Shown here in pieces: positions 1 through 64,000 of a stretch of 64,000 nt of DNA. The position numbers and the translations under genes are program-made. This DNA is from Chitinophagales bacterium (lineage in GTDB: Bacteria; Bacteroidota; Bacteroidia; Chitinophagales; Chitinophagaceae): NCBI GenBank assembly GCA_031425835.1, contig JANPKD010000028.1:12551-76550 (forward strand), written 5' to 3'. The notes under the pieces are model-generated. The model saw only the letters and a list, made by a program, of their open reading frames with translations. It was not told where the DNA came from and ran no database searches. Every line of letters starts with the position of its first letter. The stretch's first letter is position 1.

Positions 1-55
1 CAATAACCCCATCGTAATTTTTTTCTTCCAGACAACAAATCTCATGTTCGTAAAT

Positions 56-87
56 AAAAAGCTCCTCCGTGATGGAAGAGCTTTTTT
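56..87. terminator. Bidirectional intrinsic-terminator-like hairpin
   Basis: Stem GCTCCTCC / GGAAGAGC (61-68 / 74-81, one mismatch) with loop gtgat. It is flanked by A5 (56-60) and T6 (82-87) and lies 16 nt past the stop of the minus-strand gene ending at 103. Confidence 0.5.
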
Positions 88-102
88 ATGAGCAACCAAA
101 AA

Positions 103-1476
103 CTATTTCTGCGACCGGACAAATGTTTCCAAATCGGTTTTGTTCGATTGAGTAGGAAACAAGTCAACAAGGTTTATAAAATTATTGGTGTCGACTACCC
201 TTGCATAGGCGAGTTTGGCCAGTGCAAGTCTATCCACCTCGGTAGGCACTAACATCAACAACTGGCGTACCTGGTCGGTACTAAACAAATTACTTGCTGT
301 ATTGAATGCAACCCGAACCTCGTTCACTGTATTCTTCGTAAAAAAATGGCTGCGGGCCTGGTTGTAAATTTGGGCAAAAGCCGTGGCGGTCATTGCTGGT
401 TTCACCGCTGTAGTATTGGCAGCACCTCCATTACTTACAATAAAATTATTCAGTTCATCGCGGTTATACTGTACGGTGAACAACTCGGTCAACTGGTTAA
501 AATTCGCCACATCAACAGTATGTGTGTACCCCATTTTCACCAATGGCAGCCTGTCGTTTTCGGAACTTACCAGCCCAATCAATTGTTTTAACTGGGCCGT
601 GGTGAAATAATTATTGCTCTTGTTCAATGCATTTCTTACTTCTGTAATTTTTTCATCCTGGTAATACTTGTTTTGCACCGCCTGTATTAGTTGGTTGAAT
701 ACAGTTGTCGTCATTGCAGTGCCGGGGGCATAAGCCGTATTAGTTTCTATTGCACTTACAATGCCACCCTGCTCCACTACGTAATCATCCAAAAGATCCC
801 TACCAGCTTCACTTTTAATTACATCGTATAACGAGGTAAAATTTCCAGGGTCTGTAATCTTTTTGTAAGAAAGCTTCGCCAACTCAATTCTGCGGCTTTC
901 GGCGGTAACCAAAGTGATTAATTGTTTTGCCTGGCCGGTAGTAAAATAATTAGCGTTCGTGCGAAAGGCAGTGGTGATTAACGATATTTTTTCTGACTGG
1001 TATCTTTTAGCCTTTACTGTTTGCAACAGTTTATTAAATGTAACTGTGCTCATAGGCGTGCCATTTACACCTGATGTGGAAGGAACGGCAGCGGCAACCA
1101 CTGCTTTCTTTTCTGTGAAACTCACTAAGCCGTTCGGCCGGATACTTATATTCATATCAAACCCTTGCCGTAGCTGAAAAGTTTTGCTATAAATTTCTTC
1201 GCCTTCAACCGGGCGGTTTGTGCTGCCATTTACGTTTGCGGTGCTATTGTTCCCCATGTTGTAAACGGCTATAGAATGCGACCCCACATTAAGGTTTGAA
1301 ATAGTAACAACGTTACGACCATTGGTAGTCTGGGCATTGGCTGAATAATAACTGGCGCCATCAATAACCACCTGGAAGTTCCTGGTTTTATTCGCTCCTG
1401 CAAAGCTGAGCGTCACTTCCTGCGCCAAGAGCGATAGTGATAAAAAGCTGCATAAAAGCGTTACGATTGTTTTCAT
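103..1476 (-). CDS. Secreted protein with three tandem DUF4476-like repeats
   Basis: Signal peptide MKTIVTLLCSFLSLSLLAQ, so the start is moved to the ATG at 1476. There are three ~90-aa repeats of the pattern FnqLiq.v....y...ki..v..af..sn.FTt.Q.kQLi.LV..e..Rl.LaKl.Y..v.D..NF. Confidence 0.8.
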   Translation of the reverse strand: MKTIVTLLCSFLSLSLLAQEVTLSFAGANKTRNFQVVIDGASYYSANAQTTNGRNVVTISNLNVGSHSIAVYNMGNNSTANVNGSTNRPVEGEEIYSKTFQLRQGFDMNISIRPNGLVSFTEKKAVVAAAVPSTSGVNGTPMSTVTFNKLLQTVKAKRYQSEKISLITTAFRTNANYFTTGQAKQLITLVTAESRRIELAKLSYKKITDPGNFTSLYDVIKSEAGRDLLDDYVVEQGGIVSAIETNTAYAPGTAMTTTVFNQLIQAVQNKYYQDEKITEVRNALNKSNNYFTTAQLKQLIGLVSSENDRLPLVKMGYTHTVDVANFNQLTELFTVQYNRDELNNFIVSNGGAANTTAVKPAMTATAFAQIYNQARSHFFTKNTVNEVRVAFNTASNLFSTDQVRQLLMLVPTEVDRLALAKLAYARVVDTNNFINLVDLFPTQSNKTDLETFVRSQK

Positions 1477-1796
1477 AATAGTTTCCCTTTTTTGTAGTAG
1501 TAAGTACAAAAGCTATACCTGATACACGGGAAGGTTGTTTGACTCCGGTGGATATTAGTGCCAGTTAGGGGTTATTGCTTAGAAACAATGCGCCTGCTTG
1601 AGAGAAGGTAGAGAAGGAAACGAAATTGCGGTGGAGTTTTAAAGGCTTTGTTTGTCTTTTTCTCCCCCGGCTACGCACGTCAATCTCAACGCAAAAAATA
1701 GTACGCTATAACTGAATTGTTTTTGAGATGTTTTAAGATGAAATTATTAGTTTTAACCCCCACTGCTTTTTTAGTAATTATTCCGAAACTAACCAA

Positions 1797-4700
1797 ATGA
1801 AACCCTTTTTATTACTGCTGGCCATTGTTGCATCTGCCTGCTCTGTAGCCCAAATAAATCCTGCCTTAAAATCTTCCGTTACCAAATTCAGCACAAAAGA
1901 TGGAGACATATACGGCACGCACAAAACCTTTATACAAAACGTAGGGCAGTACGATGCTCTGTCAACAAACTATTCCACAGGCAAAGTTTTTTTTGGTTAC
2001 GAAGGGTTGGGTATGCCTGTATTATTTACGCCATCGGGCCTTGTGCATGTGCAGCGCAAACATATCCGTGCAACGCATAGCGAAGAAGAAAAGAAAGAGG
2101 GTGAAGAAGAAAAAGAAAGATCGACGGCCATTGAAAAAACAGTTACCATGCAATGGGTTGGTGCCAACCCATCGCCCGAAATAAAACACGAAACACAAAG
2201 CCCCCACCATTTCAGTTACGGCCTGCTACCAACAAAAGCAAACGGTTTTAAAAAAATTCTCTACAACAGTATTTATCCCGGCATCCACCTTCAATATTCA
2301 TTCAACGATCTGCACAAACCTGGTTTTGAATTTAGCATAACAGTACAACCGGGCACTGACATCAATCTTTTAAAATTCAATTATTCGGGCCAGGATAAAG
2401 TGCAACTCCAAAAGGATGAGCATGGAAATTTGCTCGTTCAGTCGTCTATTGAAACAATAATACTTTCAGCACCAAAGGCATTTTATGCCGGTGACGATTC
2501 AAAAACAGTTGCCGTTTCTTTTAAAATTAGTGGCAACGATGTGCAGTTTTATTTTCCGGAGGGTTACGACAAATCAAAAACATTAGTGATTGACCCTTTT
2601 GTTTCCAATACCGCTACACTTACGGGGACACATACCACCATAGCAAAAGATATTGACTTTGATTACGAAGGAAATATTTATGTGTGTGGAGGTGGTAATG
2701 TAAGTGTTTACATGCTGGCGAAATACAATGCCAGTGGTGTGTTACAGTGGACTTTTAACGGGGGGCCAATAACAATAACCGGTGCGCCAAGCTGGAGTTT
2801 TGGATTAAACTACGGAGGTTTTGTGGTTGATAAAACTTCGGGGAAAATCTATTTAAGCCAGGGCTGGAGTACCAATGGTGGCGTAAGAGTGGCACGCCTT
2901 TCAACCCTGGGTGTGTATGATAATTTTATAACTACGGCTAACCCTGTTTTTACTGAAGGTTGGCGGTTAATTTGGGATTGCAATAATGGAACCGCACGCA
3001 TGTTGGTTGCAGGTGGCGGATCTACATCTAATCTGGATTTTGGAATATTATCTCCGCCATCCGTTTCACTCACCACTCAAAATATTACAGGCTTAGGCAG
3101 CTTTAGCCAGGACATTGCCGATGCAGTTATTGACCCGCGCAGTCATGAACTATACACCATATTCGCAGCGGGCTATGTGCCACCAATAAATATGTACAAA
3201 CATGCTACTCCCTATACTGTGGTAAATAAATTATGGGAAAAAACTTCGGGCCTTCATACTGTTTTAAGAGAACGGAGTAACCGCCCTTACCTGAACGCTG
3301 GTGGCAACGACAATTCGATTAACGCACTGGCCTTAAGTTCAGCGTACCTGTTTTATTATGATGGCAAAAATTTAAAAGCTTTTGACAAAGCCACGGGCAA
3401 CACTGTTGGAGCTCCATTGACTATTGCTAACGATACACTGCTATACCAGGGAGGCATTATTGCCGATGAATGTGGAAACGTTTTTGTTGGAAGCAAAAAC
3501 GGCGTTATTAAAGTTTACAGTTTTGATGGCAACGATTTTAACGATGCTGCCGTGCCGGATATTAGCGTGGCGGGGTTTAATAATACTTACAACTCGGTGT
3601 ACGATTTGGCTTACGATGATGCCCGCAGAATTTTATATGCGTCAGGGCGGGGTTTTGTTGCGTCGTTTGATGTGGTGGGCTATTGTGCCCAGGCAACGTA
3701 CAACATCAACGTTGTAAAAAATTGCAACGCTCTTTCAGTAGCGGCTACACTTACGCCTGCTCCGCCCGCAGGCTCAACACTCATCTACTCCCTGTACAAT
3801 AACGGAGTTGAAATCAATAACAACACCACTGGTGCTTTTAGCAATTTGGTGTTGGGTACCATATACACCATTAAAGCCTTCGTTAATCAAAACTGTTCGG
3901 GTGTGCAAACCACCGCCGATTTTACAATGAGCGGCCCACAATTGAGCAAAGCCAGAACTGCATCATGTGGCAGCAATGGATCATTTACTATAACGCCATC
4001 TAATGGTACAGCACCATATAGTTATAGTATTGATGGCATTAGTTTCCAAACGGCTAATGTATTTTCAAATCTTACCCCGGCAACTTATACGGTAACCGTA
4101 AGGGATGCCTTAGGGTGTGTAAAAAATGATACGATAATTGTTACTACAGGTATCAACTGTGTATCGGCTACTGCGGTTGCGGTTGATGAAAAATGTGGTT
4201 TAGTAAATGGGAGTATAACGGTGACGGCGCTTAATGGAATGCCACCATACACCTACTCGATCAACGGCGGAAATTTTCAGAGCAATAATTTATTCAGCAA
4301 CCTAACAGGTGGCAACTATACCATTACTGTGAAGGATTCTACCAGGGGCACATACAATTTGGTGGCAACGGTAAATGTGGTGAACAGTAATAATCTAGCA
4401 CTTAACTACAGCGCAACAAACGCCAGTTGTTCAAATAACAACGGTTCCATTACCGCCAGCGGAACGGGAGGGGTCCCTCCGTTTCAATTTAGTTTGAATG
4501 GTGGTGTTTATCAAAACAGCGGGCAGTTTTTAAATTTAAATGCGGGTAATTTTATCCTTGCAATTAGGGATGCCAATGGCTGCATTTTTACCCAGCCCGC
4601 GGTGGTTGCATTAACCAACAACCTAACGGTAGATGCGGGTGCCGCAACCACTATTTGCGAAGGCACCACAACTGTTTTAAATGCAACGAGCAACGGCAAT

Positions 4701-5603
4701 AATTTTTTGTGGAGTAATGCAGCAACACTTACCAATGCAACTGCGCTACAAACTAATGGCCGGCCAACTGTTACTACAAACTATACTATCACCGCCCGGT
4801 GGGGACCATGTACGGCTATTGATTCGGTAACGATAACTGTGAATGCAGCACCCAAACCATTTGCGGCCGATACTTCAATTTGTTTTGGCCAGAGTACTTC
4901 GCTAAATGCCGGTGGTGGCAGTAGCTACACCTGGTCGCCGTCCACCTACTTAAATGACCCTACAATAAGCAACCCGCAGGTAATAAACCCGAGTGCTACC
5001 ATTGCCTATACACTCAACGCAATTGGTGCAAACAATTGCTCCTCCATACAACCTGCAATAGTGAGGGTGACCGTTACCTACCCCATCCGCATTTTTGCAG
5101 GAAATGATACAGTGGCCTTAGAGAACGAACCAATTCAATTAAAGGCTGTTGATTTTAACAACAACCCTGTTGTTAACTGGTCCTGGTCGCCATCGGTTGA
5201 TTTAAGCAATCCCTCTATTCCCAATCCCGTTTTTGCATCAGATAAAGACAAGAGTTATTTACTTACCGCTACCACACCTGCGGGCTGCAAAAGCCTCGAT
5301 AGCATAAACATCAAAGTGTACAAGTTTGCCGACATTTTTGTACCCACCGCATTCACTCCAAATGCAGATGGAAAAAACGATGTGTTGAAAGCATTGCCCG
5401 TGGGTATAAAAAAATTCAACCGCTTTTCGGTTTACAACCGTTGGGGGCAAAATATTTTTACTACCACCGATGAAAGAAAAGGCTGGAACGGCAAAATAAA
5501 TGGCGAGCTTCAGCCCACCGGGGTATATGTGTGGATTGCCAGTGCCGTTGATTTTAAAGGAGTGCCTTTAGAGAGAAAAGGAACGACGGTGCTGATGAGG
5601 TGA
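1797..5603 (+). CDS. Large secreted surface protein with SprB-type repeats and a T9SS type-B (gliding-motility-associated) C-terminal sorting domain
   Basis: N-terminal signal peptide. Repeated C..NGS.T....GG..PY.YS..G..FQ..N.F.NL..G.Y...V.D..GC modules. C-terminus reads FVPTAFTPNADGKNDVLK...YNRWGQNIF...GWNGK..G...PTGVYVW. Confidence 0.85.
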   Translation: MKPFLLLLAIVASACSVAQINPALKSSVTKFSTKDGDIYGTHKTFIQNVGQYDALSTNYSTGKVFFGYEGLGMPVLFTPSGLVHVQRKHIRATHSEEEKKEGEEEKERSTAIEKTVTMQWVGANPSPEIKHETQSPHHFSYGLLPTKANGFKKILYNSIYPGIHLQYSFNDLHKPGFEFSITVQPGTDINLLKFNYSGQDKVQLQKDEHGNLLVQSSIETIILSAPKAFYAGDDSKTVAVSFKISGNDVQFYFPEGYDKSKTLVIDPFVSNTATLTGTHTTIAKDIDFDYEGNIYVCGGGNVSVYMLAKYNASGVLQWTFNGGPITITGAPSWSFGLNYGGFVVDKTSGKIYLSQGWSTNGGVRVARLSTLGVYDNFITTANPVFTEGWRLIWDCNNGTARMLVAGGGSTSNLDFGILSPPSVSLTTQNITGLGSFSQDIADAVIDPRSHELYTIFAAGYVPPINMYKHATPYTVVNKLWEKTSGLHTVLRERSNRPYLNAGGNDNSINALALSSAYLFYYDGKNLKAFDKATGNTVGAPLTIANDTLLYQGGIIADECGNVFVGSKNGVIKVYSFDGNDFNDAAVPDISVAGFNNTYNSVYDLAYDDARRILYASGRGFVASFDVVGYCAQATYNINVVKNCNALSVAATLTPAPPAGSTLIYSLYNNGVEINNNTTGAFSNLVLGTIYTIKAFVNQNCSGVQTTADFTMSGPQLSKARTASCGSNGSFTITPSNGTAPYSYSIDGISFQTANVFSNLTPATYTVTVRDALGCVKNDTIIVTTGINCVSATAVAVDEKCGLVNGSITVTALNGMPPYTYSINGGNFQSNNLFSNLTGGNYTITVKDSTRGTYNLVATVNVVNSNNLALNYSATNASCSNNNGSITASGTGGVPPFQFSLNGGVYQNSGQFLNLNAGNFILAIRDANGCIFTQPAVVALTNNLTVDAGAATTICEGTTTVLNATSNGNNFLWSNAATLTNATALQTNGRPTVTTNYTITARWGPCTAIDSVTITVNAAPKPFAADTSICFGQSTSLNAGGGSSYTWSPSTYLNDPTISNPQVINPSATIAYTLNAIGANNCSSIQPAIVRVTVTYPIRIFAGNDTVALENEPIQLKAVDFNNNPVVNWSWSPSVDLSNPSIPNPVFASDKDKSYLLTATTPAGCKSLDSINIKVYKFADIFVPTAFTPNADGKNDVLKALPVGIKKFNRFSVYNRWGQNIFTTTDERKGWNGKINGELQPTGVYVWIASAVDFKGVPLERKGTTVLMR

Positions 5604-5738
5604 TTTTTTTCTGGCGGGAGTTGATAAAAGGTTTGTAGAAACGCAGGAACAGCCGGGTTGATTTTAGAAGCCTACCCAATATATCCCAGGTTCCAATGTT
5701 GGCTCAGTTTATACCAGAAGCGGAGAAGCAAAATTTCT

Positions 5739-6953
5739 CTACAGAACCTCCACCACATTCCGCAGCAAATCATCAAACACATCCCGCTTGCGAATGAGCA
5801 ACGCCCCGCCATCTTTAACCAAAACTTCGGCGGGCTTAAACCGCGAATTATAGTGTGAGGACATTTCAAAACCATAAGCCCCTGCGTTATGGATAGCCAG
5901 CAAATCGCCTTCTCTTATTTCGTGCAGCAGGCGGTCGGTGGCAAACGTATCTGTTTCGCAGATGTAGCCGGTAACGGTATAAACTTTTTCTCTTGCCCCA
6001 GTGTTGGTAATGTTGGCAATGTGGTGATAGGCATCGTACATCATTGGGCGTATTAAATGATTCAAACCCGAATCAATGCCTGCAATTGTTTGTGCACCAT
6101 TATCCTTTAGCACATTCACCTTTGTAATTAAATATCCTGCTTCGCTTACCAGGTATTTGCCTGGTTCAAACCATAACTCGTATTGTTTTTCACCAGCGGG
6201 CATATGTTTTTCTAAATAAGTTTTTAGCTTTTTGGCAATGTGGGCAATATCAGTTTCTTCATCCTCGGGTTCGTAGGGAACTTTAAATCCACCGCCCAAA
6301 TCAATGACGGTAACTTCCGGAAACTGCGTTACAATTTCGGCCAGCACTTTTATGCCATGCACAAAAACATCGGCGTCTTTTATGTCGCTGCCGGTATGTA
6401 TGTGGAGGGTTTGAATTTTAATGTTGTGTTGCGCCACCGTGTCCGCTAATTGCTGCAGTTGCTCTATAGGAATACCAAACTTGCTGCGCTCATGCCCTGT
6501 TGAAATTTTAAGGTTACCACCCGCCAAAATGTTTGGCCTCAACCGCACACCAACGGGATAACTGCTGCCAAATCTTTCGCCAAATTTTTTCAGGTTGCTC
6601 AGGCTGTCAATATTTACATGTACGCCACTTTCCACCGCTTCGGCAATTTCGTCAAATGCAATTCCGTTTGAAGTGTATAAAATATTTTGCGGCGCCACGC
6701 CGGCATGTAGGGCGAGCTTTACTTCGTTGATGCTGCTACAGTCAATGCCGCAGCCAAGGCTGTGTATGTACTTTAAAATGTTTGTGTTGGTCAATGCTTT
6801 ACAGGCATAAAAAAAACGGGCATGGCACCCCGAAAAACCATTGGTAAGTTTTTGATATTGTTCTTTTATTTTCTCCGCGTGGTATACATACAGTGGCGTA
6901 CCAAACTGGCTGGCAATATCAACTAATTGTGCAGGCTGTAAACTTGATGGCAT
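5739..6953 (-). CDS. lysA: Diaminopimelate decarboxylase (PLP-dependent Orn/DAP/Arg decarboxylase fold)
   Basis: 404 aa. Contains GTPLYVY, FYACKA (PLP lysine region), HIHTGS, GGGF and a C-terminal beta-barrel region typical of LysA. Confidence 0.8.
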   Translation of the reverse strand: MPSSLQPAQLVDIASQFGTPLYVYHAEKIKEQYQKLTNGFSGCHARFFYACKALTNTNILKYIHSLGCGIDCSSINEVKLALHAGVAPQNILYTSNGIAFDEIAEAVESGVHVNIDSLSNLKKFGERFGSSYPVGVRLRPNILAGGNLKISTGHERSKFGIPIEQLQQLADTVAQHNIKIQTLHIHTGSDIKDADVFVHGIKVLAEIVTQFPEVTVIDLGGGFKVPYEPEDEETDIAHIAKKLKTYLEKHMPAGEKQYELWFEPGKYLVSEAGYLITKVNVLKDNGAQTIAGIDSGLNHLIRPMMYDAYHHIANITNTGAREKVYTVTGYICETDTFATDRLLHEIREGDLLAIHNAGAYGFEMSSHYNSRFKPAEVLVKDGGALLIRKRDVFDDLLRNVVEVL

Positions 6954-7006
6954 TGTGGAAGGCGTAATGTAAAAAAATGAATGGAAGCGGAAGTTATGGT
7001 AAAGAA

Positions 7007-7945
7007 TTATTTTTTGACATCACTATCGGGTGAGGCCCCATCCTCTTCGTTGCGCTCTTCATCTATTTTAATGTTATCACCGGCATCGTTATCTTCTGAG
7101 AAATTATTTTCCTCTCCGTCTTCCTCAAGTAATTCTTTTGTCTCTTCAACCTGATCGCCTTCTATAAAAATTTCATCAGAGATAAATTCTTCAGTGGCTT
7201 CCTCCGCCGTTTCATCCTGTCTTATTTCCTCTTCATCCAAACCCAGGTCGTGACCATTAAGATGGGGTTCTTTTTCCAGCGGTGCAGGCTCGTCTTTATC
7301 AAGCGACAAAATTAACTCGCCGGTTTCGGCAACAGCCAATAGGTCGCTTTCGTCAAACTCCGTGTGTTGCACCACCGTTGGCTCAATCATTGTATTTGCC
7401 AGCACTTCTTTTATTTTGGGTAAATCATCGGCACTGTTAATACCAAAATAATCCATGAAGTTTTTTGAGGTGGCGTATATCAAAGGATGACCCGGTAATT
7501 TTTCGTTTCGCCCGGTTATTACAATTAGTTCTTTCTCCAGCAACTTTTGCATAGCGTAATCGGTGCTTACACCTCTGATCGATTCAATTTCGCCTTTTGT
7601 AACCGGTTGTTTGTAAGCCACGATGGCGAGTGTTTCCAATGCCGCGGCGGAAAGGCGTTTCAAAAATTTTTCGCCATTAAGCTGGGCCACTGTTTTGTGA
7701 AATTCTTTTTTGGTAAGAAACTGCCAGCCACCGCCAATGTGCCGTACTTCAAATGGATAAAATTCAGAGTCGTATTTTTCAACAATGCCTTCAAGCGCAG
7801 CTTCAATTTGCGCCACTTCAATTTTATCTTCCATAAAACCAAAAGCACTGTTCACCAGCTCCGTAATTTCCGTAGGTGCAAGTGGTTTATCACTGGCAAA
7901 AATCAGCGATTCTATATGCGGTATTAAATCAGTCAATGGAGTCAT
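7007..7945 (-). CDS. scpB: Segregation and condensation protein B with a long acidic C-terminal tail
   Basis: IESLIFASDKPL...AALETLAIVAYKQPVTKGEIESIRGV... is the ScpB winged-helix pair. The last ~110 aa are strongly D/E-rich. Confidence 0.85.
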   Translation of the reverse strand: MTPLTDLIPHIESLIFASDKPLAPTEITELVNSAFGFMEDKIEVAQIEAALEGIVEKYDSEFYPFEVRHIGGGWQFLTKKEFHKTVAQLNGEKFLKRLSAAALETLAIVAYKQPVTKGEIESIRGVSTDYAMQKLLEKELIVITGRNEKLPGHPLIYATSKNFMDYFGINSADDLPKIKEVLANTMIEPTVVQHTEFDESDLLAVAETGELILSLDKDEPAPLEKEPHLNGHDLGLDEEEIRQDETAEEATEEFISDEIFIEGDQVEETKELLEEDGEENNFSEDNDAGDNIKIDEERNEEDGASPDSDVKK

Positions 7946-7995
7946 AAATGCTCAAATGAGTCAGTTGTGTCAGAGATTATAAAAGTTTTATTGAA

Positions 7996-8373
7996 TTAAG
8001 AATCATCTTTGGTGGTGCCAATGGATTTAATATAGGCATAGCTAAGCTTGAAATACAAATTCAATTTATCGGAGATGAAAGCATATTGTTCAGCAGTAAT
8101 CAAATTACGATTAACGGCTTTTTGTAGGGCGGTAAATGTTTCCTTGGCAGAGCCCCTACTATAATAACAAAAGTTCCTGTTTTCTTTGTAGAAGAATCTT
8201 CCATAACCTTCGCTCACATTCAAAGCAATAGAATCAGCCGATCGCACAATTTGTTTGCCCAATGTATCCTTATCAAAATAATTCCAACCTGAAACCATCT
8301 CATAAACAAGCTCACCAATTTCCATTGAAACTTTATAAATCTCCAATTCTTCCAACTTAATGTTCATCTTCAA
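7996..8373 (-). CDS. Four-helix-bundle protein (23S rRNA intervening-sequence protein / TIGR02436-like family)
   Basis: 125 aa with LEIYKVSMEIGELVY...IVRSADSIALNVSEGYGR...Y.SRGSAKETFTALQKA, characteristic of this family. Confidence 0.8.
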   Translation of the reverse strand: MKMNIKLEELEIYKVSMEIGELVYEMVSGWNYFDKDTLGKQIVRSADSIALNVSEGYGRFFYKENRNFCYYSRGSAKETFTALQKAVNRNLITAEQYAFISDKLNLYFKLSYAYIKSIGTTKDDS

Positions 8374-8439
8374 ATATTAGACAGGTGATATCATTAAACC
8401 CTCTTAACCCATTTGACTTCCTTGACCCATTTGACTCCC

Positions 8440-9321
8440 TTACCCCTGCAAAGCCGCCGCACCACTTACTATTTCGGTAAGCTCTGTGGTAATGGCCGCC
8501 TGCCTTGCACGGTTGTAACTAATTTTCAAACTGCGCAGTAATTCATTGGCGTTTTCGCTGGCTTTGTCCATGGCCGTCATGCGTGCCCCATGTTCCGATG
8601 CGTTGGCATCCAACACAGCCTTAAACAACTGCGTGTTTAAAATTTTGGGCATTAATTCGGCAATCAATTCTTCTTTATTCGGATCAAAAATAAAATCGGC
8701 TTTTACTTTCGAGCCTTCCGTTTTTGTTTTTGCTATGGGCAAAAAACGCTCCGACACAAAACGCTGGGTTGCGGCATTTTTAAACTCGCTGTACACCACT
8801 TCAACCGCATCGAACTCCTTATTGGTGTATGCCTGCACGGCAGCCTGGGCTGCAGCCTGCACTCCTTCAAAAGAAAGTTTCAGAAAAATATCCTTAAAGG
8901 CATCCGACACTTTAAAATTTGTTTTTGCAAAATGTTCGTATCCTTTTTTACCAATGTTCCAAACGGTAACATTGCCCTTTTCACGCTGAGCTGAATATTT
9001 TTCGGCAACAATTTGTTTGGCCAATTTAATAACGTTGGCGTTGTAAGCACCGGCCAGGCCACGATCGGATGTAATAACAATGAGTAATACTTTTTCTATC
9101 GGCCGCTCCACGGCAAGTGTGTTGCCCCCTTCGGCCTGCGTATTGCTCACAATATTGCTCAGCATTTCCTGCAGCTTGTTGGCATAGGGCCGCATTTGAA
9201 TAATGGCATCCTGCGCACGACGCAATTTGGCGGCACTCACCATCTTCATGGCTTTTGTGATTTGCTGTGTGCTTTGCACCGACTTAATGCGGTTACGTAC
9301 TTCTTTTAATTGGCCTGCCAT
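8440..9321 (-). CDS. atpG: F0F1 ATP synthase subunit gamma
   Basis: MAGQLKEVRNRIKSVQSTQQITKAMKMVSAAKLRRAQ at the N-terminus and ARQAAITTELTEIVSGAAAL at the C-terminus. Confidence 0.95.
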   Translation of the reverse strand: MAGQLKEVRNRIKSVQSTQQITKAMKMVSAAKLRRAQDAIIQMRPYANKLQEMLSNIVSNTQAEGGNTLAVERPIEKVLLIVITSDRGLAGAYNANVIKLAKQIVAEKYSAQREKGNVTVWNIGKKGYEHFAKTNFKVSDAFKDIFLKLSFEGVQAAAQAAVQAYTNKEFDAVEVVYSEFKNAATQRFVSERFLPIAKTKTEGSKVKADFIFDPNKEELIAELMPKILNTQLFKAVLDANASEHGARMTAMDKASENANELLRSLKISYNRARQAAITTELTEIVSGAAALQG

Positions 9322-9753
9322 TTATAAAGTTTAAAGTTTTAAGTTCAAAGTTCGGGTAATGATACTCCCCCGTTTGTTATAGCCACAAGATTGAAATGGG
9401 TAATCTCTATCACTACGCTTTCTCACATCATTAATAGCCCCTGCAAGGTTCACTCATGAGTATTGCTAAAACTCATTACCCCCTACTTACGCAAGCATGT
9501 CGCTTCAGCTACTTTCATTCCCCTATCCTATTTCGCGGGGTGGCATCTACACCATACCCTGCCGTTTCGGCCCGCAAAAGTAAGGTAGCGGGGCTGAAAT
9601 TCCATCGCCAAAAAAGCGCTTGAAAATTTGTAAACACCTACCTCTGAGCGGGATTAATTTATCAAGGTTAAGAAGAAGTAAGCCTCTACCTGGCAGAAGC
9701 CGGTTAGGTACATACTCAGTCATTGTGCTTTGTCGCCATTACAATGCCTGGCC

Positions 9754-10443
9754 TCAGTCAACCAATAAAAATTCTCTTTTCAAGCTATAGCTTGTAAAAA
9801 GCCGGCCCTTTAAGCCCTTTTTTAAAGGCAGGGTTTTTTCGTGCAGCAACTCTAAATGAACCGGCCCATTTTTTAAGTTGAGCAATACCTCGCTGCTTAT
9901 AGCAACTACTCCATTTTGTACTGGCGCCAATTCGTTTACGTCAGCATTTAAGAAGGCTGTATCAGTCAACAAAACTCTTATAGAATCGTTGCCTGGAAAA
10001 ACAGGCTGCAACCGAATAGAAAAACTTTTTCTGCTGATACTTTCAGGCAATTTGTTGCCAATGGTAAATGGCTGAAGGGAAAATGATTCCTCGTAGGTCA
10101 TCTTACCATCGTGGTAAGTAATTTTATTTTCTGTTGCTGTGGAATCGGCAACCAACGCAGCCTCGTAGAACACCCCGGCGTATTTGCTGCTGTCAGCAGT
10201 TAATTTCTGGCCGTTTAAACTAACAAATGCCGGCGCCACCAAACCCACCGGGGCAGCCTCTACCCCACCGGGCTTAAATTGAAACAAGCAGTTTACATAC
10301 TTGTTTCCTTCCTCACCTTTTATTTTAAAATCGGCATAAACCGCAGCCGATTTTTTTACAGGTGGCTTTTTATTATTACCCGTACACCCTGCTAAAGAAA
10401 CAAGAAGCGGTATGGCAAAAAGATAAATCGACGTCTTCAGCAT
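9754..10443 (-). CDS. Lipoprotein of unknown function
   Basis: Signal peptide with lipobox LVSLAGC. I recognise no other family features. Confidence 0.6.
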   Translation of the reverse strand: MLKTSIYLFAIPLLVSLAGCTGNNKKPPVKKSAAVYADFKIKGEEGNKYVNCLFQFKPGGVEAAPVGLVAPAFVSLNGQKLTADSSKYAGVFYEAALVADSTATENKITYHDGKMTYEESFSLQPFTIGNKLPESISRKSFSIRLQPVFPGNDSIRVLLTDTAFLNADVNELAPVQNGVVAISSEVLLNLKNGPVHLELLHEKTLPLKKGLKGRLFTSYSLKREFLLVD

Positions 10444-10711
10444 TAAAAAAAATGTTTTACAAGGTGATTCGTTTTATTCATAAAAACCGTTCCCCGTGCG
10501 ATAACCCAATTATACCGGCGGCAAATTAATTTATCTTTGGCGCCTCTGTCAAATTGGCTTCTGAACTATATTAGCACCCTTTTTGACTTTGAAAAAAGCA
10601 GGAAATTAAAAATGACAATACGAACGACAAGACAATTGTCTCCGCTTGGCGCTTTAACCTCTCCTTCTTTCGAAACTCTTTTTTTTTAATTAAGAATCTA
10701 CAATAAAAAAT

Positions 10712-13700
10712 ATGATCGGTTTTTTATCAAAAATGTTCGGTGGCAGTAAGTCGGAAAAAGATGTGAAACTCATTTTGCCGCTGGTTACAAAAATCAACAA
10801 TGCCTTCAGTGCTTACCAATCCCTCAGCAACGATGAGTTACGGAATAAGACAGTTGAGTTCCGCCGCCGTATTAGTGAGCACCTTAAAGAAATAAACGAC
10901 CAGATAGATGAAACAAATAAAAGGGCTGAAGAACTTTCGTTTGAAGATTTGGTTGGCAAAGACACTATTTACCAGGAGGTTGACAAACTGAAAAAAGACC
11001 GCGATGCCAAGGTTGAGGAAGTGCTGAAAGAAATTTTGCCTGAAGCATTTGCCGTGGTAAAAGAAACGGCAAGACGTTTCAAAGAAAATTCGGAAATGAT
11101 TTCATCCGCTACCGAGTTAGACAGGGAATTGAGTGCAACTAAAAACCACATTACCATCAATGGCGATCAATCGATTTACAAAAATAGATGGACGGCCGGT
11201 GGCGGCGAAGTGGTTTGGAACATGGTGCATTACGATGTGCAATTAATAGGTGGCGCTGTTTTACACTCGGGCAAAATTGCAGAGATGGCAACCGGTGAGG
11301 GTAAAACGCTAGTGTCGACTTTACCCGCTTATTTAAATGCATTGGCCGGCCTGGGGGTACACATAGTAACCGTGAACGATTATTTAGCCCGCCGCGATAG
11401 TGAATGGAACGGACCCATTTTTGAATGGCTGGGCCTGCGGGTTGATTGTATAGATAAACACCAACCCAATAGCGAAGCACGGCGCAATGCTTACTTAGCC
11501 GATATCACCTATGGCACCAACAACGAATTTGGTTTTGATTACCTGCGGGATAATATGGTGCATTCACCCGAAGAAATGGTGCAGCGCAAACACCATTATG
11601 CAATGGTGGATGAAGTGGACAGTGTGTTGATTGATGATGCAAGAACGCCGCTGATTATTTCGGGGCCTGTACCAAAAGGCGACGACCAGCAATACCACAT
11701 TTTAAAACCCCGCGTGCAGGCATTGGTAGAGGCGCAGGAAAAAATTGTGCGCCAGTCATTGAACGAGGCCAGGAAAAAAATTGGTGAAGGTGATGACGAT
11801 CCAAAGAGCGGCGGTTTGTTTTTGTACCGCGCATTTCGTGGTTTGCCAAAGTACGGCCCTATCATTAAATTTTTGAGTGAGCCGGGCATGAGGGTGAAAT
11901 TGCAAAAAGCCGAAAACTATTACATAGCCGACCAGCAACGCAACCTGCATATCATTGATGAGGAGTTGTTGTTTCACATTGATGAAAAAAACAAATCGGT
12001 TGACCTTACCGAAAAGGGTCTATCAATGATTACCCGTGGTGGCGAAGACCCTGAGTTTTTTGTTTTGCCCGACATTGGTGTGCGCCTTGCGGAAATTGAA
12101 AAAAGCGATGCAACGGCCGATGAAAAACTGCACCAGAAAGAAGCCACGTTAAACGATTATTCAGCAAAGGCCGACCGTATACATTCGGTACAACAGCTGT
12201 TGAAAGCCTACACACTTTTTGATAAAGATGTTGAATACGTGGTTATGGAAGACCAGGTAAAAATTGTTGACGAGCAAACAGGACGCATATTGGATGGCCG
12301 CCGGTACAGCGATGGTTTACACCAGGCTATTGAAGCAAAAGAAGCAGTAAAAATTGAAGCAGCTACACAAACCTATGCAACGGTTACATTGCAGAACTTT
12401 TTTAGAATGTACCACAAGCTGGCGGGTATGACGGGTACTGCCGAAACCGAAGCAGCTGAGTTGTGGAGTATTTATAAATTAGACGTGGTTACCATTCCTA
12501 CCAACGTAACCATGACGCGGAAAGATGAGCAGGACCTGGTGTACAAAACCCGTAAAGAAAAATTCAGAGCCCTCATTGATGAAATAGAGAAGCTGCGCAA
12601 TGCAGGCCGCCCGGTGCTGGTAGGTACCACATCGGTTGAAGTGAGTGAACTGTTAAGCCGCATGTTGCAGGCAAAAAAAATTCCGCATAATGTACTCAAC
12701 GCAAAACAACATGCCCGCGAAGCACAGGTGGTTGCCGAGGCAGGATTAGCTGGCGCCATTACCATTGCCACCAACATGGCCGGCCGTGGTACCGACATTA
12801 AATTAGGTGCCGGTGTAAAAGAAGCAGGTGGCCTTGCCATCATTGGTACAGAAAGACATGAAAGCCGAAGGGTTGACCGCCAGTTGCGTGGCCGTGCAGG
12901 CCGGCAGGGTGATCCTGGGACCTCACAGTTTTATGTATCACTCGAAGATGATTTGATGCGCATGTTTGGCAGTGAACGTATAGCCGGGCTAATGGACACG
13001 TTTGGTTATAAAGAAGGCGAGGTAATTCAGCATAGTATGATTACCAAATCAATTGAAAGAGCACAGAAAAAAGTGGAAGAAAACAACTTTGGTATTCGTA
13101 AACGTTTGCTTGAGTACGATGATGTGATGAACAAGCAACGTAACGCCATTTACGACCGGCGTAACCATGCCTTGTTTGGCGAACGACTGGCACTTGATAT
13201 TGACAATGCGTTTTCGGTTACCGCCGAAGATGTGATTAACAACCACCGCGAGCAGAATGATTACGAAGGTTTCAAACTTTCGTGCATTGTAAACTTTGGG
13301 TTAGATACGCAGATAACACAGGAGCAGTTTAAAAGTAACGATGTAAATAGTTTAGTCGACACTTTGTATACCGAAGCCATCACAGGTTACCAGCAGCACA
13401 AAGAAAGTGTGAGCAAAGCGGCCGTGCCGGTATTTAAAAACATCAGGCAGCAACAAGGGCAGCATATAGAAAATGTTGTAGTGCCTTTTTCTGATGGCAG
13501 AAAAGGAATTAATGTACTTACCAACCTGGATAAAACCATTAACTCAGCAGGCGCCGAATTGTGTAACGCCATGGAGCGCAACATCACACTGGCTATTATC
13601 GACGACTCGTGGAAAGAACACCTGCGGGCAATGGACGATTTAAAACAAAGTGTACAAACGGCTTATTTAGAGCAAAAAGATCCGCTGGTAATTTATAAAG

Positions 13701-14047
13701 TAGAGGCCTACAATTTGTTTAGGCAAATGAGCAGCGATGTTAACCGGCAAATTGTTTCATTTCTCTGCCATGCGCAACTACCCCAGCAGGAAGAAGCGGC
13801 GCCGCAACAATTGCGAGAAGGCCGCAGCCAACGCACCGACATGAGTAAGATGCACGCCAACAAGGCCGAGATAGATGCAGCGGGTGATGATTACGCCGCC
13901 AATGAAAAAGATTACTTCGATCCATCGGGTGGCGACGTAGCAGTGAAGCAGGAACCAATTAAGGTAGGGCCAAAAATTGGTCGCAACGATCCTTGCCCCT
14001 GCGGTAGTGGAAAAAAATATAAGAACTGCCACGGGAAGGATTTGTAG
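10712..14047 (+). CDS. secA: Preprotein translocase ATPase SecA
   Basis: 1111 aa. Contains [11 protein letters not shown]alker A, the [23 protein letters not shown]-like motif and a C-terminal zinc-binding [14 protein letters not shown]. Confidence 0.97.
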
Positions 14048-14074
14048 TGAGGCTTTTCAGAAATGATTGAATTG

Positions 14075-14103
14075 ATGCCGCAGCAATGCGGCATTTTTTT
14101 GTG
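14075..14103 (+). terminator. Intrinsic terminator of secA
   Basis: Stem ATGCCGC / GCGGCAT (14075-81 / 14088-94) with loop agcaat, followed by a T7 run. Confidence 0.75.
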
Positions 14104-14671
14104 GTAAGTAGCAAGCCGCATTAAGTCGAACTTTTTTTGCAAAAAGCATCGAAGCAGATTGAAAGGCTTTTAGCCGTTAAAGTTTTGAACTATTACTGTT
14201 TAGTGTTTTGGGCAAGAAATTCAACTGTACCAAATTTTTTCAGAAGCTATGCTCAGGTATAGCAGTCCAAATTTCTAATAGAAGCTCTTCATGTTTTGCA
14301 TCTGATGCTAGATAATTTTACCAGATCAGATCTTCATTTCAAATTAACAATACTCCTCACGTTCACTTCCTGAAAGTTCTAAATTCCTGATAGTCATGAA
14401 CACCTTTAACGTTGAACACAGCAACTTTATTTCCTTATTTATTCTCATCCAAAGAAGCAGGACAATCATTTGTCAAGCAAGTAACACGTTGTTACTTTTT
14501 GCCAGTTTTAAATCAGAGCGGTCCAATTTCCTAATTCAAAATATAACTAGGACCTAGGAAAACGGTAATTTGGTGCTTTTATCAGGCAACCCTAAGAAAT
14601 CATTAGCGAGCAAATCCCTGATGTAGCTTTCTGAAGAGCCTATTTACTTTGCATTAAATGCCACCCGATCA

Positions 14672-17600
14672 ATGTACCCATCCCTTAGAACTCAACCATT
14701 TATATTTTGGATTTTGCTTTTTTTGTGTCAAAACAGAAGCTTTTGCCAAACCCAGACTTCTTCGAGTAGTTATAAAATCCGGCATACATCGGCAGCGAGG
14801 TTTTTTGAAAGCCGGAAATACCTGCATACACGAGATAATGCAACGGTGATTGTGGGGAAGTGGGGCACAACCCAGGACGGTGCCGACCTGCTTTTAATGA
14901 AAGTAAATGAACGAGGGGAAACGCTTTGGTCAAAAAGAGTTCCTTTGGCGCTCCGTCTGGACGAGTACGAACTGGTGGAGATGAGCGATGGGAGCCTTGT
15001 TTTCGTGGGAAACTCGCAGCACAACCCCGCTCCTATCCGTTCCGATATGTTGTTGATAAAGTTTAGTTGCCAGGGTGAAGGGCTTTGGAGCCGAAACCTA
15101 TCCATGATCGCCTCAGTTTACCATCTCTTTCTTACTCCCTATTCTATTAAGGAAGGAAAAAATAATGATGTCATTATAAGCTTTTACGGTACCGGGGCCA
15201 GTCTGCAATACAGCGTTATCTGTCGGGTAAACAGCTTGGGTAATCTGGTTTGGAGCAAAACTTTTTATGGCGTGGATGGGCAAACCCAACTCCCTTCCGT
15301 GGCGTTGTTTTCAAACGATAAAATCGTGGTCTTTGGCTTTAACAGCTTGTACCAAAACTCCTTTCTCTACAACAAGTCGTTTTTTGCCATGCAGTTGGAT
15401 TACAATACCGGCTCAACGCTTGATTTAAAAGGGTACTCCTATTCGGAGGTTATCACTAATTATGGTGTGCTGGTTACCCATCCAAAAATTCATTTTTATG
15501 CCGAACAACTGACGAATGGTGGGTTTGCATTGTTTGGCGTCTTTTCCAATTTTAACCAGCTCAATGCATACTACTTTAAACTTGTTTTGCGTGCAGACCT
15601 TACCATTCACAGAACCGCTACCTTTTCAGTACCGCTTGAAATCGGGAAGAACTGGTCAAAAATCAAGGTCTTCCCCAACGGCCAAACCCATATTGTTTCC
15701 GCGGTTTATGACGCTCAACGGTTTTATTGGTATCTAGCCGACAGCCTACAAAACAAAATACGGGAGCAGAAAACAATTTATCCCAACACATATATTGATC
15801 TCCGATATGCAGTCTCTCAGAGCGGGCCGAGCCGGTCCTTACATGTTTTAAGTACGAGGGATGTCAGCGGAGCCGGAAACGGCAGCATTGAAATGGTTCA
15901 GGTGGAGGATAACGATCCCCGAATTCTTTCGTGTTTAGGGGTTGACACTGCTTTTACTCAAGTCTTGCCTTGGTCTGTTTTCTCTGGCACAATGCAATGG
16001 CGATCGGTAGGCGACAACGAAGCACTCCTTACACCATTGCAATTCACCAGCGCACCCATTGCCGTCACCAGTCAATTCGTATGCGAACCGCTTCCGTCCG
16101 GGTCATCAGCAGGTACTGCAAGCATAAAAATTATGGGGAACGATACTGTTTGTTCTTCAAGCTTAACACAACAATACGTTGCCCGCAGAGTAAACCAATC
16201 CGCGCCGGTTCAATGGGTTCTTGATTCCGTTCAAAACGGTTCCCTCACCGTCTTGAACGACTCTACTGTTTCGGTTACGTTTGCGAGTCCAGGCGTTCAG
16301 CCAAAGCGTGTTATGTTATACGCTTATGCAGGTGCGTGTACGGTTACAAAAGATTCGCTGGAAATTTTGCTCCTTCCGCCCAACCAAAAATTATCGGCAA
16401 ATATTAGTGCTTGCGAGCTGCCCTTGACCCTGCACCCCGGCTGGTGGTTTACAAGTTATCAATGGCAGGACGGCAGCACAGATTCAACATACAGAGTCAC
16501 CCGCCCAGGCGTTTATACCGTCATCCTAACCGATGCTTGCGGAACCGTGTTGAAAGATTCGCTGACCGTGCATGCCGCAGGTTCTTTAGACATTGGCCCC
16601 GACCGTATCAAGTGCAACAACGACACACTTCACTTAACGGCACCAAGAGATTTTTTCAATTATCAATGGAGCAACAATTACAACATCAGTTCTCTAACCA
16701 CTTCATCCGTTGTTGTAAATCCTCGGCTTGATACAGCTTATTATCTGAAAGCCGAAATAAGACCTGGCTGTTACGCCTATGATACTATACGCATTACCGT
16801 CCAGACATCGCCTCCCATTCTCCTTGGGGCTGATAAAGGCTTTTGTTCTAGTGACAGTGCCGTGCTTGATGCAGGTAGCGGCTTTTCTTCGTACCGTTGG
16901 AATAATGCAGCAACCTCTCAGATGATAACCGTGAAAGCAAATGGTGTTTATTCCGTGATAGGATTTACCCAAAAAGGTTGCAGAAGCTACGATACCCTAC
17001 AAATACTGCAGGTTTCTCCATTACCAGTGGTGCGTTTGGATAAGGATAATGGGATATGTTCAGGGAGTGTAAAAACGTTTGATGCCGGCAACTTTGCTTC
17101 TTACTTGTGGCAAGATGGAAGCACCGGAAGAACCTTCACCACAGGTAGCCCCGGCAATTATCATGTGAGTGTAGTTGATAACAACGGCTGCAAAGGCAGC
17201 GATTCAGCCGTAATTACTGACCTTCATACTTTGCCACAAGGGTTTCTAAAGGATACATCGGTTTGCGAGGGCGGTAAAGTAGAACTGAGGCCGATCGGAG
17301 AATTCAAAAGTTATTTATGGAGCACGGGAAATCATTCAGCCTTCATCACGATTACGCAACCCGGCAAGTATGTATTAGAAGTTGAAGACAATAAAAATTG
17401 CCGCGGAGTTGATTCTGCTGTTATTCATTCGAAAAGCTGTGTTACGGGATTTTATGTACCATCCGCTTTTACGCCGAACGGCGACAGAAAGAACGATTTT
17501 TTTAAGCCCCTCCTTTCCGGCAATGTAAAGACGTACCGGTTTGCGATCTACAATCGTTGGGGTGAGTTAGTCTTTCGCACCAGCGAATTACAAAAAGGAT

Positions 17601-17719
17601 GGGATGGCAAGATTGCCGGCAAACTACAACCAACTGGCGTCTTTGTATGGACCTGTGTTTACCAACTAGAAGGCGGCGAGTTGAAACAAGAAAAAGGTGC
17701 TGTGCTGCTCATTAAATGA
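14672..17719 (+). CDS. Large secreted protein with a T9SS type-B C-terminal sorting domain
   Basis: Hydrophobic N-terminus FIFWILLFLCQ. C-terminus reads FYVPSAFTPNGDRKNDFFKP...YNRWGELVF...GWDGK..G...PTGVFVW. The C-terminal half has repeated Cys-containing Ig-like modules. Confidence 0.8.
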   Translation: MYPSLRTQPFIFWILLFLCQNRSFCQTQTSSSSYKIRHTSAARFFESRKYLHTRDNATVIVGKWGTTQDGADLLLMKVNERGETLWSKRVPLALRLDEYELVEMSDGSLVFVGNSQHNPAPIRSDMLLIKFSCQGEGLWSRNLSMIASVYHLFLTPYSIKEGKNNDVIISFYGTGASLQYSVICRVNSLGNLVWSKTFYGVDGQTQLPSVALFSNDKIVVFGFNSLYQNSFLYNKSFFAMQLDYNTGSTLDLKGYSYSEVITNYGVLVTHPKIHFYAEQLTNGGFALFGVFSNFNQLNAYYFKLVLRADLTIHRTATFSVPLEIGKNWSKIKVFPNGQTHIVSAVYDAQRFYWYLADSLQNKIREQKTIYPNTYIDLRYAVSQSGPSRSLHVLSTRDVSGAGNGSIEMVQVEDNDPRILSCLGVDTAFTQVLPWSVFSGTMQWRSVGDNEALLTPLQFTSAPIAVTSQFVCEPLPSGSSAGTASIKIMGNDTVCSSSLTQQYVARRVNQSAPVQWVLDSVQNGSLTVLNDSTVSVTFASPGVQPKRVMLYAYAGACTVTKDSLEILLLPPNQKLSANISACELPLTLHPGWWFTSYQWQDGSTDSTYRVTRPGVYTVILTDACGTVLKDSLTVHAAGSLDIGPDRIKCNNDTLHLTAPRDFFNYQWSNNYNISSLTTSSVVVNPRLDTAYYLKAEIRPGCYAYDTIRITVQTSPPILLGADKGFCSSDSAVLDAGSGFSSYRWNNAATSQMITVKANGVYSVIGFTQKGCRSYDTLQILQVSPLPVVRLDKDNGICSGSVKTFDAGNFASYLWQDGSTGRTFTTGSPGNYHVSVVDNNGCKGSDSAVITDLHTLPQGFLKDTSVCEGGKVELRPIGEFKSYLWSTGNHSAFITITQPGKYVLEVEDNKNCRGVDSAVIHSKSCVTGFYVPSAFTPNGDRKNDFFKPLLSGNVKTYRFAIYNRWGELVFRTSELQKGWDGKIAGKLQPTGVFVWTCVYQLEGGELKQEKGAVLLIK

Positions 17720-18063
17720 TCAGCTTCGCTCGGGGGTGCCCGTACGCAGGATGTTTTTGGGTTTCAGTATGAAGTCAATCTTACCGTAGCTGCCAACCGC
17801 TTTATGTATTTTTTGTTTTTTTCGTTGTTTAGATTTCATCTCTAATGTTGGAAACTTCAGCTTTTGTTTCAAAACATTCTTTATATGTCAACTGCTAATC
17901 GTTAATTTTCTCTTTGATTTGCTACCCAATTTTTATAACCGAAAAATCTCTTGCCTGAATCAGTTTTACGACCAGTAGGATAATATTGGTCTGTTGTTTT
18001 TGAACCGTGCGGATCACGTTCCCCATCCCTATCGGGGCACTCTATCCAAAAAGCCAACGTCGT

Positions 18064-18090
18064 AAAAAAAGGCCCGCATTGCTGCGAACC
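18064..18090 (-). terminator. Intrinsic terminator downstream of tRNA-Ala
   Basis: On the minus strand, GGTTCGC-agcaat-GCGGGCC (G-U pairs allowed) is followed by T7. This is the complement of 18064-18070. Confidence 0.65.
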
Positions 18091-18101
18091 TTTAAAGCTT
18101 G

Positions 18102-18175
<74 letters not shown>

Positions 18176-18247
18176 AACTCACGTCGAGAAAGTTTTCCTC
18201 AAACGGGTTGCAAAAATAGGGTTTCACTCAATTGCTTCTACAAATGC

Positions 18248-18262
18248 TGGTATAATAATTTA
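18248..18262 (+). promoter_or_regulatory. Variant -24/-12-type element TGGTATA-ATAA-TTTA upstream of the SDR gene
   Basis: Has sigma-54 geometry (TGG at -24, T-rich -12 box) but lacks the GC dinucleotide. It lies 23 nt upstream of the ATG at 18286 and belongs to the recurrent family described in the findings. Confidence 0.4.
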
Positions 18263-18285
18263 GAGGTTGGCTGAAACCAATCACA

Positions 18286-19152
18286 ATGCAAAAAGGAGCA
18301 CCAAAAAAAGCAATCCGGCCACCGCAATCGCAACAGCTACCTGGCCTTCAAATTAAAATGAAGCCGCAACCAAAATCGCTACAACCACAGCCGTTAAAAA
18401 AACTTGCAGGTAAAGTGGCATTAATCACTGGTGGTGATAGTGGCATTGGCAGAGCGGTTGCATTGCTGTTTGCACAAGAAGGAGCCAATCTGGCCATATC
18501 TTATTTGCCCGCCGAAGAAAAAGATGCCCTCCTGGTAAAACGTTTGGTTGAAGAAGATTTTAATAGAACCTGTTTACTGCTCCCCGGGGATATCCGCAGG
18601 GAAAGTTACTGCCGCAAATTAGTGGCAAGCACGATAAAAAAGTTTGGCAAACTAGATATACTTGTGAACAACGCCGCCACGCAAACAGAGCAAAAGTCAC
18701 TAACTGATATTACGGATGCGCAATTGTTAAAAACCTTTGAGACGAATATTTTTTCAATGTTCCGCCTCACAAAATTTGCGCTTCCATTTTTAAAAAAAGG
18801 TGCTTGCATTATCAACACCACATCTGTAACAGCCTATCGTGGCAGTGCGGAGCTGCTCGACTATTCCGCAACGAAAGGGGCCATTCTTACCTTCACCAGG
18901 AGCCTTGCCCAGAACCTTGTAAAGAAAGGAATAAGAGTAAATGCCGTGGCACCCGGGCCCATTTGGACACCGCTGATTGCTGGTAGTTTTAAAGGGAAAA
19001 AAGTGGCGGAATTTGGTAGCGATGTTCCTATGGCAAGGGCAGGCGAACCCGAAGATGTGGCACCATGTTTTTTATTTCTTGCCTGCAACGATTCGGCGTA
19101 CATGACTGGTCAAACCTTACATCCTAACGGTGGTGAAATTGTAAATGGATAA
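18286..19152 (+). CDS. SDR-family oxidoreductase of the YdaD/YghA (general stress protein 39-like) type
   Basis: N-terminal Q/P-rich leader, then KLAGKVALITGGDSGIGRAVA. Catalytic Y...K context and NAVAPGPIWTPL are present. Confidence 0.8.
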   Translation: MQKGAPKKAIRPPQSQQLPGLQIKMKPQPKSLQPQPLKKLAGKVALITGGDSGIGRAVALLFAQEGANLAISYLPAEEKDALLVKRLVEEDFNRTCLLLPGDIRRESYCRKLVASTIKKFGKLDILVNNAATQTEQKSLTDITDAQLLKTFETNIFSMFRLTKFALPFLKKGACIINTTSVTAYRGSAELLDYSATKGAILTFTRSLAQNLVKKGIRVNAVAPGPIWTPLIAGSFKGKKVAEFGSDVPMARAGEPEDVAPCFLFLACNDSAYMTGQTLHPNGGEIVNG

Positions 19153-19237
19153 TGCCCAACCGTTTCGGCTTTGCTCGGATAAAGTAAATGCAGCAAGGAG
19201 TATGTTCTCAAAAAATTTACTAACCGAATTTTTCGGT

Positions 19238-19252
19238 TGGCACAGTTTTCGT
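19238..19252 (+). promoter_or_regulatory. Sigma-54-like element TGGCACA-GTTT-TCGT with no downstream ORF
   Basis: Perfect -24 half (TTGGCAC) and G at the -13 position. It points into the gap between convergent genes and is followed ~120 nt later by a strong hairpin plus T-tract. Confidence 0.3.
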
Positions 19253-19365
19253 TACTTCATATTTCTGAAAGTTCTTTTCTCTCAAGGGGTGGTTATTTCA
19301 AATTAACCTGAGATTATACCCATTGTACCTGCTACGGGTAATGCCGTCGAAGGGAACGAGAGAAT

Positions 19366-19403
19366 AAAAAGGTTCTGGCCTCCGGGTCAGAGCCTTTTGT
19401 TTT
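19366..19403. terminator. Bidirectional intrinsic terminator between the SDR gene and rsmG
   Basis: 10-bp stem GGTTCTGGCC / GGTCAGAGCC (19371-80 / 19385-94, two G-U pairs) with loop tccg. It is flanked by A5 and TTTTGTTTT. Confidence 0.75.
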
Positions 19404-20052
19404 ATACAGATGTGTAAAGCAAAAACTTTTCTTTAAAAAACGGTTCGTCAAATAAGGTACTCAGCTCGATTTTTTTTGGCCTCGCCCCACTCTCTGCGAT
19501 TTCATTTTTTAAATCGCCACCCTTTAAACAAATCAATCCCGATTGCAAAATTGTTTGCTCTCCACTTGCTTCTTGTACCTTATAACTTGATCTCTTTAAA
19601 ACTGGTGTGCCCCAGTTAAGTAAATCCTTTAGTGGCGCCACGGCACGGCTTACGGCAAAATCAAATTTCCTGTTTTTTATTTCTTCGGCCCGGCAATGCT
19701 GGGTGGTGATATTTTTTAGTTGAAGCACTTCTTTTACTGCTTCAATAACTTTTAATTTTTTACCAATGCTGTCCACCAAATGAAATTGCACTTCGGGAAA
19801 AAAAATAGCCAGCGGCACACCGGGGAAACCGCCCCCTGTTCCAATGTCAATAATCTTCAAGCCCCTTGGGAAATTAAAAACAGCGGCAATACTCAGCGAA
19901 TGCAGTACATGATTTTGATAAAGGCTTTCAATATCTTTTCTTGAAATGACATTGATTTTTGCATTCCATTCTTTGTACAACTCTTCCAGCGCAAAAAATT
20001 GCTGTGTTTGCGTGGCACTGAAATCGGAAAAATATTTTTGAATGATCAACAT
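19402..20052 (-). CDS. rsmG: 16S rRNA (guanine527-N7)-methyltransferase
   Basis: GidB-like sequence: start MLIIQKYFSDFS..., WNAKINVISRKD and the SAM motif IDIGTGGGFPGVPLAI. The start is moved to the ATG at 20052, which removes the overlap with the upstream gene. Confidence 0.85.
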   Translation of the reverse strand: MLIIQKYFSDFSATQTQQFFALEELYKEWNAKINVISRKDIESLYQNHVLHSLSIAAVFNFPRGLKIIDIGTGGGFPGVPLAIFFPEVQFHLVDSIGKKLKVIEAVKEVLQLKNITTQHCRAEEIKNRKFDFAVSRAVAPLKDLLNWGTPVLKRSSYKVQEASGEQTILQSGLICLKGGDLKNEIAESGARPKKIELSTLFDEPFFKEKFLLYTSV

Positions 20053-20080
20053 GTTGTGAATATAGCAGTGCCGCAATTTT

Positions 20081-21199
20081 TTAATCCCAACTTTTTGTAG
20101 GCCGTTTCCATAACGACGAAGCAAAGATGATGTAATAAAAAAACTGCCAAACATCCCACAAAATAAATGCACCAAACAAATCGGTTTCATTCAAACGTTT
20201 CATCGACTTTTTCCAAATAAGCCCTTGGGTAATTAACCTGAGGCCAAAAGGAATTAATGCCCATCGCCAATCGAAAAAAATAATTGAAGCGATAAAAAGC
20301 GGGTAAAACAAAAAGAAAGAAAACGTGTACATCGCCAACAGAAATTTATGCGAAGCCTTATAAAATTTTCCCGTAGTGTAATGCCGGTTCTTTTGCCGCC
20401 GCCACTCCTTCCAGCTTTGTTTTGGTTTCGATAAAGTGAAGGCCTCTTCATCCAACACCACGGCTGTATTTTTTTTGTTGGCTACTTTGTTAATGAACAA
20501 ATCATCATCGCCACTGGGTATGTGGTTGATAGAAGAAAATCCTTTGTTGCGAAAAAAAAGTTCTTTGCGGTAAGCAAGGTTGCGACCCACGCCCATATAC
20601 GGAACCCCGGCCAGGGCATATCCAAAATATTGCAGTGCGGTGTGAAAGGTTTCAAACCTGATAATTTTGTTGAGCAACCCAGGCATTTTGGTATAAGCCC
20701 CGTAGCCAAGCACCACTTCCACCCCATTTACAAAAGCGTCCTGCATTTTAAACATCCACTTTTCTGTAGCAGGTACACAGTCCGCATCGGTAAGCAAAAG
20801 CACCTCATGTTTCGCTTCTTTAATACCAACGGAAAGCGGAAATTTTTTGCCAACAATCATCTTTGCCTCCTGGGTAAGATCAATAATTTGTAGTTGCTTA
20901 AATGTTTTTTGCAGTTGTGCCAACACATACTTCGAATCATCAAAAGAATTGTCATTAACTACAATCACCTCGTTGGTAGAAGAATAGTTTTGTACTAATA
21001 TCCCGGGCAAATGCCGCGCAAGGTTTTCATCTTCATCTCTTGCGCAAATAACTACCGACACAGGGTGTTGCTGCGAATGATCTTTAGGCTTTGCCTTATA
21101 AAAAGCAACGCGGCTAAAAAAATAGAGGTAATAAAATAACTGGATAGCGGTAACTAAAATAAAGGTATAAAAAATAATGGCCTGCCAACTCATAAGCAT
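20081..21199 (-). CDS. Family-2 glycosyltransferase, membrane-associated
   Basis: VSVVICARDE...VIVVNDNSFDDS...LLLTDADCV are GT-A DxD-type motifs, and TM helices lie at both ends. The start is moved to the ATG at 21199 because the upstream 28 codons translate a REP-like hairpin. Confidence 0.8.
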   Translation of the reverse strand: MLMSWQAIIFYTFILVTAIQLFYYLYFFSRVAFYKAKPKDHSQQHPVSVVICARDEDENLARHLPGILVQNYSSTNEVIVVNDNSFDDSKYVLAQLQKTFKQLQIIDLTQEAKMIVGKKFPLSVGIKEAKHEVLLLTDADCVPATEKWMFKMQDAFVNGVEVVLGYGAYTKMPGLLNKIIRFETFHTALQYFGYALAGVPYMGVGRNLAYRKELFFRNKGFSSINHIPSGDDDLFINKVANKKNTAVVLDEEAFTLSKPKQSWKEWRRQKNRHYTTGKFYKASHKFLLAMYTFSFFLFYPLFIASIIFFDWRWALIPFGLRLITQGLIWKKSMKRLNETDLFGAFILWDVWQFFYYIIFASSLWKRPTKSWD

Positions 21200-21215
21200 A
21201 GCGGCGAAGATAAGA

Positions 21216-21252
21216 ACCTCACCCCAACCCTCTCCAACGGAGTTGGAGAGGG
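21216..21252. repeat. REP-like palindromic element, copy 1
   Basis: ACCTCACCCC-AA-CCCTCTCCAA-cggag-TTGGAGAGGG, with a 10-bp stem. Confidence 0.7.
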
Positions 21253-21395
21253 AGCACTCACAGCACAGCAAAGGCTTATTCAATGAGTCTTTATTTTTTA
21301 GCAGTCGCCTATTTTTTATTGGCGTAGAAAAAAAATGGTGTCATACTTCGCCGCTCCCGAACTATTTAGATGCGACTGAACTGTGAGGCACTTCT

Positions 21396-21435
21396 CCCCT
21401 CTCCATCTTCGATGGAGAGGGGCAGGGGGTGAGGT
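21396..21435. repeat. REP-like palindromic element, copy 2, inverted relative to copy 1
   Basis: CCCCTCTCCATC-ttc-GATGGAGAGGGG-CA-GGGGGTGAGGT, with a 12-bp stem. The reverse complement of copy 1 aligns along its whole length. Confidence 0.7.
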
Positions 21436-21451
21436 GTATATTTGCCGTTTT

Positions 21452-22591
21452 ATGCCTGCACTCTCATTTAATCTATTAAAAACCGATACCGCTACCGCCG
21501 CCCGTGCCGGAACCATTATAACCGATCATGGCAAAATTGAAACACCCATTTTTATGCCTGTGGGTACAATTGGCAGCGTAAAAGCCATATCGCAACAACA
21601 ACTGAAAACCGAGATTGACCCCCATATTATTTTAGGCAATACCTACCATTTGTACTTACGCCCTGGAATGGAAATAATGGAAGCAGCAGGCGGCTTGCAC
21701 CAATTTATGAACTGGGAAAAACCCATACTCACCGATAGTGGCGGCTACCAGGTTTTTTCATTGGCGGCCAACAGAAAAATTACCGAGGAAGGTGTGGTGT
21801 TTCAAAGCCACATCGATGGCGGCAAACATTTGTTTACCCCTGAAAGGGTGATGGATATCGAACGCAGTATTGGTGCCGACATTATGATGGCATTTGATGA
21901 ATGCCCGCCCGCCCAATCGGAATATAAATATGCACTCAACTCAATGAACTTAACGCACCGCTGGTTAGACAGGTGCATGACTCAGTTCCAAAACACACCA
22001 GATAAATATGCCCACACGCAAAATCTTTTTCCGATTGTGCAGGGAGCCATTTACCACGATTTGCGGAAAGCAAGTTGCGAATATGTTGCATCGAAAGATG
22101 CAACCGGTAATGCCATTGGTGGCCTGAGTGTTGGTGAGCCGGAACAGGTAATGTATGAGATATGCCAACTGTGTTGTCAGCATTTGCCGCAGCAAAAACC
22201 ACGATACCTTATGGGTGTTGGTACGCCGTGGAATATTTTGGAGTGCATTGCTTTGGGTGTAGATATGTTTGACTGCGTGATGCCCACCCGTAATGGCCGC
22301 AACGCCATGCTTTTTACAACGAGGGGTGTAATCAACATCGACAACAAGAAGTGGGAGAATGATTTTTCACCGATAGATGATGGCCTTGATAACGAAACCA
22401 GCAACTACTACAACAAAGCATATCTGCGTCATTTATTTAAGGCAAAAGAATTTTTAGGATTTACAATTGCATCTATTCACAATCTTGCGTTCTATTTGTG
22501 GCTGGTGAGGCAGGCGAGGAAACATATTTTGGAAGGCGATTTTTTAAGTTGGAAAAATGAAATGGTTCCCGTGTTGAAAACGAAGTTGTGA
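21452..22591 (+). CDS. tgt: tRNA-guanine transglycosylase (queuine tRNA-ribosyltransferase)
   Basis: ARAGTIITDHGKIETPIFMPVGT..., LTDSGGYQVFSL and the zinc-site region CxC..C...H context. The start is moved to the ATG at 21452, past the REP-like element. Confidence 0.93.
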   Translation: MPALSFNLLKTDTATAARAGTIITDHGKIETPIFMPVGTIGSVKAISQQQLKTEIDPHIILGNTYHLYLRPGMEIMEAAGGLHQFMNWEKPILTDSGGYQVFSLAANRKITEEGVVFQSHIDGGKHLFTPERVMDIERSIGADIMMAFDECPPAQSEYKYALNSMNLTHRWLDRCMTQFQNTPDKYAHTQNLFPIVQGAIYHDLRKASCEYVASKDATGNAIGGLSVGEPEQVMYEICQLCCQHLPQQKPRYLMGVGTPWNILECIALGVDMFDCVMPTRNGRNAMLFTTRGVINIDNKKWENDFSPIDDGLDNETSNYYNKAYLRHLFKAKEFLGFTIASIHNLAFYLWLVRQARKHILEGDFLSWKNEMVPVLKTKL

Positions 22592-22610
22592 TGGGATTGG
22601 GAGGGGAGTA

Positions 22611-22768
22611 ACTAAGCAGTAGACAGTAAAAATGAAGTAGGCACTAGGCAGTAAGCAAGTAGGCAGTATCAATAGAGTAAGCAGTAATTATAAATTAAGC
22701 AGTGTTAGTACTCAAGCCATGAATAACAACACGATAACTTGTAAACTTGTAAACTTGTGAACGTGTAA
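22611..22768. repeat. Low-complexity word-repeat spacer
   Basis: Degenerate iterations of AAGCAGT/AGGCAGT, followed by CTTGTAAACTTGTAAACTTGTGAACGTGTAA. Confidence 0.5.
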
Positions 22769-22798
22769 TCCCTCCAACCTTAAACGTTTAAAATTTTC

Positions 22799-23893
22799 AT
22801 GACCCGAATAGACCGTTACATTCTTAAAAAATTTGTCACCACGTTTTTATTTTGCATGCTCATCATGACAACGCTGGCCGTTGCTATTGACATCAGCGAA
22901 AAGACGGACAACTTTGTACAGTCGGGGCTAACCACTTCACAAATCTTCTCCGAGTATTATATCGGCTTCATTCCATTTATCTGGGGTATGCTTTTTCCGC
23001 TGTTTGTATTTATAGCCGTTATTTTTTTTACTTCTAAGATGGCTATACGGTCCGAGGTAATTGCCATACTTGCCAGCGGCACTACTTACAATCGCTGGTT
23101 GCGTCCTTATCTTATCGGCGGTATATTTTTCGCTACAATTCTTTTTTTCGCATCACGGTACGTACTACCCAAAGCCAATGCCATACGCAGCAGTTTTCAA
23201 TACAACTACATTGATAAAACACGAGCCACTTCAAGCACCGGTGCAAGTTGTTATAACTGTTATTACCGCCGGCTTGATTCGGTGACTTACATGGGCATAA
23301 GAAACTATGATACGGCCACCCGCTCCGCCAACGGTTTTTTTATGGAGAAGGTGCGGGGAAATAAAGTGTATTACAATTTAAGAGCTCAACGCATTGAGTG
23401 GGACACCATTAAAAAAAACTGGAAACTGCGAACGGTTGTGGAAAGAGACATTGACAGCATGGGTGAGCGGGTACGCCAGCGGGATACACAAAATCTAGAT
23501 CTGAAATTGCATCCTTCAGAATTGACCAAGGATGAATATTTGAAAGACAATTTAACCACACCCCAACTAGCGGCATTTATTGCTACCGAAGAACGACGGG
23601 CGGCCGAAGGGTTGAACCCATTAAAAGTAGAATTGTACCGCCGAAGTGCCACATCATTTACCGTATTGCTGCTTACCATGATTGGGGCAATAATAGCCGG
23701 AAGAAAAGTGCGTGGAGGCAGCGGTTTGCATTTGGCAATTGGTATTATCATCGCTGCGGTATTTATTGTTTCAGACAGGTTCTCAACTACGTTTTCGGTA
23801 AAAGGTGATCTGCCACCAATACTGGCAGCATGGCTCCCCAATATATTTTTTTCTTTCCTTGCCATTTGGCTTTACAAAAAGGCACCGAAGTAA
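22799..23893 (+). CDS. LptF/LptG-family (YjgP/YjgQ) permease
   Basis: MTRIDRYILKKF start, 6-TM topology with a large periplasmic loop, 364 aa. Confidence 0.8.
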   Translation: MTRIDRYILKKFVTTFLFCMLIMTTLAVAIDISEKTDNFVQSGLTTSQIFSEYYIGFIPFIWGMLFPLFVFIAVIFFTSKMAIRSEVIAILASGTTYNRWLRPYLIGGIFFATILFFASRYVLPKANAIRSSFQYNYIDKTRATSSTGASCYNCYYRRLDSVTYMGIRNYDTATRSANGFFMEKVRGNKVYYNLRAQRIEWDTIKKNWKLRTVVERDIDSMGERVRQRDTQNLDLKLHPSELTKDEYLKDNLTTPQLAAFIATEERRAAEGLNPLKVELYRRSATSFTVLLLTMIGAIIAGRKVRGGSGLHLAIGIIIAAVFIVSDRFSTTFSVKGDLPPILAAWLPNIFFSFLAIWLYKKAPK

Positions 23894-24087
23894 AACATTT
23901 CCTCATTTCAAACTCGGATCGTTTTAAAATTTGTAACTGATTCATATTTCTATCACTTGCTTACCTAATTAATTAACCAGTTACCGTATTTACATGGAAG
24001 CACTAATATTTTGCCTGTCCACCCTCATACCATAACTTTAGGCCTTTCAAAAAAGACCTTACATCTAAATAAATTAATCACAAGAAA

Positions 24088-25413
24088 ATGGGAGTTATTA
24101 AAGAAAGGTTCAAGGAAAAATCAGAAGAGGTAGCAACGGAAATAAAAAATTTATTAAAAGAGCACGGAACAAAAACAATTGGCGAAGTACAGCTGTCGCA
24201 AGTGTTCCAGGGTATGCGGGGTATTACTGGTTTGGTTACCGAAACCTCTTTGTTAGATGCACAGGAAGGCATTCGTTTCCGGGGCCACACCATACCCGAT
24301 TTACAGAAAGCATTACCAAAAGCTGAGGGAGGCTCGGAGCCATTACCCGAAGGATTATTTTATTTGATGTTGGTGGGCGATTTACCCACTGAAGACGACG
24401 TGCAACACCTTACTTCGGTATGGCAACGCCGCAGCCACGTACCCAACCACGTTTTTGCTACAATAGAAGCACTGCCAATAAGCACCCATCCCATGACGCA
24501 GTTTGTGGTAGCCGTTATGGCTCTGCAAACCGAAAGTCAGTTTGCCAAACGTTATGCTGCTGGCATGAACAAAAAAGATTATTGGGATGCCGTGTTCGAC
24601 GACTCCATGGATCTTATTGCCCGCCTGCCCCGCATCGCCTCATACATCTACCGGCGCAAGTATAAAAATGGCGAACACATACAACCCAACGGACTGCTTG
24701 ATTGGGCGGGCAATTTTGCGCACATGATGGGTTATGACGACGAAAGTTTTAAAGAACTGATGCGCCTGTACATGACTATTCACGCCGATCATGAAGGCGG
24801 AAATGTATCGGCTCATACTACGCACCTTGTGGGTTCGGCATTGAGTGACCCATACCTTAGTTACGCAGCCGGCATGAACGGCCTTGCCGGCCCACTGCAT
24901 GGCTTAGCCAACCAGGAGGTAATTAAGTGGATTTATGAAATGCGTGAAGATTTAAAAACCGATTTACCGTCGTCGGAACAAATTGCTGATTATGTAAAGA
25001 AAACCCTGGCCGAAGGAAAAGTTGTACCCGGCTACGGCCATGCAGTATTGCGTAAAACCGATCCGCGGTTTTCGGCGCAAATGGAGTTTGGCAAAAAGCA
25101 CATGCCGGCCGATCCATTGGTGCAAACCGTTTGGAACATTTACGAAACAGTACCACCCATTTTACAATCACTTGGAAAAATAAAAAACCCATGGCCAAAT
25201 GTTGATGCGCACAGTGGGGCTTTATTGGTGCATTATGGAATGGTTGAGTACGAATTTTATACCGTGCTCTTTGCTGTCAGCCGTTCACTTGGTGTATTAT
25301 CAAGTTTATGTTGGGACAGGGCATTAGGCTTCCCCTTGGAGAGACCTAAATCTGTTTCGACAGAATTAGTGAAAAAATGGCTAAAGGGCGAAGATGAAAT
25401 TTGGGGTGAGTAA
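24088..25413 (+). CDS. gltA: Citrate synthase (eukaryote-like long form)
   Basis: QGMRGITGLVTETSLLD..GIRFRG, HADHEGGNVSAHT, GPLHGLANQEV and PGYGHAVLRKTDPR catalytic motifs. Confidence 0.93.
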   Translation: MGVIKERFKEKSEEVATEIKNLLKEHGTKTIGEVQLSQVFQGMRGITGLVTETSLLDAQEGIRFRGHTIPDLQKALPKAEGGSEPLPEGLFYLMLVGDLPTEDDVQHLTSVWQRRSHVPNHVFATIEALPISTHPMTQFVVAVMALQTESQFAKRYAAGMNKKDYWDAVFDDSMDLIARLPRIASYIYRRKYKNGEHIQPNGLLDWAGNFAHMMGYDDESFKELMRLYMTIHADHEGGNVSAHTTHLVGSALSDPYLSYAAGMNGLAGPLHGLANQEVIKWIYEMREDLKTDLPSSEQIADYVKKTLAEGKVVPGYGHAVLRKTDPRFSAQMEFGKKHMPADPLVQTVWNIYETVPPILQSLGKIKNPWPNVDAHSGALLVHYGMVEYEFYTVLFAVSRSLGVLSSLCWDRALGFPLERPKSVSTELVKKWLKGEDEIWGE

Positions 25414-25415
25414 AC

Positions 25416-25445
25416 CCCTCTTAATTTCCCGGAGAGGGATTTTGC
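25416..25445 (+). terminator. Possible terminator of citrate synthase
   Basis: CCCTCT-taatttcccgg-AGAGGG followed by ATTTTG. The T-tract is weak. Confidence 0.35.
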
Positions 25446-25708
25446 AAACGCAGGGCAAAGACTTCTTTTGGGTTGCCTTCCATCATCTTAAAGATGGTGG
25501 AAAATTTCTTCTTGTAGCAGTACTACGGCAGCACAAAAGAGGGATCCGCATGCGAAACAAATACTCATAATTTGCTGGCCCTTTCAGCACAAACATCTTC
25601 TTGCAAAACTCAGAGCTACCTATTAACGCGAAGACCAGGAAGCCTTGCGAGAGTTGTCTTACAGCTGACGACTGACGCTGAGGTAATCAATGGTATCAGG
25701 GCCGGTAT

Positions 25709-26053
25709 TCAGAAAAAATTATCCAGTGATTTAAGGCTGATTGGTTTCTCCCAAATGGTAAGTCTTGCGCCGTCAAGTTCAGAGGGCATGGTAGGGCGGA
25801 AGGCACTTATAAGATGGAACTCCACATCGGGATACCGCTGGTACAATTCGGGCAGTTTATCCCAGCCCAGTCCATCGGGTAAATTATAGTCTATAAAAAG
25901 ATAGTCTGGCTTAAGTTCACCCATGCGCACCACGCCGTTGGCTAGGGTGTGAGCTATATGAACGTCGTAGTTTTTGCGAAGGAAATACGTCTTCATAAGA
26001 AGACATAGATCTACTTCGTCATCGATTATCAATACTTTTTTTCTATTTGTCAT
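25709..26053 (-). CDS. Stand-alone response-regulator receiver protein (CheY-like)
   Basis: 114 aa with KKVLIIDDE, phospho-acceptor context LFIDYNLPDG and no output domain. Confidence 0.85.
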   Translation of the reverse strand: MTNRKKVLIIDDEVDLCLLMKTYFLRKNYDVHIAHTLANGVVRMGELKPDYLFIDYNLPDGLGWDKLPELYQRYPDVEFHLISAFRPTMPSELDGARLTIWEKPISLKSLDNFF

Positions 26054-26077
26054 AATGTTTGCTGCCGCTATTCATCC

Positions 26078-26092
26078 TAAATTATCGTACCA
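26078..26092 (-). promoter_or_regulatory. Variant -24/-12-type element TGGTACG-ATAA-TTTA upstream of the receiver gene
   Basis: 24 nt upstream of the ATG at 26053. It shares the 8-mer GGTACGAT with the sites at 26198 and 36414. Confidence 0.45.
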
Positions 26093-26197
26093 ATGCCGAA
26101 ACCAATAACTGTACCGGCTAACTCCAAAATTATGATTCATCTGTAGAATTATGTACCTAACTTTCTTTTCGAAATTGATAAACAACACTGCTAAACT

Positions 26198-26212
26198 TGG
26201 TACGATTATTTA
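26198..26212 (+). promoter_or_regulatory. Variant -24/-12-type element TGGTACG-ATTA-TTTA upstream of ytxH-like gene
   Basis: 45 nt upstream of the ATG at 26258, divergent from the copy at 26078-26092. Confidence 0.45.
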
Positions 26213-26257
26213 AACAATTTAGCTACATCATTCATTTACCTTAAAAATATTAAAGCT

Positions 26258-26515
26258 ATGACAACACAATCGAAAATTATCCTTGGTTTAGTAGGCGCCG
26301 CTGCAGCGGGTGTAGTAGTAGGTCTTCTTTTAGCACCTGATAAAGGTTCTGAAACTGTGAAGAAAGTAAAAGACACAGCTGGTACCTGGGCCGAGCATCT
26401 TACCGACCTGTTTGCAAACGCAAAAGATGAGGTGAGCAACCTTACAAAGAAGGGGTCCCGCGTTGCATCCGAAGCCGGAAACAAGTACAACAATATCACA
26501 GAAAGCTATAGCTAA
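26258..26515 (+). CDS. YtxH-domain general-stress-type protein
   Basis: 85 aa. N-terminal TM LGLVGAAAAGVVVGLLLAPDKGSETVKK, followed by an amphipathic helix. Confidence 0.8.
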   Translation: MTTQSKIILGLVGAAAAGVVVGLLLAPDKGSETVKKVKDTAGTWAEHLTDLFANAKDEVSNLTKKGSRVASEAGNKYNNITESYS

Positions 26516-26520
26516 GCAAA

Positions 26521-26666
26521 AAAGAGGCTGTATCAAAAAGGGCTAGCAGGTGTGCCAAAACAATAAAGTACGGTGTTTTAAATCTCTGCTTTAAAACCTT
26601 GGGCCTGCCGCCAGCTATCACCTAGCCTGCGGTGAACCCTACCGGTTGATACAGCCTTTTTATTTT
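26521..26666 (+). other. Long closed stem enclosing a ~108-nt structured insert, followed by a T-tract (complex terminator, attenuator or palindromic element)
   Basis: AGGCTGTATCAA (26525-36) pairs perfectly with TTGATACAGCCT (26646-57), and the flanking A/T runs extend the stem. Nested stems GGCTAG..GTG/CACCTAGCC occur inside. Two inner hairpins, AAAACA/TGTTTT and GTTTTAAA/TTTAAAAC, are mutually exclusive. Confidence 0.45.
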
Positions 26667-26690
26667 CTCTCAACAAAGAAATTACACGTA

Positions 26691-27065
26691 ATGACTGAGT
26701 TTACCAAGCAGCCTCCTGAGGAAAAAATTGGCTTGTCTCAATCGGCCGCGCAACTAAAAGCAACTGCAACCGATTATGCGAAAACATACGGCAAGCTTGT
26801 AAAGGCAAAGGTTACAAGGGGTGCTTCCGATGCCGCGGCGGGTGTTGCTATTGCAGTTGCCGCATTGTTATTCACTGTATTCTTTTTCATTTTTTCATTT
26901 ACAGGTTTGGCCCTGTGGCTGGGTGGTTTGCTAGGCAGTATTGCGGCAGGCTTCTTTTGTATTGCGGGCTTCTTTTTGTTTTTGCTGATTTTAGTTTTTG
27001 CACTGCGCAGAAAAGTTATTATTCCATTTATAAGGAACACGATTATTTCAAAAGTGTATGAGTAA
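26691..27065 (+). CDS. Phage-holin-family / Holin-X-like small membrane protein
   Basis: Two TM helices (AAAGVAIAVAALLFTVFFFIFSF, LLGSIAAGFFCIAGFFLFLLILVF). It is a common partner of YtxH genes. The start is moved to the ATG at 26691 because upstream codons translate the stem at 26646-57. Confidence 0.65.
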   Translation: MTEFTKQPPEEKIGLSQSAAQLKATATDYAKTYGKLVKAKVTRGASDAAAGVAIAVAALLFTVFFFIFSFTGLALWLGGLLGSIAAGFFCIAGFFLFLLILVFALRRKVIIPFIRNTIISKVYE

Positions 27066-27456
27066 AATAAAAACTTACGACGACTTATTACAGGAGGAAG
27101 AAAAACTTTTGGCCCAACTAAAATTGGGTGAGGCAAAACTAAAAACCGATATAGCAGGCGTGCGACAACGGCTAGAGCCGTTGGGCAGGGTGATGAAAAT
27201 GGTAAATAAATTCACTACGCGAGATAAGACGGGTGGCCTTTCAACCTTCGGCCTCGATTTTAGCATAGATCTTTTAGTACGCCGCGTACTGCTTGCAAAA
27301 GCGGGATGGTTTACTAAAATACTTGTCCCCTATCTCATAAAAAATTATGGATCGCATATCATCTCCGAAAAACAAAGGGCGAGCCTTTTTACAAAGATCA
27401 ATGCTGTTTTAAGCAAAATACGCCCTAAACGAAACGTACAGGATAATTATAATTAA
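27058..27456 (+). CDS. Hypothetical protein, translationally coupled to the preceding gene
   Basis: Its ATG at 27058 overlaps the preceding stop at 27063-65 (ATGAGTAA). 132 aa with a coiled-coil-like N-terminus. I recognise no family. Confidence 0.55.
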   Translation: MSKIKTYDDLLQEEEKLLAQLKLGEAKLKTDIAGVRQRLEPLGRVMKMVNKFTTRDKTGGLSTFGLDFSIDLLVRRVLLAKAGWFTKILVPYLIKNYGSHIISEKQRASLFTKINAVLSKIRPKRNVQDNYN

Positions 27457-27568
27457 ATGGGCAACTTAGGTCATGGACAAAAGCTGATTCCCAGCACTCT
27501 TGATTTTCATTTTTTCGCACTTGCCTAATTCTTAAAAAGAAAATGAGCGTGTCCGTTCGGTATGTTTT

Positions 27569-27583
27569 TGGCTACGCTGTATC
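27569..27583 (+). promoter_or_regulatory. Variant -24/-12-type element TGGCTAC-GCTG-TATC
   Basis: 32 nt upstream of the ATG at 27616. This is the weakest member of the family. Confidence 0.25.
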
Positions 27584-27615
27584 TGATACTACATTTCTAA
27601 TCTAAATGTGCAATC

Positions 27616-27876
27616 ATGCAAAACGTAAATGATCCCCGCAAAACAAATAATAATGCAGCGCCACTACCCAGGCATGATTTACCCATGCATGCAACTGCAA
27701 AACACAATGGTGATGACGAATCACTTGAAAGTTCCTCACCCAATGATACACGCTCAGATGAAAAAGTAATAGTAAATGAACAACGTGGTAATAAAACTGT
27801 AAATGAGCCATCGCAAACCGCTCCCAATACCAGCGAGGATATCAGCAGTGATGAAGAAATTGTAAACCAGCCATAG
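27616..27876 (+). CDS. Small hydrophilic acidic protein, likely disordered
   Basis: 86 aa rich in N/D/E/S/P, followed by a clear intrinsic terminator, which supports transcription. I recognise no family. Confidence 0.45.
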   Translation: MQNVNDPRKTNNNAAPLPRHDLPMHATAKHNGDDESLESSSPNDTRSDEKVIVNEQRGNKTVNEPSQTAPNTSEDISSDEEIVNQP

Positions 27877-27950
27877 ATGGTAATAAAAACTGTTCCCGGT
27901 AGTGGTGTTTTCCAGGTGGATGTGATAAAAGAAATACCGGGACCATTAAT

Positions 27951-27980
27951 AGCGCTGCATCTGCAGCGCTATTTTTTTTT
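27951..27980 (+). terminator. Intrinsic terminator
   Basis: AGCGCTGCA-tc-TGCAGCGCT palindrome (27951-70) followed by A-T9. Confidence 0.75.
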
Positions 27981-28247
27981 AACAACCCATGCTGCCGCCT
28001 ACTAAGAAAACCACAGCAACGATGAAGTAAAATGTATGTGCCCGAGGGTTGTGCTCCGGGGGTGTAGATGCTTAGAAAATTACCTCAACGCTCGGTGTGC
28101 CAGCTGATCGAGCCTATTACAAACGCAGGTATTATGCGTATTCATTCAATAACTTTTATGGCGGAAGGCTCAAAGGCTTGTGGTACCACAGGAATAATCC
28201 TGGAATAACTCATGGACCACCTCTCGTCAGGAAATAGCTTGCCGGGT

Positions 28248-28415
28248 CTACTCAACTCTTCTAAATCCACCAACAATTAAAGTGAGTACGAAAAGTATTA
28301 AAAAAATGTAGAAGAATATTTTTGCAACTGAAGTGGTATCTGCCGCTACGCTACCAAACCCAAATATGGCTGCTATTATCGCTACAACCAGGAAAATCAA
28401 TGTCCACCGTAACAT
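28248..28415 (-). CDS. DUF1328/UPF0391-type small membrane protein (55 aa, absent from the ORF track)
   Basis: Hand translation gives MLRWTLIFLVVAIIAAIFGFGSVAADTTSVAKIFFYIFLILFVLTLIVGGFRRVE, with the stop TAG at 28250-28248. It has the two-TM architecture and the FGF motif typical of YtjA-like proteins. Confidence 0.75.
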   Translation of the reverse strand: MLRWTLIFLVVAIIAAIFGFGSVAADTTSVAKIFFYIFLILFVLTLIVGGFRRVE

Positions 28416-28457
28416 GCTGATAAAATTTATTGGTTAAAAGATGTTCTACTACTCTTT

Positions 28458-28472
28458 GAAACAATTGTACCA
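28458..28472 (-). promoter_or_regulatory. Variant -24/-12-type element TGGTACA-ATTG-TTTC upstream of the DUF1328 gene
   Basis: 42 nt upstream of the ATG at 28415. Confidence 0.4.
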
Positions 28473-29061
28473 GTTTGCTGAATGGGATGAGCAATTTTTT
28501 CATTCAACAAATTGGACCTCCATTGAGGAAAAATTTCTACCAAGAGGCAAAAAAAAACAACCTCAACAACCTACACTTGAGCGCAAAAACATGGTATGTT
28601 TTTTACACTATTATTCAAATCATTCGATACTTACGACTATTTGCTTCAGCAATTATTATTTTAAAATGAGCACATCCAGCAACAGAAATCATTCAATTTT
28701 AAAAACTGCAAGCCCCGGCAAACCCACTGTTCCATTTGGCCGCCAGCCATCTCCAGGGCAAAAAATCAATGATCCGTCGTCCTCATATCCCAAAGAGGAG
28801 CACTACCCCATCCCCTCTTTTTTAAAGTACACGATGAAAGCGTCTGAATTGGAATTGAGATCATAACTTAACCCTGGCCTGCTTGCCCACTTCAGGACGG
28901 CATCTTTGTGGAAAAAATCCTTTTCCTGTAGAGCCTTCTCCCCACTTTTCGGTGTATTTTCATAAACCTACATCCAGCTAGTCCCCGACTACCGGCCTCA
29001 TTGATAAATTTTTCCTTACTGGTAGCAAGTTCTGGCGAACTGTAGCATTAAAACCAATTTT

Positions 29062-29076
29062 TGGTTGCAGAGTTGT
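29062..29076 (+). promoter_or_regulatory. Weak sigma-54-like element TGGTTGC-AGAG-TTGT upstream of rpoN
   Basis: GG-N10-GT spacing, 29 nt upstream of the ATG at 29106. The -24 half is poor. Confidence 0.2.
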
Positions 29077-29105
29077 GTTCCATTTAAGGCCAAAATACAA
29101 GCGTC

Positions 29106-30521
29106 ATGATGAATCAACACCTTGCACAAAAACAAAGAATTAAAATTCTGCCTCAGCAAATTCAGTTACTCAATTTTTTTCATCTCAACACTCTGGAACT
29201 GGAACAACGAATTGAGCAGGAAATGGAGGACAACCCATTGTTGGAGGATCAGAACACCGAGTTTGAAGCCGACTCGGATAAGTTTAACAAGGACTCTGTT
29301 CAGGATTACCAGGATTGGGAAGAGCATGGCTACGACGATATACCCGACTACAAATTTGAGTACCAAAACTACCTGCACAACGACAAAGTACCCGAGCGGC
29401 CAATCTCGAACAGTTATGATTTTCGCCTGGCTTTAAAAGAACAGTACTGCGTAACTACAACCGAAGAGAAAGAAATTGTCTTCGCCCATTTTATAATTGA
29501 TTCGTTATCCGACGCAGGTTTGATGGAACAAAAGCTTGAAAGCCTTGCCGAAGACCTTTCGTTTAAATTGCACCGCTGGGTTGAAGAAGCCGATTTAGAG
29601 GCAATACTTTTAAAAATCCAGCAATTAGAACCTATTGGTATTGGCGCACGCAGCATTAAAGAATGCCTGTTGATACAGTTGCAACGCATGAATACAAAGC
29701 GGCCGGATGTAAAAACTGCCATTAACCTGCTCGATCAGCATTTTAATGATTTGCACAACCGCAACATGGACAAGATAAAAGCCCATTTAAACATTGATGA
29801 GGAAGAGTTGAAAATTGTTTTGCGATTGATTGCTTCACTAAAAATGCGCCCTGTTTGCGAAACGCAGGAAGGTGTGAACCAGAACATTATTCCCGATTTT
29901 ATAGTAACAAGAGTGGGCGACAATATTGAGGTGCAACTTTTTCGGCAGCGCAGCGAGGGCTTGAACATCAATACATCGTGGAAAGAAATGGCCGAGAATA
30001 ACGCCAAGGTTACTACCGATAAATCAGCCGTGCAGTACATCAAAAACAAATTGCAGTCGGCCCAGTGGTTTATACACGCAGTACAGCAAAGAGAAAGTAC
30101 TATGCTAAAAATAATGCGGTCGATTGTGGAAATGCAATTTGAATATTTTGTGACCGGGAACATTAACCTGCTTCAACCAATGATATTGAAAAACATTGCT
30201 GAAATAGTTGGGGTTGATATTTCAACCGTATCGAGAATTACCTGTAACAAGTACGCCGAAACACCTTTTGGATTAATATTGCTTAAAGATCTTTTTACCG
30301 AAGGTATCGCCAATCAAAAAGGCCAGGTCATCAGTAATAAGGTCATTCAATCGGCAATAGAAGAAGTAATAGAAACCGAAGACAAACATAATCCCTACAC
30401 CGATCAGCAACTGGTTAAAATCTTGAACCAAAAAGGATTTTCGGTTGCCCGGCGCACAGTGGCCAAATACCGCGAGCAGTTGCAAATACCGGTTTCGCAT
30501 GTCCGTGGTTTATGGGCATGA
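29106..30521 (+). CDS. rpoN: RNA polymerase sigma-54 factor
   Basis: Region I Q/L-rich start (LAQKQRIKILPQQIQLLNFF), acidic region II, core-binding region, HTH, and the RpoN box ARRTVAKYREQLQIP. Confidence 0.95.
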   Translation: MMNQHLAQKQRIKILPQQIQLLNFFHLNTLELEQRIEQEMEDNPLLEDQNTEFEADSDKFNKDSVQDYQDWEEHGYDDIPDYKFEYQNYLHNDKVPERPISNSYDFRLALKEQYCVTTTEEKEIVFAHFIIDSLSDAGLMEQKLESLAEDLSFKLHRWVEEADLEAILLKIQQLEPIGIGARSIKECLLIQLQRMNTKRPDVKTAINLLDQHFNDLHNRNMDKIKAHLNIDEEELKIVLRLIASLKMRPVCETQEGVNQNIIPDFIVTRVGDNIEVQLFRQRSEGLNINTSWKEMAENNAKVTTDKSAVQYIKNKLQSAQWFIHAVQQRESTMLKIMRSIVEMQFEYFVTGNINLLQPMILKNIAEIVGVDISTVSRITCNKYAETPFGLILLKDLFTEGIANQKGQVISNKVIQSAIEEVIETEDKHNPYTDQQLVKILNQKGFSVARRTVAKYREQLQIPVSHVRGLWA

Positions 30522-30588
30522 TCTTTAAACTAATTTTACCTTTTACAGAACTTAAAAATTCAATCGAACCTCAAAACAAATCAACTAA

Positions 30589-32079
30589 ATGCAAACCATT
30601 TTAATTATTGATGACGACAGGGACATGTGTATGTTACTTAAACGCTTCTTAACCCGTCATGGCTACGAAGTACTGGAAGCCTACACAGGCAAAAAATCGT
30701 TAGAACTCCTGGAAACTGTTGAGCCTTCGTTGGTGATGTGCGACTTTAGATTAGAGGACATGGAAGGCAATGTACTGCTTGCAAAAATAAAAGAACGTTA
30801 CCCGCATCTGCCCGTGATTATTATCACCGGCTATAGCGATATTAAAATGGCTGTGGAAGTAATGAAAATGGGCGCCTACGATTACATAACTAAGCCACTG
30901 TTTCCCGATGAAATTTTAGTGACTATTAAAAAAGCATTGGAGGCCGCCACCAAAGAAGCCAATGCACCTATCGGCAGTGTAGCCACCACCGCGGCAGCGC
31001 CACAAAAAACCGACCGACCTGCCTCCACCTCCACCGAAAAGCAACCGGTAATAACTGTTTCCGGCGATTATATTTTTGGCGACACGCCTGTATTCCGCCA
31101 AATTTTGCAGCAAATAGATTTGGTTGGCCCGACTAATTATACCGTTATCATTAATGGTGAAAGTGGCAGCGGTAAAGAAGCCGTGGCACAGGAAATTCAT
31201 AAACGCAGTAAAAGAAAGTCGAAACCATTCGTAGCAATTGATTGTGGTGCTTTATCTAAAGAGCTGGCGGGAAGCGAATTATTTGGTCACGAAAAAGGAT
31301 CATTCACCGGGGCACTCAATCAAAAAATGGGTTCGTTGGAAATGGCCAACGGCGGCACCATTTTTTTGGATGAAGTGGCCAACCTTTCTTACGATATTCA
31401 GGTGTCGCTGCTACGCGTGGTGCAGGAAAGAAAAATGCGCCGCGTAGGTGGTTTGAAGGACATTGAACTGGATGTGCGCATTATTATTGCCAGCAACGAA
31501 AAATTGTGGGATGCCGTACGCAAAGGCAAGTTTCGTGAAGATTTGTACCACCGCTTCAATGAATTTGGCATCGACATACCACCGCTGCGCCAACGGCCCG
31601 ATGACATCATGCTCTTCTCCAACCATTTTCTACAACAAACAAACGCCGAACTGGGCAAAAATGTAAAACGCTTTAGTCCGGAAGTGGAAAACATCTTTCG
31701 CACTTATGTTTGGTATGGTAACCTTCGGGAGTTGCGTAATGTAATTAAACGGGCCACTTTGCTGAACGACGGCGAAGAAATAGAAGCCAATTCCCTTCCA
31801 TTTGAAATAGCGCATTTCAGCAAACTACAATTTGATGCGACGCCAGAGCCGGCTGCGACCAATTCTATTCCTACCATTGCTACCGAAATTGCCGACTCGC
31901 CACGTAACATTTCGGAAACCACGTTAAAAGGCGCGAGTATAGATGCGGAATATGAAATGATTTTGAAAGCACTTAAAAAAGTAAACTTCAATAAAAGCAA
32001 AGCCGCCAAACTGCTGAACATTGACCGCAAGACTTTGTATAATAAAATGAAGCAGTACCAGGAATTCAACAACCAGTAA
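30589..32079 (+). CDS. Sigma-54-dependent response regulator (NtrC-type: REC + AAA+ + Fis-type HTH)
   Basis: REC (ILIIDDDRDM, CDFRLEDMEG). Walker A GESGSGKE, GSFTGA (a GAFTGA variant), Walker B FLDEV, and the arginine finger region. C-terminal HTH KSKAAKLLNIDRKTLYNKMK. Confidence 0.92.
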   Translation: MQTILIIDDDRDMCMLLKRFLTRHGYEVLEAYTGKKSLELLETVEPSLVMCDFRLEDMEGNVLLAKIKERYPHLPVIIITGYSDIKMAVEVMKMGAYDYITKPLFPDEILVTIKKALEAATKEANAPIGSVATTAAAPQKTDRPASTSTEKQPVITVSGDYIFGDTPVFRQILQQIDLVGPTNYTVIINGESGSGKEAVAQEIHKRSKRKSKPFVAIDCGALSKELAGSELFGHEKGSFTGALNQKMGSLEMANGGTIFLDEVANLSYDIQVSLLRVVQERKMRRVGGLKDIELDVRIIIASNEKLWDAVRKGKFREDLYHRFNEFGIDIPPLRQRPDDIMLFSNHFLQQTNAELGKNVKRFSPEVENIFRTYVWYGNLRELRNVIKRATLLNDGEEIEANSLPFEIAHFSKLQFDATPEPAATNSIPTIATEIADSPRNISETTLKGASIDAEYEMILKALKKVNFNKSKAAKLLNIDRKTLYNKMKQYQEFNNQ

Positions 32080-32093
32080 AACACCAAGGTTTT

Positions 32094-32567
32094 ATGCCCG
32101 ACCGAGCCGTGATTGATGCTGCAGCAACGCAGCCAGCCGAACAACATGGGGAGAAAAAGGTGTTTGTTGATTTAAATAAAATCATACAACAATGCCTTCT
32201 GAATTCTAGTTCGCTACAACGTGACCCCCGACCGGTTGTACGCTGTAGTAACCTCCCCGAAGTGGAGGGGGATGAGAGTGTCTTTGTTCGTCTGTTCGAT
32301 TTGCTGATCAAATCAATATTTAATCACCCGCCACCAGGTAAACAGCTTTTCCTGCATGTTGATTGCGAGCGGGTAAAGCAAATGCCTGCGGATGTTTCAG
32401 GTTTTCAAATAGACTTTTATACCAACCTGATTATTACAGACGACTGGATTGTAAAATACCAGCAATCCCTTTCACAGTGTCAAACAGAACTTGCGGAAAA
32501 CAATGCTGCACTCAAAATACACAATCCTCCTTCGCATGCCCGTTTGTTTACCATAACCTACCATTAA
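32094..32567 (+). CDS. Hypothetical protein, possibly a degenerate histidine-kinase ATPase-like domain
   Basis: 157 aa. LFDLLIKSIFNHPPPGKQLFLHV resembles an N-box region, but no G1/G2 nucleotide-binding boxes or HisKA are visible. Confidence 0.45.
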   Translation: MPDRAVIDAAATQPAEQHGEKKVFVDLNKIIQQCLLNSSSLQRDPRPVVRCSNLPEVEGDESVFVRLFDLLIKSIFNHPPPGKQLFLHVDCERVKQMPADVSGFQIDFYTNLIITDDWIVKYQQSLSQCQTELAENNAALKIHNPPSHARLFTITYH

Positions 32568-32583
32568 CTTTCTAAAATTAGCC

Positions 32584-34026
32584 ATGCCTTCACAATTGCC
32601 GAGTATAAAAATTTTAATAATTGATGATGATGAGGACGACTTTTTTATTACCTCGCAATACCTCAAAGAAATAAAGGAATACCAGTTGCAGGTTGACTGG
32701 TGTTTTAAATTTTCGGATGCCGTTGAGCAATTACGGACAAGAAAATACCAGATCTATTTTGTTGATTACCGGCTGGGTGCAAGAACTGGTCTCGACTTTT
32801 TAAAAGAGGCTGTACAACTAAAAGTAGAAGAACCCATTGTATTGCTTACCGGAAAGGGAAGCAAAAATGTTGACATTGAGGCCATGCAAATGGGCGCAAC
32901 CGATTACCTGGTAAAAACGGAACTGAACCCCGATAAGCTGGAACGCTGCATCAGGTACTCTTTAGAAAGATCGACCTATTTAAAGGCGCTTAGAGCGAAT
33001 GAAAAAAAATACAGGGGCATTTTCGAACTATCAAAAGATGCCGTGTTCATAGCGGATAAAAACCTGCGGTTTATGGATATGAACAGGGCCACCTCGCAGT
33101 TATTTGGCTATGAAAAAAAAGAGCTGCAACAAACAACGGTTTACCAACTAATGGCCAATGCAGCCGACAAAAGTTTGTTGCAAAATTTAATGGATAGTGA
33201 GGGTGAAGTAAACGATTTGGAGATCAACCTGCAAACAAAAAGCGGCGAAAGAAAAACCTGTATTTTTTCTGCAACCGCCACAGTGGATGAAGGGCAAGAA
33301 CTTTTCCAGGGTTTGTTGCACGACGTTACAACTATGCGCCGGGCCGAAAAAGCAAATTTACAAATGGAGAAACTCGGTGCCACAGGCAGGCTTGTGCGTA
33401 CACTTGCACATGAGGTACGCAATCCCCTCAACAACATTAACATGTCGGTGGAGCAGCTCCTGCAATCATCGCAGGAAGAAGATGAGGCCCATCTGTTTCT
33501 CGATATCGTGCAGCGCAACAGTATTCGCATTGGTAACATTATTACCGAGCTGCTTGATACCTCCCGCCCAACAGATTTGGTGTTTGATGAAAACAACCTG
33601 CAGGAAATAATGGAAGAAGCACTTGCCGATGCAATTGACCGCGTTACACTACAGCAGGTTGTATTGCATAAGAATTATGCTGCTCAACCCTCTATCATTA
33701 TGGCCAACAGCGAAAAATTAAAGATTGCTTTTTTAAACATTGTTATTAATGCGGTTGAAGCATCGCCTGCAGGCACCGGACAGTTGAACATTAGTATAGA
33801 GCCTGTGAAAGACGGGCATGCGGTTGTGATTAAAGACAACGGTTGCGGCATACCGGAAGAAAATATTTCCCGCCTTTTTGAACCATATTTTACGTCTAAG
33901 CGAAATGGAATGGGCCTTGGCCTTGCAGCTACGCTCAACATTTTGCAATCGCACAAAGCAAATATCGATGTTATGTCGGCTGTGGGCAAAGGCACTACCT
34001 TCACCATTACTTTTCCTGCATTATAA
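32584..34026 (+). CDS. Soluble hybrid sensor: N-terminal receiver + PAS + HisKA + HATPase_c histidine kinase
   Basis: REC (ILIIDDDEDDFF, FVDYRLGARTG). PAS (YRGIFELSKDAVFIADKNLRFMDMN). H-box LAHEVRNPLNNI, N-box NIVINAVEA, G1 IKDNGCGI and G2 GMGLGLA. No TM segments. Confidence 0.9.
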   Translation: MPSQLPSIKILIIDDDEDDFFITSQYLKEIKEYQLQVDWCFKFSDAVEQLRTRKYQIYFVDYRLGARTGLDFLKEAVQLKVEEPIVLLTGKGSKNVDIEAMQMGATDYLVKTELNPDKLERCIRYSLERSTYLKALRANEKKYRGIFELSKDAVFIADKNLRFMDMNRATSQLFGYEKKELQQTTVYQLMANAADKSLLQNLMDSEGEVNDLEINLQTKSGERKTCIFSATATVDEGQELFQGLLHDVTTMRRAEKANLQMEKLGATGRLVRTLAHEVRNPLNNINMSVEQLLQSSQEEDEAHLFLDIVQRNSIRIGNIITELLDTSRPTDLVFDENNLQEIMEEALADAIDRVTLQQVVLHKNYAAQPSIIMANSEKLKIAFLNIVINAVEASPAGTGQLNISIEPVKDGHAVVIKDNGCGIPEENISRLFEPYFTSKRNGMGLGLAATLNILQSHKANIDVMSAVGKGTTFTITFPAL

Positions 34027-34254
34027 AATTGGTAAGCTTTTACGGCGAAAAAGGTAAGCTCACCGATGACATTGATAGAATGGATAAGAACGAATTTTTT
34101 TTCACGGCCCAAAAGTGGATTTAAAACTGTTGTCAGAAATGTGTGATCAAAATGAGTACTGACCCAAATTTTACTAAGTAAAATAAATCCGTGATGATCC
34201 GTCCGAAATTTCGGACTAAGCTGTGCCATCCGTGTTCAAGAAACAACATGCCTG

Positions 34255-35178
34255 TTAAGTATCCAATCTTGACTGAGGTATTTCCTTCGCCTCTTGTTTT
34301 ATTATGAAAACGGCGGTTTGTTTGGGTCTTATTCCTTCGCCGGCGTGCAGTGCATACACTTTTGTGAACTCGGCCCCGTAATACAAAATGGCCGCCGAAT
34401 AATATACCCAAGTGAGAATGATAACGATTGATGCAGCCGTACCATAGGTAATGTCCAACCCCGATTTGCCTAAGTACAGGCCAATAAGAAAACGACCCAA
34501 TAAAAACAGCGAAGCCGTAAGCGATGAGCCAATCAATGCATCTTTCCAGGAAATAACCGCATCGGGCAGTACCTTAAAAATTACTGTGAATAATCCTGTA
34601 ATTACAACCAGCAAAATGATTGTGTTGATAAATTGAAATAAGGACAGTGTATAGTTGGGAATAACCTTTATCAATTTATCGCTAAGCAGCTGCAGTAGCG
34701 TATTTAATATAAGCGATACGAGGAGTAAAAATCCCAAACCCACTATCAATGAAAAAGAGATAAGCCGGTTAAATAAATATTTCAACCAACCCTTTTTTGG
34801 TTTTGCCTTAACCGACCAGATAAAGTTAATTGAGCTTTGCATTTCGGTAAAGACACCGGTGGCGCCAATGATCAATATAACCGCACCGATGATCGCTCCG
34901 GCCGTTGTTGATTGTGTTTGTTGCAGGTTACTAATAATGCTTTGAATTTGAAGCGCTGCATCGCTGCCCACCACCCCACTTAACTGGCTATAAATTCTAC
35001 CCTGCGCGGCTTCGCGTCCAAAAAAAATACCGGCAAGCGAAATAACTATTATCAGCAACGGGCATAATGCAAACACGGTATAGTAACTCAGCGAAGCGCT
35101 GAATTTAAAAGCATCATCGTCAATAAAATTATTACCAGCCTCTCCAAGCAGGCCAAACAATTTTTTTAGTGGCTTCAT
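34255..35178 (-). CDS. YihY/BrkB-family membrane protein
   Basis: FKFSASLSYYTVFALCPLLIIVISL plus about six TM helices and ILYYGAEFTKVY near the C-terminus. Confidence 0.85.
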   Translation of the reverse strand: MKPLKKLFGLLGEAGNNFIDDDAFKFSASLSYYTVFALCPLLIIVISLAGIFFGREAAQGRIYSQLSGVVGSDAALQIQSIISNLQQTQSTTAGAIIGAVILIIGATGVFTEMQSSINFIWSVKAKPKKGWLKYLFNRLISFSLIVGLGFLLLVSLILNTLLQLLSDKLIKVIPNYTLSLFQFINTIILLVVITGLFTVIFKVLPDAVISWKDALIGSSLTASLFLLGRFLIGLYLGKSGLDITYGTAASIVIILTWVYYSAAILYYGAEFTKVYALHAGEGIRPKQTAVFIIKQEAKEIPQSRLDT

Positions 35179-35341
35179 CTTTAGGTTTAGTTGCTCTTTA
35201 TTTCAGGCACTTGCATTTACATACACCAAAAGGTTTTGCAATCACCGGCAGCATACACGATGTAATTTATTGCATGGGGGCTTACCCGAACCGTATTGAA
35301 GTAAAAATTTGAAAAGATTGGTCAGCAACCGGGGGGCTAAA

Positions 35342-35719
35342 TTAAGTGAAGGATGCAAGGCCGCTTAAGTTATTTGAGCACTGACGACAAATGCGTGCAC
35401 ACTCTTTAAAACTTTCGGCATGCTGGGTTTCGCAAAGCTCGGCGCATTCCTCGCATATGCCAATGCAAAGCAGCGCCATGTTACCAACGTTTTGCGAGTT
35501 ACTTTTTATTGCATGAAAAGTACCCATACAGATGGCCGCACATTCATCAACTATGCGTACAACCCTGCGGGAGAAATAATGTTGCACATCGGCGATAGAA
35601 ACCAGCAGGTTTTCGCAATTCATCCAGGCTTCAAAACAGGTTTGTGTTTGCAGGCGGGTAGCTATCATAAATAAATCTTGAAGTGGTTTTAAAAATCCCG
35701 CCTCTGTTAAGAAAGGCAT
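35342..35719 (-). CDS. Cys-rich four-helix-bundle protein (DUF326 / copper-storage-like)
   Basis: Repeated C...C..C motifs: CFEAWMNC, ECAAIC, LLCIGICEECAELC, ECARICRQC. The start could instead be the internal Met 17 codons downstream. Confidence 0.75.
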   Translation of the reverse strand: MPFLTEAGFLKPLQDLFMIATRLQTQTCFEAWMNCENLLVSIADVQHYFSRRVVRIVDECAAICMGTFHAIKSNSQNVGNMALLCIGICEECAELCETQHAESFKECARICRQCSNNLSGLASFT

Positions 35720-35785
35720 AAGCGCTTTTCAACAATACCTATCGCCGCAAAGCAGGCATTCTAAATGGCAATTCTTGTTTTAAAA

Positions 35786-35800
35786 GAAAATAGCTTGCCA
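35786..35800 (-). promoter_or_regulatory. Variant -24/-12-type element TGGCAAG-CTAT-TTTC upstream of the DUF326 gene
   Basis: 66 nt upstream of the ATG at 35719. Confidence 0.35.
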
Positions 35801-35860
35801 AATATGTTGACCACTGTACTGTGTTTGCCGACCTGCGCTTGGGTAGATAATTCTACAAAA

Positions 35861-35890
35861 GAAAAAACCGGTTGAGTAACCGGTTTTTCG
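35861..35890 (-). terminator. Intrinsic terminator of the DUF2383 gene
   Basis: AACCGGTT-gagt-AACCGGTT (35867-86) flanked by A6 and T4. On the minus strand the stem is followed by TTTTTTCTTTT. Confidence 0.75.
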
Positions 35891-35910
35891 CAACTTATAT
35901 TTTGCAATTT

Positions 35911-36375
35911 TTAGCTTGCAGCTCTCTGCAAATCACGCAGGCGTTTTACTTCATCGTGCCCTTGTCTTAAAGCGGCTTTCTGACGAACAACCAACTCCCT
36001 AACCGAAGGATCTAACTCCTCATCTGCATTGAGTGCCGTGTCGTAAGCTTTTTGTGCAGCGTCTTCGCCAAACTCACAGTTTTCTAAAACGGCCTTACGG
36101 TCATGACCACTTACTGCTGCTTTCAAATCCATCCACACACGGTAGACTTTACCAGAGTTGGTTGTGCCTTCGGCAGGTTCGCCACCCATGGCCGACACTT
36201 CCTGTGTTAGCTCCTGGCCATATTGGCGACTCTCTGTTACATACCTTTGAAATAAAGTTTTTAGATCGTTGTCTTCGTCCTTCAGTTCATCAATTGCTTT
36301 TTCGTACCCAACCACACGGTCGTGGTTAATGCGTATCAGGTCATTAAGAATGCCTATTGTTTTTTCGTTTGCCAT
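35911..36375 (-). CDS. PA2169/DUF2383-family ferritin-like four-helix-bundle protein
   Basis: LNDLIRINHDRVVGYEKAI...FQRYVTESRQYGQEL...CEFGEDAAQKAYDTAL pattern, 154 aa. Confidence 0.8.
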   Translation of the reverse strand: MANEKTIGILNDLIRINHDRVVGYEKAIDELKDEDNDLKTLFQRYVTESRQYGQELTQEVSAMGGEPAEGTTNSGKVYRVWMDLKAAVSGHDRKAVLENCEFGEDAAQKAYDTALNADEELDPSVRELVVRQKAALRQGHDEVKRLRDLQRAAS

Positions 36376-36399
36376 AAGTTTATATTTTAGTTAGGCTAT

Positions 36400-36414
36400 C
36401 AAAAAATCGTACCG
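36400..36414 (-). promoter_or_regulatory. Variant -24/-12-type element CGGTACG-ATTT-TTTG upstream of the DUF2383 gene
   Basis: 24 nt upstream of the ATG at 36375. The TTTTGAT-N22-ATG geometry is identical to the site in front of the DUF892 gene. Confidence 0.45.
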
Positions 36415-36507
36415 CAGTTATCAGCCGTCAGAAGTCAAAGGTCAGAGGTCAGAGTAGTAGACTTTGAACTTTTGACTTTGACCTTGTACTTTTACCTCAG
36501 AGCTACT

Positions 36508-37590
36508 TTACACCAACTCTTTTAAAATTTTCATCAACACTTTTTCTTCTGTTGTAAGCCCGGTAAGATTGTCGGGTTGTTCAATTTTGTCTAACTCTTT
36601 AAGGTATTTGCTCAAGTTCTTTTCCTCATACAATTTGATAATGCCCGGATGCACATAATATTTTTTACAAACCGTACGGCTGTTGCCTAATTTTTTGCTC
36701 ACTTCATCCAGCGCAGCAACTACATTTTTTTTTGAAGCGCTTTCCGATTCAGCTTCGCCAATTGATTGAAAAGCACGAATGATATTGAGTGTGCCCGCCC
36801 AGGTTCTAAAATCCTTTGCACTAAAATCGCCGCCCGTTGCGTCCTTTATGTATTTGTTTACCATGCCGGAGTCTACTGATTTTCTCTGCCCATCGTCATT
36901 GTAAAACTGAAACAACTCTTTGCCCGGAATTTCGCGACACTGCTGTACCATACGTGCCAGCCGCGGATGCCGCAACGATATTTCGTGCTCCACACCTTTT
37001 TTTCCTTTAAAAGAAAAATGCACCGAGCTGCCTTTAATTTTTACATGTCCATCTTTCAATGTTGTTAGGCCATACGAGCCGTATAATTTTTCGTAACCAT
37101 CGTTACCAATGCGGATATAGGTGCGTTCCATTAGGCCAATCACCGTGGCAATCACTTTTTCCTCACACAACTCTTTCCGCACCATATCCTCCTCCATTTT
37201 CATGCGCATGGAAGGCAGTAGTTTTCCAAATTCATACAGTCGGTGAAATTTTGTTTGGTTGCGCATTGAGTGCCAGAAAGCGTGGTAGCGATATTGTTTT
37301 CGACCACGGACATCAATGCCTGTGGCTTGTATGTGGCCATCGTCGGTGGCGCAGATCCAAACGTTTTCCCAGGCAGGTGGAATGGCTAATTTTTTTATTC
37401 TTTCCAACTCGGCTTTTGATTTTACCGACTTTCTATTAAGTACGTAAACAAAGCCGCTTCCTTTTTTTACACGATTAATGCCTTCGTCTTTGTCTGTTAC
37501 ATAATGCAGGTCGGCAGCCTTGGCCGCCTTTCCATAATCTTTATCAATCTTTAAAAACTCTTTGTGCGAAAGTTCAACAAGTGTTTCCAT
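36508..37590 (-). CDS. Type IB DNA topoisomerase (bacterial poxvirus-like TopIB)
   Basis: LHYVTD...GINR...GFVY......IKKLAIPPAWENVWIC....GHIQATG.D.RGRKQYRYH N-terminal domain. The C-terminal catalytic region includes FRTWAGT and the terminal tyrosine context KKYYVHP. The start is moved to the ATG at 37590 (METLVELSH), which removes the overlap with the upstream gene. Confidence 0.85.
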   Translation of the reverse strand: METLVELSHKEFLKIDKDYGKAAKAADLHYVTDKDEGINRVKKGSGFVYVLNRKSVKSKAELERIKKLAIPPAWENVWICATDDGHIQATGIDVRGRKQYRYHAFWHSMRNQTKFHRLYEFGKLLPSMRMKMEEDMVRKELCEEKVIATVIGLMERTYIRIGNDGYEKLYGSYGLTTLKDGHVKIKGSSVHFSFKGKKGVEHEISLRHPRLARMVQQCREIPGKELFQFYNDDGQRKSVDSGMVNKYIKDATGGDFSAKDFRTWAGTLNIIRAFQSIGEAESESASKKNVVAALDEVSKKLGNSRTVCKKYYVHPGIIKLYEEKNLSKYLKELDKIEQPDNLTGLTTEEKVLMKILKELV

Positions 37591-37600
37591 ATTACTGCAT

Positions 37601-38137
37601 TTATCTTGGGGCATCGTGCCTGCTTTCCATTTTTGTTTCGTGTAGTTCGGCGGCATCTTCAACCGAGTGAGAGGCGTGTAGATCGTCTTCTTTTTTTGCA
37701 AGCTGCGCAAGTTTTACATAAAAGTCCTTAAGTAGTTCAAGTTCGGTTTGCGTTAAATCTTCACCCACAATTAAACGGTTGCTTGCTCTGTCACTTGTGG
37801 CAATTAGTTCATTCAGTTTTAACTGTATTGCCATAGAATCTTTGTTTTGTGATTGCTGGATTAAAAACACCATTAAAAAAGTAACGATGGTAGTACCCGT
37901 ATTTATGACCAGCTGCCAGGTATCAGAAAAACGAAAGATGGGACCCGTTACTGCCCACACTAGTATAATGGCTGTGGCAAGTAAAAATGCAGTTGACGAT
38001 CCTGTAGCTTTTGTTATAGCACCGGCAACCCGCTCAAATTTTGAATGATTGGTGTTGCCGCGTTGACTAACAGCGTTAAGTTCATTTGCCGCAGCATGTA
38101 ATACTTCGTCTTCTTCTTTTTGAAAGCCTGCCCTCAT
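37601..38137 (-). CDS. Low-affinity iron permease family membrane protein
   Basis: FERVAGAITKATGSSTAFLLATAIILVWAVTGPIF.FSDTWQLVINTGTTIVTFLMVFLIQQSQNKD signature. The ATG at 38137 is preferred over the TTG at 38161 used by the ORF track, because the TTG lies inside the predicted promoter. Confidence 0.8.
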   Translation of the reverse strand: MRAGFQKEEDEVLHAAANELNAVSQRGNTNHSKFERVAGAITKATGSSTAFLLATAIILVWAVTGPIFRFSDTWQLVINTGTTIVTFLMVFLIQQSQNKDSMAIQLKLNELIATSDRASNRLIVGEDLTQTELELLKDFYVKLAQLAKKEDDLHASHSVEDAAELHETKMESRHDAPR

Positions 38138-38157
38138 AAAAAATTTATCGATCACGT

Positions 38158-38172
38158 GCAATGATAAAGCCA
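38158..38172 (-). promoter_or_regulatory. Canonical sigma-54 promoter TGGCTTT-ATCA-TTGC(A) for the iron-permease / TopIB operon
   Basis: Exact GG-N10-GC spacing and a TTGCA -12 box. The predicted start site is near 38146, 9 nt upstream of the ATG at 38137. Confidence 0.65.
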
Positions 38173-38572
38173 GACCCTAAAGTCGGACTGTATGTATGGC
38201 GGGGACGGATCATTCGATTAGTTTTTTTCAGTTTTTTTCACCGAACATTTGTCGCAGTAATTCCGGAGTTATGTTTCTCTTTCACTGCTTCAGTTTATAG
38301 CATCGGGGGGCCACATACAAGGCAACCGGTGTTTATGAACGCTTTAAAAAATCAGAAATCTTAATGACCATCACTTGCCAAGGGGCAGCTAATTCAACAA
38401 CAACGTAATTAATTGTCAGAATCAAAGTTCTATGTGTCCGCACTGTGTCTTGCAATTGCTGCGTGGGTCATTACGATCGTATGTACTGGGTTGCAGTGAG
38501 GTGCAAATGTGTGTAGATAAACTTCCACAGCGAGCGGGGGCTTGTGGCTTTCTATAAAGGCAAGGCTGATTG

Positions 38573-38587
38573 TGGTACTCAATTTGA
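38573..38587 (+). promoter_or_regulatory. Near-canonical sigma-54-type promoter TGGTACT-CAAT-TTGA for the Ku/LigD operon
   Basis: GG-N10-GA spacing, with the G of the -12 GC conserved. It lies 31 nt upstream of the ATG at 38619 and is divergent from the site at 38158-38172. Confidence 0.5.
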
Positions 38588-38618
38588 ACTGATGCCTACA
38601 GAAAACTAAATATTTTTT

Positions 38619-39110
38619 ATGGCTGCTCATTACCAACTCAATTTTATACAGGATAAAATTGCACAAATCCAAAGTGCAATTTGCTTCAATCTAAGTGATT
38701 CTGTTTTAAAGTTACCTACCAGTGTTATTACAACTTTAAAGGTTGATGACTATGGCTTCGTGTGGTTTATGATGCAAAAGCCAAAGCAGTGTTTGAAGGA
38801 ATTTGAGGATGAGTTTCCGGTACGCCTTGATTATTTCAAAAAAGGAATCAATTCGTTTTTACAGGTGTCGGGTAAGGGATGTGTCGTATGCGACCCGGAG
38901 GAACTAAACACCCTCGGTTTATCGGACGACGCATTCAAATCCTTCAATGCTCAAAAAGATGTGCTGGTAAAAGTAAAAATATTGAAGGCAGAATGCTACG
39001 ATACTACACCCACCTCCAGCCACTCCTGGTTTAAAAACCGGTTAACAGCAATTACAAAATGGCTGCATCACAATAATTATGGACGACAAATTTATTATCC
39101 AGCCTCCTAA
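38619..39110 (+). CDS. Pyridoxamine-5-phosphate-oxidase-like / general stress protein 26-like protein (tentative)
   Basis: 163 aa with a split-barrel-like pattern (VITTLKVDDYGFVWFMM...FLQVSGKGCVV...VKVKILKAECY). The assignment rests on resemblance only. Confidence 0.5.
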   Translation: MAAHYQLNFIQDKIAQIQSAICFNLSDSVLKLPTSVITTLKVDDYGFVWFMMQKPKQCLKEFEDEFPVRLDYFKKGINSFLQVSGKGCVVCDPEELNTLGLSDDAFKSFNAQKDVLVKVKILKAECYDTTPTSSHSWFKNRLTAITKWLHHNNYGRQIYYPAS

Positions 39111-39122
39111 AAATATTTAAGT

Positions 39123-39899
39123 ATGCATGTAATATGGTCTGGCGCAATAAGCTTTGGTTTAGTAAATATTCCCGTTAAATTGAGTAGTGCAGTTGAAAGC
39201 GGAAGTGAATTGAACTTCGACATGCTTTCTAAAAAAGACATGGCACCGATACGTTACGCAAGAATTGATACGAAGACTGAAAAAGAAGTTGAGTGGAAAA
39301 ATATTGTAAAGGGTTATGAGTATGCCAAAGGAAAATATGTTGTGATTACAGATGAGGATTTTGAAAAAGCCAGGGCCGAAAAATCGCACACGATAGAAAT
39401 TCTGCAGTTTGTAAAAGAGGAAGAGATTAACCCTATTTACTACGAAAAGCCCTACTATGTTTCTCCCGATAAAGGCGCCGGCAAATCGTACCAGCTAATT
39501 ATAAAGGCACTTGAAAAAACCAAAACGGTTGGCCTTGCCGAGTTTATGTTGCGTAACCGCATGCACCTCTGTGCTTTAAAAGTACACGAGGGTGTTTTGT
39601 TGCTCAACCAAATGCGCTACCACGATGAGTTGAGGGAGGTGCCCGCCATCGCCGGTACTAAAGCCGAAATATCCGTGAAGGAAGTGGACCTGGCAGTAAA
39701 ACTAATTCACCAGCTTACCGAAAAGTTTGAGCCAACCGCTTTCAAAGACAATTATATAGCCGCTCTAAAAAAAGTGATAAAATCAAAAGCCTCAGGCAAA
39801 ACTCTGCGCATAGCCGAACCTGTAAAAAAATCGGCCACAGTAAAAGATTTAATGGAGGTGCTCAAACAAAGCCTCGAAACAAAAAAGAAAACGGCCTAA
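39123..39899 (+). CDS. ku: Ku protein (non-homologous end joining)
   Basis: IWSGAISFGLVNIPVKL.SA......F.ML.......IRY.......KEVEW..IVKGYEY..GKYV core, with a basic C-terminal tail. Confidence 0.93.
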   Translation: MHVIWSGAISFGLVNIPVKLSSAVESGSELNFDMLSKKDMAPIRYARIDTKTEKEVEWKNIVKGYEYAKGKYVVITDEDFEKARAEKSHTIEILQFVKEEEINPIYYEKPYYVSPDKGAGKSYQLIIKALEKTKTVGLAEFMLRNRMHLCALKVHEGVLLLNQMRYHDELREVPAIAGTKAEISVKEVDLAVKLIHQLTEKFEPTAFKDNYIAALKKVIKSKASGKTLRIAEPVKKSATVKDLMEVLKQSLETKKKTA

Positions 39900-39960
39900 C
39901 GATTTTTTTCCTTCTGCATGCGCACTTGCAACTTTGTAAACGCCACAACATTTTCGCACC

Positions 39961-41664
39961 ATGTCACTTTCAGTTTACAATAAAAAAAGAAATTTTAAAG
40001 TCACCACTGAACCCGTTGGAAAAGAAAAAACGGCAAAAGGCAAACTCCGGTTTGTTGTTCAAAAACACGACGCCTCGCACCTCCACTACGACTTTCGGTT
40101 GGAGATAGAAGGTGTGCTAAAAAGTTGGGCGGTACCAAAGGGCCCGTCGCTAAACCCAGCCGACAAACGGCTTGCAATGGCCGTGGAAGATCATCCTTTC
40201 GATTACAGAAATTTTGAGGGAATTATACCGGAAGGCAACTATGGTGGCGGCACGGTAATCGTTTGGGATGAAGGCACATACCAACCAGTTGGGGGGGAGC
40301 ATTTAACAAAAGCCGAACAGGAAAAATTACTCCTTACCCAACTAAAAGACGGCAGCTTAAAAATTATTGTACATGGAGAAAAGTTAGGCGGCGAGTTTGC
40401 TTTGTTTTTAATGAAGGGCCGTGGCGAACGGTCGTGGATATTGATGAAAAAGAAAGATGAGTTTTCCACCACCGCAAATGTTCTATTGGAGGATGCCTCG
40501 GTAAAATCGGGAAAAACGCTGGCCGAAGTAGCCGCTGAAAATGGTACGGTAATCAAACACCCCGAAGAAGCAAAACCCAGTAAAAAAGAAAAACCAAAAG
40601 CACCGGAATTATTGCCTAAAAAAACAGCAGCAGGCAAAAAAACAAAAGCGCCGAAACAAAAAACAACATCTGAAACTGTTGCGGGTAAAAAAAAGAAGGC
40701 GTCTCCAAAAATAAAAACATCGGGGCTGCAGATAGACATAACTGCGGGTGCCGATCAGACAATTGTTATCGATAAACATGAGCTGACTATTACCAGCCTC
40801 AATAAATTGTACTGGAAAAAAGAAAAGTTTAGCAAGGGCGATACCATCAATTATTATTTGCAGGCAGCACCCTATATTTTGCCGTACATGATCGGCAGGC
40901 CACAATCGCTCAACAGGCACCCGAACGGAATTGATGGACCCAGTTTTTATCAAAAAGACATGAAGGGAAAACTGCCGGAGTGGATGGAAACGCACAAAGA
41001 CTTTTCTGAATCAACCAGCAAAACAGTGGAGTATTTGGTGTGCAGTAACGAGGCAACTTTAATTTACATGGCCAATTTGGGTTGTATAGAAATGCATCCC
41101 TGGCATTCGCAAACGGCAAACTGGCAAAACCCTTACTGGTGCCTGATTGACCTGGATCCCGATACAAAAAACAGTTTTGCCCAGGTGATGGAAACAGCCC
41201 TGGTTACAAAAAATATTTTAGACGATATAGGTGCGGACAGTTACATAAAAACCTCAGGCTCCACGGGGCTCCATATTTATATTCCACTTGCCGCGCAATA
41301 CAGTTTCGATCAGTCGAAACAATTAGCCGAACTGGTTGTAAATCTTGTAAACGACCAGCTGCCTGAAACAACAAGCGTTGAACGAACACCGGCAAAAAGA
41401 AAAGGGAAAATTTATCTTGATTATTTACAAAACCGGGAAACCCAAACCGCAGCGGCGCCATATTCTTTACGGCCAAAACCTGGGATGCCTGTATCAACCC
41501 CCCTGCATTGGAGCGAAATAAAAAAAGGTTTGACGGCAACTACATACAACGCAAAAAATATTTTTGAACGTTTAAAAACCGAAGGTGATTTGTTTGCCCC
41601 CGTTTTGGGGAAAGGCATCAACCTGAAAAAAGTATTGGCTAATTTAACGGCCTTAATAAAATGA
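39961..41664 (+). CDS. ligD: LigD-type protein with 3-prime-phosphoesterase and polymerase/primase domains but no ligase domain
   Basis: PE domain RFVVQKHDASHLHYDFRLE..GVLKSWAVPKGPS. A Lys/Pro-rich linker follows. Pol domain LTITSLNKLYW...GRPQSLNRHPNGI...FYQKD...IDLDPD...SGSTGLHIYIPL...KIYLDYLQN. I see no adenylation KxDG motif anywhere in the 567 aa. Confidence 0.88.
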   Translation: MSLSVYNKKRNFKVTTEPVGKEKTAKGKLRFVVQKHDASHLHYDFRLEIEGVLKSWAVPKGPSLNPADKRLAMAVEDHPFDYRNFEGIIPEGNYGGGTVIVWDEGTYQPVGGEHLTKAEQEKLLLTQLKDGSLKIIVHGEKLGGEFALFLMKGRGERSWILMKKKDEFSTTANVLLEDASVKSGKTLAEVAAENGTVIKHPEEAKPSKKEKPKAPELLPKKTAAGKKTKAPKQKTTSETVAGKKKKASPKIKTSGLQIDITAGADQTIVIDKHELTITSLNKLYWKKEKFSKGDTINYYLQAAPYILPYMIGRPQSLNRHPNGIDGPSFYQKDMKGKLPEWMETHKDFSESTSKTVEYLVCSNEATLIYMANLGCIEMHPWHSQTANWQNPYWCLIDLDPDTKNSFAQVMETALVTKNILDDIGADSYIKTSGSTGLHIYIPLAAQYSFDQSKQLAELVVNLVNDQLPETTSVERTPAKRKGKIYLDYLQNRETQTAAAPYSLRPKPGMPVSTPLHWSEIKKGLTATTYNAKNIFERLKTEGDLFAPVLGKGINLKKVLANLTALIK

Positions 41665-42551
41665 CCATGCACCCCTCACTAACGGTGTTTGATAACGAAG
41701 TAGCACAATACATACATACAGATTTTGAAATTGAAACGCTTACCAACGATTGTGGCTTCACCGAAGGACCGGTATGGAATGCTGATGGTTTTTATTTATT
41801 CAGCGATATAGAACACAACGTTGTGTACAAAATTTTCCCTGGCAAAAAGAAAAGCGTTTTTATAGACAATAGCGGCACCGAAAATATTAATGACCCGGAT
41901 CTAAAACCCGGGCAAATCGGATCGAATGGTTTGGCGTATGATGTGAACGGGCAACTCCTCGTTTGCAGGCATGGTAGTCATTGCGTGTCGTATGTAAGCA
42001 ACAACGTTTTACAACCATTGTTTGAAACTTTTGAAAACAGGCCTTTCAACAGTCCTAATGATATTGTAGTACATAAAAACGGCAGCATTTATTTTAGCGA
42101 TCCGCCATATGGATTAAAAGATGGCCAACTGAATCCAAAAAAGTTTCAACCCCAGGCCGCCGTGTATTGTTTTAGAAATGGTGCATTGAAAATTATTTGT
42201 AACACCTACCAGTATCCTAATGGTGTCTGTCTTTCTGCAAATGAAAAATTGCTGTACATCTGCTCAAACAAACCATTTGAAAAATTTATTTCGTTGTACG
42301 ACACCGAAACGAATGCTTTCATCAAAACTTTTGCGGAAGAAAACAGTGATGGAATAAAATGCGACCGAAACGGAAATGTGTATCTCTGTAGTAAAGACGG
42401 TATCATTATTTTGAACAACACGGGAAAACGATTGGCGTTGATTGCATTGCCAACACAACCGGCCAACATTTGCTGGGGCGGAAGCAACACAAACGACTTG
42501 TTTATTACTGCAAGAGAAAATATTTTTTTGATACGCAACTTGCAGAAGTAA
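41661..42551 (+). CDS. SMP-30/gluconolactonase/LRE-family beta-propeller protein
   Basis: GFTEGPVWNADGFYLFSDIEHNVVYKI, NSPNDIVVHKNGSIYFSDP and PNGVCLS motifs. Its start overlaps the ligD stop (ATGA). Confidence 0.85.
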   Translation: MTMHPSLTVFDNEVAQYIHTDFEIETLTNDCGFTEGPVWNADGFYLFSDIEHNVVYKIFPGKKKSVFIDNSGTENINDPDLKPGQIGSNGLAYDVNGQLLVCRHGSHCVSYVSNNVLQPLFETFENRPFNSPNDIVVHKNGSIYFSDPPYGLKDGQLNPKKFQPQAAVYCFRNGALKIICNTYQYPNGVCLSANEKLLYICSNKPFEKFISLYDTETNAFIKTFAEENSDGIKCDRNGNVYLCSKDGIIILNNTGKRLALIALPTQPANICWGGSNTNDLFITARENIFLIRNLQK

Positions 42552-42715
42552 ACACCTTTCCTCCCCTTGCGGAGTTCTAGTTTTTCAACGTTAATTTAGA
42601 CGTGTTTGTTAAATCAAAATTCCAGGTTTTTATAACTTCAACAGTTTTGTTCTAAATCCCTTTCAATACTTCAATATTTCCGGTTTTGAAACTGATAAAA
42701 ATCACTGATTCCGTT

Positions 42716-44899
42716 TTACGAATTTTGAACATACCGTTTTTCTTTTTCAAGATATTCGTGCATGGCCTGCTCAAAGGAAGGAAGTTGTTGCCCATGCTGA
42801 CTGCCTAGTACAGAATATAGCGGACGTTTGGCCGCATAATTTATCTGGGTTGCGTTTACCGCCTGAATTAAAAATTTATCAAGGCCAAGATGGTCGGCAA
42901 TCATGTTTGCAAATCCACTCCAGCTTATTGATCCTTTGTTAGCCAAATGCCAAATTCCTTTCTCGCTATCAATCAATAAATCCAGCGTTGTATTTACCAG
43001 GTGGGGCACATAAGTGGGCGAAATAAAAATATCATTTGCTACAGTCACTGTTTGAAATTGGGATAGGGTTTTGCGAACGTGGTGCACAAAGTTGAATTCA
43101 TCCCACGGACTAAAAAATGCGCTTGTGCGAATGATTAACGAAGAAGGAAATTCTTTAAGTATGATGGCCTCTGCATCTGCCTTGCTTTTACCATACACAT
43201 TTAAAGGGTTGGGGATATCACATTCTATATAGGGCGTTGACTTTTCCCCGTCGAAAACTAAATCACTCGAAAAACTTACTAGCTGGAGGCCTTTTTTGTT
43301 ACAGGTAATTGCAAGGTTTTGAGAGCCTGTTGTATTGGCGTGGATACAATCTGCTATGTTGTTTTCAGCCTCATCAACTTTTACATAACCGGCAGCATTG
43401 ATGATTGCCCACGGCCTGTATGTAGCAACGACTTGTTCAATGGAATGCAGATTAGTGATGTCACATTCGTTCCGGCTAAGTAGATGATAAGGTATGCTAC
43501 GGCTTTTGCAAACTTTGGCCAACGCTCTGCCCAGGGTTCCATTTTTTCCTATAATTAAAAGGGGTGCAATGCTTTTTTCCACGTTTGTTATTACACGATC
43601 AGGGGGCCCATAAATCAATCTTGAGTTTCTGCGCCACCAACCATCTTGTTCAGATAAGATTGGATGACCATTTTTATTCTGAGAAAGGTCTTTAATAAAT
43701 TTTGCCAATGCGGTTGGTCTTAGGTCCCCACATCTTACATCAAAAGCACCGGGTTCGTAGTCACCCTCGTCTTGTATCAATAGTTTGTTCCAGCCGTAGG
43801 CACCCAGCAAAGCCCAGGTTGTAACTGCTCTTATTTGTACACCTGCCTTCTTTAATTTACCAGTTACCTCGTACACTTCTTTAAACCAACGCAGCTGCTC
43901 TTCGCGGTGGCAATGCAAATGCACTTCTGTAATAGCAATAGGTTGCCCATATCTTTCCCATGCCTCTTTTAATAATACTTCAATGCCCGTTTTTTCACCA
44001 ACGCTCACCCGCACGGCTTCCACATCGGCATACCTATGTTGTGCGTTTCCTCCATGCGTATGTTTTGGGTAGAGCTCTAAGTTTTCATCCAAATATCTTT
44101 CCGATGTGAGGTAATGATTAAAACCAAAAACATCAGGCACACAAGGATTTTCTAAAAAAAAATGCAAGTCGCTTTCTGCGATGCCAACATCTTTAAAATG
44201 CTGCCACAAATAATGTTGTTCATTTAATTTCCCGCAAAGAATATCAAACGTTATCCACCTTCGTTCATTTTCAAAATAAGCCTGGTATTTTAATTGTTCG
44301 GTGCTATACGTTTTGCCGAGATCTTCTGTTTGTATGAGCTGTGCCGCAGGATTTATTTTTCTTATCTCCCGCATTGACAGTACCACACCTTTCAACTGAT
44401 GCAACAGCATTTGCAAATATGCCTTTGCCGATTTTTTATGTGGATACCATAGACCATAAAGGCCACTAAATCTTGCTGTAGTTAATGGCTCATTTACCGG
44501 GGTATAAAATTGAATCCAGGGAAATTTCTGTGCAACTTTTTTGGCATAATCTGCCAGCAGCAGCGGAAAGTTATCATCTAACAAGTTAGTAAAAGCCGGC
44601 CCGCTTCCATGGTGTACAAGACCGGCAATTACATCAATGTTTTTTTGTTTGAGGAGCTGCAATTGCTTTTGCGTCCAACCCCAGTCAATGGCTGCATCTT
44701 TTTCGGGCTGATGTTTTTCCCAAAGAATTGGGTAGCGGAGTTTTTTAATTCCAAGAGTTGCAATTTGTTCAATATCGCCTTCGCGTTGATAATGCCCGGC
44801 GAACCGCAACTGATCAAAAAATTTATTTCCAACCCTGTTGATAGTGCACTCAATTCCGCCCCATATTTCCGGATTGCAATATGGTGTGTGATTGTCCAT
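42716..44899 (-). CDS. Fusion protein: N-terminal clan GH-A TIM-barrel glycosidase-like domain plus C-terminal RmlD-like (dTDP-4-dehydrorhamnose reductase fold) domain
   Basis: N-terminus has IWGGIECT, YTPVNEPLT (acid/base Glu context) and IAITEVHL (nucleophile Glu context). C-terminus has LLIIGKNGTLGRAL (Rossmann), INAAGYVKVDEAE and YGKSKADAE (YxxxK). No signal peptide. Confidence 0.8.
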   Translation of the reverse strand: MDNHTPYCNPEIWGGIECTINRVGNKFFDQLRFAGHYQREGDIEQIATLGIKKLRYPILWEKHQPEKDAAIDWGWTQKQLQLLKQKNIDVIAGLVHHGSGPAFTNLLDDNFPLLLADYAKKVAQKFPWIQFYTPVNEPLTTARFSGLYGLWYPHKKSAKAYLQMLLHQLKGVVLSMREIRKINPAAQLIQTEDLGKTYSTEQLKYQAYFENERRWITFDILCGKLNEQHYLWQHFKDVGIAESDLHFFLENPCVPDVFGFNHYLTSERYLDENLELYPKHTHGGNAQHRYADVEAVRVSVGEKTGIEVLLKEAWERYGQPIAITEVHLHCHREEQLRWFKEVYEVTGKLKKAGVQIRAVTTWALLGAYGWNKLLIQDEGDYEPGAFDVRCGDLRPTALAKFIKDLSQNKNGHPILSEQDGWWRRNSRLIYGPPDRVITNVEKSIAPLLIIGKNGTLGRALAKVCKSRSIPYHLLSRNECDITNLHSIEQVVATYRPWAIINAAGYVKVDEAENNIADCIHANTTGSQNLAITCNKKGLQLVSFSSDLVFDGEKSTPYIECDIPNPLNVYGKSKADAEAIILKEFPSSLIIRTSAFFSPWDEFNFVHHVRKTLSQFQTVTVANDIFISPTYVPHLVNTTLDLLIDSEKGIWHLANKGSISWSGFANMIADHLGLDKFLIQAVNATQINYAAKRPLYSVLGSQHGQQLPSFEQAMHEYLEKEKRYVQNS

Positions 44900-46025
44900 T
44901 GATTATTTTTCCATTAACAAAGGTTTCTTCCTTTTCCCCCTGCATTATTTTTTTAAATGTTGACAACGCCTGTGCCACTACCTGGTCCATATTATAGTAT
45001 TTGTAAGTAGCCAACCTACCTACAAAATATGTATTTGACGTAGCCTCGGCTAGCTGCTGATATTTTTTATACATGGCTGCATTTTCCGACCTTGGTACCG
45101 GGTAATATGGATCACCTTCTGCTTTCGGAAATTCATAAACAATTGCCGTTTTTGGGTGCACCTGGCCAGTTAAATATTTGAAATCGGTGATGCGGGTGTA
45201 CAGTTGTTCGTTTGGATAATTAATTGTGCCGGTAGATTGAAAAACTTCTTTGTCTATTGTTTCAAATTTAAATTCCAACGATCTGTATGGAAGTTTGCCA
45301 AAACAATAATCAAAGTACTCATCAACCGGGCCGGTATACACTACACTTTCGTGAGGTATTAAATCAAGAATGTCCCTGAAATCTGTGTTCAACATCACTT
45401 TAATGTTTTTGTGGGAGAGCATCCTTTGAAACATTTGAGTATATCCATGCAACGGCATGGCCTGGTAAGTATCGGTAAAGTAACGGTCATCTCTATTTGT
45501 TCTTGTGGGCACACGTGCAGTTACACTTGCATCCAGCTGAGACGGATCGAGATCCCACATTTTTCGGGTGTACCCCTTAAAAAATTTCTCGTAAAGTTCC
45601 CTTCCTACTTTGCTCACCACCACGTCTTCCGACGTTTTCAACCCTGATACCTTTTCGGCTTTTGATGCAAAGAAAGCTTCTACCTCATCGCTGCTCAAAT
45701 TCAAACCATACAATTGGTTAATGGTATTTAAGTTGATGGGAATTGGAACTAACTGCCCATCCACACTTCCTAAAACCTTGTGTTCATAAGGCCTCCACTC
45801 GGTAAATTTTCCCAGGTACTCAAAAACTTCTTTTGAATTAGTGTGAAAGATATGCGGACCGTATTTATGAATTAAGATGCCATCATTATTATAATAATCA
45901 AAAGCGTTACCGGCAATGTGTTCTCTTTTATCGATGATCAATACCTTTTTATTTGCCTGGGTTGCCAGGCGTTCGGCAACTACACTTCCCGCGAACCCTG
46001 CGCCTACAATTAAATAATCAAACAT
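44850..46025 (-). CDS. glf: UDP-galactopyranose mutase
   Basis: FDYLIVGAGFAGSVVAERL FAD-binding fold, GPHIFHT, and YEFP...GDPYYPV. Its 3-prime end overlaps the next gene by 50 nt. Confidence 0.92.
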   Translation of the reverse strand: MFDYLIVGAGFAGSVVAERLATQANKKVLIIDKREHIAGNAFDYYNNDGILIHKYGPHIFHTNSKEVFEYLGKFTEWRPYEHKVLGSVDGQLVPIPINLNTINQLYGLNLSSDEVEAFFASKAEKVSGLKTSEDVVVSKVGRELYEKFFKGYTRKMWDLDPSQLDASVTARVPTRTNRDDRYFTDTYQAMPLHGYTQMFQRMLSHKNIKVMLNTDFRDILDLIPHESVVYTGPVDEYFDYCFGKLPYRSLEFKFETIDKEVFQSTGTINYPNEQLYTRITDFKYLTGQVHPKTAIVYEFPKAEGDPYYPVPRSENAAMYKKYQQLAEATSNTYFVGRLATYKYYNMDQVVAQALSTFKKIMQGEKEETFVNGKIINGQSHTILQSGNMGRN

Positions 46026-47199
46026 ACTTTTTCTCCTTCGTTAAGAATTTTAAATCGATGTTCTGTAAATAAGTTTTTTCAATGTTCTTTACCATATTAC
46101 CCCATGTTCTGTCCCAGGAATTGAAGGCTAAAAATTCATCAACATTTTTAAGCCATGCTGTTTTGCGTTTCTTAGCCAACTCTTTTTCCGCTGCCGTAAT
46201 AAATTCCGACGCATTACTTACTATATGCACCAGTTTATTATCGCCATAAGGAGAAACAACATCTTTTATTGGTGTAGAAATAACAGGCTTGCCAGCGGCC
46301 AAATACTCCGGTGTTTTGGTTGGAGAGATATACTTTGTCGATTCGTTCATTGCAAAGGGAATTGTGGCAATATCCCATCCTGCCAGGTAAGCGGGCAACT
46401 CTTCGTATTTTTTTCCACCGAGGTAATGAACGTTTGAATAGTGCGGTAGTGTGGCCTCATCAATTTTTACAATGGGCCCGAGTATAACAAAGTGCCAGTC
46501 TGGTTTTTGTTTTGCTACGCCATCGAGCAATTCAATATCGAAACGTTCATCTACCACACCGAAAAAACCAAAGCGGGGGTGGGGAATGTTTTTTTGGTCT
46601 TCAGGGTCTTTGTTGATTGTCCTAGCAGCACCAAAATGAGCTTTATCTATACTGCTGGGTACTGAAAAGATATTATGATGCGCATTTTTTTTAGACTCGT
46701 AAATACTATTACCGCCTGTAAAAACAATATCGGCTTTTTTAAAAAGTTCTTTTTCTAAGATGCCTAACTGGGGAGGTGCAAACTTAAATGCCGATAACTC
46801 ATCCATACAATCGTACACAACAAACTCAGGCTCCAGCTCATCAGTAAAAGGCAAAGCCATTGGTGTATAGTACCAGCTGAAAAAGCGATCAATATTCATT
46901 TTCTCAAATAGCATTGCCAGCAATTTTCTTTGCCTTGACACCACCTCATTTTCATCAAGGTTATGTTGTATGAGGGGGGTGATTACAAATAAATTCTCGT
47001 TGTAATTCTCAATCTGTATTCTATCCGGTTGGTCGTGAAAAACAGGCTCTTCAATAAAAAAAACACGTTGGTGTTTAGAGAACCGGATAAGCAAATGATT
47101 AGGACGCTGAAAGACAAATCCCCATCGAAGATGAGAGAAACACACGAGATCAATGTCTTTTAAAAAAGCACATGAAATTTCTTCAATGTTTTTGATCAT
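46018..47199 (-). CDS. Glycosyltransferase (GT-B fold, family 1/4-like), first gene of the glf operon
   Basis: LVCFSHLRWGFVFQRPNHLLIRFSK N-terminus, typical of glf-linked GT-B enzymes. EX7E-like region ISPTKTPEYLAAGKPVIST. It overlaps the glf start by 8 nt. Confidence 0.75.
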   Translation of the reverse strand: MIKNIEEISCAFLKDIDLVCFSHLRWGFVFQRPNHLLIRFSKHQRVFFIEEPVFHDQPDRIQIENYNENLFVITPLIQHNLDENEVVSRQRKLLAMLFEKMNIDRFFSWYYTPMALPFTDELEPEFVVYDCMDELSAFKFAPPQLGILEKELFKKADIVFTGGNSIYESKKNAHHNIFSVPSSIDKAHFGAARTINKDPEDQKNIPHPRFGFFGVVDERFDIELLDGVAKQKPDWHFVILGPIVKIDEATLPHYSNVHYLGGKKYEELPAYLAGWDIATIPFAMNESTKYISPTKTPEYLAAGKPVISTPIKDVVSPYGDNKLVHIVSNASEFITAAEKELAKKRKTAWLKNVDEFLAFNSWDRTWGNMVKNIEKTYLQNIDLKFLTKEKKYV

Positions 47200-47211
47200 T
47201 CTTATGTCGAT

Positions 47212-47226
47212 GCTATTTATGTGCCA
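47212..47226 (-). promoter_or_regulatory. Canonical sigma-54 promoter TGGCACA-TAAA-TAGC(A) for the GT / glf / GH-RmlD operon
   Basis: TGGCAC-N5-TAGCA matches 10 of 11 consensus positions with exact GG-N10-GC spacing. The -12 C is at 47212, so the predicted start is near 47200, 1 nt before the ATG at 47199, giving a leaderless transcript. Confidence 0.7.
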
Positions 47227-47479
47227 GCTACAACTAATGCTAAAAATTACCTCTGCATTAATAACATGCGTATTTGCTGTAGAAATTGATGCTCATTTAA
47301 CGGACATGCACACACTATTAGTTTTATAATTGAGAAATTGCAAATGTTGAAGCAAAAAGGATTGCACACAATGTGTATGTTGGTACCCGATCATAGCAAA
47401 ATGCGAACAGTGTTTGACAAATACCGAGTGCTATATGGTAATGTTTCAACAAGAAATGACTCCTGAAAACTTTTACAAA

Positions 47480-47494
47480 TGGCATCATAGTTTT
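47480..47494 (+). promoter_or_regulatory. Variant -24/-12-type element TGGCATC-ATAG-TTTT
   Basis: 36 nt upstream of the ATG at 47531. Confidence 0.3.
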
Positions 47495-47530
47495 CGGATA
47501 AAAAATGTTTTAAATTCTTACCATTAAAAA

Positions 47531-47977
47531 ATGCTAGTAGAAAATTCAAAAGGCCGTTCTTCAAACGGTGGTGGCCGTAGCGACGATCAACGCGAAAGTA
47601 AAACTCAAAAAGCTACCTCAGGCCAAGAAACAAAAAAGAGAGGCCAGACCGATGACAGCTCCAGTAACAGCAACTCAAGAAGCAGCACCGATTCAGGTCG
47701 CGGAAATGGCGGGGTCATAGTCGTTAAGAAGAGGAGTCTTTTTTTAATGCCGGTAATCAGGCTACTTTTTTTTGCACCTGATTTTTCATGCGCAAAAATT
47801 CTTTTAGAAAATCAACCTCCTTCTGCAAATAAGCCTCGCCGTTTTCGCGAAAAATATCATGAAACCAGAGTTCCGGTTCGTTTAAATATTCTTTGCTCCA
47901 CGAATCCCATGGACAATGGGTTTGCGATTTACCAGCAACCAGCCCCCAGTTGTAAGCGCCTATATTATATTCCTTAA
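47531..47977 (+). CDS. Questionable ORF: Gly/Ser/Arg-rich hydrophilic N-terminal ~70 aa, with the remainder antisense to the GH5-like gene
   Basis: The N-terminal part MLVENSKGRSSNGGGRSDDQRESKTQ...DSGRGNGG resembles small stress-protein composition and has an upstream motif. However, the frame stays open for 220 nt across the convergent gene, which argues against the full ORF. Confidence 0.25.
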   Translation: MLVENSKGRSSNGGGRSDDQRESKTQKATSGQETKKRGQTDDSSSNSNSRSSTDSGRGNGGVIVVKKRSLFLMPVIRLLFFAPDFSCAKILLENQPPSANKPRRFREKYHETRVPVRLNILCSTNPMDNGFAIYQQPAPSCKRLYYIP

Positions 47978-48926
47978 ACAGCGGAAGAATTTCCTCGAAA
48001 GTATTTCCAAATGGACGAGCCATATATTCTGTGCAAAGCATTGGACGATTGTACCGCTCCTTGATAGAAACAATTCTTTCCTCTAAATTTTCCTTGCTTT
48101 CATAATTATGAAACGAGATAACATCGGAATGAGAAAACATGTAATCATCCAATGCCGAGATGCGGTGGCTACAATGCCAGTTGTGCTGCCAGGGAGCCAT
48201 GGTAATAGGCTGAGTAGGATCTATTTTTCTTATCCAGTTAATCGTTTTTTTAAGCAGGGCCATTGAAAGACTGCTTTTATGGGCATGGTAATCATCATCC
48301 TTGTAGCTTGAAAGATTCATGTTATCGGGCTCATTGAATACATCCCAGATTAAAACTCTGTCGTCGTTTTTAAAGTGCGACACAATACCATTTATATAAC
48401 TATGCAGTTCGTCGTGTCTCATAGGGTTGTTCAACACATCGTACCCCGGGCATTGCACCCAACCAGAATTGTGTACATTATGGCGGGGCTGAGGTTGAAC
48501 GCCTAATTTTGGAAAAGGGTCCCATACCGCATCAAACAACACAAACATGATTTTGATGCCATGCCTCGCTGCAATTTGTAAAAAATGGTCGATGCGATTT
48601 AAGTAAACTGCTCCATCCTGTTGCCATAACAACTGGTGCAAAAACACCCGTGCAGTATTAAAACCCAGGCTGGCCGCCCAACTTAATTCTTTGTCAATAA
48701 GTGCAGGTGAAAAACTTTCCGACTGCCACATTTCGAGCTGGTTGATGGCATTGGCTGGAATATAATTGCATCCTACAAGCCAGCCATTTTTATCAATCCA
48801 GTTTTGTGCTTTTGCTTCAGACCAGCGATACGCCAGTTCTGCGTCGGGTTCCAAAAAAGGAACGGTGCGTGTAGTGGTTTTCATGTTCAGAGGGTTGAAA
48901 CTTTCGTTTGTAAAAGTTACGAACAT
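47757..48926 (-). CDS. Clan GH-A (GH5-like) glycoside hydrolase, no signal peptide
   Basis: GFNTARVFLH, WDVFNEPDN (acid/base Glu) and LCTEYMARP (nucleophile Glu context). The first ATG is at 48926. An alternative start MKTTTR lies at 48884. Confidence 0.7.
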   Translation of the reverse strand: MFVTFTNESFNPLNMKTTTRTVPFLEPDAELAYRWSEAKAQNWIDKNGWLVGCNYIPANAINQLEMWQSESFSPALIDKELSWAASLGFNTARVFLHQLLWQQDGAVYLNRIDHFLQIAARHGIKIMFVLFDAVWDPFPKLGVQPQPRHNVHNSGWVQCPGYDVLNNPMRHDELHSYINGIVSHFKNDDRVLIWDVFNEPDNMNLSSYKDDDYHAHKSSLSMALLKKTINWIRKIDPTQPITMAPWQHNWHCSHRISALDDYMFSHSDVISFHNYESKENLEERIVSIKERYNRPMLCTEYMARPFGNTFEEILPLFKEYNIGAYNWGLVAGKSQTHCPWDSWSKEYLNEPELWFHDIFRENGEAYLQKEVDFLKEFLRMKNQVQKKVA

Positions 48927-49060
48927 CAAATTAAAAGGAAAACCAAAAAAAATGCAAGTATAAACTGGTTAAAACATCGATTTTATCGCTGTAGCAAGCG
49001 TAATTAAGGACGGAACCGAAAGCCAGAATTAGCAGCGGTCGTATAGGTTGGGGAGTTAAT

Positions 49061-49098
49061 AAAAATAAAAAGCCGTCTTTAAGTAAAGACAGCCTTTT
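49061..49098 (-). terminator. Intrinsic terminator of the DUF892 gene
   Basis: GCCGTCTTTA / TAAAGACAGC stem (49072-81 / 49084-93, one mismatch). On the minus strand it is followed by TTTTTATTTT. Confidence 0.65.
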
Positions 49099-49183
49099 AT
49101 CACCGGGGAAATGAGTGCTTTCAGCTCCCGGTTCTTTGTTTGTAAGTGGAAAGGCAAAAATGAAATTGCCCAAAGAATTCACC

Positions 49184-49732
49184 TTACTCCGCCGCGGCCT
49201 CGTAGTTGATGTTATTCTCAGCAATGTCTGTAAGGAGCATATCAGTTTCCTTTTCTTCATTAAGTGTTTGCTCCAATAACTCCGCAGCCTCAGCATGACC
49301 AAGCGTTTCGGCCAATTGCCGTAGTCCGCCGTAAGTGGCAATTTCGTAATGCTCCACTTTTTGCGCCGCCAGTATCAAGCCTACATCCCGCGTAGAGGTA
49401 CCCGCATCTGTGTCTTCAATAATACCTTCGCCTTCTTTGATAAGGCCTTCGATGGCTTCGCATTTTTTTGCGCTGGCCTTTGCTCCAATTGATTGAAACA
49501 CCTGTTCAAGCCGGGTAACCTGCTCTTTTGATACTGCTAAATGATCTTCAAATGCGGCCTTCAGCTTATCCGAAGTGGCTGCCTTTTGCATTTTGGGAAG
49601 CGCCTTAATAATTGCCTTTTCCGCATAATACACGTCTTTCAAAGAATCGAGAAAAAGTTCCTGCAGCAAAGCATCACCCTGTGCTGCTCCTGCGTTTTTT
49701 GGTTGTTTTGTTTTTGAAGTTGTCTTTGCCAT
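49184..49732 (-). CDS. DUF892 (YciE/YciF-like) ferritin-like stress protein
   Basis: LKDVYYAEKAIIKALPKM...AFEDHL..SKEQV.RLEQVF...CEAIEGLI.EGE......AAQKVEHYEIATYG.L pattern. Confidence 0.85.
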   Translation of the reverse strand: MAKTTSKTKQPKNAGAAQGDALLQELFLDSLKDVYYAEKAIIKALPKMQKAATSDKLKAAFEDHLAVSKEQVTRLEQVFQSIGAKASAKKCEAIEGLIKEGEGIIEDTDAGTSTRDVGLILAAQKVEHYEIATYGGLRQLAETLGHAEAAELLEQTLNEEKETDMLLTDIAENNINYEAAAE

Positions 49733-49757
49733 AATTTTCTAGTTTTACTAACGCATC

Positions 49758-49772
49758 AAAAAAATAATGCCA
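49758..49772 (-). promoter_or_regulatory. Variant -24/-12-type element TGGCATT-ATTT-TTTT upstream of the DUF892 gene
   Basis: TTGGCATTATTTTTTTGAT is followed by exactly 22 nt before the ATG at 49732. The DUF2383 site has the same TTTTGAT-N22-ATG arrangement. Confidence 0.45.
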
Positions 49773-50047
49773 ACTACTAACTATACCGGGCAGTGAGCCT
49801 GGAACTGCGAGCTTGTGTATCATTGGCTACTCTAAACCTGATGTCAAAATACACACATCAGCATTTTGCAGCGAAATAGGGAAATTTAATAACCACTAAA
49901 AAATCAAATACGTTCAACTCACTACTTGATAGCGAAGGCTAAGGCAACCTCTACTAAAAAGCCCGGGGCTTGCTATCTCCGTAGCCATGGACGTGCCGGT
50001 AATGTTTGAGACTAATTATAGGCGGCAGGCAAAATCTACAACCCTTT

Positions 50048-52000
50048 TTACCACTTCAACTCAATCCTGTTATTCTTTCGGTCAATATCGGCCATGCGAT
50101 ACGATGGATCTATTTCTACGGAAACGACATCAGTAATTTTTTTTGTTGTGTTAACCGTGTATGTGGGGTGCGTCCATTTCCAGGCCTCATAAACTTTTCT
50201 GTTCGTTTGGTTTTTTTCTGCGGGTTTTGTGCCAAACATTAGATACTGCGGCACGTAATGCCACTCGCTGCTTCCATCTTTATAGGTAATTCTTAGATCA
50301 ATGGGCATTGGTATCATTCCAATATTTTTTAGCCGAATGTTTGTTGCTCCACTTCCTTCCCACAAACTATCAATTGCATAATCAATCGTCTTGGTGGTGT
50401 TCACCCAATAACCCTTATACCAATCCAATTGAATACCGCTCTGCTTTTCAGCCAGTCTAATCAGGTCATCAGCATCGGGATGTTTAAACCGCCACTGCCT
50501 GTAATACTCCCGCAAAATCTTATCGCGGTTGTCGGCGCCAACTATGTACCCTAGCTGCTCCATAAACACGGCACCTTTTGAATAAGCCGCATTACTGTAT
50601 GCATAGTTTGTATTAAACTGATCGGCGTGGGTGCTCAGTGGTTCTTCTCTCCCACTGCGGGCTAAAGAAAGATAGCCACGGTAGTTGCCTTCGTGATACA
50701 GCGGTTTTGCGTTGGCTGCTAACGAATCGAACTTTCTTAGTTCTACAGGGTTGTTCAACAATGTTTTTCTCGACACTTGCACGCGGTAAAACTCTTCTAC
50801 CAAATTGGTTGAATATTCTGTAAAACCTTCGTCCATCCAGGCGAATAAACTTTCGTTGGTGCCCAGCATCATTTGGTACCAGCTGTGCATCCACTCGTGA
50901 AAGGCGGTGCCTAAACTTGAGCTGGCCAGCATCGTTGTCATAGGGTATTCCATGCCCCCATCACCACCATGCACAAATGAATATTGCTTATAAGCGTATT
51001 CGCCAAAATTATTTTTTATAAATGGATACACCGTAACCGCACCATCGGCTATTGCCTTCCATGCCGCTTCTTCAGTTGGATCGTTCTCCGGATTTTTATA
51101 CAGCACATGAATGGCCGGGCCGTTAGTGATCTGGCGTGTGAGGTGTTTAAATTCAGGATCGGCGGCCCAGGCAAAATCGTGTACGTTTGGCGCAATAAAT
51201 TTCCAGGTTAATTTGTTGCCGGCCTGCCTTGTAACCTTCGCACCTTTGTCTTCGTAACCATAACCAATGCTGTTGGCATTTTGCAGGTAGCCGCTGCCAC
51301 CGATTATGTATTTTTTATCAATGTTAATCGTTACATCGTAATCGCCCCACACACCATAAAACTCGCGGGCAATGTATGGAGTAGGGTGCCAGCCATCCTT
51401 ATCGTACTCCACCATTTTTGGGTACCATTGCGTCATGGTATATCGCACACGGGTGTCGGGATTGTCGCGGCCACTGCGGCGTATCTGCAATGGAACCTGT
51501 GCCTCCCAATCCATATCAAACACAACTTTTGAGTTGGGCACAATTGGTTTATCCAGCATCACCTCCAAAATTGTTTCATGCAATTTGGTTTGCTGCACAC
51601 GGCCATTCAATTTAATTACCGAAACATTTTGGTAGCCAATTTCGTTGGGTTTCAAATTTACAATGCGGTCTTCCACACGGGGGTCCCAATCGGCAATATC
51701 ATTACCGTTCCTGTCTTTACGAAATACCACTGTACCCTGCCTGCGGCTGCGTTCATCCATCATGCTATGGGGCTGAAATGCGTTCCAGTACAAATGCAGA
51801 AACACTTGCTTCAAGGTATCGGGAGAATTGTTCCAATAGTCAATTTTTTGTGTACCGGTATACCGGTTTGTTTCCACGTTCATGTCGATGTTCATGGTGT
51901 ATTTAATTTTCTGTTGCCAATAGGCCGGCGGGGTGGATTGCGAAAATGCATTTGCGGCACAGAAAATAAAAGAGAAGAGAATAAAAATGTTTTTGTTCAT
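50048..52000 (-). CDS. M1-family zinc metallopeptidase (aminopeptidase N-like), secreted
   Basis: HEWMHSW (HExxH) plus WMDEGFTEY (distal Glu). The signal peptide is MNKNIFILFSFIFCAANAFSQ, so the start is moved to the ATG at 52000. Confidence 0.88.
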   Translation of the reverse strand: MNKNIFILFSFIFCAANAFSQSTPPAYWQQKIKYTMNIDMNVETNRYTGTQKIDYWNNSPDTLKQVFLHLYWNAFQPHSMMDERSRRQGTVVFRKDRNGNDIADWDPRVEDRIVNLKPNEIGYQNVSVIKLNGRVQQTKLHETILEVMLDKPIVPNSKVVFDMDWEAQVPLQIRRSGRDNPDTRVRYTMTQWYPKMVEYDKDGWHPTPYIAREFYGVWGDYDVTINIDKKYIIGGSGYLQNANSIGYGYEDKGAKVTRQAGNKLTWKFIAPNVHDFAWAADPEFKHLTRQITNGPAIHVLYKNPENDPTEEAAWKAIADGAVTVYPFIKNNFGEYAYKQYSFVHGGDGGMEYPMTTMLASSSLGTAFHEWMHSWYQMMLGTNESLFAWMDEGFTEYSTNLVEEFYRVQVSRKTLLNNPVELRKFDSLAANAKPLYHEGNYRGYLSLARSGREEPLSTHADQFNTNYAYSNAAYSKGAVFMEQLGYIVGADNRDKILREYYRQWRFKHPDADDLIRLAEKQSGIQLDWYKGYWVNTTKTIDYAIDSLWEGSGATNIRLKNIGMIPMPIDLRITYKDGSSEWHYVPQYLMFGTKPAEKNQTNRKVYEAWKWTHPTYTVNTTKKITDVVSVEIDPSYRMADIDRKNNRIELKW

Positions 52001-52105
52001 AATTTGAATTTCACTTTCATCGGGATGATAAAAAAAATGATGAAGAAGCATTTCATTCAATTCACTTCTTCATCAGCAGTTTGTAAATTTCGCCAAATAG
52101 CTGTT

Positions 52106-52789
52106 ATGATAAAAAGAAAATTTATTGACGGGCACCCTTTTATAGCTTATTCAAAAGCCACAGTGCCACCGGGGGTAGTGCTGCAAAAAAGCAAGGATTT
52201 TTATCATTGGATGGATGAACGACGCACGGTAAGAGATTTTTCAAACAAACCCATAGAAAGAGAAGTGATTGAAAATATTTTACTCACAGCATCAACAGCC
52301 CCAAGTGGTGCACACAAACAACCGTGGACGTTTTGTGTGGTCAGTAATGCTTCATTAAAAAAACAAATTAGGGATGCGGCGGAAAAAGAAGAATACGAAA
52401 GTTATAACGGCCGCCTGCCAGCCGATTGGCTTGAGGATTTAAAACCGCTGCAAACAGATTGGAGAAAAGAATTTTTAGAAACAGCGCCTTACCTGATTAT
52501 CGTGTTCAAAAAAAATTACGAATTGGTTGACGGCCAAAAACGTAACACCTATTATGCCGTGGAAAGCTGTGGTATTGCTTTGGGGTTTTTATTAGCTGCC
52601 ATTCATAATGCCGGTTTGGTTGCGTTAACGCACACGCCATCGCCCATGAATTTTTTGGGTAAGATTTTGAACAGGCCTGAGAATGAAAAACCATTTTTAT
52701 TAGTGCCGGTGGGTTACGCGGCGGAGGAATGTTGGGTTCCGGATTTGAGGAGGAAGGGGTTGGAGGAGGTGAGTGTGTGGTTTGAGTGA
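52106..52789 (+). CDS. Nitroreductase-superfamily flavoprotein of the iodotyrosine-deiodinase-like subgroup
   Basis: RRTVRDFSNKPI, APSGAHKQPW, EKEEYESYNGRL...DWRKEFLETAPYLIIVFKK. The Glu/Tyr/Lys substrate-lid pattern resembles IYD. The long upstream part of ORF 51578..52789 is antisense to the peptidase gene. The start is set at the ATG at 52106. Confidence 0.7.
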   Translation: MIKRKFIDGHPFIAYSKATVPPGVVLQKSKDFYHWMDERRTVRDFSNKPIEREVIENILLTASTAPSGAHKQPWTFCVVSNASLKKQIRDAAEKEEYESYNGRLPADWLEDLKPLQTDWRKEFLETAPYLIIVFKKNYELVDGQKRNTYYAVESCGIALGFLLAAIHNAGLVALTHTPSPMNFLGKILNRPENEKPFLLVPVGYAAEECWVPDLRRKGLEEVSVWFE

Positions 52790-52829
52790 AAAGCATGTCG
52801 GCCAGTAATTATAATGCCTGGTAAAATAA

Positions 52830-53519
52830 CTATTCCTCTGGCTTGGATATTTTCTTTGGCAAGCCCTCCACCACAATCACTATCTCTCCCTTAACCGTTT
52901 TTGCTGAGAAATATTCATGTACTTCCTGTAGCGTTCCTCTTTTATTTTCTTCGAACATTTTTGTGAGTTCGCGGCTTACACTGCATTGACGGTTGCTGCC
53001 AAAGTATTGCATCAAATCTTTTAGAGTTCTTACCAGTCGCATAGGTGATTCGTAAAAAATTAATGTTCGTTCTTCTTCGGCTAATTGTGTAAGTAAGGTG
53101 TGCCTGCCTTTTTTCAGCGGAAGAAATCCCTCAAATGCAAAACGGTTCGTTGGTAGCCCGCTGTTTACCAATGCAGGAACAAAGGCGGTGGCTCCGGGCA
53201 GGGTTTCTATTTTAATGTTGTTTTGTACGCAGGCCCGAACGAGTAAAAATGCCGGGTCGGAAATACCGGGGGTGCCTGCATCGGTTATGAGTGCAATGTT
53301 TTTTCCCGCCAGCAGTTGGTCAACTAAGTGCTGCACAATTTTATGTTCGTTGTGCTGGTGGTAAGGCGATACTGGTTTTTGAATATTGTAGTGTGATAAA
53401 AATTTGGAGGAAGTGCGGGTGTCTTCGCACAAAATAAAATCTACCGACTGCAACACCTCGATTGAACGGTAGGTAGTGTCTTTCAAATTGCCAAGTGGTG
53501 TGGGTATGAGGTAGAGCAT
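52830..53519 (-). CDS. rsmI: 16S rRNA (cytidine1402-2-prime-O)-methyltransferase
   Basis: MLYLIPTPLGNLKDTTYRSIEVL..VDFILCEDTR... and ITDAGTPGISDP tetrapyrrole-methylase-fold motifs. Confidence 0.9.
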   Translation of the reverse strand: MLYLIPTPLGNLKDTTYRSIEVLQSVDFILCEDTRTSSKFLSHYNIQKPVSPYHQHNEHKIVQHLVDQLLAGKNIALITDAGTPGISDPAFLLVRACVQNNIKIETLPGATAFVPALVNSGLPTNRFAFEGFLPLKKGRHTLLTQLAEEERTLIFYESPMRLVRTLKDLMQYFGSNRQCSVSRELTKMFEENKRGTLQEVHEYFSAKTVKGEIVIVVEGLPKKISKPEE

Positions 53520-53578
53520 TAGAAACGTTGAAAATAATTTGCCGAAAATTGACGTTTAGTCAACCTCGTACTAACAAT

Positions 53579-53827
53579 TTACGGCTGCACCGTCACTTCA
53601 AAATACTCCATCACCGCGTTTGCCAAAAGTTTTTTACTTGCTTCTTCGGCTATTGATTTTGCGTCGGCTTCCGACGCTGCTTCAATTTGCAGCGTAATGT
53701 TTTTACCAATACGAACATCTTCAATACTTTTTAAACCCAAATTAGAAAGGCCTGCCATTACCGCTTTACCTTGTGGGTCTAAGAGTTCTTTCAGTGGCAT
53801 TACTTTAACTTCAATCGTGTATTTCAT
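53579..53827 (-). CDS. purS: Phosphoribosylformylglycinamidine synthase subunit PurS
   Basis: 82 aa with V.V.PK..LLDPQGKAV...L..LG...I.DVR.GK...L pattern. Confidence 0.85.
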   Translation of the reverse strand: MKYTIEVKVMPLKELLDPQGKAVMAGLSNLGLKSIEDVRIGKNITLQIEAASEADAKSIAEEASKKLLANAVMEYFEVTVQP

Positions 53828-53907
53828 TTACAAAAATTTATTACCAGTTATGATGATGTGATGCTATTTGCCTCAGCCAAACTTATTATTCCAAATGCAA
53901 AGGGTTT

Positions 53908-54032
53908 TAAACCTTAGTAGAAATCCAGTACACACAATATCTGACCCTTATTACCTTATTGTTCTGCAGCCAGGTGGATAATTAAGGTAATAAGGTTTGG
54001 TTCTAAGGTCAATGATCTGCTACTAAGGTTTA
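53908..54032. repeat. Nested palindromic element (125 nt)
   Basis: The outer 13-bp perfect inverted repeat is TAAACCTTAGTAG (53908-20) / CTACTAAGGTTTA (54020-32). The inner 13-bp perfect inverted repeat is CCTTATTACCTTA / TAAGGTAATAAGG (about 53946-58 / 53983-95). Internal loops are symmetric. Confidence 0.65.
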
Positions 54033-54114
54033 CAACTAAGCCTAACCTCACCGATTATATTTCAACATCAAACAGCCGTGCCGACACCCACGCCATGGCG
54101 GGCAAGCATTTGAT

Positions 54115-54921
54115 TCAAACCGTTACATCAACCATCTCCTTTTCAACAGCAGGCAACACAGCATTTTGTTTGCCTGCAACAAGAGATACAATGATGTACA
54201 AAATAAAAATAACCGGCACGGCCAGCCATTGCAAAAAAATAATTGCCAATATTGATGCGGCCAGTAGCAGGTAGGTAAGCCCGTTGCTTTTAAATGAATA
54301 GTTGGTGAATTTCATGGCCAAAAAGGTGTGGTTGCTGATCATTAAATAACTCACCACCAAAATCACTGCATACAGCAACCAAACGTTTATAAAAAAATAC
54401 TGCAGGTTAAAATACTGATACCAGATAATGAGTGGAAACGAAGCAACCAGCAACCCCGCAGCAGGAGAAGGCACGCCACTAAAACTATGCGACTGGTTCG
54501 TGCTAATGTTGAACTTTGCCAGACGCCATGCAACAGCAGCCGAAAAAATGAATGCTGGCAGCAAGGCAAGCATCGATACATCTAAGCCCCCCGCTTCGTT
54601 GGCATAACCAATGCGCAGCAATTGGTAGAGTATCATTCCCGGCGCCACACCAAAACTCACTACATCGCATAACGAATCCAACTGCTTCCCTTTTTCAGAA
54701 TTTGCTTTGAGTAACCTGGCAAGAAAGCCATCGAGGAAATCAACTATGGCCGCGCCGAAAATAAACAATGAACCCTGCCATATTTTTTCGGGCATCGTTA
54801 CCTGTGTTACCCCATTGTTATCAAGCAAAACAATTGTTTCACCGGTTTGCAAAATCAGCACAATGGCAATGCAGCCAAAAATTAAATTGATAAGCGTAAA
54901 AATGTTTGGAATTTGTTTCAT
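54115..54921 (-). CDS. pssA: CDP-diacylglycerol--serine O-phosphatidyltransferase (CDP-alcohol phosphatidyltransferase family)
   Basis: DFLDGFLARLLKANSEKGKQLDSLCDVVSFGVAP matches D(x)2DG(x)2AR...G(x)3D(x)3D. Multi-TM protein. Confidence 0.85.
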   Translation of the reverse strand: MKQIPNIFTLINLIFGCIAIVLILQTGETIVLLDNNGVTQVTMPEKIWQGSLFIFGAAIVDFLDGFLARLLKANSEKGKQLDSLCDVVSFGVAPGMILYQLLRIGYANEAGGLDVSMLALLPAFIFSAAVAWRLAKFNISTNQSHSFSGVPSPAAGLLVASFPLIIWYQYFNLQYFFINVWLLYAVILVVSYLMISNHTFLAMKFTNYSFKSNGLTYLLLAASILAIIFLQWLAVPVIFILYIIVSLVAGKQNAVLPAVEKEMVDVTV

Positions 54922-54969
54922 GCCTTGTGCTTTTTTTGAACACGGATAAAACGGAATTGATAGATCATA

Positions 54970-55118
54970 ATGCCTGCCCGTTCGTTCAGGCGGGGATTGA
55001 TTTTACTTCGTAAAATTTGGATGATTGATCCACTCAAAAAAATTACGAACAATCAATCCTCAAATCCACTTTTCTGCGCAGCAAAAAAAAATCTCCGCCT
55101 GACTGGACGGGCAGGCGT
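54970..55118. mobile_element. MITE-like element with ~27-nt imperfect terminal inverted repeats
   Basis: The left arm ATGCCTGCCCGTTCGTTCAGGCGGGGA (54970-96) matches the reverse complement of the right arm TCTCCGCCTGACTGGACGGGCAGGCGT (55092-118) at about 22/27 positions. An inner inverted repeat GGATTGATT / AATCAATCC is present. There is no coding capacity. Confidence 0.45.
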
Positions 55119-55206
55119 TGATATCCTTTTTATCCACCCAATCCGTGTGCCTCTGTTGTGAGGCGCAAATATAAAAGAAAGCCCTCCGTAAAAGAGGGCA
55201 AAAATA

Positions 55207-56496
55207 TTACCGCTTCATAGCGGCTTCAATTTCGTCAACAGTAATTGGTATCCCCTCAAATAAATCAATGTGGCCGTTATCGGTAATCCAAATGTTGTTT
55301 TCAATTCGAATGCCCATACCTTCCTCTTCTATATAAATGCCCGGCTCCACGGTAAATAACATACCGGCCTGTATTGGTTCCGTTCTTGTTCCTAAATCAT
55401 GCACATCGAGGCCTAAATGATGCGAAATTCCATGATACAAATATTTTCGGTAAGCCCGGTTGTCGGGGTCTTCGTTTTTTACATCTTCTTCTTTTATTAA
55501 ACCAATTTTTAAAAATTGCCTGGTGGCTTCGTCGCCCACTTTTTCGGTGTAATCAATAATTGAAATGCCTGGCTTCAATAAACTTTTTGCATGATTATGT
55601 AAATGCAAACAGGCGTTGTACACTTCTTTTTGCCGTGCTGTAAATTTTCCGTTTACTGGAATGGTTCGGGAGAGATCGGCATTGTAACCACCATAAGCCG
55701 CACCAAAATCCATCAGTATCAATTCACCATCCCTGCACTCCTGATCGTTACTTACATAATGAAGGGTACGTGCCCTGTCGCCGCTGGCAATAATACTTCC
55801 ATATGCTTCGCCTCTAGACCCCTGCGTGAGAAATGAATGAACAATCTCGGCATGAATTTCATTTTCAAACACCCCGGGTTGCACAAATTTTAGTACCCGT
55901 AAAAATGCATTGTGTGTAATTTCAACCGCCTTTTTTGTTACTTCAATTTCGTGTTGATTTTTTACACCACGCAGTTCCTTTAAAATTTTCGCTGCTCTTT
56001 CGTATTGGTGCAATGGGTAACGGCTTTTCATTTCATCTACAAAGCGGTAATCCCTGGTGCGCACCAAACTCGCTTTGCGGTCGTTTTCATTTGTATCTAA
56101 ATAAATGGCGTCGGCTAAATGCACCCAGGTTTGCAGCATCGCATCAATTGCATCAAGCCACACAATTGTTTGTATGCCGCTCATCTTTATAGCTTCCTCT
56201 TTACGCAAACGTTTGCCATCCCATTTTTCTTTTACCTCGTTCGGCCTTACAAGCACCAGCACTTCCCGGTATTTCGCATCGGGATTATCGGGGAAAAGAA
56301 TCACCATTGAGTCTTCCTGCATAATACCCGACAGCCAATACAAATCGCTGTTTTGTTTGAATGTGTGAATCGCATCTCCATTGCTCGGCACCTCATCGTT
56401 GCTTACAAAAATGGCGATTGATGAAGATTTCATTTTCGATACAAACCTTTGGCGGTTGTTTATAAATAAGTCGGGGTTTAAGGCGTATTGTTTCAT
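55207..56496 (-). CDS. Xaa-Pro aminopeptidase (M24B family)
   Basis: N-terminal creatinase/AMP_N-like domain. The pita-bread domain has DFGAAYGGYNADLSRT, HGISHHLGLDVHD and EPGIY.E metal ligand contexts. Confidence 0.88.
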   Translation of the reverse strand: MKQYALNPDLFINNRQRFVSKMKSSSIAIFVSNDEVPSNGDAIHTFKQNSDLYWLSGIMQEDSMVILFPDNPDAKYREVLVLVRPNEVKEKWDGKRLRKEEAIKMSGIQTIVWLDAIDAMLQTWVHLADAIYLDTNENDRKASLVRTRDYRFVDEMKSRYPLHQYERAAKILKELRGVKNQHEIEVTKKAVEITHNAFLRVLKFVQPGVFENEIHAEIVHSFLTQGSRGEAYGSIIASGDRARTLHYVSNDQECRDGELILMDFGAAYGGYNADLSRTIPVNGKFTARQKEVYNACLHLHNHAKSLLKPGISIIDYTEKVGDEATRQFLKIGLIKEEDVKNEDPDNRAYRKYLYHGISHHLGLDVHDLGTRTEPIQAGMLFTVEPGIYIEEEGMGIRIENNIWITDNGHIDLFEGIPITVDEIEAAMKR

Positions 56497-56717
56497 AAAA
56501 AAAATTAACTGAGTGGCAAATTAAGCCGAATTGATACAAAGCTGACCAAATTATTAGTTGCAAAACCTTGCATTGCACCATCTGTTCACCTGGTTTAAAA
56601 AGTGCGGGAAACGCGGGATGAGCGGTACTGTCTACGGCAGCTGAGTTTACCGCAATCTGCAATATTCAACCATGCGTACTTACTACACTTGCATTTAGGC
56701 CCGAAATTTTTATGGCT

Positions 56718-56725
56718 TACTTTTG
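56718..56725 (+). promoter_or_regulatory. Bacteroidota-type -7 box TACTTTTG upstream of pckA
   Basis: Matches TAnnTTTG, 27 nt upstream of the ATG at 56753. It overlaps the ORF-track start at 56723, which supports the downstream start. Confidence 0.4.
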
Positions 56726-56752
56726 TCGCCTAACAAAAAACGATTGCCGTCT

Positions 56753-58357
56753 ATGTCAGTACCTACAATTGCCATCTCAAAGGAAACTTTGGTGAAGCTC
56801 GGTTTACGCAATACCGAAAGCATTCACTACCAATCATCGCCCGAAGAACTTGTTCAGGACACTTTACGTATGGGTGAAGGCGTTTTGACCGATACCGGGG
56901 CGTTAGCCATTAACACCGGTGAGTTTACCGGGCGTTCGCCAAAAGACAAGTTTACGGTAAAGGATGAAACCACAAAAGACACCGTGGACTGGAACACCTT
57001 CAACATTCCGATTGACGAAAAGTATTTTCACATTGTTCACAAACAAATAATGGAATACTTAGGCGAGCGGCCCGAAATATGGGTGCGTGACTGTTACGCC
57101 TGCGCCGACAAACGTTACAGAACCAACATTAGAGTAATAACCGAAAAACCGTGGACCAATTTGTTTGCATACAACATGTTTTTGCGTCCGGAGGAAAACG
57201 AACTGGAAGATTTTATTCCGGAGTGGCATGTAATATCTGCTCCCGGATTAATGCTTGATGCACAGGAAACAGGTACACGCCAGCACAACGGTGCCATTGT
57301 ATCGTTCAAACACAAAACTATTTTGATTGCGGGCACCGGCTACACCGGAGAAACAAAAAAAGGAATCTTTACTATTCTCAATTACATATTGCCGCACGAA
57401 AAAAATGTTTTGAGTATGCATTGCTCGGCAAACATGGGTGCCGATGGCGACACGGCTATTTTCTTTGGCCTCAGCGGTACCGGAAAAACAACCCTTAGTG
57501 CCGACCCCGCAAGAAAATTAATTGGCGATGACGAACATGGGTGGACAGATGATGGCGTATTTAATTTTGAAGGTGGCTGTTATGCAAAACTCATTAATCT
57601 GTCGGCCGATAAAGAACCCGAGATTTTTAATGCTATCAGGCCCGGCGCCATTGTAGAAAACGTGCAATTCTTTGAAGGCACTAACCGCATCAATTTTGAT
57701 GATGGTTCTATAACTGAGAATACAAGAGTGTCGTATCCGCTGCACTTTATTTCCAACGCAGTTACTCCATCCATTGGTGGCACTCCCAAAAATATTTTCT
57801 TTTTAACCTGCGATGCTTATGGTGTACTGCCACCCATTTCCAGGCTCAATAAATCGCAGACCATGTACCAGTTTATTTGTGGCTACACCGCAAAAGTTGC
57901 GGGAACAGAGGCTGGCGTTACTGAACCAAAGCCAACATTCAGCGCTTGTTTTGGCGCACCATTTATGCCCCTGCATCCTGCCCAATATGCAAATATGCTT
58001 GGCCACAAAATGGAGAAGGATAAAGTAAACGTGTGGTTGATAAATACCGGCTGGACAGGTGGACCCTATGGCGTGGGTAGCCGCATCAAACTTGCGTATA
58101 CAAGGGCTATGATAACAGCTGCGCTTGAAGGCAAGCTGTCGGATGTAGAAACAATCGCCGACCCTGTATTTGGTTTTGCGGTACCGAAAGAAGTGCCGGG
58201 TGTACCTACAGAGTTACTAACCCCAAAAAATACCTGGGCCGACAAAAATGCCTTTGATGAAAAAGCAAAATACTTAGCCGGGTTATTTGTGAAAAACTTT
58301 GAGCAATATGCGGTGGATGCTTGTGACGAAACAAAAAACGCGGCGCCGAAAGTTTAA
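56753..58357 (+). CDS. pckA: Phosphoenolpyruvate carboxykinase (ATP)
   Basis: TGRSPKDKF, kinase-1a GLSGTGKTTLS, IGDDEHGW and NTGWTGG.YG.G.RI. Confidence 0.95.
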   Translation: MSVPTIAISKETLVKLGLRNTESIHYQSSPEELVQDTLRMGEGVLTDTGALAINTGEFTGRSPKDKFTVKDETTKDTVDWNTFNIPIDEKYFHIVHKQIMEYLGERPEIWVRDCYACADKRYRTNIRVITEKPWTNLFAYNMFLRPEENELEDFIPEWHVISAPGLMLDAQETGTRQHNGAIVSFKHKTILIAGTGYTGETKKGIFTILNYILPHEKNVLSMHCSANMGADGDTAIFFGLSGTGKTTLSADPARKLIGDDEHGWTDDGVFNFEGGCYAKLINLSADKEPEIFNAIRPGAIVENVQFFEGTNRINFDDGSITENTRVSYPLHFISNAVTPSIGGTPKNIFFLTCDAYGVLPPISRLNKSQTMYQFICGYTAKVAGTEAGVTEPKPTFSACFGAPFMPLHPAQYANMLGHKMEKDKVNVWLINTGWTGGPYGVGSRIKLAYTRAMITAALEGKLSDVETIADPVFGFAVPKEVPGVPTELLTPKNTWADKNAFDEKAKYLAGLFVKNFEQYAVDACDETKNAAPKV

Positions 58358-58383
58358 TTTTTGTTTTGGATAATGAATTTGAA

Positions 58384-58410
58384 AACCCTTTGTAGTGAAG
58401 GGTTTTTTTG
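58384..58410 (+). terminator. Intrinsic terminator of pckA
   Basis: AACCCTT-tgtagtg-AAGGGTT followed by T5. Confidence 0.75.
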
Positions 58411-58641
58411 TTGGGTGAAATGGAGTATAACATTAGGTGCGGTAAAGCTTCATGGGTCTTTGGCAAAGTAGAAGTTTTTCAGAACACGGACGCCGTCGGG
58501 CAAAGCCTATGGCGGCGGACGATTAGACTGATGCAACGGATGAAGACACATTTATTTTGCTTCGCAACATTTGGAATGGCGATGCCCCGTTAACTTTAGG
58601 CACCTGTCTGCGTAAAATTTTAAAGACTTAATCATCAATGC

Positions 58642-59229
58642 ATGAATGAACAGAATACGCTCCAACTAAACTTCAAACCCTTTCCACTATTGCAAACGGT
58701 ACGCCTGAACCTCCGTCAAATAAGAATGGCCGATTTGGGAGAAATTTTCTTGTTACGCTCTCATAAAGCAGTACTTAAATACCTGCATCGTGCACCTGCC
58801 AAAAATGAAGAGGAAGCGGGCACCTTTATTATAAATCTAAGAGATTGGGAAAAAAAAACTTCGGGAATAACCTGGGGCCTGTGTACTAAAGAAAGTAATA
58901 AAATAATTGGTACCATTTGTTTTTGGAACATTGATAAAGCAAACCTGCGGGCCGAAATTGGTTATGCAATGCACCCGAAACAGCAGGGTAAAGGTTTTAT
59001 ACAGGAGGCAATGGATAAAATTTTGCGCTACGGTTTTGAAGTGATGCAACTTCATTCGGTGGAAGCACATGTGTCTGCGCAAAACCAGCCTTCTATTAAA
59101 CTGCTGCAAAAAAATGGCTTTGTGCAAGAGGCATATTTTAAAGAGAATATTTTTTTCGATGGAGGCTTTAGCGATTCGGCTGTGTATAGTTTGCTGCGGC
59201 AAAATTTTTTGCATAAGGAACGGGCTTAG
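58642..59229 (+). CDS. GNAT-family N-acetyltransferase (RimJ/RimL-like)
   Basis: TERL.LR-like N-terminus (TVRLNLRQI), the acetyl-CoA motif QGKGFIQEAMDKILRYGF and a LQKNGF end. Confidence 0.8.
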   Translation: MNEQNTLQLNFKPFPLLQTVRLNLRQIRMADLGEIFLLRSHKAVLKYLHRAPAKNEEEAGTFIINLRDWEKKTSGITWGLCTKESNKIIGTICFWNIDKANLRAEIGYAMHPKQQGKGFIQEAMDKILRYGFEVMQLHSVEAHVSAQNQPSIKLLQKNGFVQEAYFKENIFFDGGFSDSAVYSLLRQNFLHKERA

Positions 59230-59296
59230 CCAATCTTCTTGCATAGCTAAATGCAGCATCATGGTGTAAAAAATATTTTAAAAGAGGTGTTTCTTG

Positions 59297-61477
59297 TTAG
59301 TAAGCCAACAATTTTTTTAGCCGTTCTTCAACCATAGTTGCGTTCGGCAACATAGCTGCTTCAAGGCCCATATTCAATGGCACCGCGGGTAAATTAAGTG
59401 CACCCAGTACATCAACCGGCGCATCTAAAAATTGAAAACAGTGTTTTGAAATGCGGCCCGCTAATGCTTCGGCAAAAGAATTGTTTTGTTGTTCTTCGGT
59501 TAACACCAAACATTTGCCATGCTTTTTTACGGTTGCAAATACAAGTTCTTCATCAAGCGGAAATAAAGTTCTTAGATCAACAATTTCTACGCGGCCCGTT
59601 AATTCATTTTTTGCCGCGGCTTTGGCCCAATACACTCCCATACCATAAGTAATTACACAAACGCTTTCACCACTTGCAACCAAATCGTTTTCAGCTTGCA
59701 AAACAATGTTTGCTTTACCAAACGGCAGTATATAATCGGCGGATGGTTCAATGGTTCTTGCCTCTTCGGTACCAGGCACTTTGCTCCAGTACAAACCTTT
59801 GTGCTCCAGCATCACCACCGGGTTGGGGTCGTAATAAGCGGCTTTCATTAGCCCTTTCATATCGGCGGCATTGGATGGATACGCTATCTTAATTCCTTTG
59901 ATGGAAAGCAAGGTGGTTTCAATGCTGCCGCTGTGATATGGTCCGCCGCCACCATAGGCACCAATGGGTACACGAATGATTGTTGATACAGGAAATTTTC
60001 CGCAGGTGAGGTAGCAGGATTTTGAAATTTCTGTTACCAACTGGTTGAAGCCGGGATAGATGTAATCGGCAAATTGCACTTCTACTATTGGTCGTAAACC
60101 TACAGCACTCATGCCCACCGTTGATCCGATGATATACGCTTCCTGTACAGCAGTATTAAAAACCCTGTCGTCGCCAAATTGTTCGCCTAAAGTTGCTGCT
60201 TCACGAAACACACCGCCAAGGCGTTTACCCACATCCTGCCCATACAAAACACATTCCTTATGTTCCTGCATTAATTCACGAATGGCAAAAAGTGCGGCAT
60301 CAACCATCATCACCTTTTCTTTCCCGGTACCATTTGTTGCCGGAACTCTTTCTCCCCTCTCTTCTGTAACCGGTGTAGGGGCAAAAACAAAATCGCTTAC
60401 GGTATCAATGGCAGGTTCTTTTGCGGCAACTGCTTTCTCAAATTGTTGTTTAATTTCTTCTTTCACTTCTTCATCCACCTGTTGCAAATAGGCCTCACCA
60501 AAATCGGCAGCAATCGCCTGCCTGAACTTTGGGAACGGGTCTAACCGTGCATGTTTGGCAAGATCCTCATCACTTCTGTAAAATTCCTTTCGCACACCAC
60601 TTGTATGGTGATTGAGCAGACAACATTTTGCATGAACCAACCAGGGTTTTCCATTTGCCCGCACATGGTTAATCACCTTGCGCATGGTGTGATAGCTCTC
60701 AAAAAAATCAGTGCCATCCACACGTATTTTGTTCAACCCTTTAAATCCTTCTGCATATTCAAATGCATCCATGGCTCTGCCTTCCTCAGCCGACACACTA
60801 ATACCCCATTCATTATCCTGCACCAAATAAATTATGGGCAGTTGTTTTAAAACAGCAAACTGTAAAGCCTCTGCTACTTCTCCTTCTGTAATTGATGCAT
60901 CGCCTAATGAACAAACAACAACAGGGGCCCCAGCATCCGGCCCCCCCACCCCCCAAAGGGGGGATTTGCCACCGCTCAGACCCTCGCTTTTCGGAGACCC
61001 AAATTCGTATGATGCCGCATCATGTATAAGTGTGGGCTGTGTGTTGGAAATTTCCCCCTTGGGGGACAGGGAAGCCTTGTATTTTAGTGCCTGCGCCACA
61101 CCTGTTGTAGGTATCACCTGCATACCTGTTGCACTGCTTTGATGAATGATTTTTGGTTTGTCTTCCTCCAAAGAATTGGGGTGCGAATAATAACTTCTGC
61201 CACCGGTAAAAGCATCATCGGCTTTTGTAAGCAACTGCAACATTAACTGGTACGGTGTATAACCAAGGCCGAGCAACATACTTTCGTCGCGGTAGTATGG
61301 GCTAACCCAATCTTGTGCTTGCAAGTTGAACGCGGTAGCCAACTGAATAGCCTCGTGACCGCGGGAGGTGGAGTGGACATATTTGGTGATGGTTCTGTTG
61401 GCCTCGAAAGTTTCCGACATTCGTTGTGCAGCCACCATCAACCGATACGTTTTCAACAATAGGTTTCTCTCAATCAT
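59297..61477 (-). CDS. Fused alpha/beta E1 component of a 2-oxoacid dehydrogenase (TPP-dependent)
   Basis: The N-terminal alpha-like half carries the TPP motif SLGDASITEGE...VQDNEWGIS. The C-terminal half has transketolase-pyrimidine and C-terminal domains (GQDVG..GGVF, FADYIYPGFNQ). It contains an in-frame palindromic insert, described in the findings. Confidence 0.85.
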   Translation of the reverse strand: MIERNLLLKTYRLMVAAQRMSETFEANRTITKYVHSTSRGHEAIQLATAFNLQAQDWVSPYYRDESMLLGLGYTPYQLMLQLLTKADDAFTGGRSYYSHPNSLEEDKPKIIHQSSATGMQVIPTTGVAQALKYKASLSPKGEISNTQPTLIHDAASYEFGSPKSEGLSGGKSPLWGVGGPDAGAPVVVCSLGDASITEGEVAEALQFAVLKQLPIIYLVQDNEWGISVSAEEGRAMDAFEYAEGFKGLNKIRVDGTDFFESYHTMRKVINHVRANGKPWLVHAKCCLLNHHTSGVRKEFYRSDEDLAKHARLDPFPKFRQAIAADFGEAYLQQVDEEVKEEIKQQFEKAVAAKEPAIDTVSDFVFAPTPVTEERGERVPATNGTGKEKVMMVDAALFAIRELMQEHKECVLYGQDVGKRLGGVFREAATLGEQFGDDRVFNTAVQEAYIIGSTVGMSAVGLRPIVEVQFADYIYPGFNQLVTEISKSCYLTCGKFPVSTIIRVPIGAYGGGGPYHSGSIETTLLSIKGIKIAYPSNAADMKGLMKAAYYDPNPVVMLEHKGLYWSKVPGTEEARTIEPSADYILPFGKANIVLQAENDLVASGESVCVITYGMGVYWAKAAAKNELTGRVEIVDLRTLFPLDEELVFATVKKHGKCLVLTEEQQNNSFAEALAGRISKHCFQFLDAPVDVLGALNLPAVPLNMGLEAAMLPNATMVEERLKKLLAY
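60938..61075. repeat. Inverted pair of REP-like modules lying in frame inside the E1 gene
   Basis: CCCCCCAAAGGGGGG (60949-63) and CCCCCTTGGGGG (61054-65) hairpins. The left module CCCCCCAAAGGGGGGATTTGCCACCGCTCAGACCC aligns with the reverse complement of the right module CCCCCAAGGGGGAAATTTCCAACACACAGCCC. The central palindrome ATGATGC-C-GCATCAT is at 61009-23. Confidence 0.6.
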
Positions 61478-61570
61478 ATAGCTTAAATGTTGGCAAATGT
61501 AAAGAATAAGGTTCCCTGCATTTAGATGCTCTGCCTTTAAGCAAAAACAATCACCTTGTTAAAAACAGAA

Positions 61571-61598
61571 AAGCCCAACAATTTTTTTGCTTGGGCTT
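61571..61598 (-). terminator. Intrinsic terminator of the FAH-family gene
   Basis: AAGCCCAA / TTGGGCTT stem. On the minus strand it is followed by TTTTCTGTTTTT. Confidence 0.6.
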
Positions 61599-61675
61599 TT
61601 AAGAAGCTTTTATTTGGAGCGTGTAGAAATGGAGTGCATGCACGAGTGATCGGCTGGCTAAGCATTCAGAAGCTA

Positions 61676-62287
61676 TTATTTCACCTCCATCGTCAGTAAA
61701 CTTTCTCCATCAAGGAAGGCCTCCAAATCATCGCCTACAACCAACTCACCAACTCCTTTTGGCGTGCCGGTGAATACCAGGTCGCCAATATTTACAGAGA
61801 AGTAATTCGAGATGTAGGAGATGATGTAGTCGAAATCAAAAATCATGTCTTTCGAATTACCCACCTGTACTTCTTCTTTACTTTTATTAAGTGTAAAAGC
61901 AATTTCTTTTTTGTTTTTAAGATTGGCAATGGGTATCCACTTACCGATAACAGCCGAGTTATCCCAGGCCTTTGCTTTTTCCCAGGGAAGGCCCTTGGCT
62001 TTTAAGTCGTTTTGAATATCCCGGGCGGTAAAATCAATGCCAGTGGTTACAGCATCATAGTACTTGCCGGCAAATTTGTCCTGTATATACTTGCCGTTTT
62101 TTGAAATGCGTAATACCAGCTCGCACTCGTAATGCAATTCATTGGTAAACTCTGGGTAATAAAAGGGAGTGTGTGGCTGTAACAAAGCACTTTTGGGCTT
62201 CATAAAAATTACAGGTTCATCGGGTATACCATTCCCTAATTCTTTAGCATGATCGGCATAATTGCGGCCTACACAAAAAATTTTCAT
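61676..62287 (-). CDS. Fumarylacetoacetate hydrolase family protein
   Basis: MKIFCVGRNYADHAKELG start, with E.ELV, DFTARD and GDLVFTGTP.GVG motifs. The start is moved to the ATG at 62287. Confidence 0.85.
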   Translation of the reverse strand: MKIFCVGRNYADHAKELGNGIPDEPVIFMKPKSALLQPHTPFYYPEFTNELHYECELVLRISKNGKYIQDKFAGKYYDAVTTGIDFTARDIQNDLKAKGLPWEKAKAWDNSAVIGKWIPIANLKNKKEIAFTLNKSKEEVQVGNSKDMIFDFDYIISYISNYFSVNIGDLVFTGTPKGVGELVVGDDLEAFLDGESLLTMEVK

Positions 62288-62429
62288 AAAGAAGTTCTTT
62301 AGTTTAAATACGAAAGGATATCCAAAGCACGGGCTTGTCATCCATACTATTTATGGCTTTGCAAGAATGAGGGATTTTACAGGGAAATTTTTAGGCTGGT
62401 GCGCTAAAGTAAATAAATAGAATTACTTC

Positions 62430-63005
62430 TCATAGCCTTATTTCAACATTGTTGATTTTGCTCATTGCATTTTGCATCCCACTAGTGGCAAATGTTTCAA
62501 TAGCGTCAACCGAAATATCAATTTTCTTCTTCACTAACGGTTCTTCAGCAGCCAGCCATTTGCTTAACACAAAATCTGCCTGGCGTCCTTTTGGAAAATC
62601 GTTTCCTACACCAAATCTCAACTTAGCATACTCCGTTGTTTCCAAGGTTTCCTGAATGCTGCGCAACCCATTATGCCCCGCATGGCTGCCAGCGGCTCGT
62701 AGCCTGATTTTTTCCAGTGGCAGCGCAATGTCATCAACAATCACCAACAGATTTTGTATTTCAATCTTCTCTTTATCCAGCCAATACTTTACAGCTTTAC
62801 CACTTAGGTTCATGTAAGTAGTTGGGCAAACGCAAATAAATATTTTCCCTTTCCATCTTATTTCCGCGGTGTATGCAAGTCTGTCCTGCTTTAAAATGCC
62901 GCCATGTTTTGTAACAACAGCCATAACTACATCAAAGCCTATGTTATGCCGGGTATGGGCATACTCGGCACCAACATTTCCTAAGCCAGCTATTAAAAAT
63001 TTCAT
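62430..63005 (-). CDS. pth: Peptidyl-tRNA hydrolase
   Basis: MKFLIAGLGNVGAEYAHTRHNIGF, YMNLSGKAV and GSHAGHNGLRSI. The start is moved to the ATG at 63005. The ORF-track extension runs through the rplY tail repeats in another frame. Confidence 0.93.
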   Translation of the reverse strand: MKFLIAGLGNVGAEYAHTRHNIGFDVVMAVVTKHGGILKQDRLAYTAEIRWKGKIFICVCPTTYMNLSGKAVKYWLDKEKIEIQNLLVIVDDIALPLEKIRLRAAGSHAGHNGLRSIQETLETTEYAKLRFGVGNDFPKGRQADFVLSKWLAAEEPLVKKKIDISVDAIETFATSGMQNAMSKINNVEIRL

Positions 63006-63096
63006 GGCTGCAAATATACAGAGGCAGGTGGGCAGCCTGCAGTGCATAAAAAAATCCTCTCTGCAAAAACAGAGAGGATTACACTTAAAAAAGTAT

Positions 63097-63753
63097 TTAC
63101 TTTTTGCCCGCAGCTTTTGCTGGTGCGGCTTTAGCCGGAGCAGCAGCAGCCGTTTTAGCCGGAGCAGCAGCAGCGGTTTTTGCTGGTGCCGTAGACTCTT
63201 CCTGGCGCAATGCACGGGTTGTAACTATTGATACAATTGGAATGCGGGGTGAGTTGAGCACCTCGTAATTATCAACCTTAACGTCCTGTACACGCAGGTT
63301 CTCGCCAATTTCAAGCTTATCAATTTCTACTTCAATTTGTTCTTTCAGGTACTTTGGAAAGGTTTTTACTTTCAGCGATTTCATCTTAGTTACCATACGG
63401 CCACCAGCTTTTACGCCAGCCGCAGCGCCGATAAACTTTAAGGGAATTTGGGCGATGATTTTTTTGTCATCCACCAATTCCAGCAAGTCCACATGCAGCA
63501 AGTCATCACTTACTTTATGAAACTGCAGGTCTTTTAAAATGCAACGATAGGTTGTTCCATCAACCGTAACATTGGCTAATTGGAAATTTGGTGTGTAAAC
63601 CAACGACTTAAAAGCCTTGGCCGGAGCGGAAAAATTAATTTCCTGCGCACCCCCGTAAATTACACCAGGCACCATTTCCTGAGAGCGAAGCTGGCGGGTG
63701 GCTGACTTGCCATGTTCGGTCCTCAGTTGTCCTTCGATCGTAATTGTCTTCAT
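63097..63753 (-). CDS. rplY: 50S ribosomal protein L25 / general stress protein Ctc, with an Ala/Lys-rich repeat tail
   Basis: RTEHGKSATRQLR...VPGVIYGG L25 core plus the Ctc beta-barrel domain. The tail APAKTAAAAPAKTAAAAPAKAAPAKAAGKK is encoded by a 2 x 24-nt tandem repeat at 63131-63178. Confidence 0.92.
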   Translation of the reverse strand: MKTITIEGQLRTEHGKSATRQLRSQEMVPGVIYGGAQEINFSAPAKAFKSLVYTPNFQLANVTVDGTTYRCILKDLQFHKVSDDLLHVDLLELVDDKKIIAQIPLKFIGAAAGVKAGGRMVTKMKSLKVKTFPKYLKEQIEVEIDKLEIGENLRVQDVKVDNYEVLNSPRIPIVSIVTTRALRQEESTAPAKTAAAAPAKTAAAAPAKAAPAKAAGKK

Positions 63754-63864
63754 TTTTATGATTGTTTAAGATTTGAAAAACCAGTGAAAGTCAAATGGGT
63801 CATACCTGTCATAAGCGTCATCGTTTCTATCAGGACTCCATTTGACCGCTTTGACTACTTTGAC

Positions 63865-64000
63865 TTACTTATCCCTCCGCTGCGAGTGAAAAAAGAGGTT
63901 ATTAATACTCTTGTTTTCGTAGGCATTGCGTATGGCCACAGCAAAAAGATCGGCGGTGCTTATCACCTTAATTTTTTCCGACTTCTGTTTTAGTGGAATG
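63865..64000 (-). CDS. prs: Ribose-phosphate pyrophosphokinase, C-terminal fragment (continues beyond the window)
   Basis: Hand translation of the minus strand from 63999 gives IPLKQKSEKIKVISTADLFAVAIRNAYENKSINNLFFHSQRRDK-stop. This matches the conserved Prs C-terminus, and the prs-rplY-pth order is the conserved one. Confidence 0.75.
   Translation of the reverse strand, partial: IPLKQKSEKIKVISTADLFAVAIRNAYENKSINNLFFHSQRRDK

What the first reader, a model, noticed from the sequence alone, without database searches (positions are those of the whole stretch)
42716..47370. Canonical sigma-54 promoter driving a leaderless GT / UDP-galactopyranose mutase / GH-RmlD-fusion operon
On the minus strand, 47226-47211 reads TGGCAC-ATAAA-TAGCA. 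That matches 10 of 11 consensus positions with exact GG-N10-GC spacing. It places the predicted start site at about 47200, one nucleotide before the ATG at 47199, so the transcript would be leaderless. The three genes overlap each other by 8 nt and 50 nt, which is consistent with one transcript. Upstream at roughly -107 and -163 there are two copies of TGCACACA (47307-14 and 47363-70). The second is embedded in the palindrome ACACA-A-TGTGT. These are plausible enhancer-binding sites. A galactofuranose-forming operon under sigma-54 control, with entirely cytoplasmic-looking enzymes, is not a described system as far as I know.
Basis: partly seen in the sequence, partly recalled or inferred. Interest (0 to 1): 0.8.

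Follow-up and report, generated by a model that had tools for sequence, protein, structure and literature searches.

The report
Conserved sigma-54 promoter, leaderless sugar operon
The motif in front of this glycosyltransferase operon is a real, strongly conserved sigma-54-type promoter placed so that the mRNA should begin at the start codon itself, and it belongs to a wider set of stress-type genes in these soil bacteria that share an upstream activator-like box and lie near the genes for sigma-54 and its activator.

Summary
TGGCAC-ATAAA-TAGCA lies at 47226-47211 (minus strand), 11 nt before the ATG of a GT4 glycosyltransferase / UDP-galactopyranose mutase / GH1-like+RmlD-like operon.

One match in 64 kb is weak evidence (14% of shuffles). 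The support comes from comparison. In 31 distinct orthologous promoters from Chitinophagaceae, TGGCAT-GTAAA-TAG[C/T]A is 92% conserved and always 11 nt from the ATG, while the flanks drift.

The C/T change at -12 fits mapped sigma-54 promoters of Flavobacterium psychrophilum. Their geometry puts the start site on the A of the ATG.

The proposed TGCACACA enhancer sites are not conserved. The conserved upstream element is an 18-bp quasi-palindrome, Box A (47295-47278), 50-52 bp upstream of the -24 element.

Box A plus a TGG[C/T]A[C/T] element also precedes five other units in the window: a receiver-only response regulator, YtxH, a 66-aa ORF, PNPOx-like/Ku/LigD, and DUF892. The 66-aa ORF adjoins rpoN (29106-30521), the activator (30589-32079) and a hybrid kinase.

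Best reading (about 0.65): an activator-dependent sigma-54 general-stress-type regulon, in which the sugar operon is the leaderless member.

This is a new variant of a known kind. No start site, rpoN dependence or protein binding has been tested.

The parts
47211..47226 (-). Sigma-54-type -24/-12 element, TGGCAC-ATAAA-TAGCA (family consensus TGGCAT-GTAAA-TAG[C/T]A)
   Evidence: Conserved in 31 distinct orthologous promoters: GG 31/31, -12 G 31/31, C/T 19/12. Matches the form of mapped F. psychrophilum sigma-54 promoters.
47199..47200 (-). Predicted transcription start at the A of the ATG (47199) or 1 nt upstream, giving a leaderless mRNA
   Evidence: Inferred. GG is at -26/-25 in F. psychrophilum skp, groS and clpB. 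The 11-nt distance is fixed in 31 sequences, with G at -2 in 27/31 and C at -1 in 29/31. There is a TAA stop two codons upstream in frame. No start-site data exist.
47278..47295 (-). Box A, candidate activator-binding site: TGAGCATCAATTTCTACA (consensus TGAGGAcgaaTTTCTACA; general form TGWRGA-N6-TCYWCA)
   Evidence: 85% pairwise identity. The gap to TGG is 50-52 nt in 31 sequences, 51 in L017, 61-62 in L019/L020/L027 and 71 in L016. Protein binding is untested.
47227..47277 (-). 51-nt A/T-rich spacer with fixed length and unconserved sequence
   Evidence: 39-42% identity; lengths 50/51/52 in 14/15/2 sequences.
46018..47199 (-). GT4-type glycosyltransferase (TuaH-like), 393 aa, first gene of the operon
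   Evidence: The N-terminus MIKNIEE is conserved with third-codon-position variation.
44850..46025 (-). UDP-galactopyranose mutase (Glf)
   Evidence: TIGR00031, 400 bits against a cutoff of 304. Present in the operon in only some orthologous loci.
42716..44899 (-). Fusion protein: GH1-like TIM-barrel domain (NEP and ITE retained) plus RmlD-like reductase domain, 727 aa
   Evidence: Always next to, or one gene away from, GT in Chitinophagaceae.
29106..30521 (+). rpoN (sigma-54), with the RpoN box ARRTVAKYR
   Evidence: Pfam Sigma54_AID, CBD and DBD. Synteny conserved in 6 genomes.
30589..32079 (+). NtrC-family activator (receiver + AAA+ with GSFTGA + HTH_8), candidate Box A binder
   Evidence: The link to Box A is inferred from adjacency to the sORF composite.
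32584..34026 (+). Hybrid histidine kinase (receiver-PAS-HisKA-HATPase), last gene of the rpoN cluster; a conserved 157-aa unknown ORF lies at 32094-32567
28524..28607 (+). Second composite: Box A' TGAGGAAAAATTTCTACC (28524-28541), 50-nt gap, TGGTATGTTTTTTACA (28592-28607), upstream of the 66-aa ORF 28666-28866
   Evidence: Conserved in L152, L154, L156, L159 and L160 with gaps of 49-52 and 61. The -12 part is poorly defined.
38512..38588 (+). Composite: TGTAGATAAACTTCCACA, 43-nt gap, TGGTACTCAATTTGAA, upstream of PNPOx-like (38619-39110), Ku (39123-39899) and LigD-like (39961-41664)
   Evidence: Conserved in L161-L164 with gaps of 40-41 and -12 TTGGA.
49757..49831 (-). Composite: AGTAGCCAATGATACACA, 41-nt gap, TGGCATTATTTTTTTG, 24 nt before the ATG of DUF892 (49184-49732)
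   Evidence: An equivalent TGGCAT plus T-run is found 36-37 nt from the shared box in L161-L164.
26077..26213 (.). Shared box TGTAGAATTATGTACCTA (26142-26159) between two divergent promoters: TGGTACGATAATTTAG (26092-26077, minus strand, receiver-only RR 25709-26053) and TGGTACGATTATTTAA (26198-26213, plus strand, YtxH 26258-26515 and downstream genes)
   Evidence: The same arrangement occurs in L156, L159 and L160.

Best explanation
Model. The 16-mer at 47226-47211 is an activator-dependent sigma-54 promoter. RNA polymerase carrying the RpoN encoded at 29106-30521 binds it as a closed complex. A dimer-recognising enhancer-binding protein docks on the 18-bp quasi-palindrome Box A (47295-47278). 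The box centre is about 87 bp upstream of the start site. The activator reaches the polymerase across the fixed 51-bp A/T-rich spacer and opens the promoter by ATP hydrolysis. The most likely activator is the NtrC-type protein at 30589-32079, fed by the hybrid kinase at 32584-34026.

Start site. Transcription starts on, or 1 nt before, the A of the ATG at 47199. The GT-Glf-fusion mRNA is therefore leaderless and is translated from a 5'-terminal AUG.

Regulon. The operon is one member of a regulon that shares Box A. The other members are a receiver-only response regulator, the YtxH cluster, a 66-aa ORF, PNPOx-like/Ku/LigD and DUF892. Its content resembles the general-stress regulons that other phyla run with sigma-B, RpoS or EcfG. 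The cytoplasmic enzymes probably make a stress-protective glycoside or glycan; this last point is a guess.

Shown here: the motifs, their conservation, the geometry, the gene content, and the presence of rpoN and the activator.
Inferred: sigma-54 dependence, the start site, which protein binds Box A, the inducing signal and the product.
For: 1. The 16-mer is 92% conserved in 31 distinct promoters. GG, the -12 G and the 11-nt distance to the ATG are invariant, while the spacer (39-42%) and linker (53%) drift.
2. Mapped F. psychrophilum sigma-54 promoters read TTGGCA[C/T]-N5-T[T/A]G-N with a variable base after the G. One of them, the mutagenesis-tested remF promoter, reads TGGCAC-GATTT-TAGTT. 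The C/T variation here is therefore normal for the phylum.
3. In skp, groS and clpB of that organism, GG lies at -26/-25. Applied here, +1 is 47199. Position -1 is C in 29/31 and -2 is G in 27/31, with an A/T-rich TATA-like -9 to -6. skp there has only a 6-nt leader, and 5.5% of its mRNAs are leaderless.
4. The ATG is the real start. Codon positions 1 and 2 are 95% conserved against 65% for position 3 over the first 10 codons, and a stop lies two codons upstream.
5. No TAnnTTTG housekeeping -7 box lies within 300 nt upstream in any of 18 loci.
6. Box A is 85% conserved at a fixed 50-52 bp. In diverged relatives it sits at 61-62 or 71 bp.
7. In L017, L027, L019 and L020 the -24 element keeps its relation to Box A although it lies 38 to about 270 nt from the ATG.
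8. A scan for box plus gap plus TGGYAY finds 4 hits in the window, all intergenic and correctly oriented, against 0.4 in simulations. A shared box serving two more, divergent promoters was found by eye. Each class is conserved in 3-5 other genomes.
9. One composite adjoins the conserved rpoN-activator-unknown-kinase cluster. RpoN has ARRTVAKYR and the activator has GSFTGA.
10. No conserved RNA structure is predicted (RNAalifold -1.56 kcal/mol, 0 covarying pairs) and there is no Rfam hit.
Against: - There is no experimental start site, no rpoN or activator mutant, and no binding data.
- The N5 spacer GTAAA is conserved more than sigma-54 recognition requires.
- The sORF, DUF892, YtxH and RR sites have TGG[C/T]A[C/T] followed by a T-run, with no clear -12 G. 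These are weak sigma-54 matches.
- Box A lies close to the promoter (36-52 bp from the -24 element). The gaps of the different promoter classes (36-39, 40-43, 49-53) are only roughly one helical turn apart.
- No activator gene lies within 6 kb of the GT operon in 31 loci. The rpoN cluster is 2.6 Mb away in one 4.56-Mb contig. The activator assignment therefore rests on one adjacency.
- The exact Box A consensus found no additional targets among 120 metagenome hits.
- The pattern used was derived from the same sites it found.
Confidence: 0.65

Rival explanations
1. Box A and the TGGCAT box are operators for one or more sigma-54-independent transcription factors. One possibility is a repressor or an OmpR/PhoB-like regulator covering the translation start. 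The operon would then be transcribed from an unrecognised promoter or by read-through from the GH5-like gene upstream.
For: TGGCA/TAGCA is an 11-bp-period direct repeat, like a Pho box, and the 16-mer is also partly palindromic (5 of 8 symmetric pairs; my reading). The GTAAA spacer is conserved beyond what sigma-54 needs. Several sister sites lack a -12 G. In L158 only 113 nt separate the upstream SET-domain gene from GT, and no terminator was seen in the stretch read.
Against: GG and the G 10 nt downstream are invariant. The site ends 11 nt before the ATG, so a Pho-box-type activator site would place the start inside the gene. No TAnnTTTG lies within 300 nt in 18 loci. Compact loci have an intrinsic terminator just upstream of Box A. 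One composite adjoins rpoN and an activator gene.
Confidence: 0.17
2. The sigma-54 promoter is real, but Box A is bound by a different regulator than the activator at 30589-32079. This could be another enhancer-binding protein elsewhere in the genome, or an architectural or repressor protein.
For: No activator gene lies near the GT operon in 31 loci. The rpoN cluster is unlinked in another genome. Only one of six composites adjoins the activator gene, and that one drives a small ORF that is followed by a terminator.
Against: Adjacency of an activator gene to one of its own targets is the common pattern for this family (general knowledge). The cluster and its composite are conserved together in 6 genomes.
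Confidence: 0.2
3. The conserved 16-mer acts at the RNA level, as a 5'-UTR motif or translational operator next to the AUG.
For: Its distance to the AUG is fixed. RNAalifold proposes a CAUG/CAUG pairing between the motif and the start codon.
Against: The consensus energy is -1.56 kcal/mol, with 5 pairs and 0 compensatory changes. There is no Rfam match. In L017, L027, L019 and L020 the motif lies 38 to about 270 nt from the AUG but keeps its relation to Box A. The same two-box layout precedes unrelated genes at other distances from their AUGs.
Confidence: 0.03
4. The motif is a chance match to the sigma-54 consensus.
For: 14% of shuffled windows contain at least one match.
Against: It is conserved at the same position in 31 distinct sequences across several genera, while the flanks diverge.
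Confidence: 0.01

Closest known systems
Classical sigma-54 / enhancer-binding-protein promoters (glnAp2-NtrC, nifH-NifA, pspA-PspF)
   Same: GG-N10-G(C) core. An upstream palindromic site for a dimer-recognising AAA+ activator. A two-component input (receiver domain on the activator, plus a kinase). A UAS as close as about -80 is known for pspA (from memory).
   Different: -12 is TAG[C/T]A rather than TTGC. There is a single 18-bp box only 50 bp from the -24 element. The transcript would have no leader. The activator gene is not next to the operon.
Flavobacterium psychrophilum SM4 (sigma-54) promoters, including the mutagenesis-tested remFG-sprCDBF promoter (PMC9723704)
   Same: Same phylum. 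Same form, TTGGCA[C/T]-N5-T[T/A]G-N, with a variable base after the G. GG at -26/-25. skp has a 6-nt leader. Targets include stress and envelope genes.
   Different: A different family (Chitinophagaceae) and different targets. No upstream box has been reported there, and no fully leaderless sigma-54 transcript is singled out in that paper.
General stress regulons run by other sigma factors (B. subtilis sigma-B, E. coli RpoS, alphaproteobacterial EcfG/RpoE2)
   Same: Gene content. YtxH and a Gsp26-like PNPOx protein (sigma-B), YciE/YciF-type DUF892 (RpoS) and Ku/LigD (RpoE2) are hallmark members (from memory).
   Different: Here the shared signal is a sigma-54-type promoter plus an activator box, so the logic is ATP-dependent activation rather than sigma-factor replacement.
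Sigma-54 control of surface polysaccharide and envelope genes (Francke et al. 2011, PMC3162934)
   Same: Sugar-polymer and envelope biosynthesis genes are a recurrent sigma-54 target.
   Different: These enzymes have no membrane segment or export partner in the operon. The association is with DNA repair and stress proteins, not with flagella or LPS.
Leaderless bacterial mRNAs (lambda cI; the 171 leaderless mRNAs mapped in S. meliloti, PMC3616915)
   Same: A 5'-terminal AUG is required. The start codon is ATG in all 31 sequences.
   Different: The known examples I could find are not tied to sigma-54 promoters. Searches for 'leaderless' with sigma-54 or RpoN gave no described case.

Membership tests
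Sigma-54-dependent promoter | GG and G(C) doublets exactly 10 nt apart (TGGCAC-N5-TTGCW) | tested here: met
   The window matches 10 of 11 positions. In 31 orthologs GG is 31/31, the -12 G is 31/31, and the following base is C in 19 and T in 12. T or A after the G is common in mapped Bacteroidetes sigma-54 promoters.
Sigma-54-dependent promoter | The genome encodes sigma-54 (RpoN) with an RpoN box | tested here: met
   29106-30521 has Sigma54_AID, CBD and DBD and ARRTVAKYR at residue 448.
Sigma-54-dependent promoter | The genome encodes an AAA+ enhancer-binding protein with a GAFTGA-type loop | tested here: met
   30589-32079 has Sigma54_activat plus HTH_8 and GSFTGA at residue 237.
Sigma-54-dependent promoter | An upstream activator-binding sequence | tested here: inconclusive
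A conserved quasi-palindromic Box A lies at a fixed 50-52 bp, and the same box occurs at five other promoters. Protein binding is not testable here.
Sigma-54-dependent promoter | The start site lies about 12 nt after the -12 element, and expression depends on rpoN and an activator | not testable with these tools
   Needs 5'-end mapping and mutants. The geometry is compatible.
Leaderless mRNA | The transcription start coincides with the first base of an AUG start codon | not testable with these tools
   Predicted +1 is 47199 by analogy with F. psychrophilum. The 11-nt distance is fixed and C/A occupies -1/+1.
Leaderless mRNA | The start codon is AUG and is the true start | tested here: met
   ATG in all sequences. 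The codon-position conservation pattern starts at this ATG. An in-frame TAA lies two codons upstream.
Bacteroidetes housekeeping (sigma-A) promoter | A -7 box TAnnTTTG upstream of the gene | tested here: not met
   No exact match within 300 nt in 18 loci.
Cis-regulatory RNA / riboswitch | A conserved secondary structure with covariation, or an Rfam match | tested here: not met
   RNAalifold gives -1.56 kcal/mol and 0 compensatory pairs. There is no Rfam hit near any gathering score.
Galactofuranose-forming operon | glf is linked to a transferase in orthologous loci | tested here: inconclusive
   glf lies in the operon in the window, L002, L003, L005, L016, L017, L027 and L158, and in a truncated L001. 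It lies after the fusion gene in L019 and L020. It is absent from the operon in L004 and L006-L015. Whether glf lies elsewhere in those genomes was not tested.

The most novel reading that the evidence does not exclude
Chitinophagaceae, which lack the sigma-B, RpoS and EcfG systems used elsewhere, may run their general-stress or dormancy response through sigma-54. In this reading a conserved rpoN-activator-kinase cluster uses one 18-bp palindrome (TGWRGA-N6-TCYWCA) to switch on NHEJ repair (Ku/LigD), YtxH, DUF892, a PNPOx-like protein, a 66-aa protein and a cytoplasmic GT-(Glf)-GH1/RmlD sugar pathway. The sugar pathway would be expressed from a sigma-54 promoter that fires directly on the start codon, giving a leaderless mRNA.
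Probability: 0.35. Interest if true: 0.78.

Novelty: new variant of a known kind. Interest (0 to 1): 0.66.

Why it matters
- It offers a concrete, testable candidate for how a large soil-dwelling branch of Bacteroidota controls stress-type genes, including end-joining DNA repair. I found no described regulator for this in the searched literature.
- It provides a natural case in which a sigma-54 promoter appears to be positioned, and held for a long evolutionary time, so that the mRNA begins with AUG. That links the unusual start-site mechanics of sigma-54 with leaderless translation in a phylum that does not use Shine-Dalgarno pairing.
- It gives a defined 18-bp box and a defined activator to test.
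- It places an uncharacterised, very highly conserved cytoplasmic glycosyltransferase and GH1/RmlD fusion pair (75-83% identity among the 119 closest of more than 8000 database relatives; 56-58% in eight Acidobacteriota loci) in a stress context. That narrows the search for its product.

Tried and rejected
- TGCACACA repeats as enhancer sites. They are present but absent from orthologous upstream regions.
- RNA hairpin or palindrome TTGCT...AGCAA around the 16-mer. It is seen only in some Flavisolibacter loci. The left flank changes in L012-L016 while the motif stays.
- Conserved RNA structure from Box A to the ATG. None is predicted, and there is no Rfam hit.
- LacI-like palindrome or Pho-box-like direct repeat. 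These were considered from the sequence. The position 11 nt before the ATG and the asymmetric conservation argue against them.
- Box A as a sigma-A or ECF promoter. The spacings do not fit, and there is no TAnnTTTG.
- A SET-domain pseudogene in the 557-nt gap upstream of the window's operon. tblastn found nothing.
- Extra regulon members found through the exact Box A consensus in metagenomes. Of 120 hits, 18-19 were GT promoters and the rest looked like chance hits in coding DNA. L142 (upstream of clpB in a high-GC organism) may also be chance.
- Strict helical phasing of Box A. It holds among GT orthologs (50-52, 61-62, 71) but only roughly between promoter classes (36-39, 40-43, 49-53). I do not claim it.
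- My first gap of 92 for L027 was replaced by a better box at 61.
- Solved-structure sequence search. It gave only RmlD and GH1 relatives for the fusion protein and nothing for GT.

Full report
**1. The observation**

On the minus strand, 47226-47211 reads TGGCAC-ATAAA-TAGCA. It is followed by 11 nt and then the ATG at 47199. The three ORFs are:
- 46018-47199: a GT4-type, TuaH-like glycosyltransferase.
- 44850-46025: UDP-galactopyranose mutase (TIGR00031, 400 bits).
- 42716-44899: a GH1-like TIM-barrel domain fused to an RmlD-like reductase.

They overlap by 8 nt and 50 nt. None has a membrane-like segment. The two TGCACACA copies are at the stated coordinates but on the + strand, and the word is no more frequent in the window than expected (3 against 3.4). 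The sigma-54 pattern occurs once, against 0.15 expected, and 14 of 100 shuffles give at least one match. Taken alone, the match is not significant.

**2. Conservation of the motif**

The glycosyltransferase is very conserved: the 119 best hits are 75-83% identical, and those that carry a source name are Flavisolibacter or Flavitalea. A scan of one genome per species returned 31 loci.

In 17 Chitinophagaceae loci, TGGCAT-GTAAA-TAG[C/T]A starts 27 nt before the ATG. These loci come from Flavisolibacter, Paracnuella, Parafilimonas and Flaviaesturariibacter. In the same loci the 11 nt between the motif and the ATG differ freely. Eighteen more examples came from metagenomes and one from a 4.56-Mb contig.

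Over 31 distinct sequences:
- Mean pairwise identity is 92% in the 16-mer, 53% in the linker and 39-42% in the spacer upstream.
- The first 30 coding bases are 80% identical. Codon positions 1 and 2 are 95% conserved and position 3 is 65%, so the ATG is the real start. An in-frame TAA lies two codons upstream.
- GG, the G at -12 and the flanking T and A are invariant. The base after that G is C in 19 and T in 12.

Orthologs in Acidobacteriota, Planctomycetota and Proteobacteria show no such motif in the 60 nt read upstream of the gene; most of the Acidobacteriota ones have a Shine-Dalgarno-like GGAG there instead.

**3. Is it a sigma-54 promoter?**

The C/T change first looked like evidence against. 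The transcription-start map of Flavobacterium psychrophilum (PMC9723704) settles this point. Its SM4 class is assigned to sigma-54, and one promoter (remF) was confirmed by mutagenesis. The listed sequences are:
- TTGGCAC-GATAG-TTGAA (skp)
- TTGGCAT-AATTT-CTGAA (groS)
- TTGGAAT-AACAA-TTGAC (clpB)
- ATGGCAC-AATCC-TTGAC (lon)
- TTGGCAC-GATTT-TAGTT (remF)
- TCGGCAT-ATTGT-TTGTA
- TTGGCAT-TACTT-TTGCA

In this phylum the -12 element is therefore T[T/A]G followed by any base, and TGGCAT is as common as TGGCAC.

I checked the register of that table with skp (start 753817, ATG 753811). GG lies at -26/-25 in skp, groS and clpB, and one base either way in remF and lon. Applied to the window, the second G at 47224 puts +1 at 47199, the A of the ATG. 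In agreement, position -1 is C in 29/31 and -2 is G in 27/31, which gives the preferred pyrimidine/purine start context. Positions -9 to -6 are TATA-like. The Bacteroidetes housekeeping -7 box TAnnTTTG is absent from the 300 nt upstream in all 18 loci examined. That paper reports 5.5% leaderless mRNAs and a 6-nt leader for sigma-54-driven skp. A leaderless product is therefore plausible in this phylum.

**4. The upstream box**

Instead, all Chitinophagaceae loci carry an 18-bp element, Box A. Its consensus is TGAGGAcgaaTTTCTACA, and in the window it reads TGAGCATCAATTTCTACA at 47295-47278. It is 85% conserved. The distance from its end to TGG is 50, 51 or 52 nt in 14, 15 and 2 sequences, although the spacer sequence is not conserved.

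In more distant relatives:
- The gap is 51 (L017), 61-62 (L019, L020, L027) or 71 (L016).
- The -24 element lies 38 to about 270 nt from the ATG in L017, L027, L019 and L020.

The unit that stays together is therefore box plus promoter, not motif plus start codon. This argues for a DNA-level device. RNAalifold finds no conserved structure (-1.56 kcal/mol, no covariation) and Rfam finds nothing.

**5. A regulon, and the machinery next to it**

A position-weight scan with Box A found a second site in the window itself. TGAGGAAAAATTTCTACC (28524-28541) is followed after 50 nt by TGGTATGTTTTTTACA. It precedes a 66-aa ORF (28666-28866). The next gene, 29106-30521, is sigma-54 itself (Sigma54_AID, CBD and DBD; RpoN box ARRTVAKYR). 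After it come:
- the NtrC-type activator at 30589-32079 (GSFTGA);
- a 157-aa unknown ORF;
- a hybrid kinase at 32584-34026.

This gene order and the composite in front of the small ORF are conserved in five other genomes, with gaps of 49-52 and 61.

Further composites in the window:
- TGTAGATAAACTTCCACA, 43 nt, TGGTACTCAATTTGAA, before PNPOx-like/Ku/LigD-like. It is conserved in four genomes with gaps of 40-41 and a good TTGGA -12.
- AGTAGCCAATGATACACA, 41 nt, TGGCATTATTTTTTTG, before DUF892. In other genomes DUF892 is divergent from the Ku operon and shares its box.
- One box at 26142-26159 shared by divergent promoters for a 114-aa receiver protein and the YtxH cluster.

The boxes show that Box A is a quasi-palindrome, TGWRGA-N6-TCYWCA. 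It works in either orientation, as expected for a dimeric helix-turn-helix protein.

A formal scan (box with at most 1 mismatch, allowed gaps, TGG[C/T]A[C/T]) gives four hits in the window. All four are intergenic and correctly oriented. Markov simulations give a mean of 0.4 and a maximum of 2. That pattern was derived from these sites, so the independent support is their conservation in other genomes.

**6. Mechanism proposed**

An activator-dependent sigma-54 promoter fires on the start codon of the sugar operon. It is activated from Box A, most likely by the adjacent-cluster activator under control of the hybrid kinase.

The regulon's content (YtxH, a Gsp26-like PNPOx protein, YciE/F-like DUF892, Ku and LigD) resembles general-stress regulons that other phyla run with sigma-B, RpoS or EcfG (my knowledge). 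On that basis I suggest the GT-(Glf)-fusion enzymes make a stress-protective glycoside or glycan. All three look cytoplasmic, and the GH1-like domain keeps its NEP and ITE motifs. The product is a guess.

glf is not a constant member of the operon. The constant pair is GT plus the fusion protein.

**7. Weak points**

- Nothing has been measured.
- Several sister promoters have a T-run instead of a clear -12 G.
- The GTAAA spacer is more conserved than sigma-54 recognition explains.
- The box is close to the promoter, and the gaps of different classes (36-39, 40-43, 49-53) are only roughly a helical turn apart.
- No activator gene lies near the GT operon in 31 loci, and the rpoN cluster is 2.6 Mb away in one genome.
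- I could not determine whether this rpoN is the only copy.

**8. Comparison and novelty**

Sigma-54 promoters, enhancer-binding proteins and sigma-54 control of sugar-polymer genes are well known (PMC3162934), including in Bacteroidetes (PMC9723704). Four things differ here:
- the conserved leaderless geometry;
- the single close palindromic box;
- the stress and DNA-repair content of the regulon;
- its tie to an rpoN-activator-kinase cluster.

Literature searches found no description of any of these: leaderless with sigma-54 or RpoN, NHEJ with RpoN, Bacteroidetes stress with sigma-54, and Chitinophagaceae with RpoN. That library is incomplete. I rate this a new variant of a known kind, with interest 0.66.

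Noticed in passing
window 29062-29077 (+): A box-less sigma-54-like motif, TGGTTGCAGAGTTGTG (GG-N10-GT), lies 28 nt before the rpoN ATG. It is conserved in L154, L156, L159 and L160 as TGG-N4-[CT]AC[A][CG]-TTGTC, 27-29 nt from the ATG. rpoN may regulate itself.
   Followed up: partly
window 28666-28866 (+); L152 4525-4725; L159 2514-2717: A conserved 66-72-aa protein with no Pfam match, sharing ...DPSS..PK.ERYPIP.FFEYR.... It is driven by its own Box A composite and is followed by an intrinsic terminator in most genomes, so it is probably a monocistronic regulon member.
   Followed up: partly
window 47480-47495 (+) and ORF 47531-47977 (+): A low-complexity, Gly/Ser/Lys-rich ORF (MLVENSKGRSSNGGGRSDDQ...) diverges from the GT operon and is preceded by TGGCATCATAGTTTTC, the same style as the DUF892 promoters. 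Its 3' part overlaps the end of the GH5-like gene, so its real extent is unclear.
   Followed up: no
window 39961-41664 (+): The LigD-like protein (567 aa) has the phosphoesterase and primase-polymerase domains but no ligase domain. Orthologs in L161, L163 and L164 are 903-954 aa and have all three.
   Followed up: no
L004, L006, L007, L009 about 12-15 nt upstream of Box A; L001, L002 about 35 nt upstream: An extra conserved element, CTATGCCAAA (the reverse complement of TTTGGCATAG, i.e. an inverted copy of the -24 half), occurs in Flavisolibacter GT promoters. It is not in the window. Function unknown.
   Followed up: no
L017 5413, L027 1757 versus window 47199: The first 15 residues of the glycosyltransferase (MIKNIEEISCAFLKD) are missing in L017 and L027, whose promoters lie 38 nt upstream of a shorter ORF; the long-leader loci L019 and L020 keep a full-length N-terminus. 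The extension may therefore have been recruited from a former leader.
   Followed up: partly
L142 661-828: In a high-GC, Shine-Dalgarno-using organism, an exact Box A is followed after 54 nt by TGGCATGGAACTTGTC, about 57 nt upstream of clpB. clpB is a sigma-54 target in F. psychrophilum. This may be chance (about 0.3-0.4 expected among the chance hits).
   Followed up: partly
window 47300-47757; L158 2273-2887: Some relatives carry a SET-domain gene between the GH5-like gene and the GT operon. The window has instead a 557-nt stretch with no detectable remnant of it (tblastn negative). The two TGCACACA copies lie in this stretch.
   Followed up: yes
window 32094-32567 (+): A conserved 154-167-aa protein with no Pfam match always sits between the activator and the hybrid kinase genes.
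   Followed up: no
L027 7683 (-): A Ginsengibacter contig has a further composite (TGTAGAAAGTTCTACACA, 60 nt, TGGCATATTTTTTTCT, 21 nt, ATG) downstream of its GT operon. The two-box system therefore extends beyond Flavisolibacter.
   Followed up: no

What the first reader, a model, noticed from the sequence alone, without database searches (positions are those of the whole stretch)
60938..61075. Inverted pair of REP-like modules inserted in frame in an essential-type E1 dehydrogenase gene
About 138 nt inside the fused E1 alpha/beta gene consists of two mutually inverted ~32-nt modules, each with a G/C hairpin. The hairpins are CCCCCCAAAGGGGGG at 60949-63 and CCCCCTTGGGGG at 61054-65. They surround a central palindrome, ATGATGC-C-GCATCAT. 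The segment is translated as ...SLSPKGEISNTQPTLIHDAASYEFGSPKSEGLSGGKSPLWGVGGPDAGAP... It lies between the conserved GVAQALKYK and VVVCSLGDASITEGE (TPP-binding) blocks. That stretch has low-complexity, non-enzyme-like composition. This resembles the in-frame palindromic-element insertions known from Rickettsia (RPEs). I am not aware of this being described for Bacteroidota.
Basis: partly seen in the sequence, partly recalled or inferred. Interest (0 to 1): 0.7.

Follow-up and report, generated by a model that had tools for sequence, protein, structure and literature searches.

The report
In-frame palindromic insert in E1 gene
A 138-base G/C-rich palindromic insert that is translated inside a dehydrogenase gene is one decayed copy of an apparently undescribed mobile-element family that sits in frame inside many Bacteroidota genes, and whose full-length members carry a DUF559 endonuclease gene.

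Summary
Window 60939-61076 holds two inverted modules with G/C hairpins around a central palindrome. They lie in frame in a fused E1 alpha/beta dehydrogenase gene (59297-61477, minus strand).

Most orthologues have a 13-17 aa loop at this position. Roughly a quarter carry a related 30-65 aa insert at exactly this loop, and the two states are interleaved across the protein tree.

The terminal module (G-C7-A-C6-loop-G6-ATT) is not private to this gene. Of 129 copies, 122 lie inside long ORFs, with a strong frame bias: 61% read PP(L/S)GGGGA.

Copies occur in three forms:
- lone modules;
- 100-200 nt inverted pairs, like this one;
- 460-580 nt forms in which the two modules flank a DUF559 (Vsr-like PD-(D/E)XK) endonuclease ORF fused in frame inside MetG, MetH and other genes.

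The window copy is best read as a decayed, nuclease-less member that is translated as a disordered Pro/Gly/Ser loop. How the family moves is inferred, not shown. No Rfam family, and no paper in the library searched, describes it.

The parts
59297..61477 (-). Host gene: a fused E1 alpha/beta thiamine-diphosphate-dependent 2-oxoacid dehydrogenase, 726 aa.
   Evidence: ORF listing. Pfam finds PF00676, PF02779 and PF02780. Orthologues at 73-78% identity come from Flavisolibacter and other Chitinophagaceae, and sources name them 2-oxoisovalerate dehydrogenase E1 or alpha-ketoacid dehydrogenase alpha/beta. Gene order is the same as in L001, L002 and L123 (L25, Pth, FAA hydrolase, E1).
60939..61076 (-). 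The whole short element: 138 nt and 46 codons, read in the gene frame as ASLSPKGEISNTQPTLIHDAASYEFGSPKSEGLSGGKSPLWGVGGP.
   Evidence: Inverted arms. Homologous elements lie at the same loop in L001, L002, L124 and L126. G+C is 58.7% against 44.8% for the rest of the gene, and the gene frame is open.
60939..60966 (-). The gene-distal terminal module, which is intact. On the plus strand it reads GGCCCCCCCACCCCCCAAAGGGGGGATT. It is translated as KSPLWGVGG, a minority frame for the family.
   Evidence: It matches exactly the consensus found in 129 copies across Bacteroidota.
61048..61076 (-). The gene-proximal terminal module, which is degenerate. In gene orientation it reads GGCTTCCCTGTCCCCCAAGGGGGAAATTT, translated ASLSPKGEI.
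   Evidence: Compared with the perfect left module of L001, GGCCCCCCCACCCCCCAAGGGGGGATTT. The 5-bp hairpin is retained.
61034..61048 (-). Internal motif that marks the subfamily: TCCAACACACAGCCC in gene orientation, coding SNTQP.
   Evidence: Shared with the E1 inserts of L001 and L002 and with copies in other genes in L055, L057 and L103.
61009..61023 (.). Central palindrome ATGATGCcGCATCAT, which is private to this copy.
   Evidence: It is absent from the other E1 inserts, whose centres differ.
60982..60992 (-). Second internal motif of the subfamily: GAAAAGCGAGG in gene orientation, coding KSE.
   Evidence: Shared with L001, and with one mismatch with L055.
60923..60938 (-). A 16-nt junction segment between the intact module and the conserved VVVCSLGD strand. 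It codes (P)DAGAP, contains GGGGCCCC, and is absent from L001 and L124.
   Evidence: Reading. The right end of this copy is read one frame away from the family's usual PPLGGGGA frame. The extra bases fit a compensated frameshift; that is an inference.

Best explanation
The 138-nt segment is a decayed copy, without a nuclease gene, of a family of insertion elements that live inside protein-coding genes of Bacteroidota.

Family anatomy. Each element is bounded by two inverted terminal modules of about 27 nt: G-C7-A-C6, a 2-3 nt loop, G6, then ATT. Because the modules are runs of C and G, they have no stop codon in any of the six frames and always encode Pro/Gly-rich linkers. Full-length members (460-580 nt) carry a DUF559 (Vsr-like PD-(D/E)XK) endonuclease ORF between the modules, fused in frame with the host protein. 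Short pairs (100-200 nt, like this one) and lone modules lack that ORF.

The E1 copy. The element occupies a hypervariable loop just before the strand that carries the TPP-binding GD motif. It took the place of the ancestral loop of about 15 aa. It is transcribed and translated with the gene as a disordered insert of about 46 aa. One module has decayed and the frame at the other end has been repaired.

What is shown and what is inferred.
- Shown: family membership, in-frame state, dispersal in other genes and genomes, the existence of nuclease-bearing long forms with the same ends, and decay and collapse by internal deletion.
- Inferred, moderate confidence: short forms derive from long forms by deletion of the ORF.
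- Inferred, low confidence: the family spreads through breaks made by the DUF559 nuclease followed by recombinational copying (homing-like), with occasional moves to new sites.
- Inferred: the window copy is now an immobile, roughly neutral passenger.
For: Same site, many orthologues.
- About 30 of 120 E1 orthologues carry 28-67 aa at this loop, against 13-17 aa in the rest. The inserts share motifs such as NTQPSL, SLKSE and PPLGGGG.
- The filled and empty states are interleaved on the tree.
- L001 has perfect 27-nt inverted ends and shares internal motifs with the window copy.

Filled/empty comparison and decay.
- In L124 versus L123 the element replaces the loop.
- L125 shows a 126-nt internal deletion that leaves a short Pro/Gly scar.

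Dispersal and reading frame.
- The genome scan gave 120 or more stretches, nearly all from Bacteroidota.
- 122 of 129 modules lie in ORFs of at least 150 aa, against 84% for random positions (p = 3e-4).
- 79 of 129 modules are read in a single frame (chi-square p = 1e-38).

Forms and host genes.
- Host ORFs fall into 56 clusters, including RumA, GH43, a histidine kinase, AspRS, DHFR, PrmC and alpha-2-macroglobulin.

Long forms.
- Fourteen DUF559 ORFs lie in frame between the same two modules inside host genes: MetG in seven loci at one site, MetH in two loci, and others.
- Pfam DUF559 matches at E = 1e-35, and PDB 3hrl at E = 6e-21.
- Free-standing DUF559 genes also have module-like flanks.

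Other points.
- The same short subfamily sits in a paralogous E1 linker (L057), a GH43-like gene (L103) and an exporter gene (L055).
- A homing endonuclease with a Vsr-like fold has a precedent in I-Bth0305I (PMC3424549).
Against: - No long form was found at the E1 loop. A chimeric E1+DUF559 protein query found none, and a metagenome scan for the right junction found only short forms.
- Similarity between the E1 short elements and the ends of the long forms, beyond the modules themselves, is limited to short motifs seen by eye in L006.
- No target-site duplication was seen and no cleavage-site logic is evident.
- More than 50 host-gene clusters is more than classical site-specific homing predicts.
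- In MetG, identity between inserts tracks identity between hosts, so inheritance there looks mostly vertical.
- No second copy exists in this 64 kb window, and a whole-genome census of this organism was impossible.
- Translation is inferred from the intact frame, not observed.
- The structure model is poor (mean pLDDT 58.6).
Confidence: 0.7

Rival explanations
1. It is a classical MITE. The short pair would be a non-autonomous transposon moved in trans by an unidentified conventional transposase that recognises the inverted ends. On this view the DUF559 ORF of the long forms is cargo or an unrelated passenger, not the mobility enzyme.
For: - Inverted terminal repeats and a size of 100-200 nt.
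- Many host genes.
- The symmetric termini extend to C(A/G)GCC...GGC(T/C)G.
- A PD-(D/E)XK nuclease alone is not known to carry out strand transfer (general knowledge of Tn7 TnsA).
Against: - No target-site duplications.
- No transposase gene was seen between modules in any of the 120 loci. The only ORF found between the two ends is DUF559.
- The strong single-frame bias is expected if copies descend from an in-frame ORF-bearing element, and is not expected from random transposition.
Confidence: 0.17
2. It is a host-beneficial, selected structure. On this view the modules are kept because the hairpin or triplex-prone DNA or RNA, or the Pro/Gly linker they encode, serves the host. Possible roles are translational pausing before a domain, mRNA stability, or flexible interdomain linkers. 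The E1 insert would then be functional.
For: - Exact 27-mers are conserved across several orders.
- The three runs co-vary so as to preserve both the hairpin and a mirror-image third run: 37 mirror cases against 0 direct-only cases.
- Modules often sit just before hydrophobic strands at the start of a domain (reading).
Against: - Presence is patchy among close orthologues.
- Copies decay and collapse.
- One module of the window copy is degenerate.
- The association with a nuclease ORF is typical of selfish elements.
Confidence: 0.08
3. It is an intervening sequence that never reaches the mature protein. It would be removed from the mRNA (intron-like, with the two modules pairing to bring the flanks together), skipped by the ribosome (like mitochondrial bypass elements), or spliced out at the protein level.
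For: - The two ends can pair into a long stem.
- Large inserts of 150-195 aa sit inside essential enzymes such as MetG and MetH.
Against: - Every short and long copy examined keeps the host frame open through both junctions. Removal at the RNA level or ribosomal bypass would not require that.
- No Rfam intron family matches.
- Pfam finds only DUF559 and no Hint/intein domain.
Confidence: 0.03
4. It is a native low-complexity loop that grew in situ by slippage. Its similarity to sequences elsewhere would come from convergent G/C-run composition.
For: The loop is hypervariable even without the element. The empty state is built from 7-nt periodic repeats, and some orthologues have other expansions.
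Against: - The 27-nt ends are identical to 129 copies in unrelated genes.
- Internal motifs are shared with copies in other genes.
- The filled/empty pair has sharp boundaries.
Confidence: 0.02

Closest known systems
Rickettsia palindromic elements (RPEs; Ogata et al. 2000 Science, as summarised in PMC10969869)
   Same: Both are dispersed palindromic repeats of about 100-150 nt inserted in frame in unrelated housekeeping genes. Both are translated with the host and tolerated in loops.
   Different: - The phylum differs, and no sequence relation is known.
- The ends here are C/G homopolymer modules that encode Pro/Gly in all six frames.
- Lone 27-nt modules exist in this family.
- This family has long members that carry a DUF559 endonuclease ORF. 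To my knowledge no enzyme has been linked to RPEs.
Homing endonuclease genes, including the Vsr-like (EDxHD) family typified by I-Bth0305I (Taylor et al. 2011, cited in PMC3424549)
   Same: A nuclease ORF of the Vsr/DUF559 clade sits at one conserved site of a housekeeping gene in many species. Occupancy is patchy and copies degenerate, as in the homing cycle.
   Different: - Known homing endonuclease genes sit in introns or inteins or are free-standing. Here the ORF is fused in frame with no splicing element detected.
- The elements have inverted hairpin ends and miniature derivatives.
- There are many target genes.
- The window copy has no ORF.
Bacterial MITEs that fuse in frame with ORFs (intragenic ERIC, Anabaena MITEs, Nezha; PMC10969869, PMC3184786)
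   Same: Both are short non-autonomous elements with inverted ends that occasionally create translational fusions.
   Different: - Those elements are mainly intergenic, have target-site duplications and trace to IS transposases.
- Here 95% of copies are in ORFs, no duplication is seen, and the only linked ORF is a PD-(D/E)XK nuclease.
Mitochondrial GC clusters, double-hairpin elements and translational bypass elements (Paquin et al. 2000; Lang et al. 2014; from my own knowledge, not checked here)
   Same: G/C-rich hairpin elements that invade coding regions of relatively A+T-rich genomes.
   Different: Bypass elements break the frame and are skipped by the ribosome. The copies here keep the frame. 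The host is an organelle rather than a bacterium, and no nuclease-carrying long form is known there.
REP/BIME elements mobilised by RAYT transposases (PMC3733652)
   Same: Short G/C-rich palindromes that occur singly or as inverted pairs.
   Different: REPs are extragenic and carry a GTAG or CGTC tag. These modules are intragenic and begin C(A/G)GCCCCCCC.

Membership tests
Rickettsia palindromic elements (RPE-like in-frame palindromic repeats) | Palindromic element able to form a hairpin | tested here: met
   Inverted arms of 32-34 nt. RNA fold of -69.8 kcal/mol, z = -2.4.
Rickettsia palindromic elements (RPE-like in-frame palindromic repeats) | Inserted in frame in a protein-coding gene, as an insertion relative to orthologues | tested here: met
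Rickettsia palindromic elements (RPE-like in-frame palindromic repeats) | Multiple dispersed copies in unrelated genes | tested here: met
   Met in related genomes. Not met within this 64 kb window, which holds a single copy. The rest of this organism's genome was not available.
Rickettsia palindromic elements (RPE-like in-frame palindromic repeats) | Sequence homology to the RPE-1 to RPE-10 consensus sequences | not tested
   No RPE consensus sequences were on hand. The composition (C/G homopolymer runs) and the phylum make homology unlikely. The element works like an RPE but should not be filed as one.
REP/BIME (RAYT-associated) | Extragenic location | tested here: not met
   122 of 129 modules lie inside ORFs of at least 150 aa.
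REP/BIME (RAYT-associated) | GTAG or CGTC tetranucleotide tag at one end (PMC3733652) | tested here: not met
   The modules begin C(A/G)GCCCCCCC.
MITE | Terminal inverted repeats and small size | tested here: met
MITE | Target-site duplication | tested here: not met
   No direct repeats flank 14 complete elements. At the E1 site the element replaces host sequence.
MITE | A parent element with the same ends that encodes a transposase | tested here: inconclusive
   Long forms with the same ends exist, but they encode DUF559, a nuclease fold not known to act as a transposase.
Homing endonuclease element | Encodes an endonuclease | tested here: not met
   The window copy has no ORF of its own. The family's long forms do: DUF559 at E = 1e-35 and PDB 3hrl at E = 6e-21, with the IEVDG..H motif kept.
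Homing endonuclease element | The same conserved site is occupied in many species, with patchy presence and absence | tested here: met
   The E1 loop. MetG has one site occupied in seven loci.
Homing endonuclease element | The nuclease cleaves the empty allele and the element is copied by repair | not testable with these tools
   This needs biochemistry or genetics.
Intein or self-splicing intron | A Hint domain with splice-junction residues, or an intron ribozyme | tested here: not met
   Pfam finds only DUF559 and MTES_1575 in the long inserts. Rfam finds nothing credible on four carrier loci.

The most novel reading that the evidence does not exclude
The family is a new class of selfish element. 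It would be a DUF559 (Vsr-like) endonuclease gene that propagates while fused in frame inside host proteins, with no intron or intein. Its C/G-run terminal modules would serve two purposes. In DNA or RNA they would be structure-forming ends: a hairpin plus a mirror-repeat third run, able to form an intramolecular purine-motif triplex. In protein they would be frame-independent Pro/Gly linkers that let the host protein tolerate the insert. Nuclease-less pairs such as the E1 copy, and lone modules, would be its decay products scattered through Bacteroidota proteomes.
Probability: 0.4. Interest if true: 0.9.

Novelty: new variant of a known kind. Interest (0 to 1): 0.8.

Why it matters
In-frame selfish palindromes have been regarded as largely a Rickettsia peculiarity. 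Here the same behaviour appears across a large free-living phylum, and this time with a candidate enzyme attached. That makes the long-open question of how such elements move, and why proteins tolerate them, directly testable.

The family also has practical and evolutionary consequences:
- It adds or replaces loops and linkers in core enzymes such as E1 dehydrogenases, MetG, MetH, AspRS and DHFR.
- It can confuse gene calling and orthology-based length checks.
- Its ends are a natural example of sequence that codes acceptably in all six frames.
- The mirror-repeat covariation hints at a triplex-forming DNA or RNA structure with a biological role.

Tried and rejected
- Other copies in the window. 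Mismatch-tolerant pattern searches and short-word BLAST found none.
- Rfam on four carrier loci. Only sub-threshold miRNA-like chance hits appeared.
- Literature. Searches for the module sequence, for DUF559 with in-frame insertion, for RPE with Bacteroidetes, and for MITE with Bacteroidetes found nothing that describes the family.
- A long DUF559 form at the E1 loop. A chimeric E1+DUF559 protein query returned only plain E1 proteins. Many short E1 fragments in that list were checked and are truncations elsewhere in the gene, not splits at the element. A metagenome scan for the right junction found 5 stretches: 4 E1 genes, all with short forms, and 1 chance match.
- Phage vectors. There were 0 exact module matches in the viral contig collection.
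- Target-site duplications. None were found.
- Structure model. AlphaFold with 38 close homologues gave mean pLDDT 58.6, too poor for a fold search. It was used only to note that the insert is low-confidence coil.
- Intrinsic terminator reading. No terminator-like site lies on the gene strand within the element.
- The two assemblies labelled BT320. They looked like a filled/empty polymorphism of one strain, but the proteins are only 83% identical, so they are different organisms.
- Failed computations. A first regular expression for partner modules found nothing and was replaced. A first tree attempt timed out. A first mirror-versus-direct test did not discriminate between the two cases and was redone.
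Full report
**1. The observation**

- Window 60949-60963 is CCCCCCAAAGGGGGG and 61054-61065 is CCCCCTTGGGGG.
- These hairpins sit in mutually inverted arms: 60951-60982 against 61034-61065 (32 nt, 75% complementary) and 60939-60972 against 61043-61076 (34 nt).
- The centre holds ATGATGCcGCATCAT at 61009-61023.
- The segment lies in a 726-aa ORF on the minus strand (59297-61477). The quoted peptide falls between GVAQALKYK and VVVCSLGDASITEGE.
- Pfam identifies E1_dh, Transket_pyr and Transketolase_C.

The C5-N2-5-G5 pattern occurs nowhere else in the 64 kb window, against 0.14 expected from shuffles. The element is 58.7% G+C against 44.8% for the rest of the gene, and it is free of stops only in the gene frame and one plus-strand frame. 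No other copy of the element or its modules lies in the window.

**2. It is an insertion, at a recurrent site**

Among the 120 best orthologues (Flavisolibacter and other Chitinophagaceae, 73-78% identity), the loop between GVAQGIQY.. and PVVxCSLGD is 13-17 aa in most. About 30 carry 28-67 aa there, and many share motifs with the window copy, such as NTQPSL, SLKSE and PPLGGGG. Thermus E1 alpha (1um9) has about 9 residues where this protein has 56.

On a neighbour-joining tree built with the loop masked, filled and empty states are interleaved many times. The tree is poorly resolved, so the number of events cannot be counted from it.

Two close DNA pairs show what happens at the site.
- L124 (filled) and L123 (empty) are 86.8% identical. 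A 138-nt element, GCCCCCCTGCC...GGGGGGGC, stands where about 45 nt of loop stand in the empty allele. This is a replacement, not a simple insertion.
- L126 (filled) and L125 are 89% identical. L125 has lost 126 nt from inside the element, leaving the scar KSPQSPGGAGA.

L001, from a 5.68 Mb contig, carries the element with perfect 27-nt inverted ends: GGCCCCCCCACCCCCCAAGGGGGGATT ... AATCCCCCCTTGGGGGGTGGGGGGGCC. It shares the internal motifs CCA(A/G)CACACAGCCC and GAAAAGCGAGG with the window copy, while the centres differ.

In the window copy the gene-distal module is a perfect consensus and the gene-proximal one is degenerate. Sixteen extra bases coding (P)DAGAP follow the intact module. They probably restore the frame, because this module is read one frame off the family norm. 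The frame-repair reading is an inference.

**3. The module is a phylum-wide repeat that lives in genes**

All hits but two (a planctomycete and a Streptomyces, both with atypical flanks) came from Bacteroidota. The taxa include Chitinophagaceae, Ferruginibacter, Lacibacter, Flavisolibacter, Chitinophaga, Paludibacter, Prevotellaceae, Flavobacterium, Draconibacterium and Petrimonas.

Of 129 modules, 122 lie in stop-free ORFs of at least 150 aa, against 84.3% for random 27-nt windows in the same loci (p = 3e-4). All six frames of the module are open. Even so, 79 of 129 modules are read in one frame (GGT GGG GGG GCN, giving PP(L/S)GGGGA), with chi-square p = 1e-38. About 32 modules lie within 30 codons of the upstream stop. 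These are N-terminal extensions or possibly 5' leaders.

Partner searches split the copies into the following classes:
- about 44 inverted pairs of 100-200 nt, with peaks near 100-110 and 136-160;
- 11 of 200-420 nt;
- 12 of 460-580 nt;
- about 54 with no partner within 800 nt.

Host ORFs fall into 56 similarity clusters. Examples read:
- inverted pairs in RumA (L073), a GH43-like protein (L063) and a histidine kinase (L025);
- lone modules in the GAD-domain loop of AspRS (L085), at the N-termini of DHFR (L050) and an aminotransferase (L116), and in PrmC (L019, L051);
- three modules in an alpha-2-macroglobulin (L084).

The subfamily of the window copy, marked by SNTQP, also occurs in other genes:
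- the alpha/beta linker of a paralogous E1 gene in F. longurius BT320 (L057);
- a GH43-like gene (L103);
- an exporter gene (L055).

**4. Long forms carry an endonuclease**

The largest host "cluster" (23 members) is not a host family. Its members share an inserted segment of about 130 aa. Pfam calls that segment DUF559 at E = 1e-35, and it matches PDB 3hrl, an endonuclease-like protein, at E = 6e-21. The PD-(D/E)XK survey places DUF559 with Vsr and with the group I intron homing endonuclease I-Bth0305I (PMC3424549).

A tblastn search found 16 DUF559 segments in the fetched loci. Fourteen resemble the query closely (56-100% identity). Thirteen of these lie between a left and a right module in one continuous frame with the host; the fourteenth (L081) is cut off by the end of its locus. 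The other two are distant relatives (34% identity) without the usual arrangement. The hosts include MetG at one site (seven loci), MetH (two loci), a gene that appears to be a ribonucleotide reductase (two loci, not confirmed) and others. The motif IEVDG..H is kept in the fourteen close ones.

The closest database relatives are mostly free-standing proteins of 120-140 aa. Fusions to MetG, MetH, MoCF-biosynthesis, IspG and hydrolase domains are also recorded. Two free-standing genes that I inspected have module-like sequences on both sides. In L128 the cassette, with its own start and stop codons, sits between the two subunit genes of a 2-oxoacid:ferredoxin oxidoreductase, and those genes read into the modules. 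In MetG, identity between inserts tracks identity between hosts, which suggests long vertical persistence there.

**5. Mechanism**

*Shown:*
- the E1 segment belongs to this family;
- it is in frame;
- relatives decay and collapse by internal deletion;
- long forms with the same ends encode a nuclease.

*Inferred:*
- Short pairs are long forms that lost the ORF. The single-frame bias is what descent from an in-frame ORF-bearing element predicts. The left and right interiors of the E1 inserts also resemble the ends of the L006 long form by eye.
- Spread is driven by nuclease breaks and repair copying. The evidence is same-site occupancy, a patchy distribution, and replacement of the loop, which could reflect co-conversion.

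*Against the inferences:*
- No long form was found at the E1 loop.
- No target duplication or target motif was seen.
- There are more than 50 host-gene clusters.
- There were no viral copies: 0 exact matches in the viral contig collection.

A conventional MITE mobilised by an unseen transposase remains a real rival.

I take the window copy to be translated as a disordered loop. The AlphaFold model is poor overall (mean pLDDT 58.6). Residues 137-180 are coil with pLDDT 25-33.

**6. An unexplained regularity**

Each module consists of a pyrimidine run, a loop, a complementary purine run, a short spacer, and a second purine run. In every variant the second purine run is the mirror image of the first. 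Examples are CCCCTCC/GGAGGGG/GGGGAGG, TCCCTCC/GGAGGGA/AGGGAGG and CTCCCCC/GGGGGAG/GAGGGGG. Among informative modules, 37 are mirror images and none is a direct copy only.

Watson-Crick pairing cannot explain this. An intramolecular purine-motif triplex, or H-DNA, would require exactly this arrangement. This has not been tested.

**7. Comparison and novelty**

The element works like a Rickettsia palindromic element, but it should not be filed as one: the phylum differs, no homology has been tested, the ends are different, and a nuclease is linked to the family. It fails the tests for REP (intragenic, no tag) and for a classical MITE (no duplication, no transposase). The family resembles homing endonuclease elements but lacks any intron or intein.

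No paper in the library prints the module sequence or links DUF559 to in-frame insertion. The 2024 MITE review does not mention Bacteroid*. That library lacks most subscription journals, so prior description cannot be excluded.

I rate this a new variant of a known kind, with interest 0.8. I put a 0.4 chance on the family proving to be a new class of selfish element, one that fuses in frame and carries its own nuclease.

Noticed in passing
L123 about 1466-1510 (empty E1 allele); also proteins P0005, P0013, P0045, P0041 and P0120: The ancestral-type E1 loop is itself built from 7-nt periodic repeats (GGCAGTA GTCAGTA TGCAGTC GGCAGTA; elsewhere probably GGCAATT, judging from the protein sequence). 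Some orthologues carry 7-aa periodic expansions such as QLTIDNE. The loop is therefore hypervariable even without the palindromic element. A heptanucleotide repeat inside a coding region could allow frameshift switching.
   Followed up: partly
All module copies, for example L017, L018, L037, L047 and L055; window 60939-60966: The third run of each module is always the mirror image of the second run, not its reverse complement (37 mirror cases, 0 direct-only). This is the requirement for an intramolecular purine-motif triplex or H-DNA.
   Followed up: partly
L128 1300-2000 (same arrangement in L129 and L130): A DUF559 gene with its own start and stop codons, flanked by variant modules, sits exactly between the alpha and beta subunit genes of a 2-oxoacid:ferredoxin oxidoreductase. 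The upstream gene ends inside the left module and the downstream gene starts just before the right module.
   Followed up: partly
L125 about 1486-1530, compared with L126: The short E1 loop KSPQSPGGAGA is a scar left by a 126-nt deletion inside the element. Some loops of normal length are therefore collapsed elements rather than ancestral loops.
   Followed up: yes
L084 and L121 (alpha-2-macroglobulin-like genes): Three modules lie in one gene: a pair plus an extra lone module 30-40 codons downstream. This shows repeated hits or local duplication within one host protein.
   Followed up: no
L010, L067 and L043 6428: A related but distinct hairpin repeat, CCCTCTC-loop-GAGAGGG followed by TTGGGGTGAGGC, occurs several times. 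It may be a sister family with a different third run.
   Followed up: no
window 62430-63215 and 63097-63753: Ribosomal protein L25 has a low-complexity C-terminal tail with repeats of AAPAKTA. The listed Pth ORF has a long upstream extension (LLLLRLKRLLLLRLK) that is the antisense reading of that repeat, so the real pth start is probably further downstream.
   Followed up: no
Proteins P0167, P0208, P0216, P0219, P0222 and P0231: Many E1 gene calls on long contigs are truncated at 230-300 aa with aberrant C-termini. The truncations lie far from the element and probably reflect frameshift errors in long-read assemblies.
   Followed up: partly
L002 (GCA_013327885.1) and L123 (GCA_014163555.1): Two assemblies both labelled strain BT320 carry E1 orthologues that are only 83% identical over the full alignment. 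One is filled and one is empty, so they are different organisms despite the shared strain label.
   Followed up: yes
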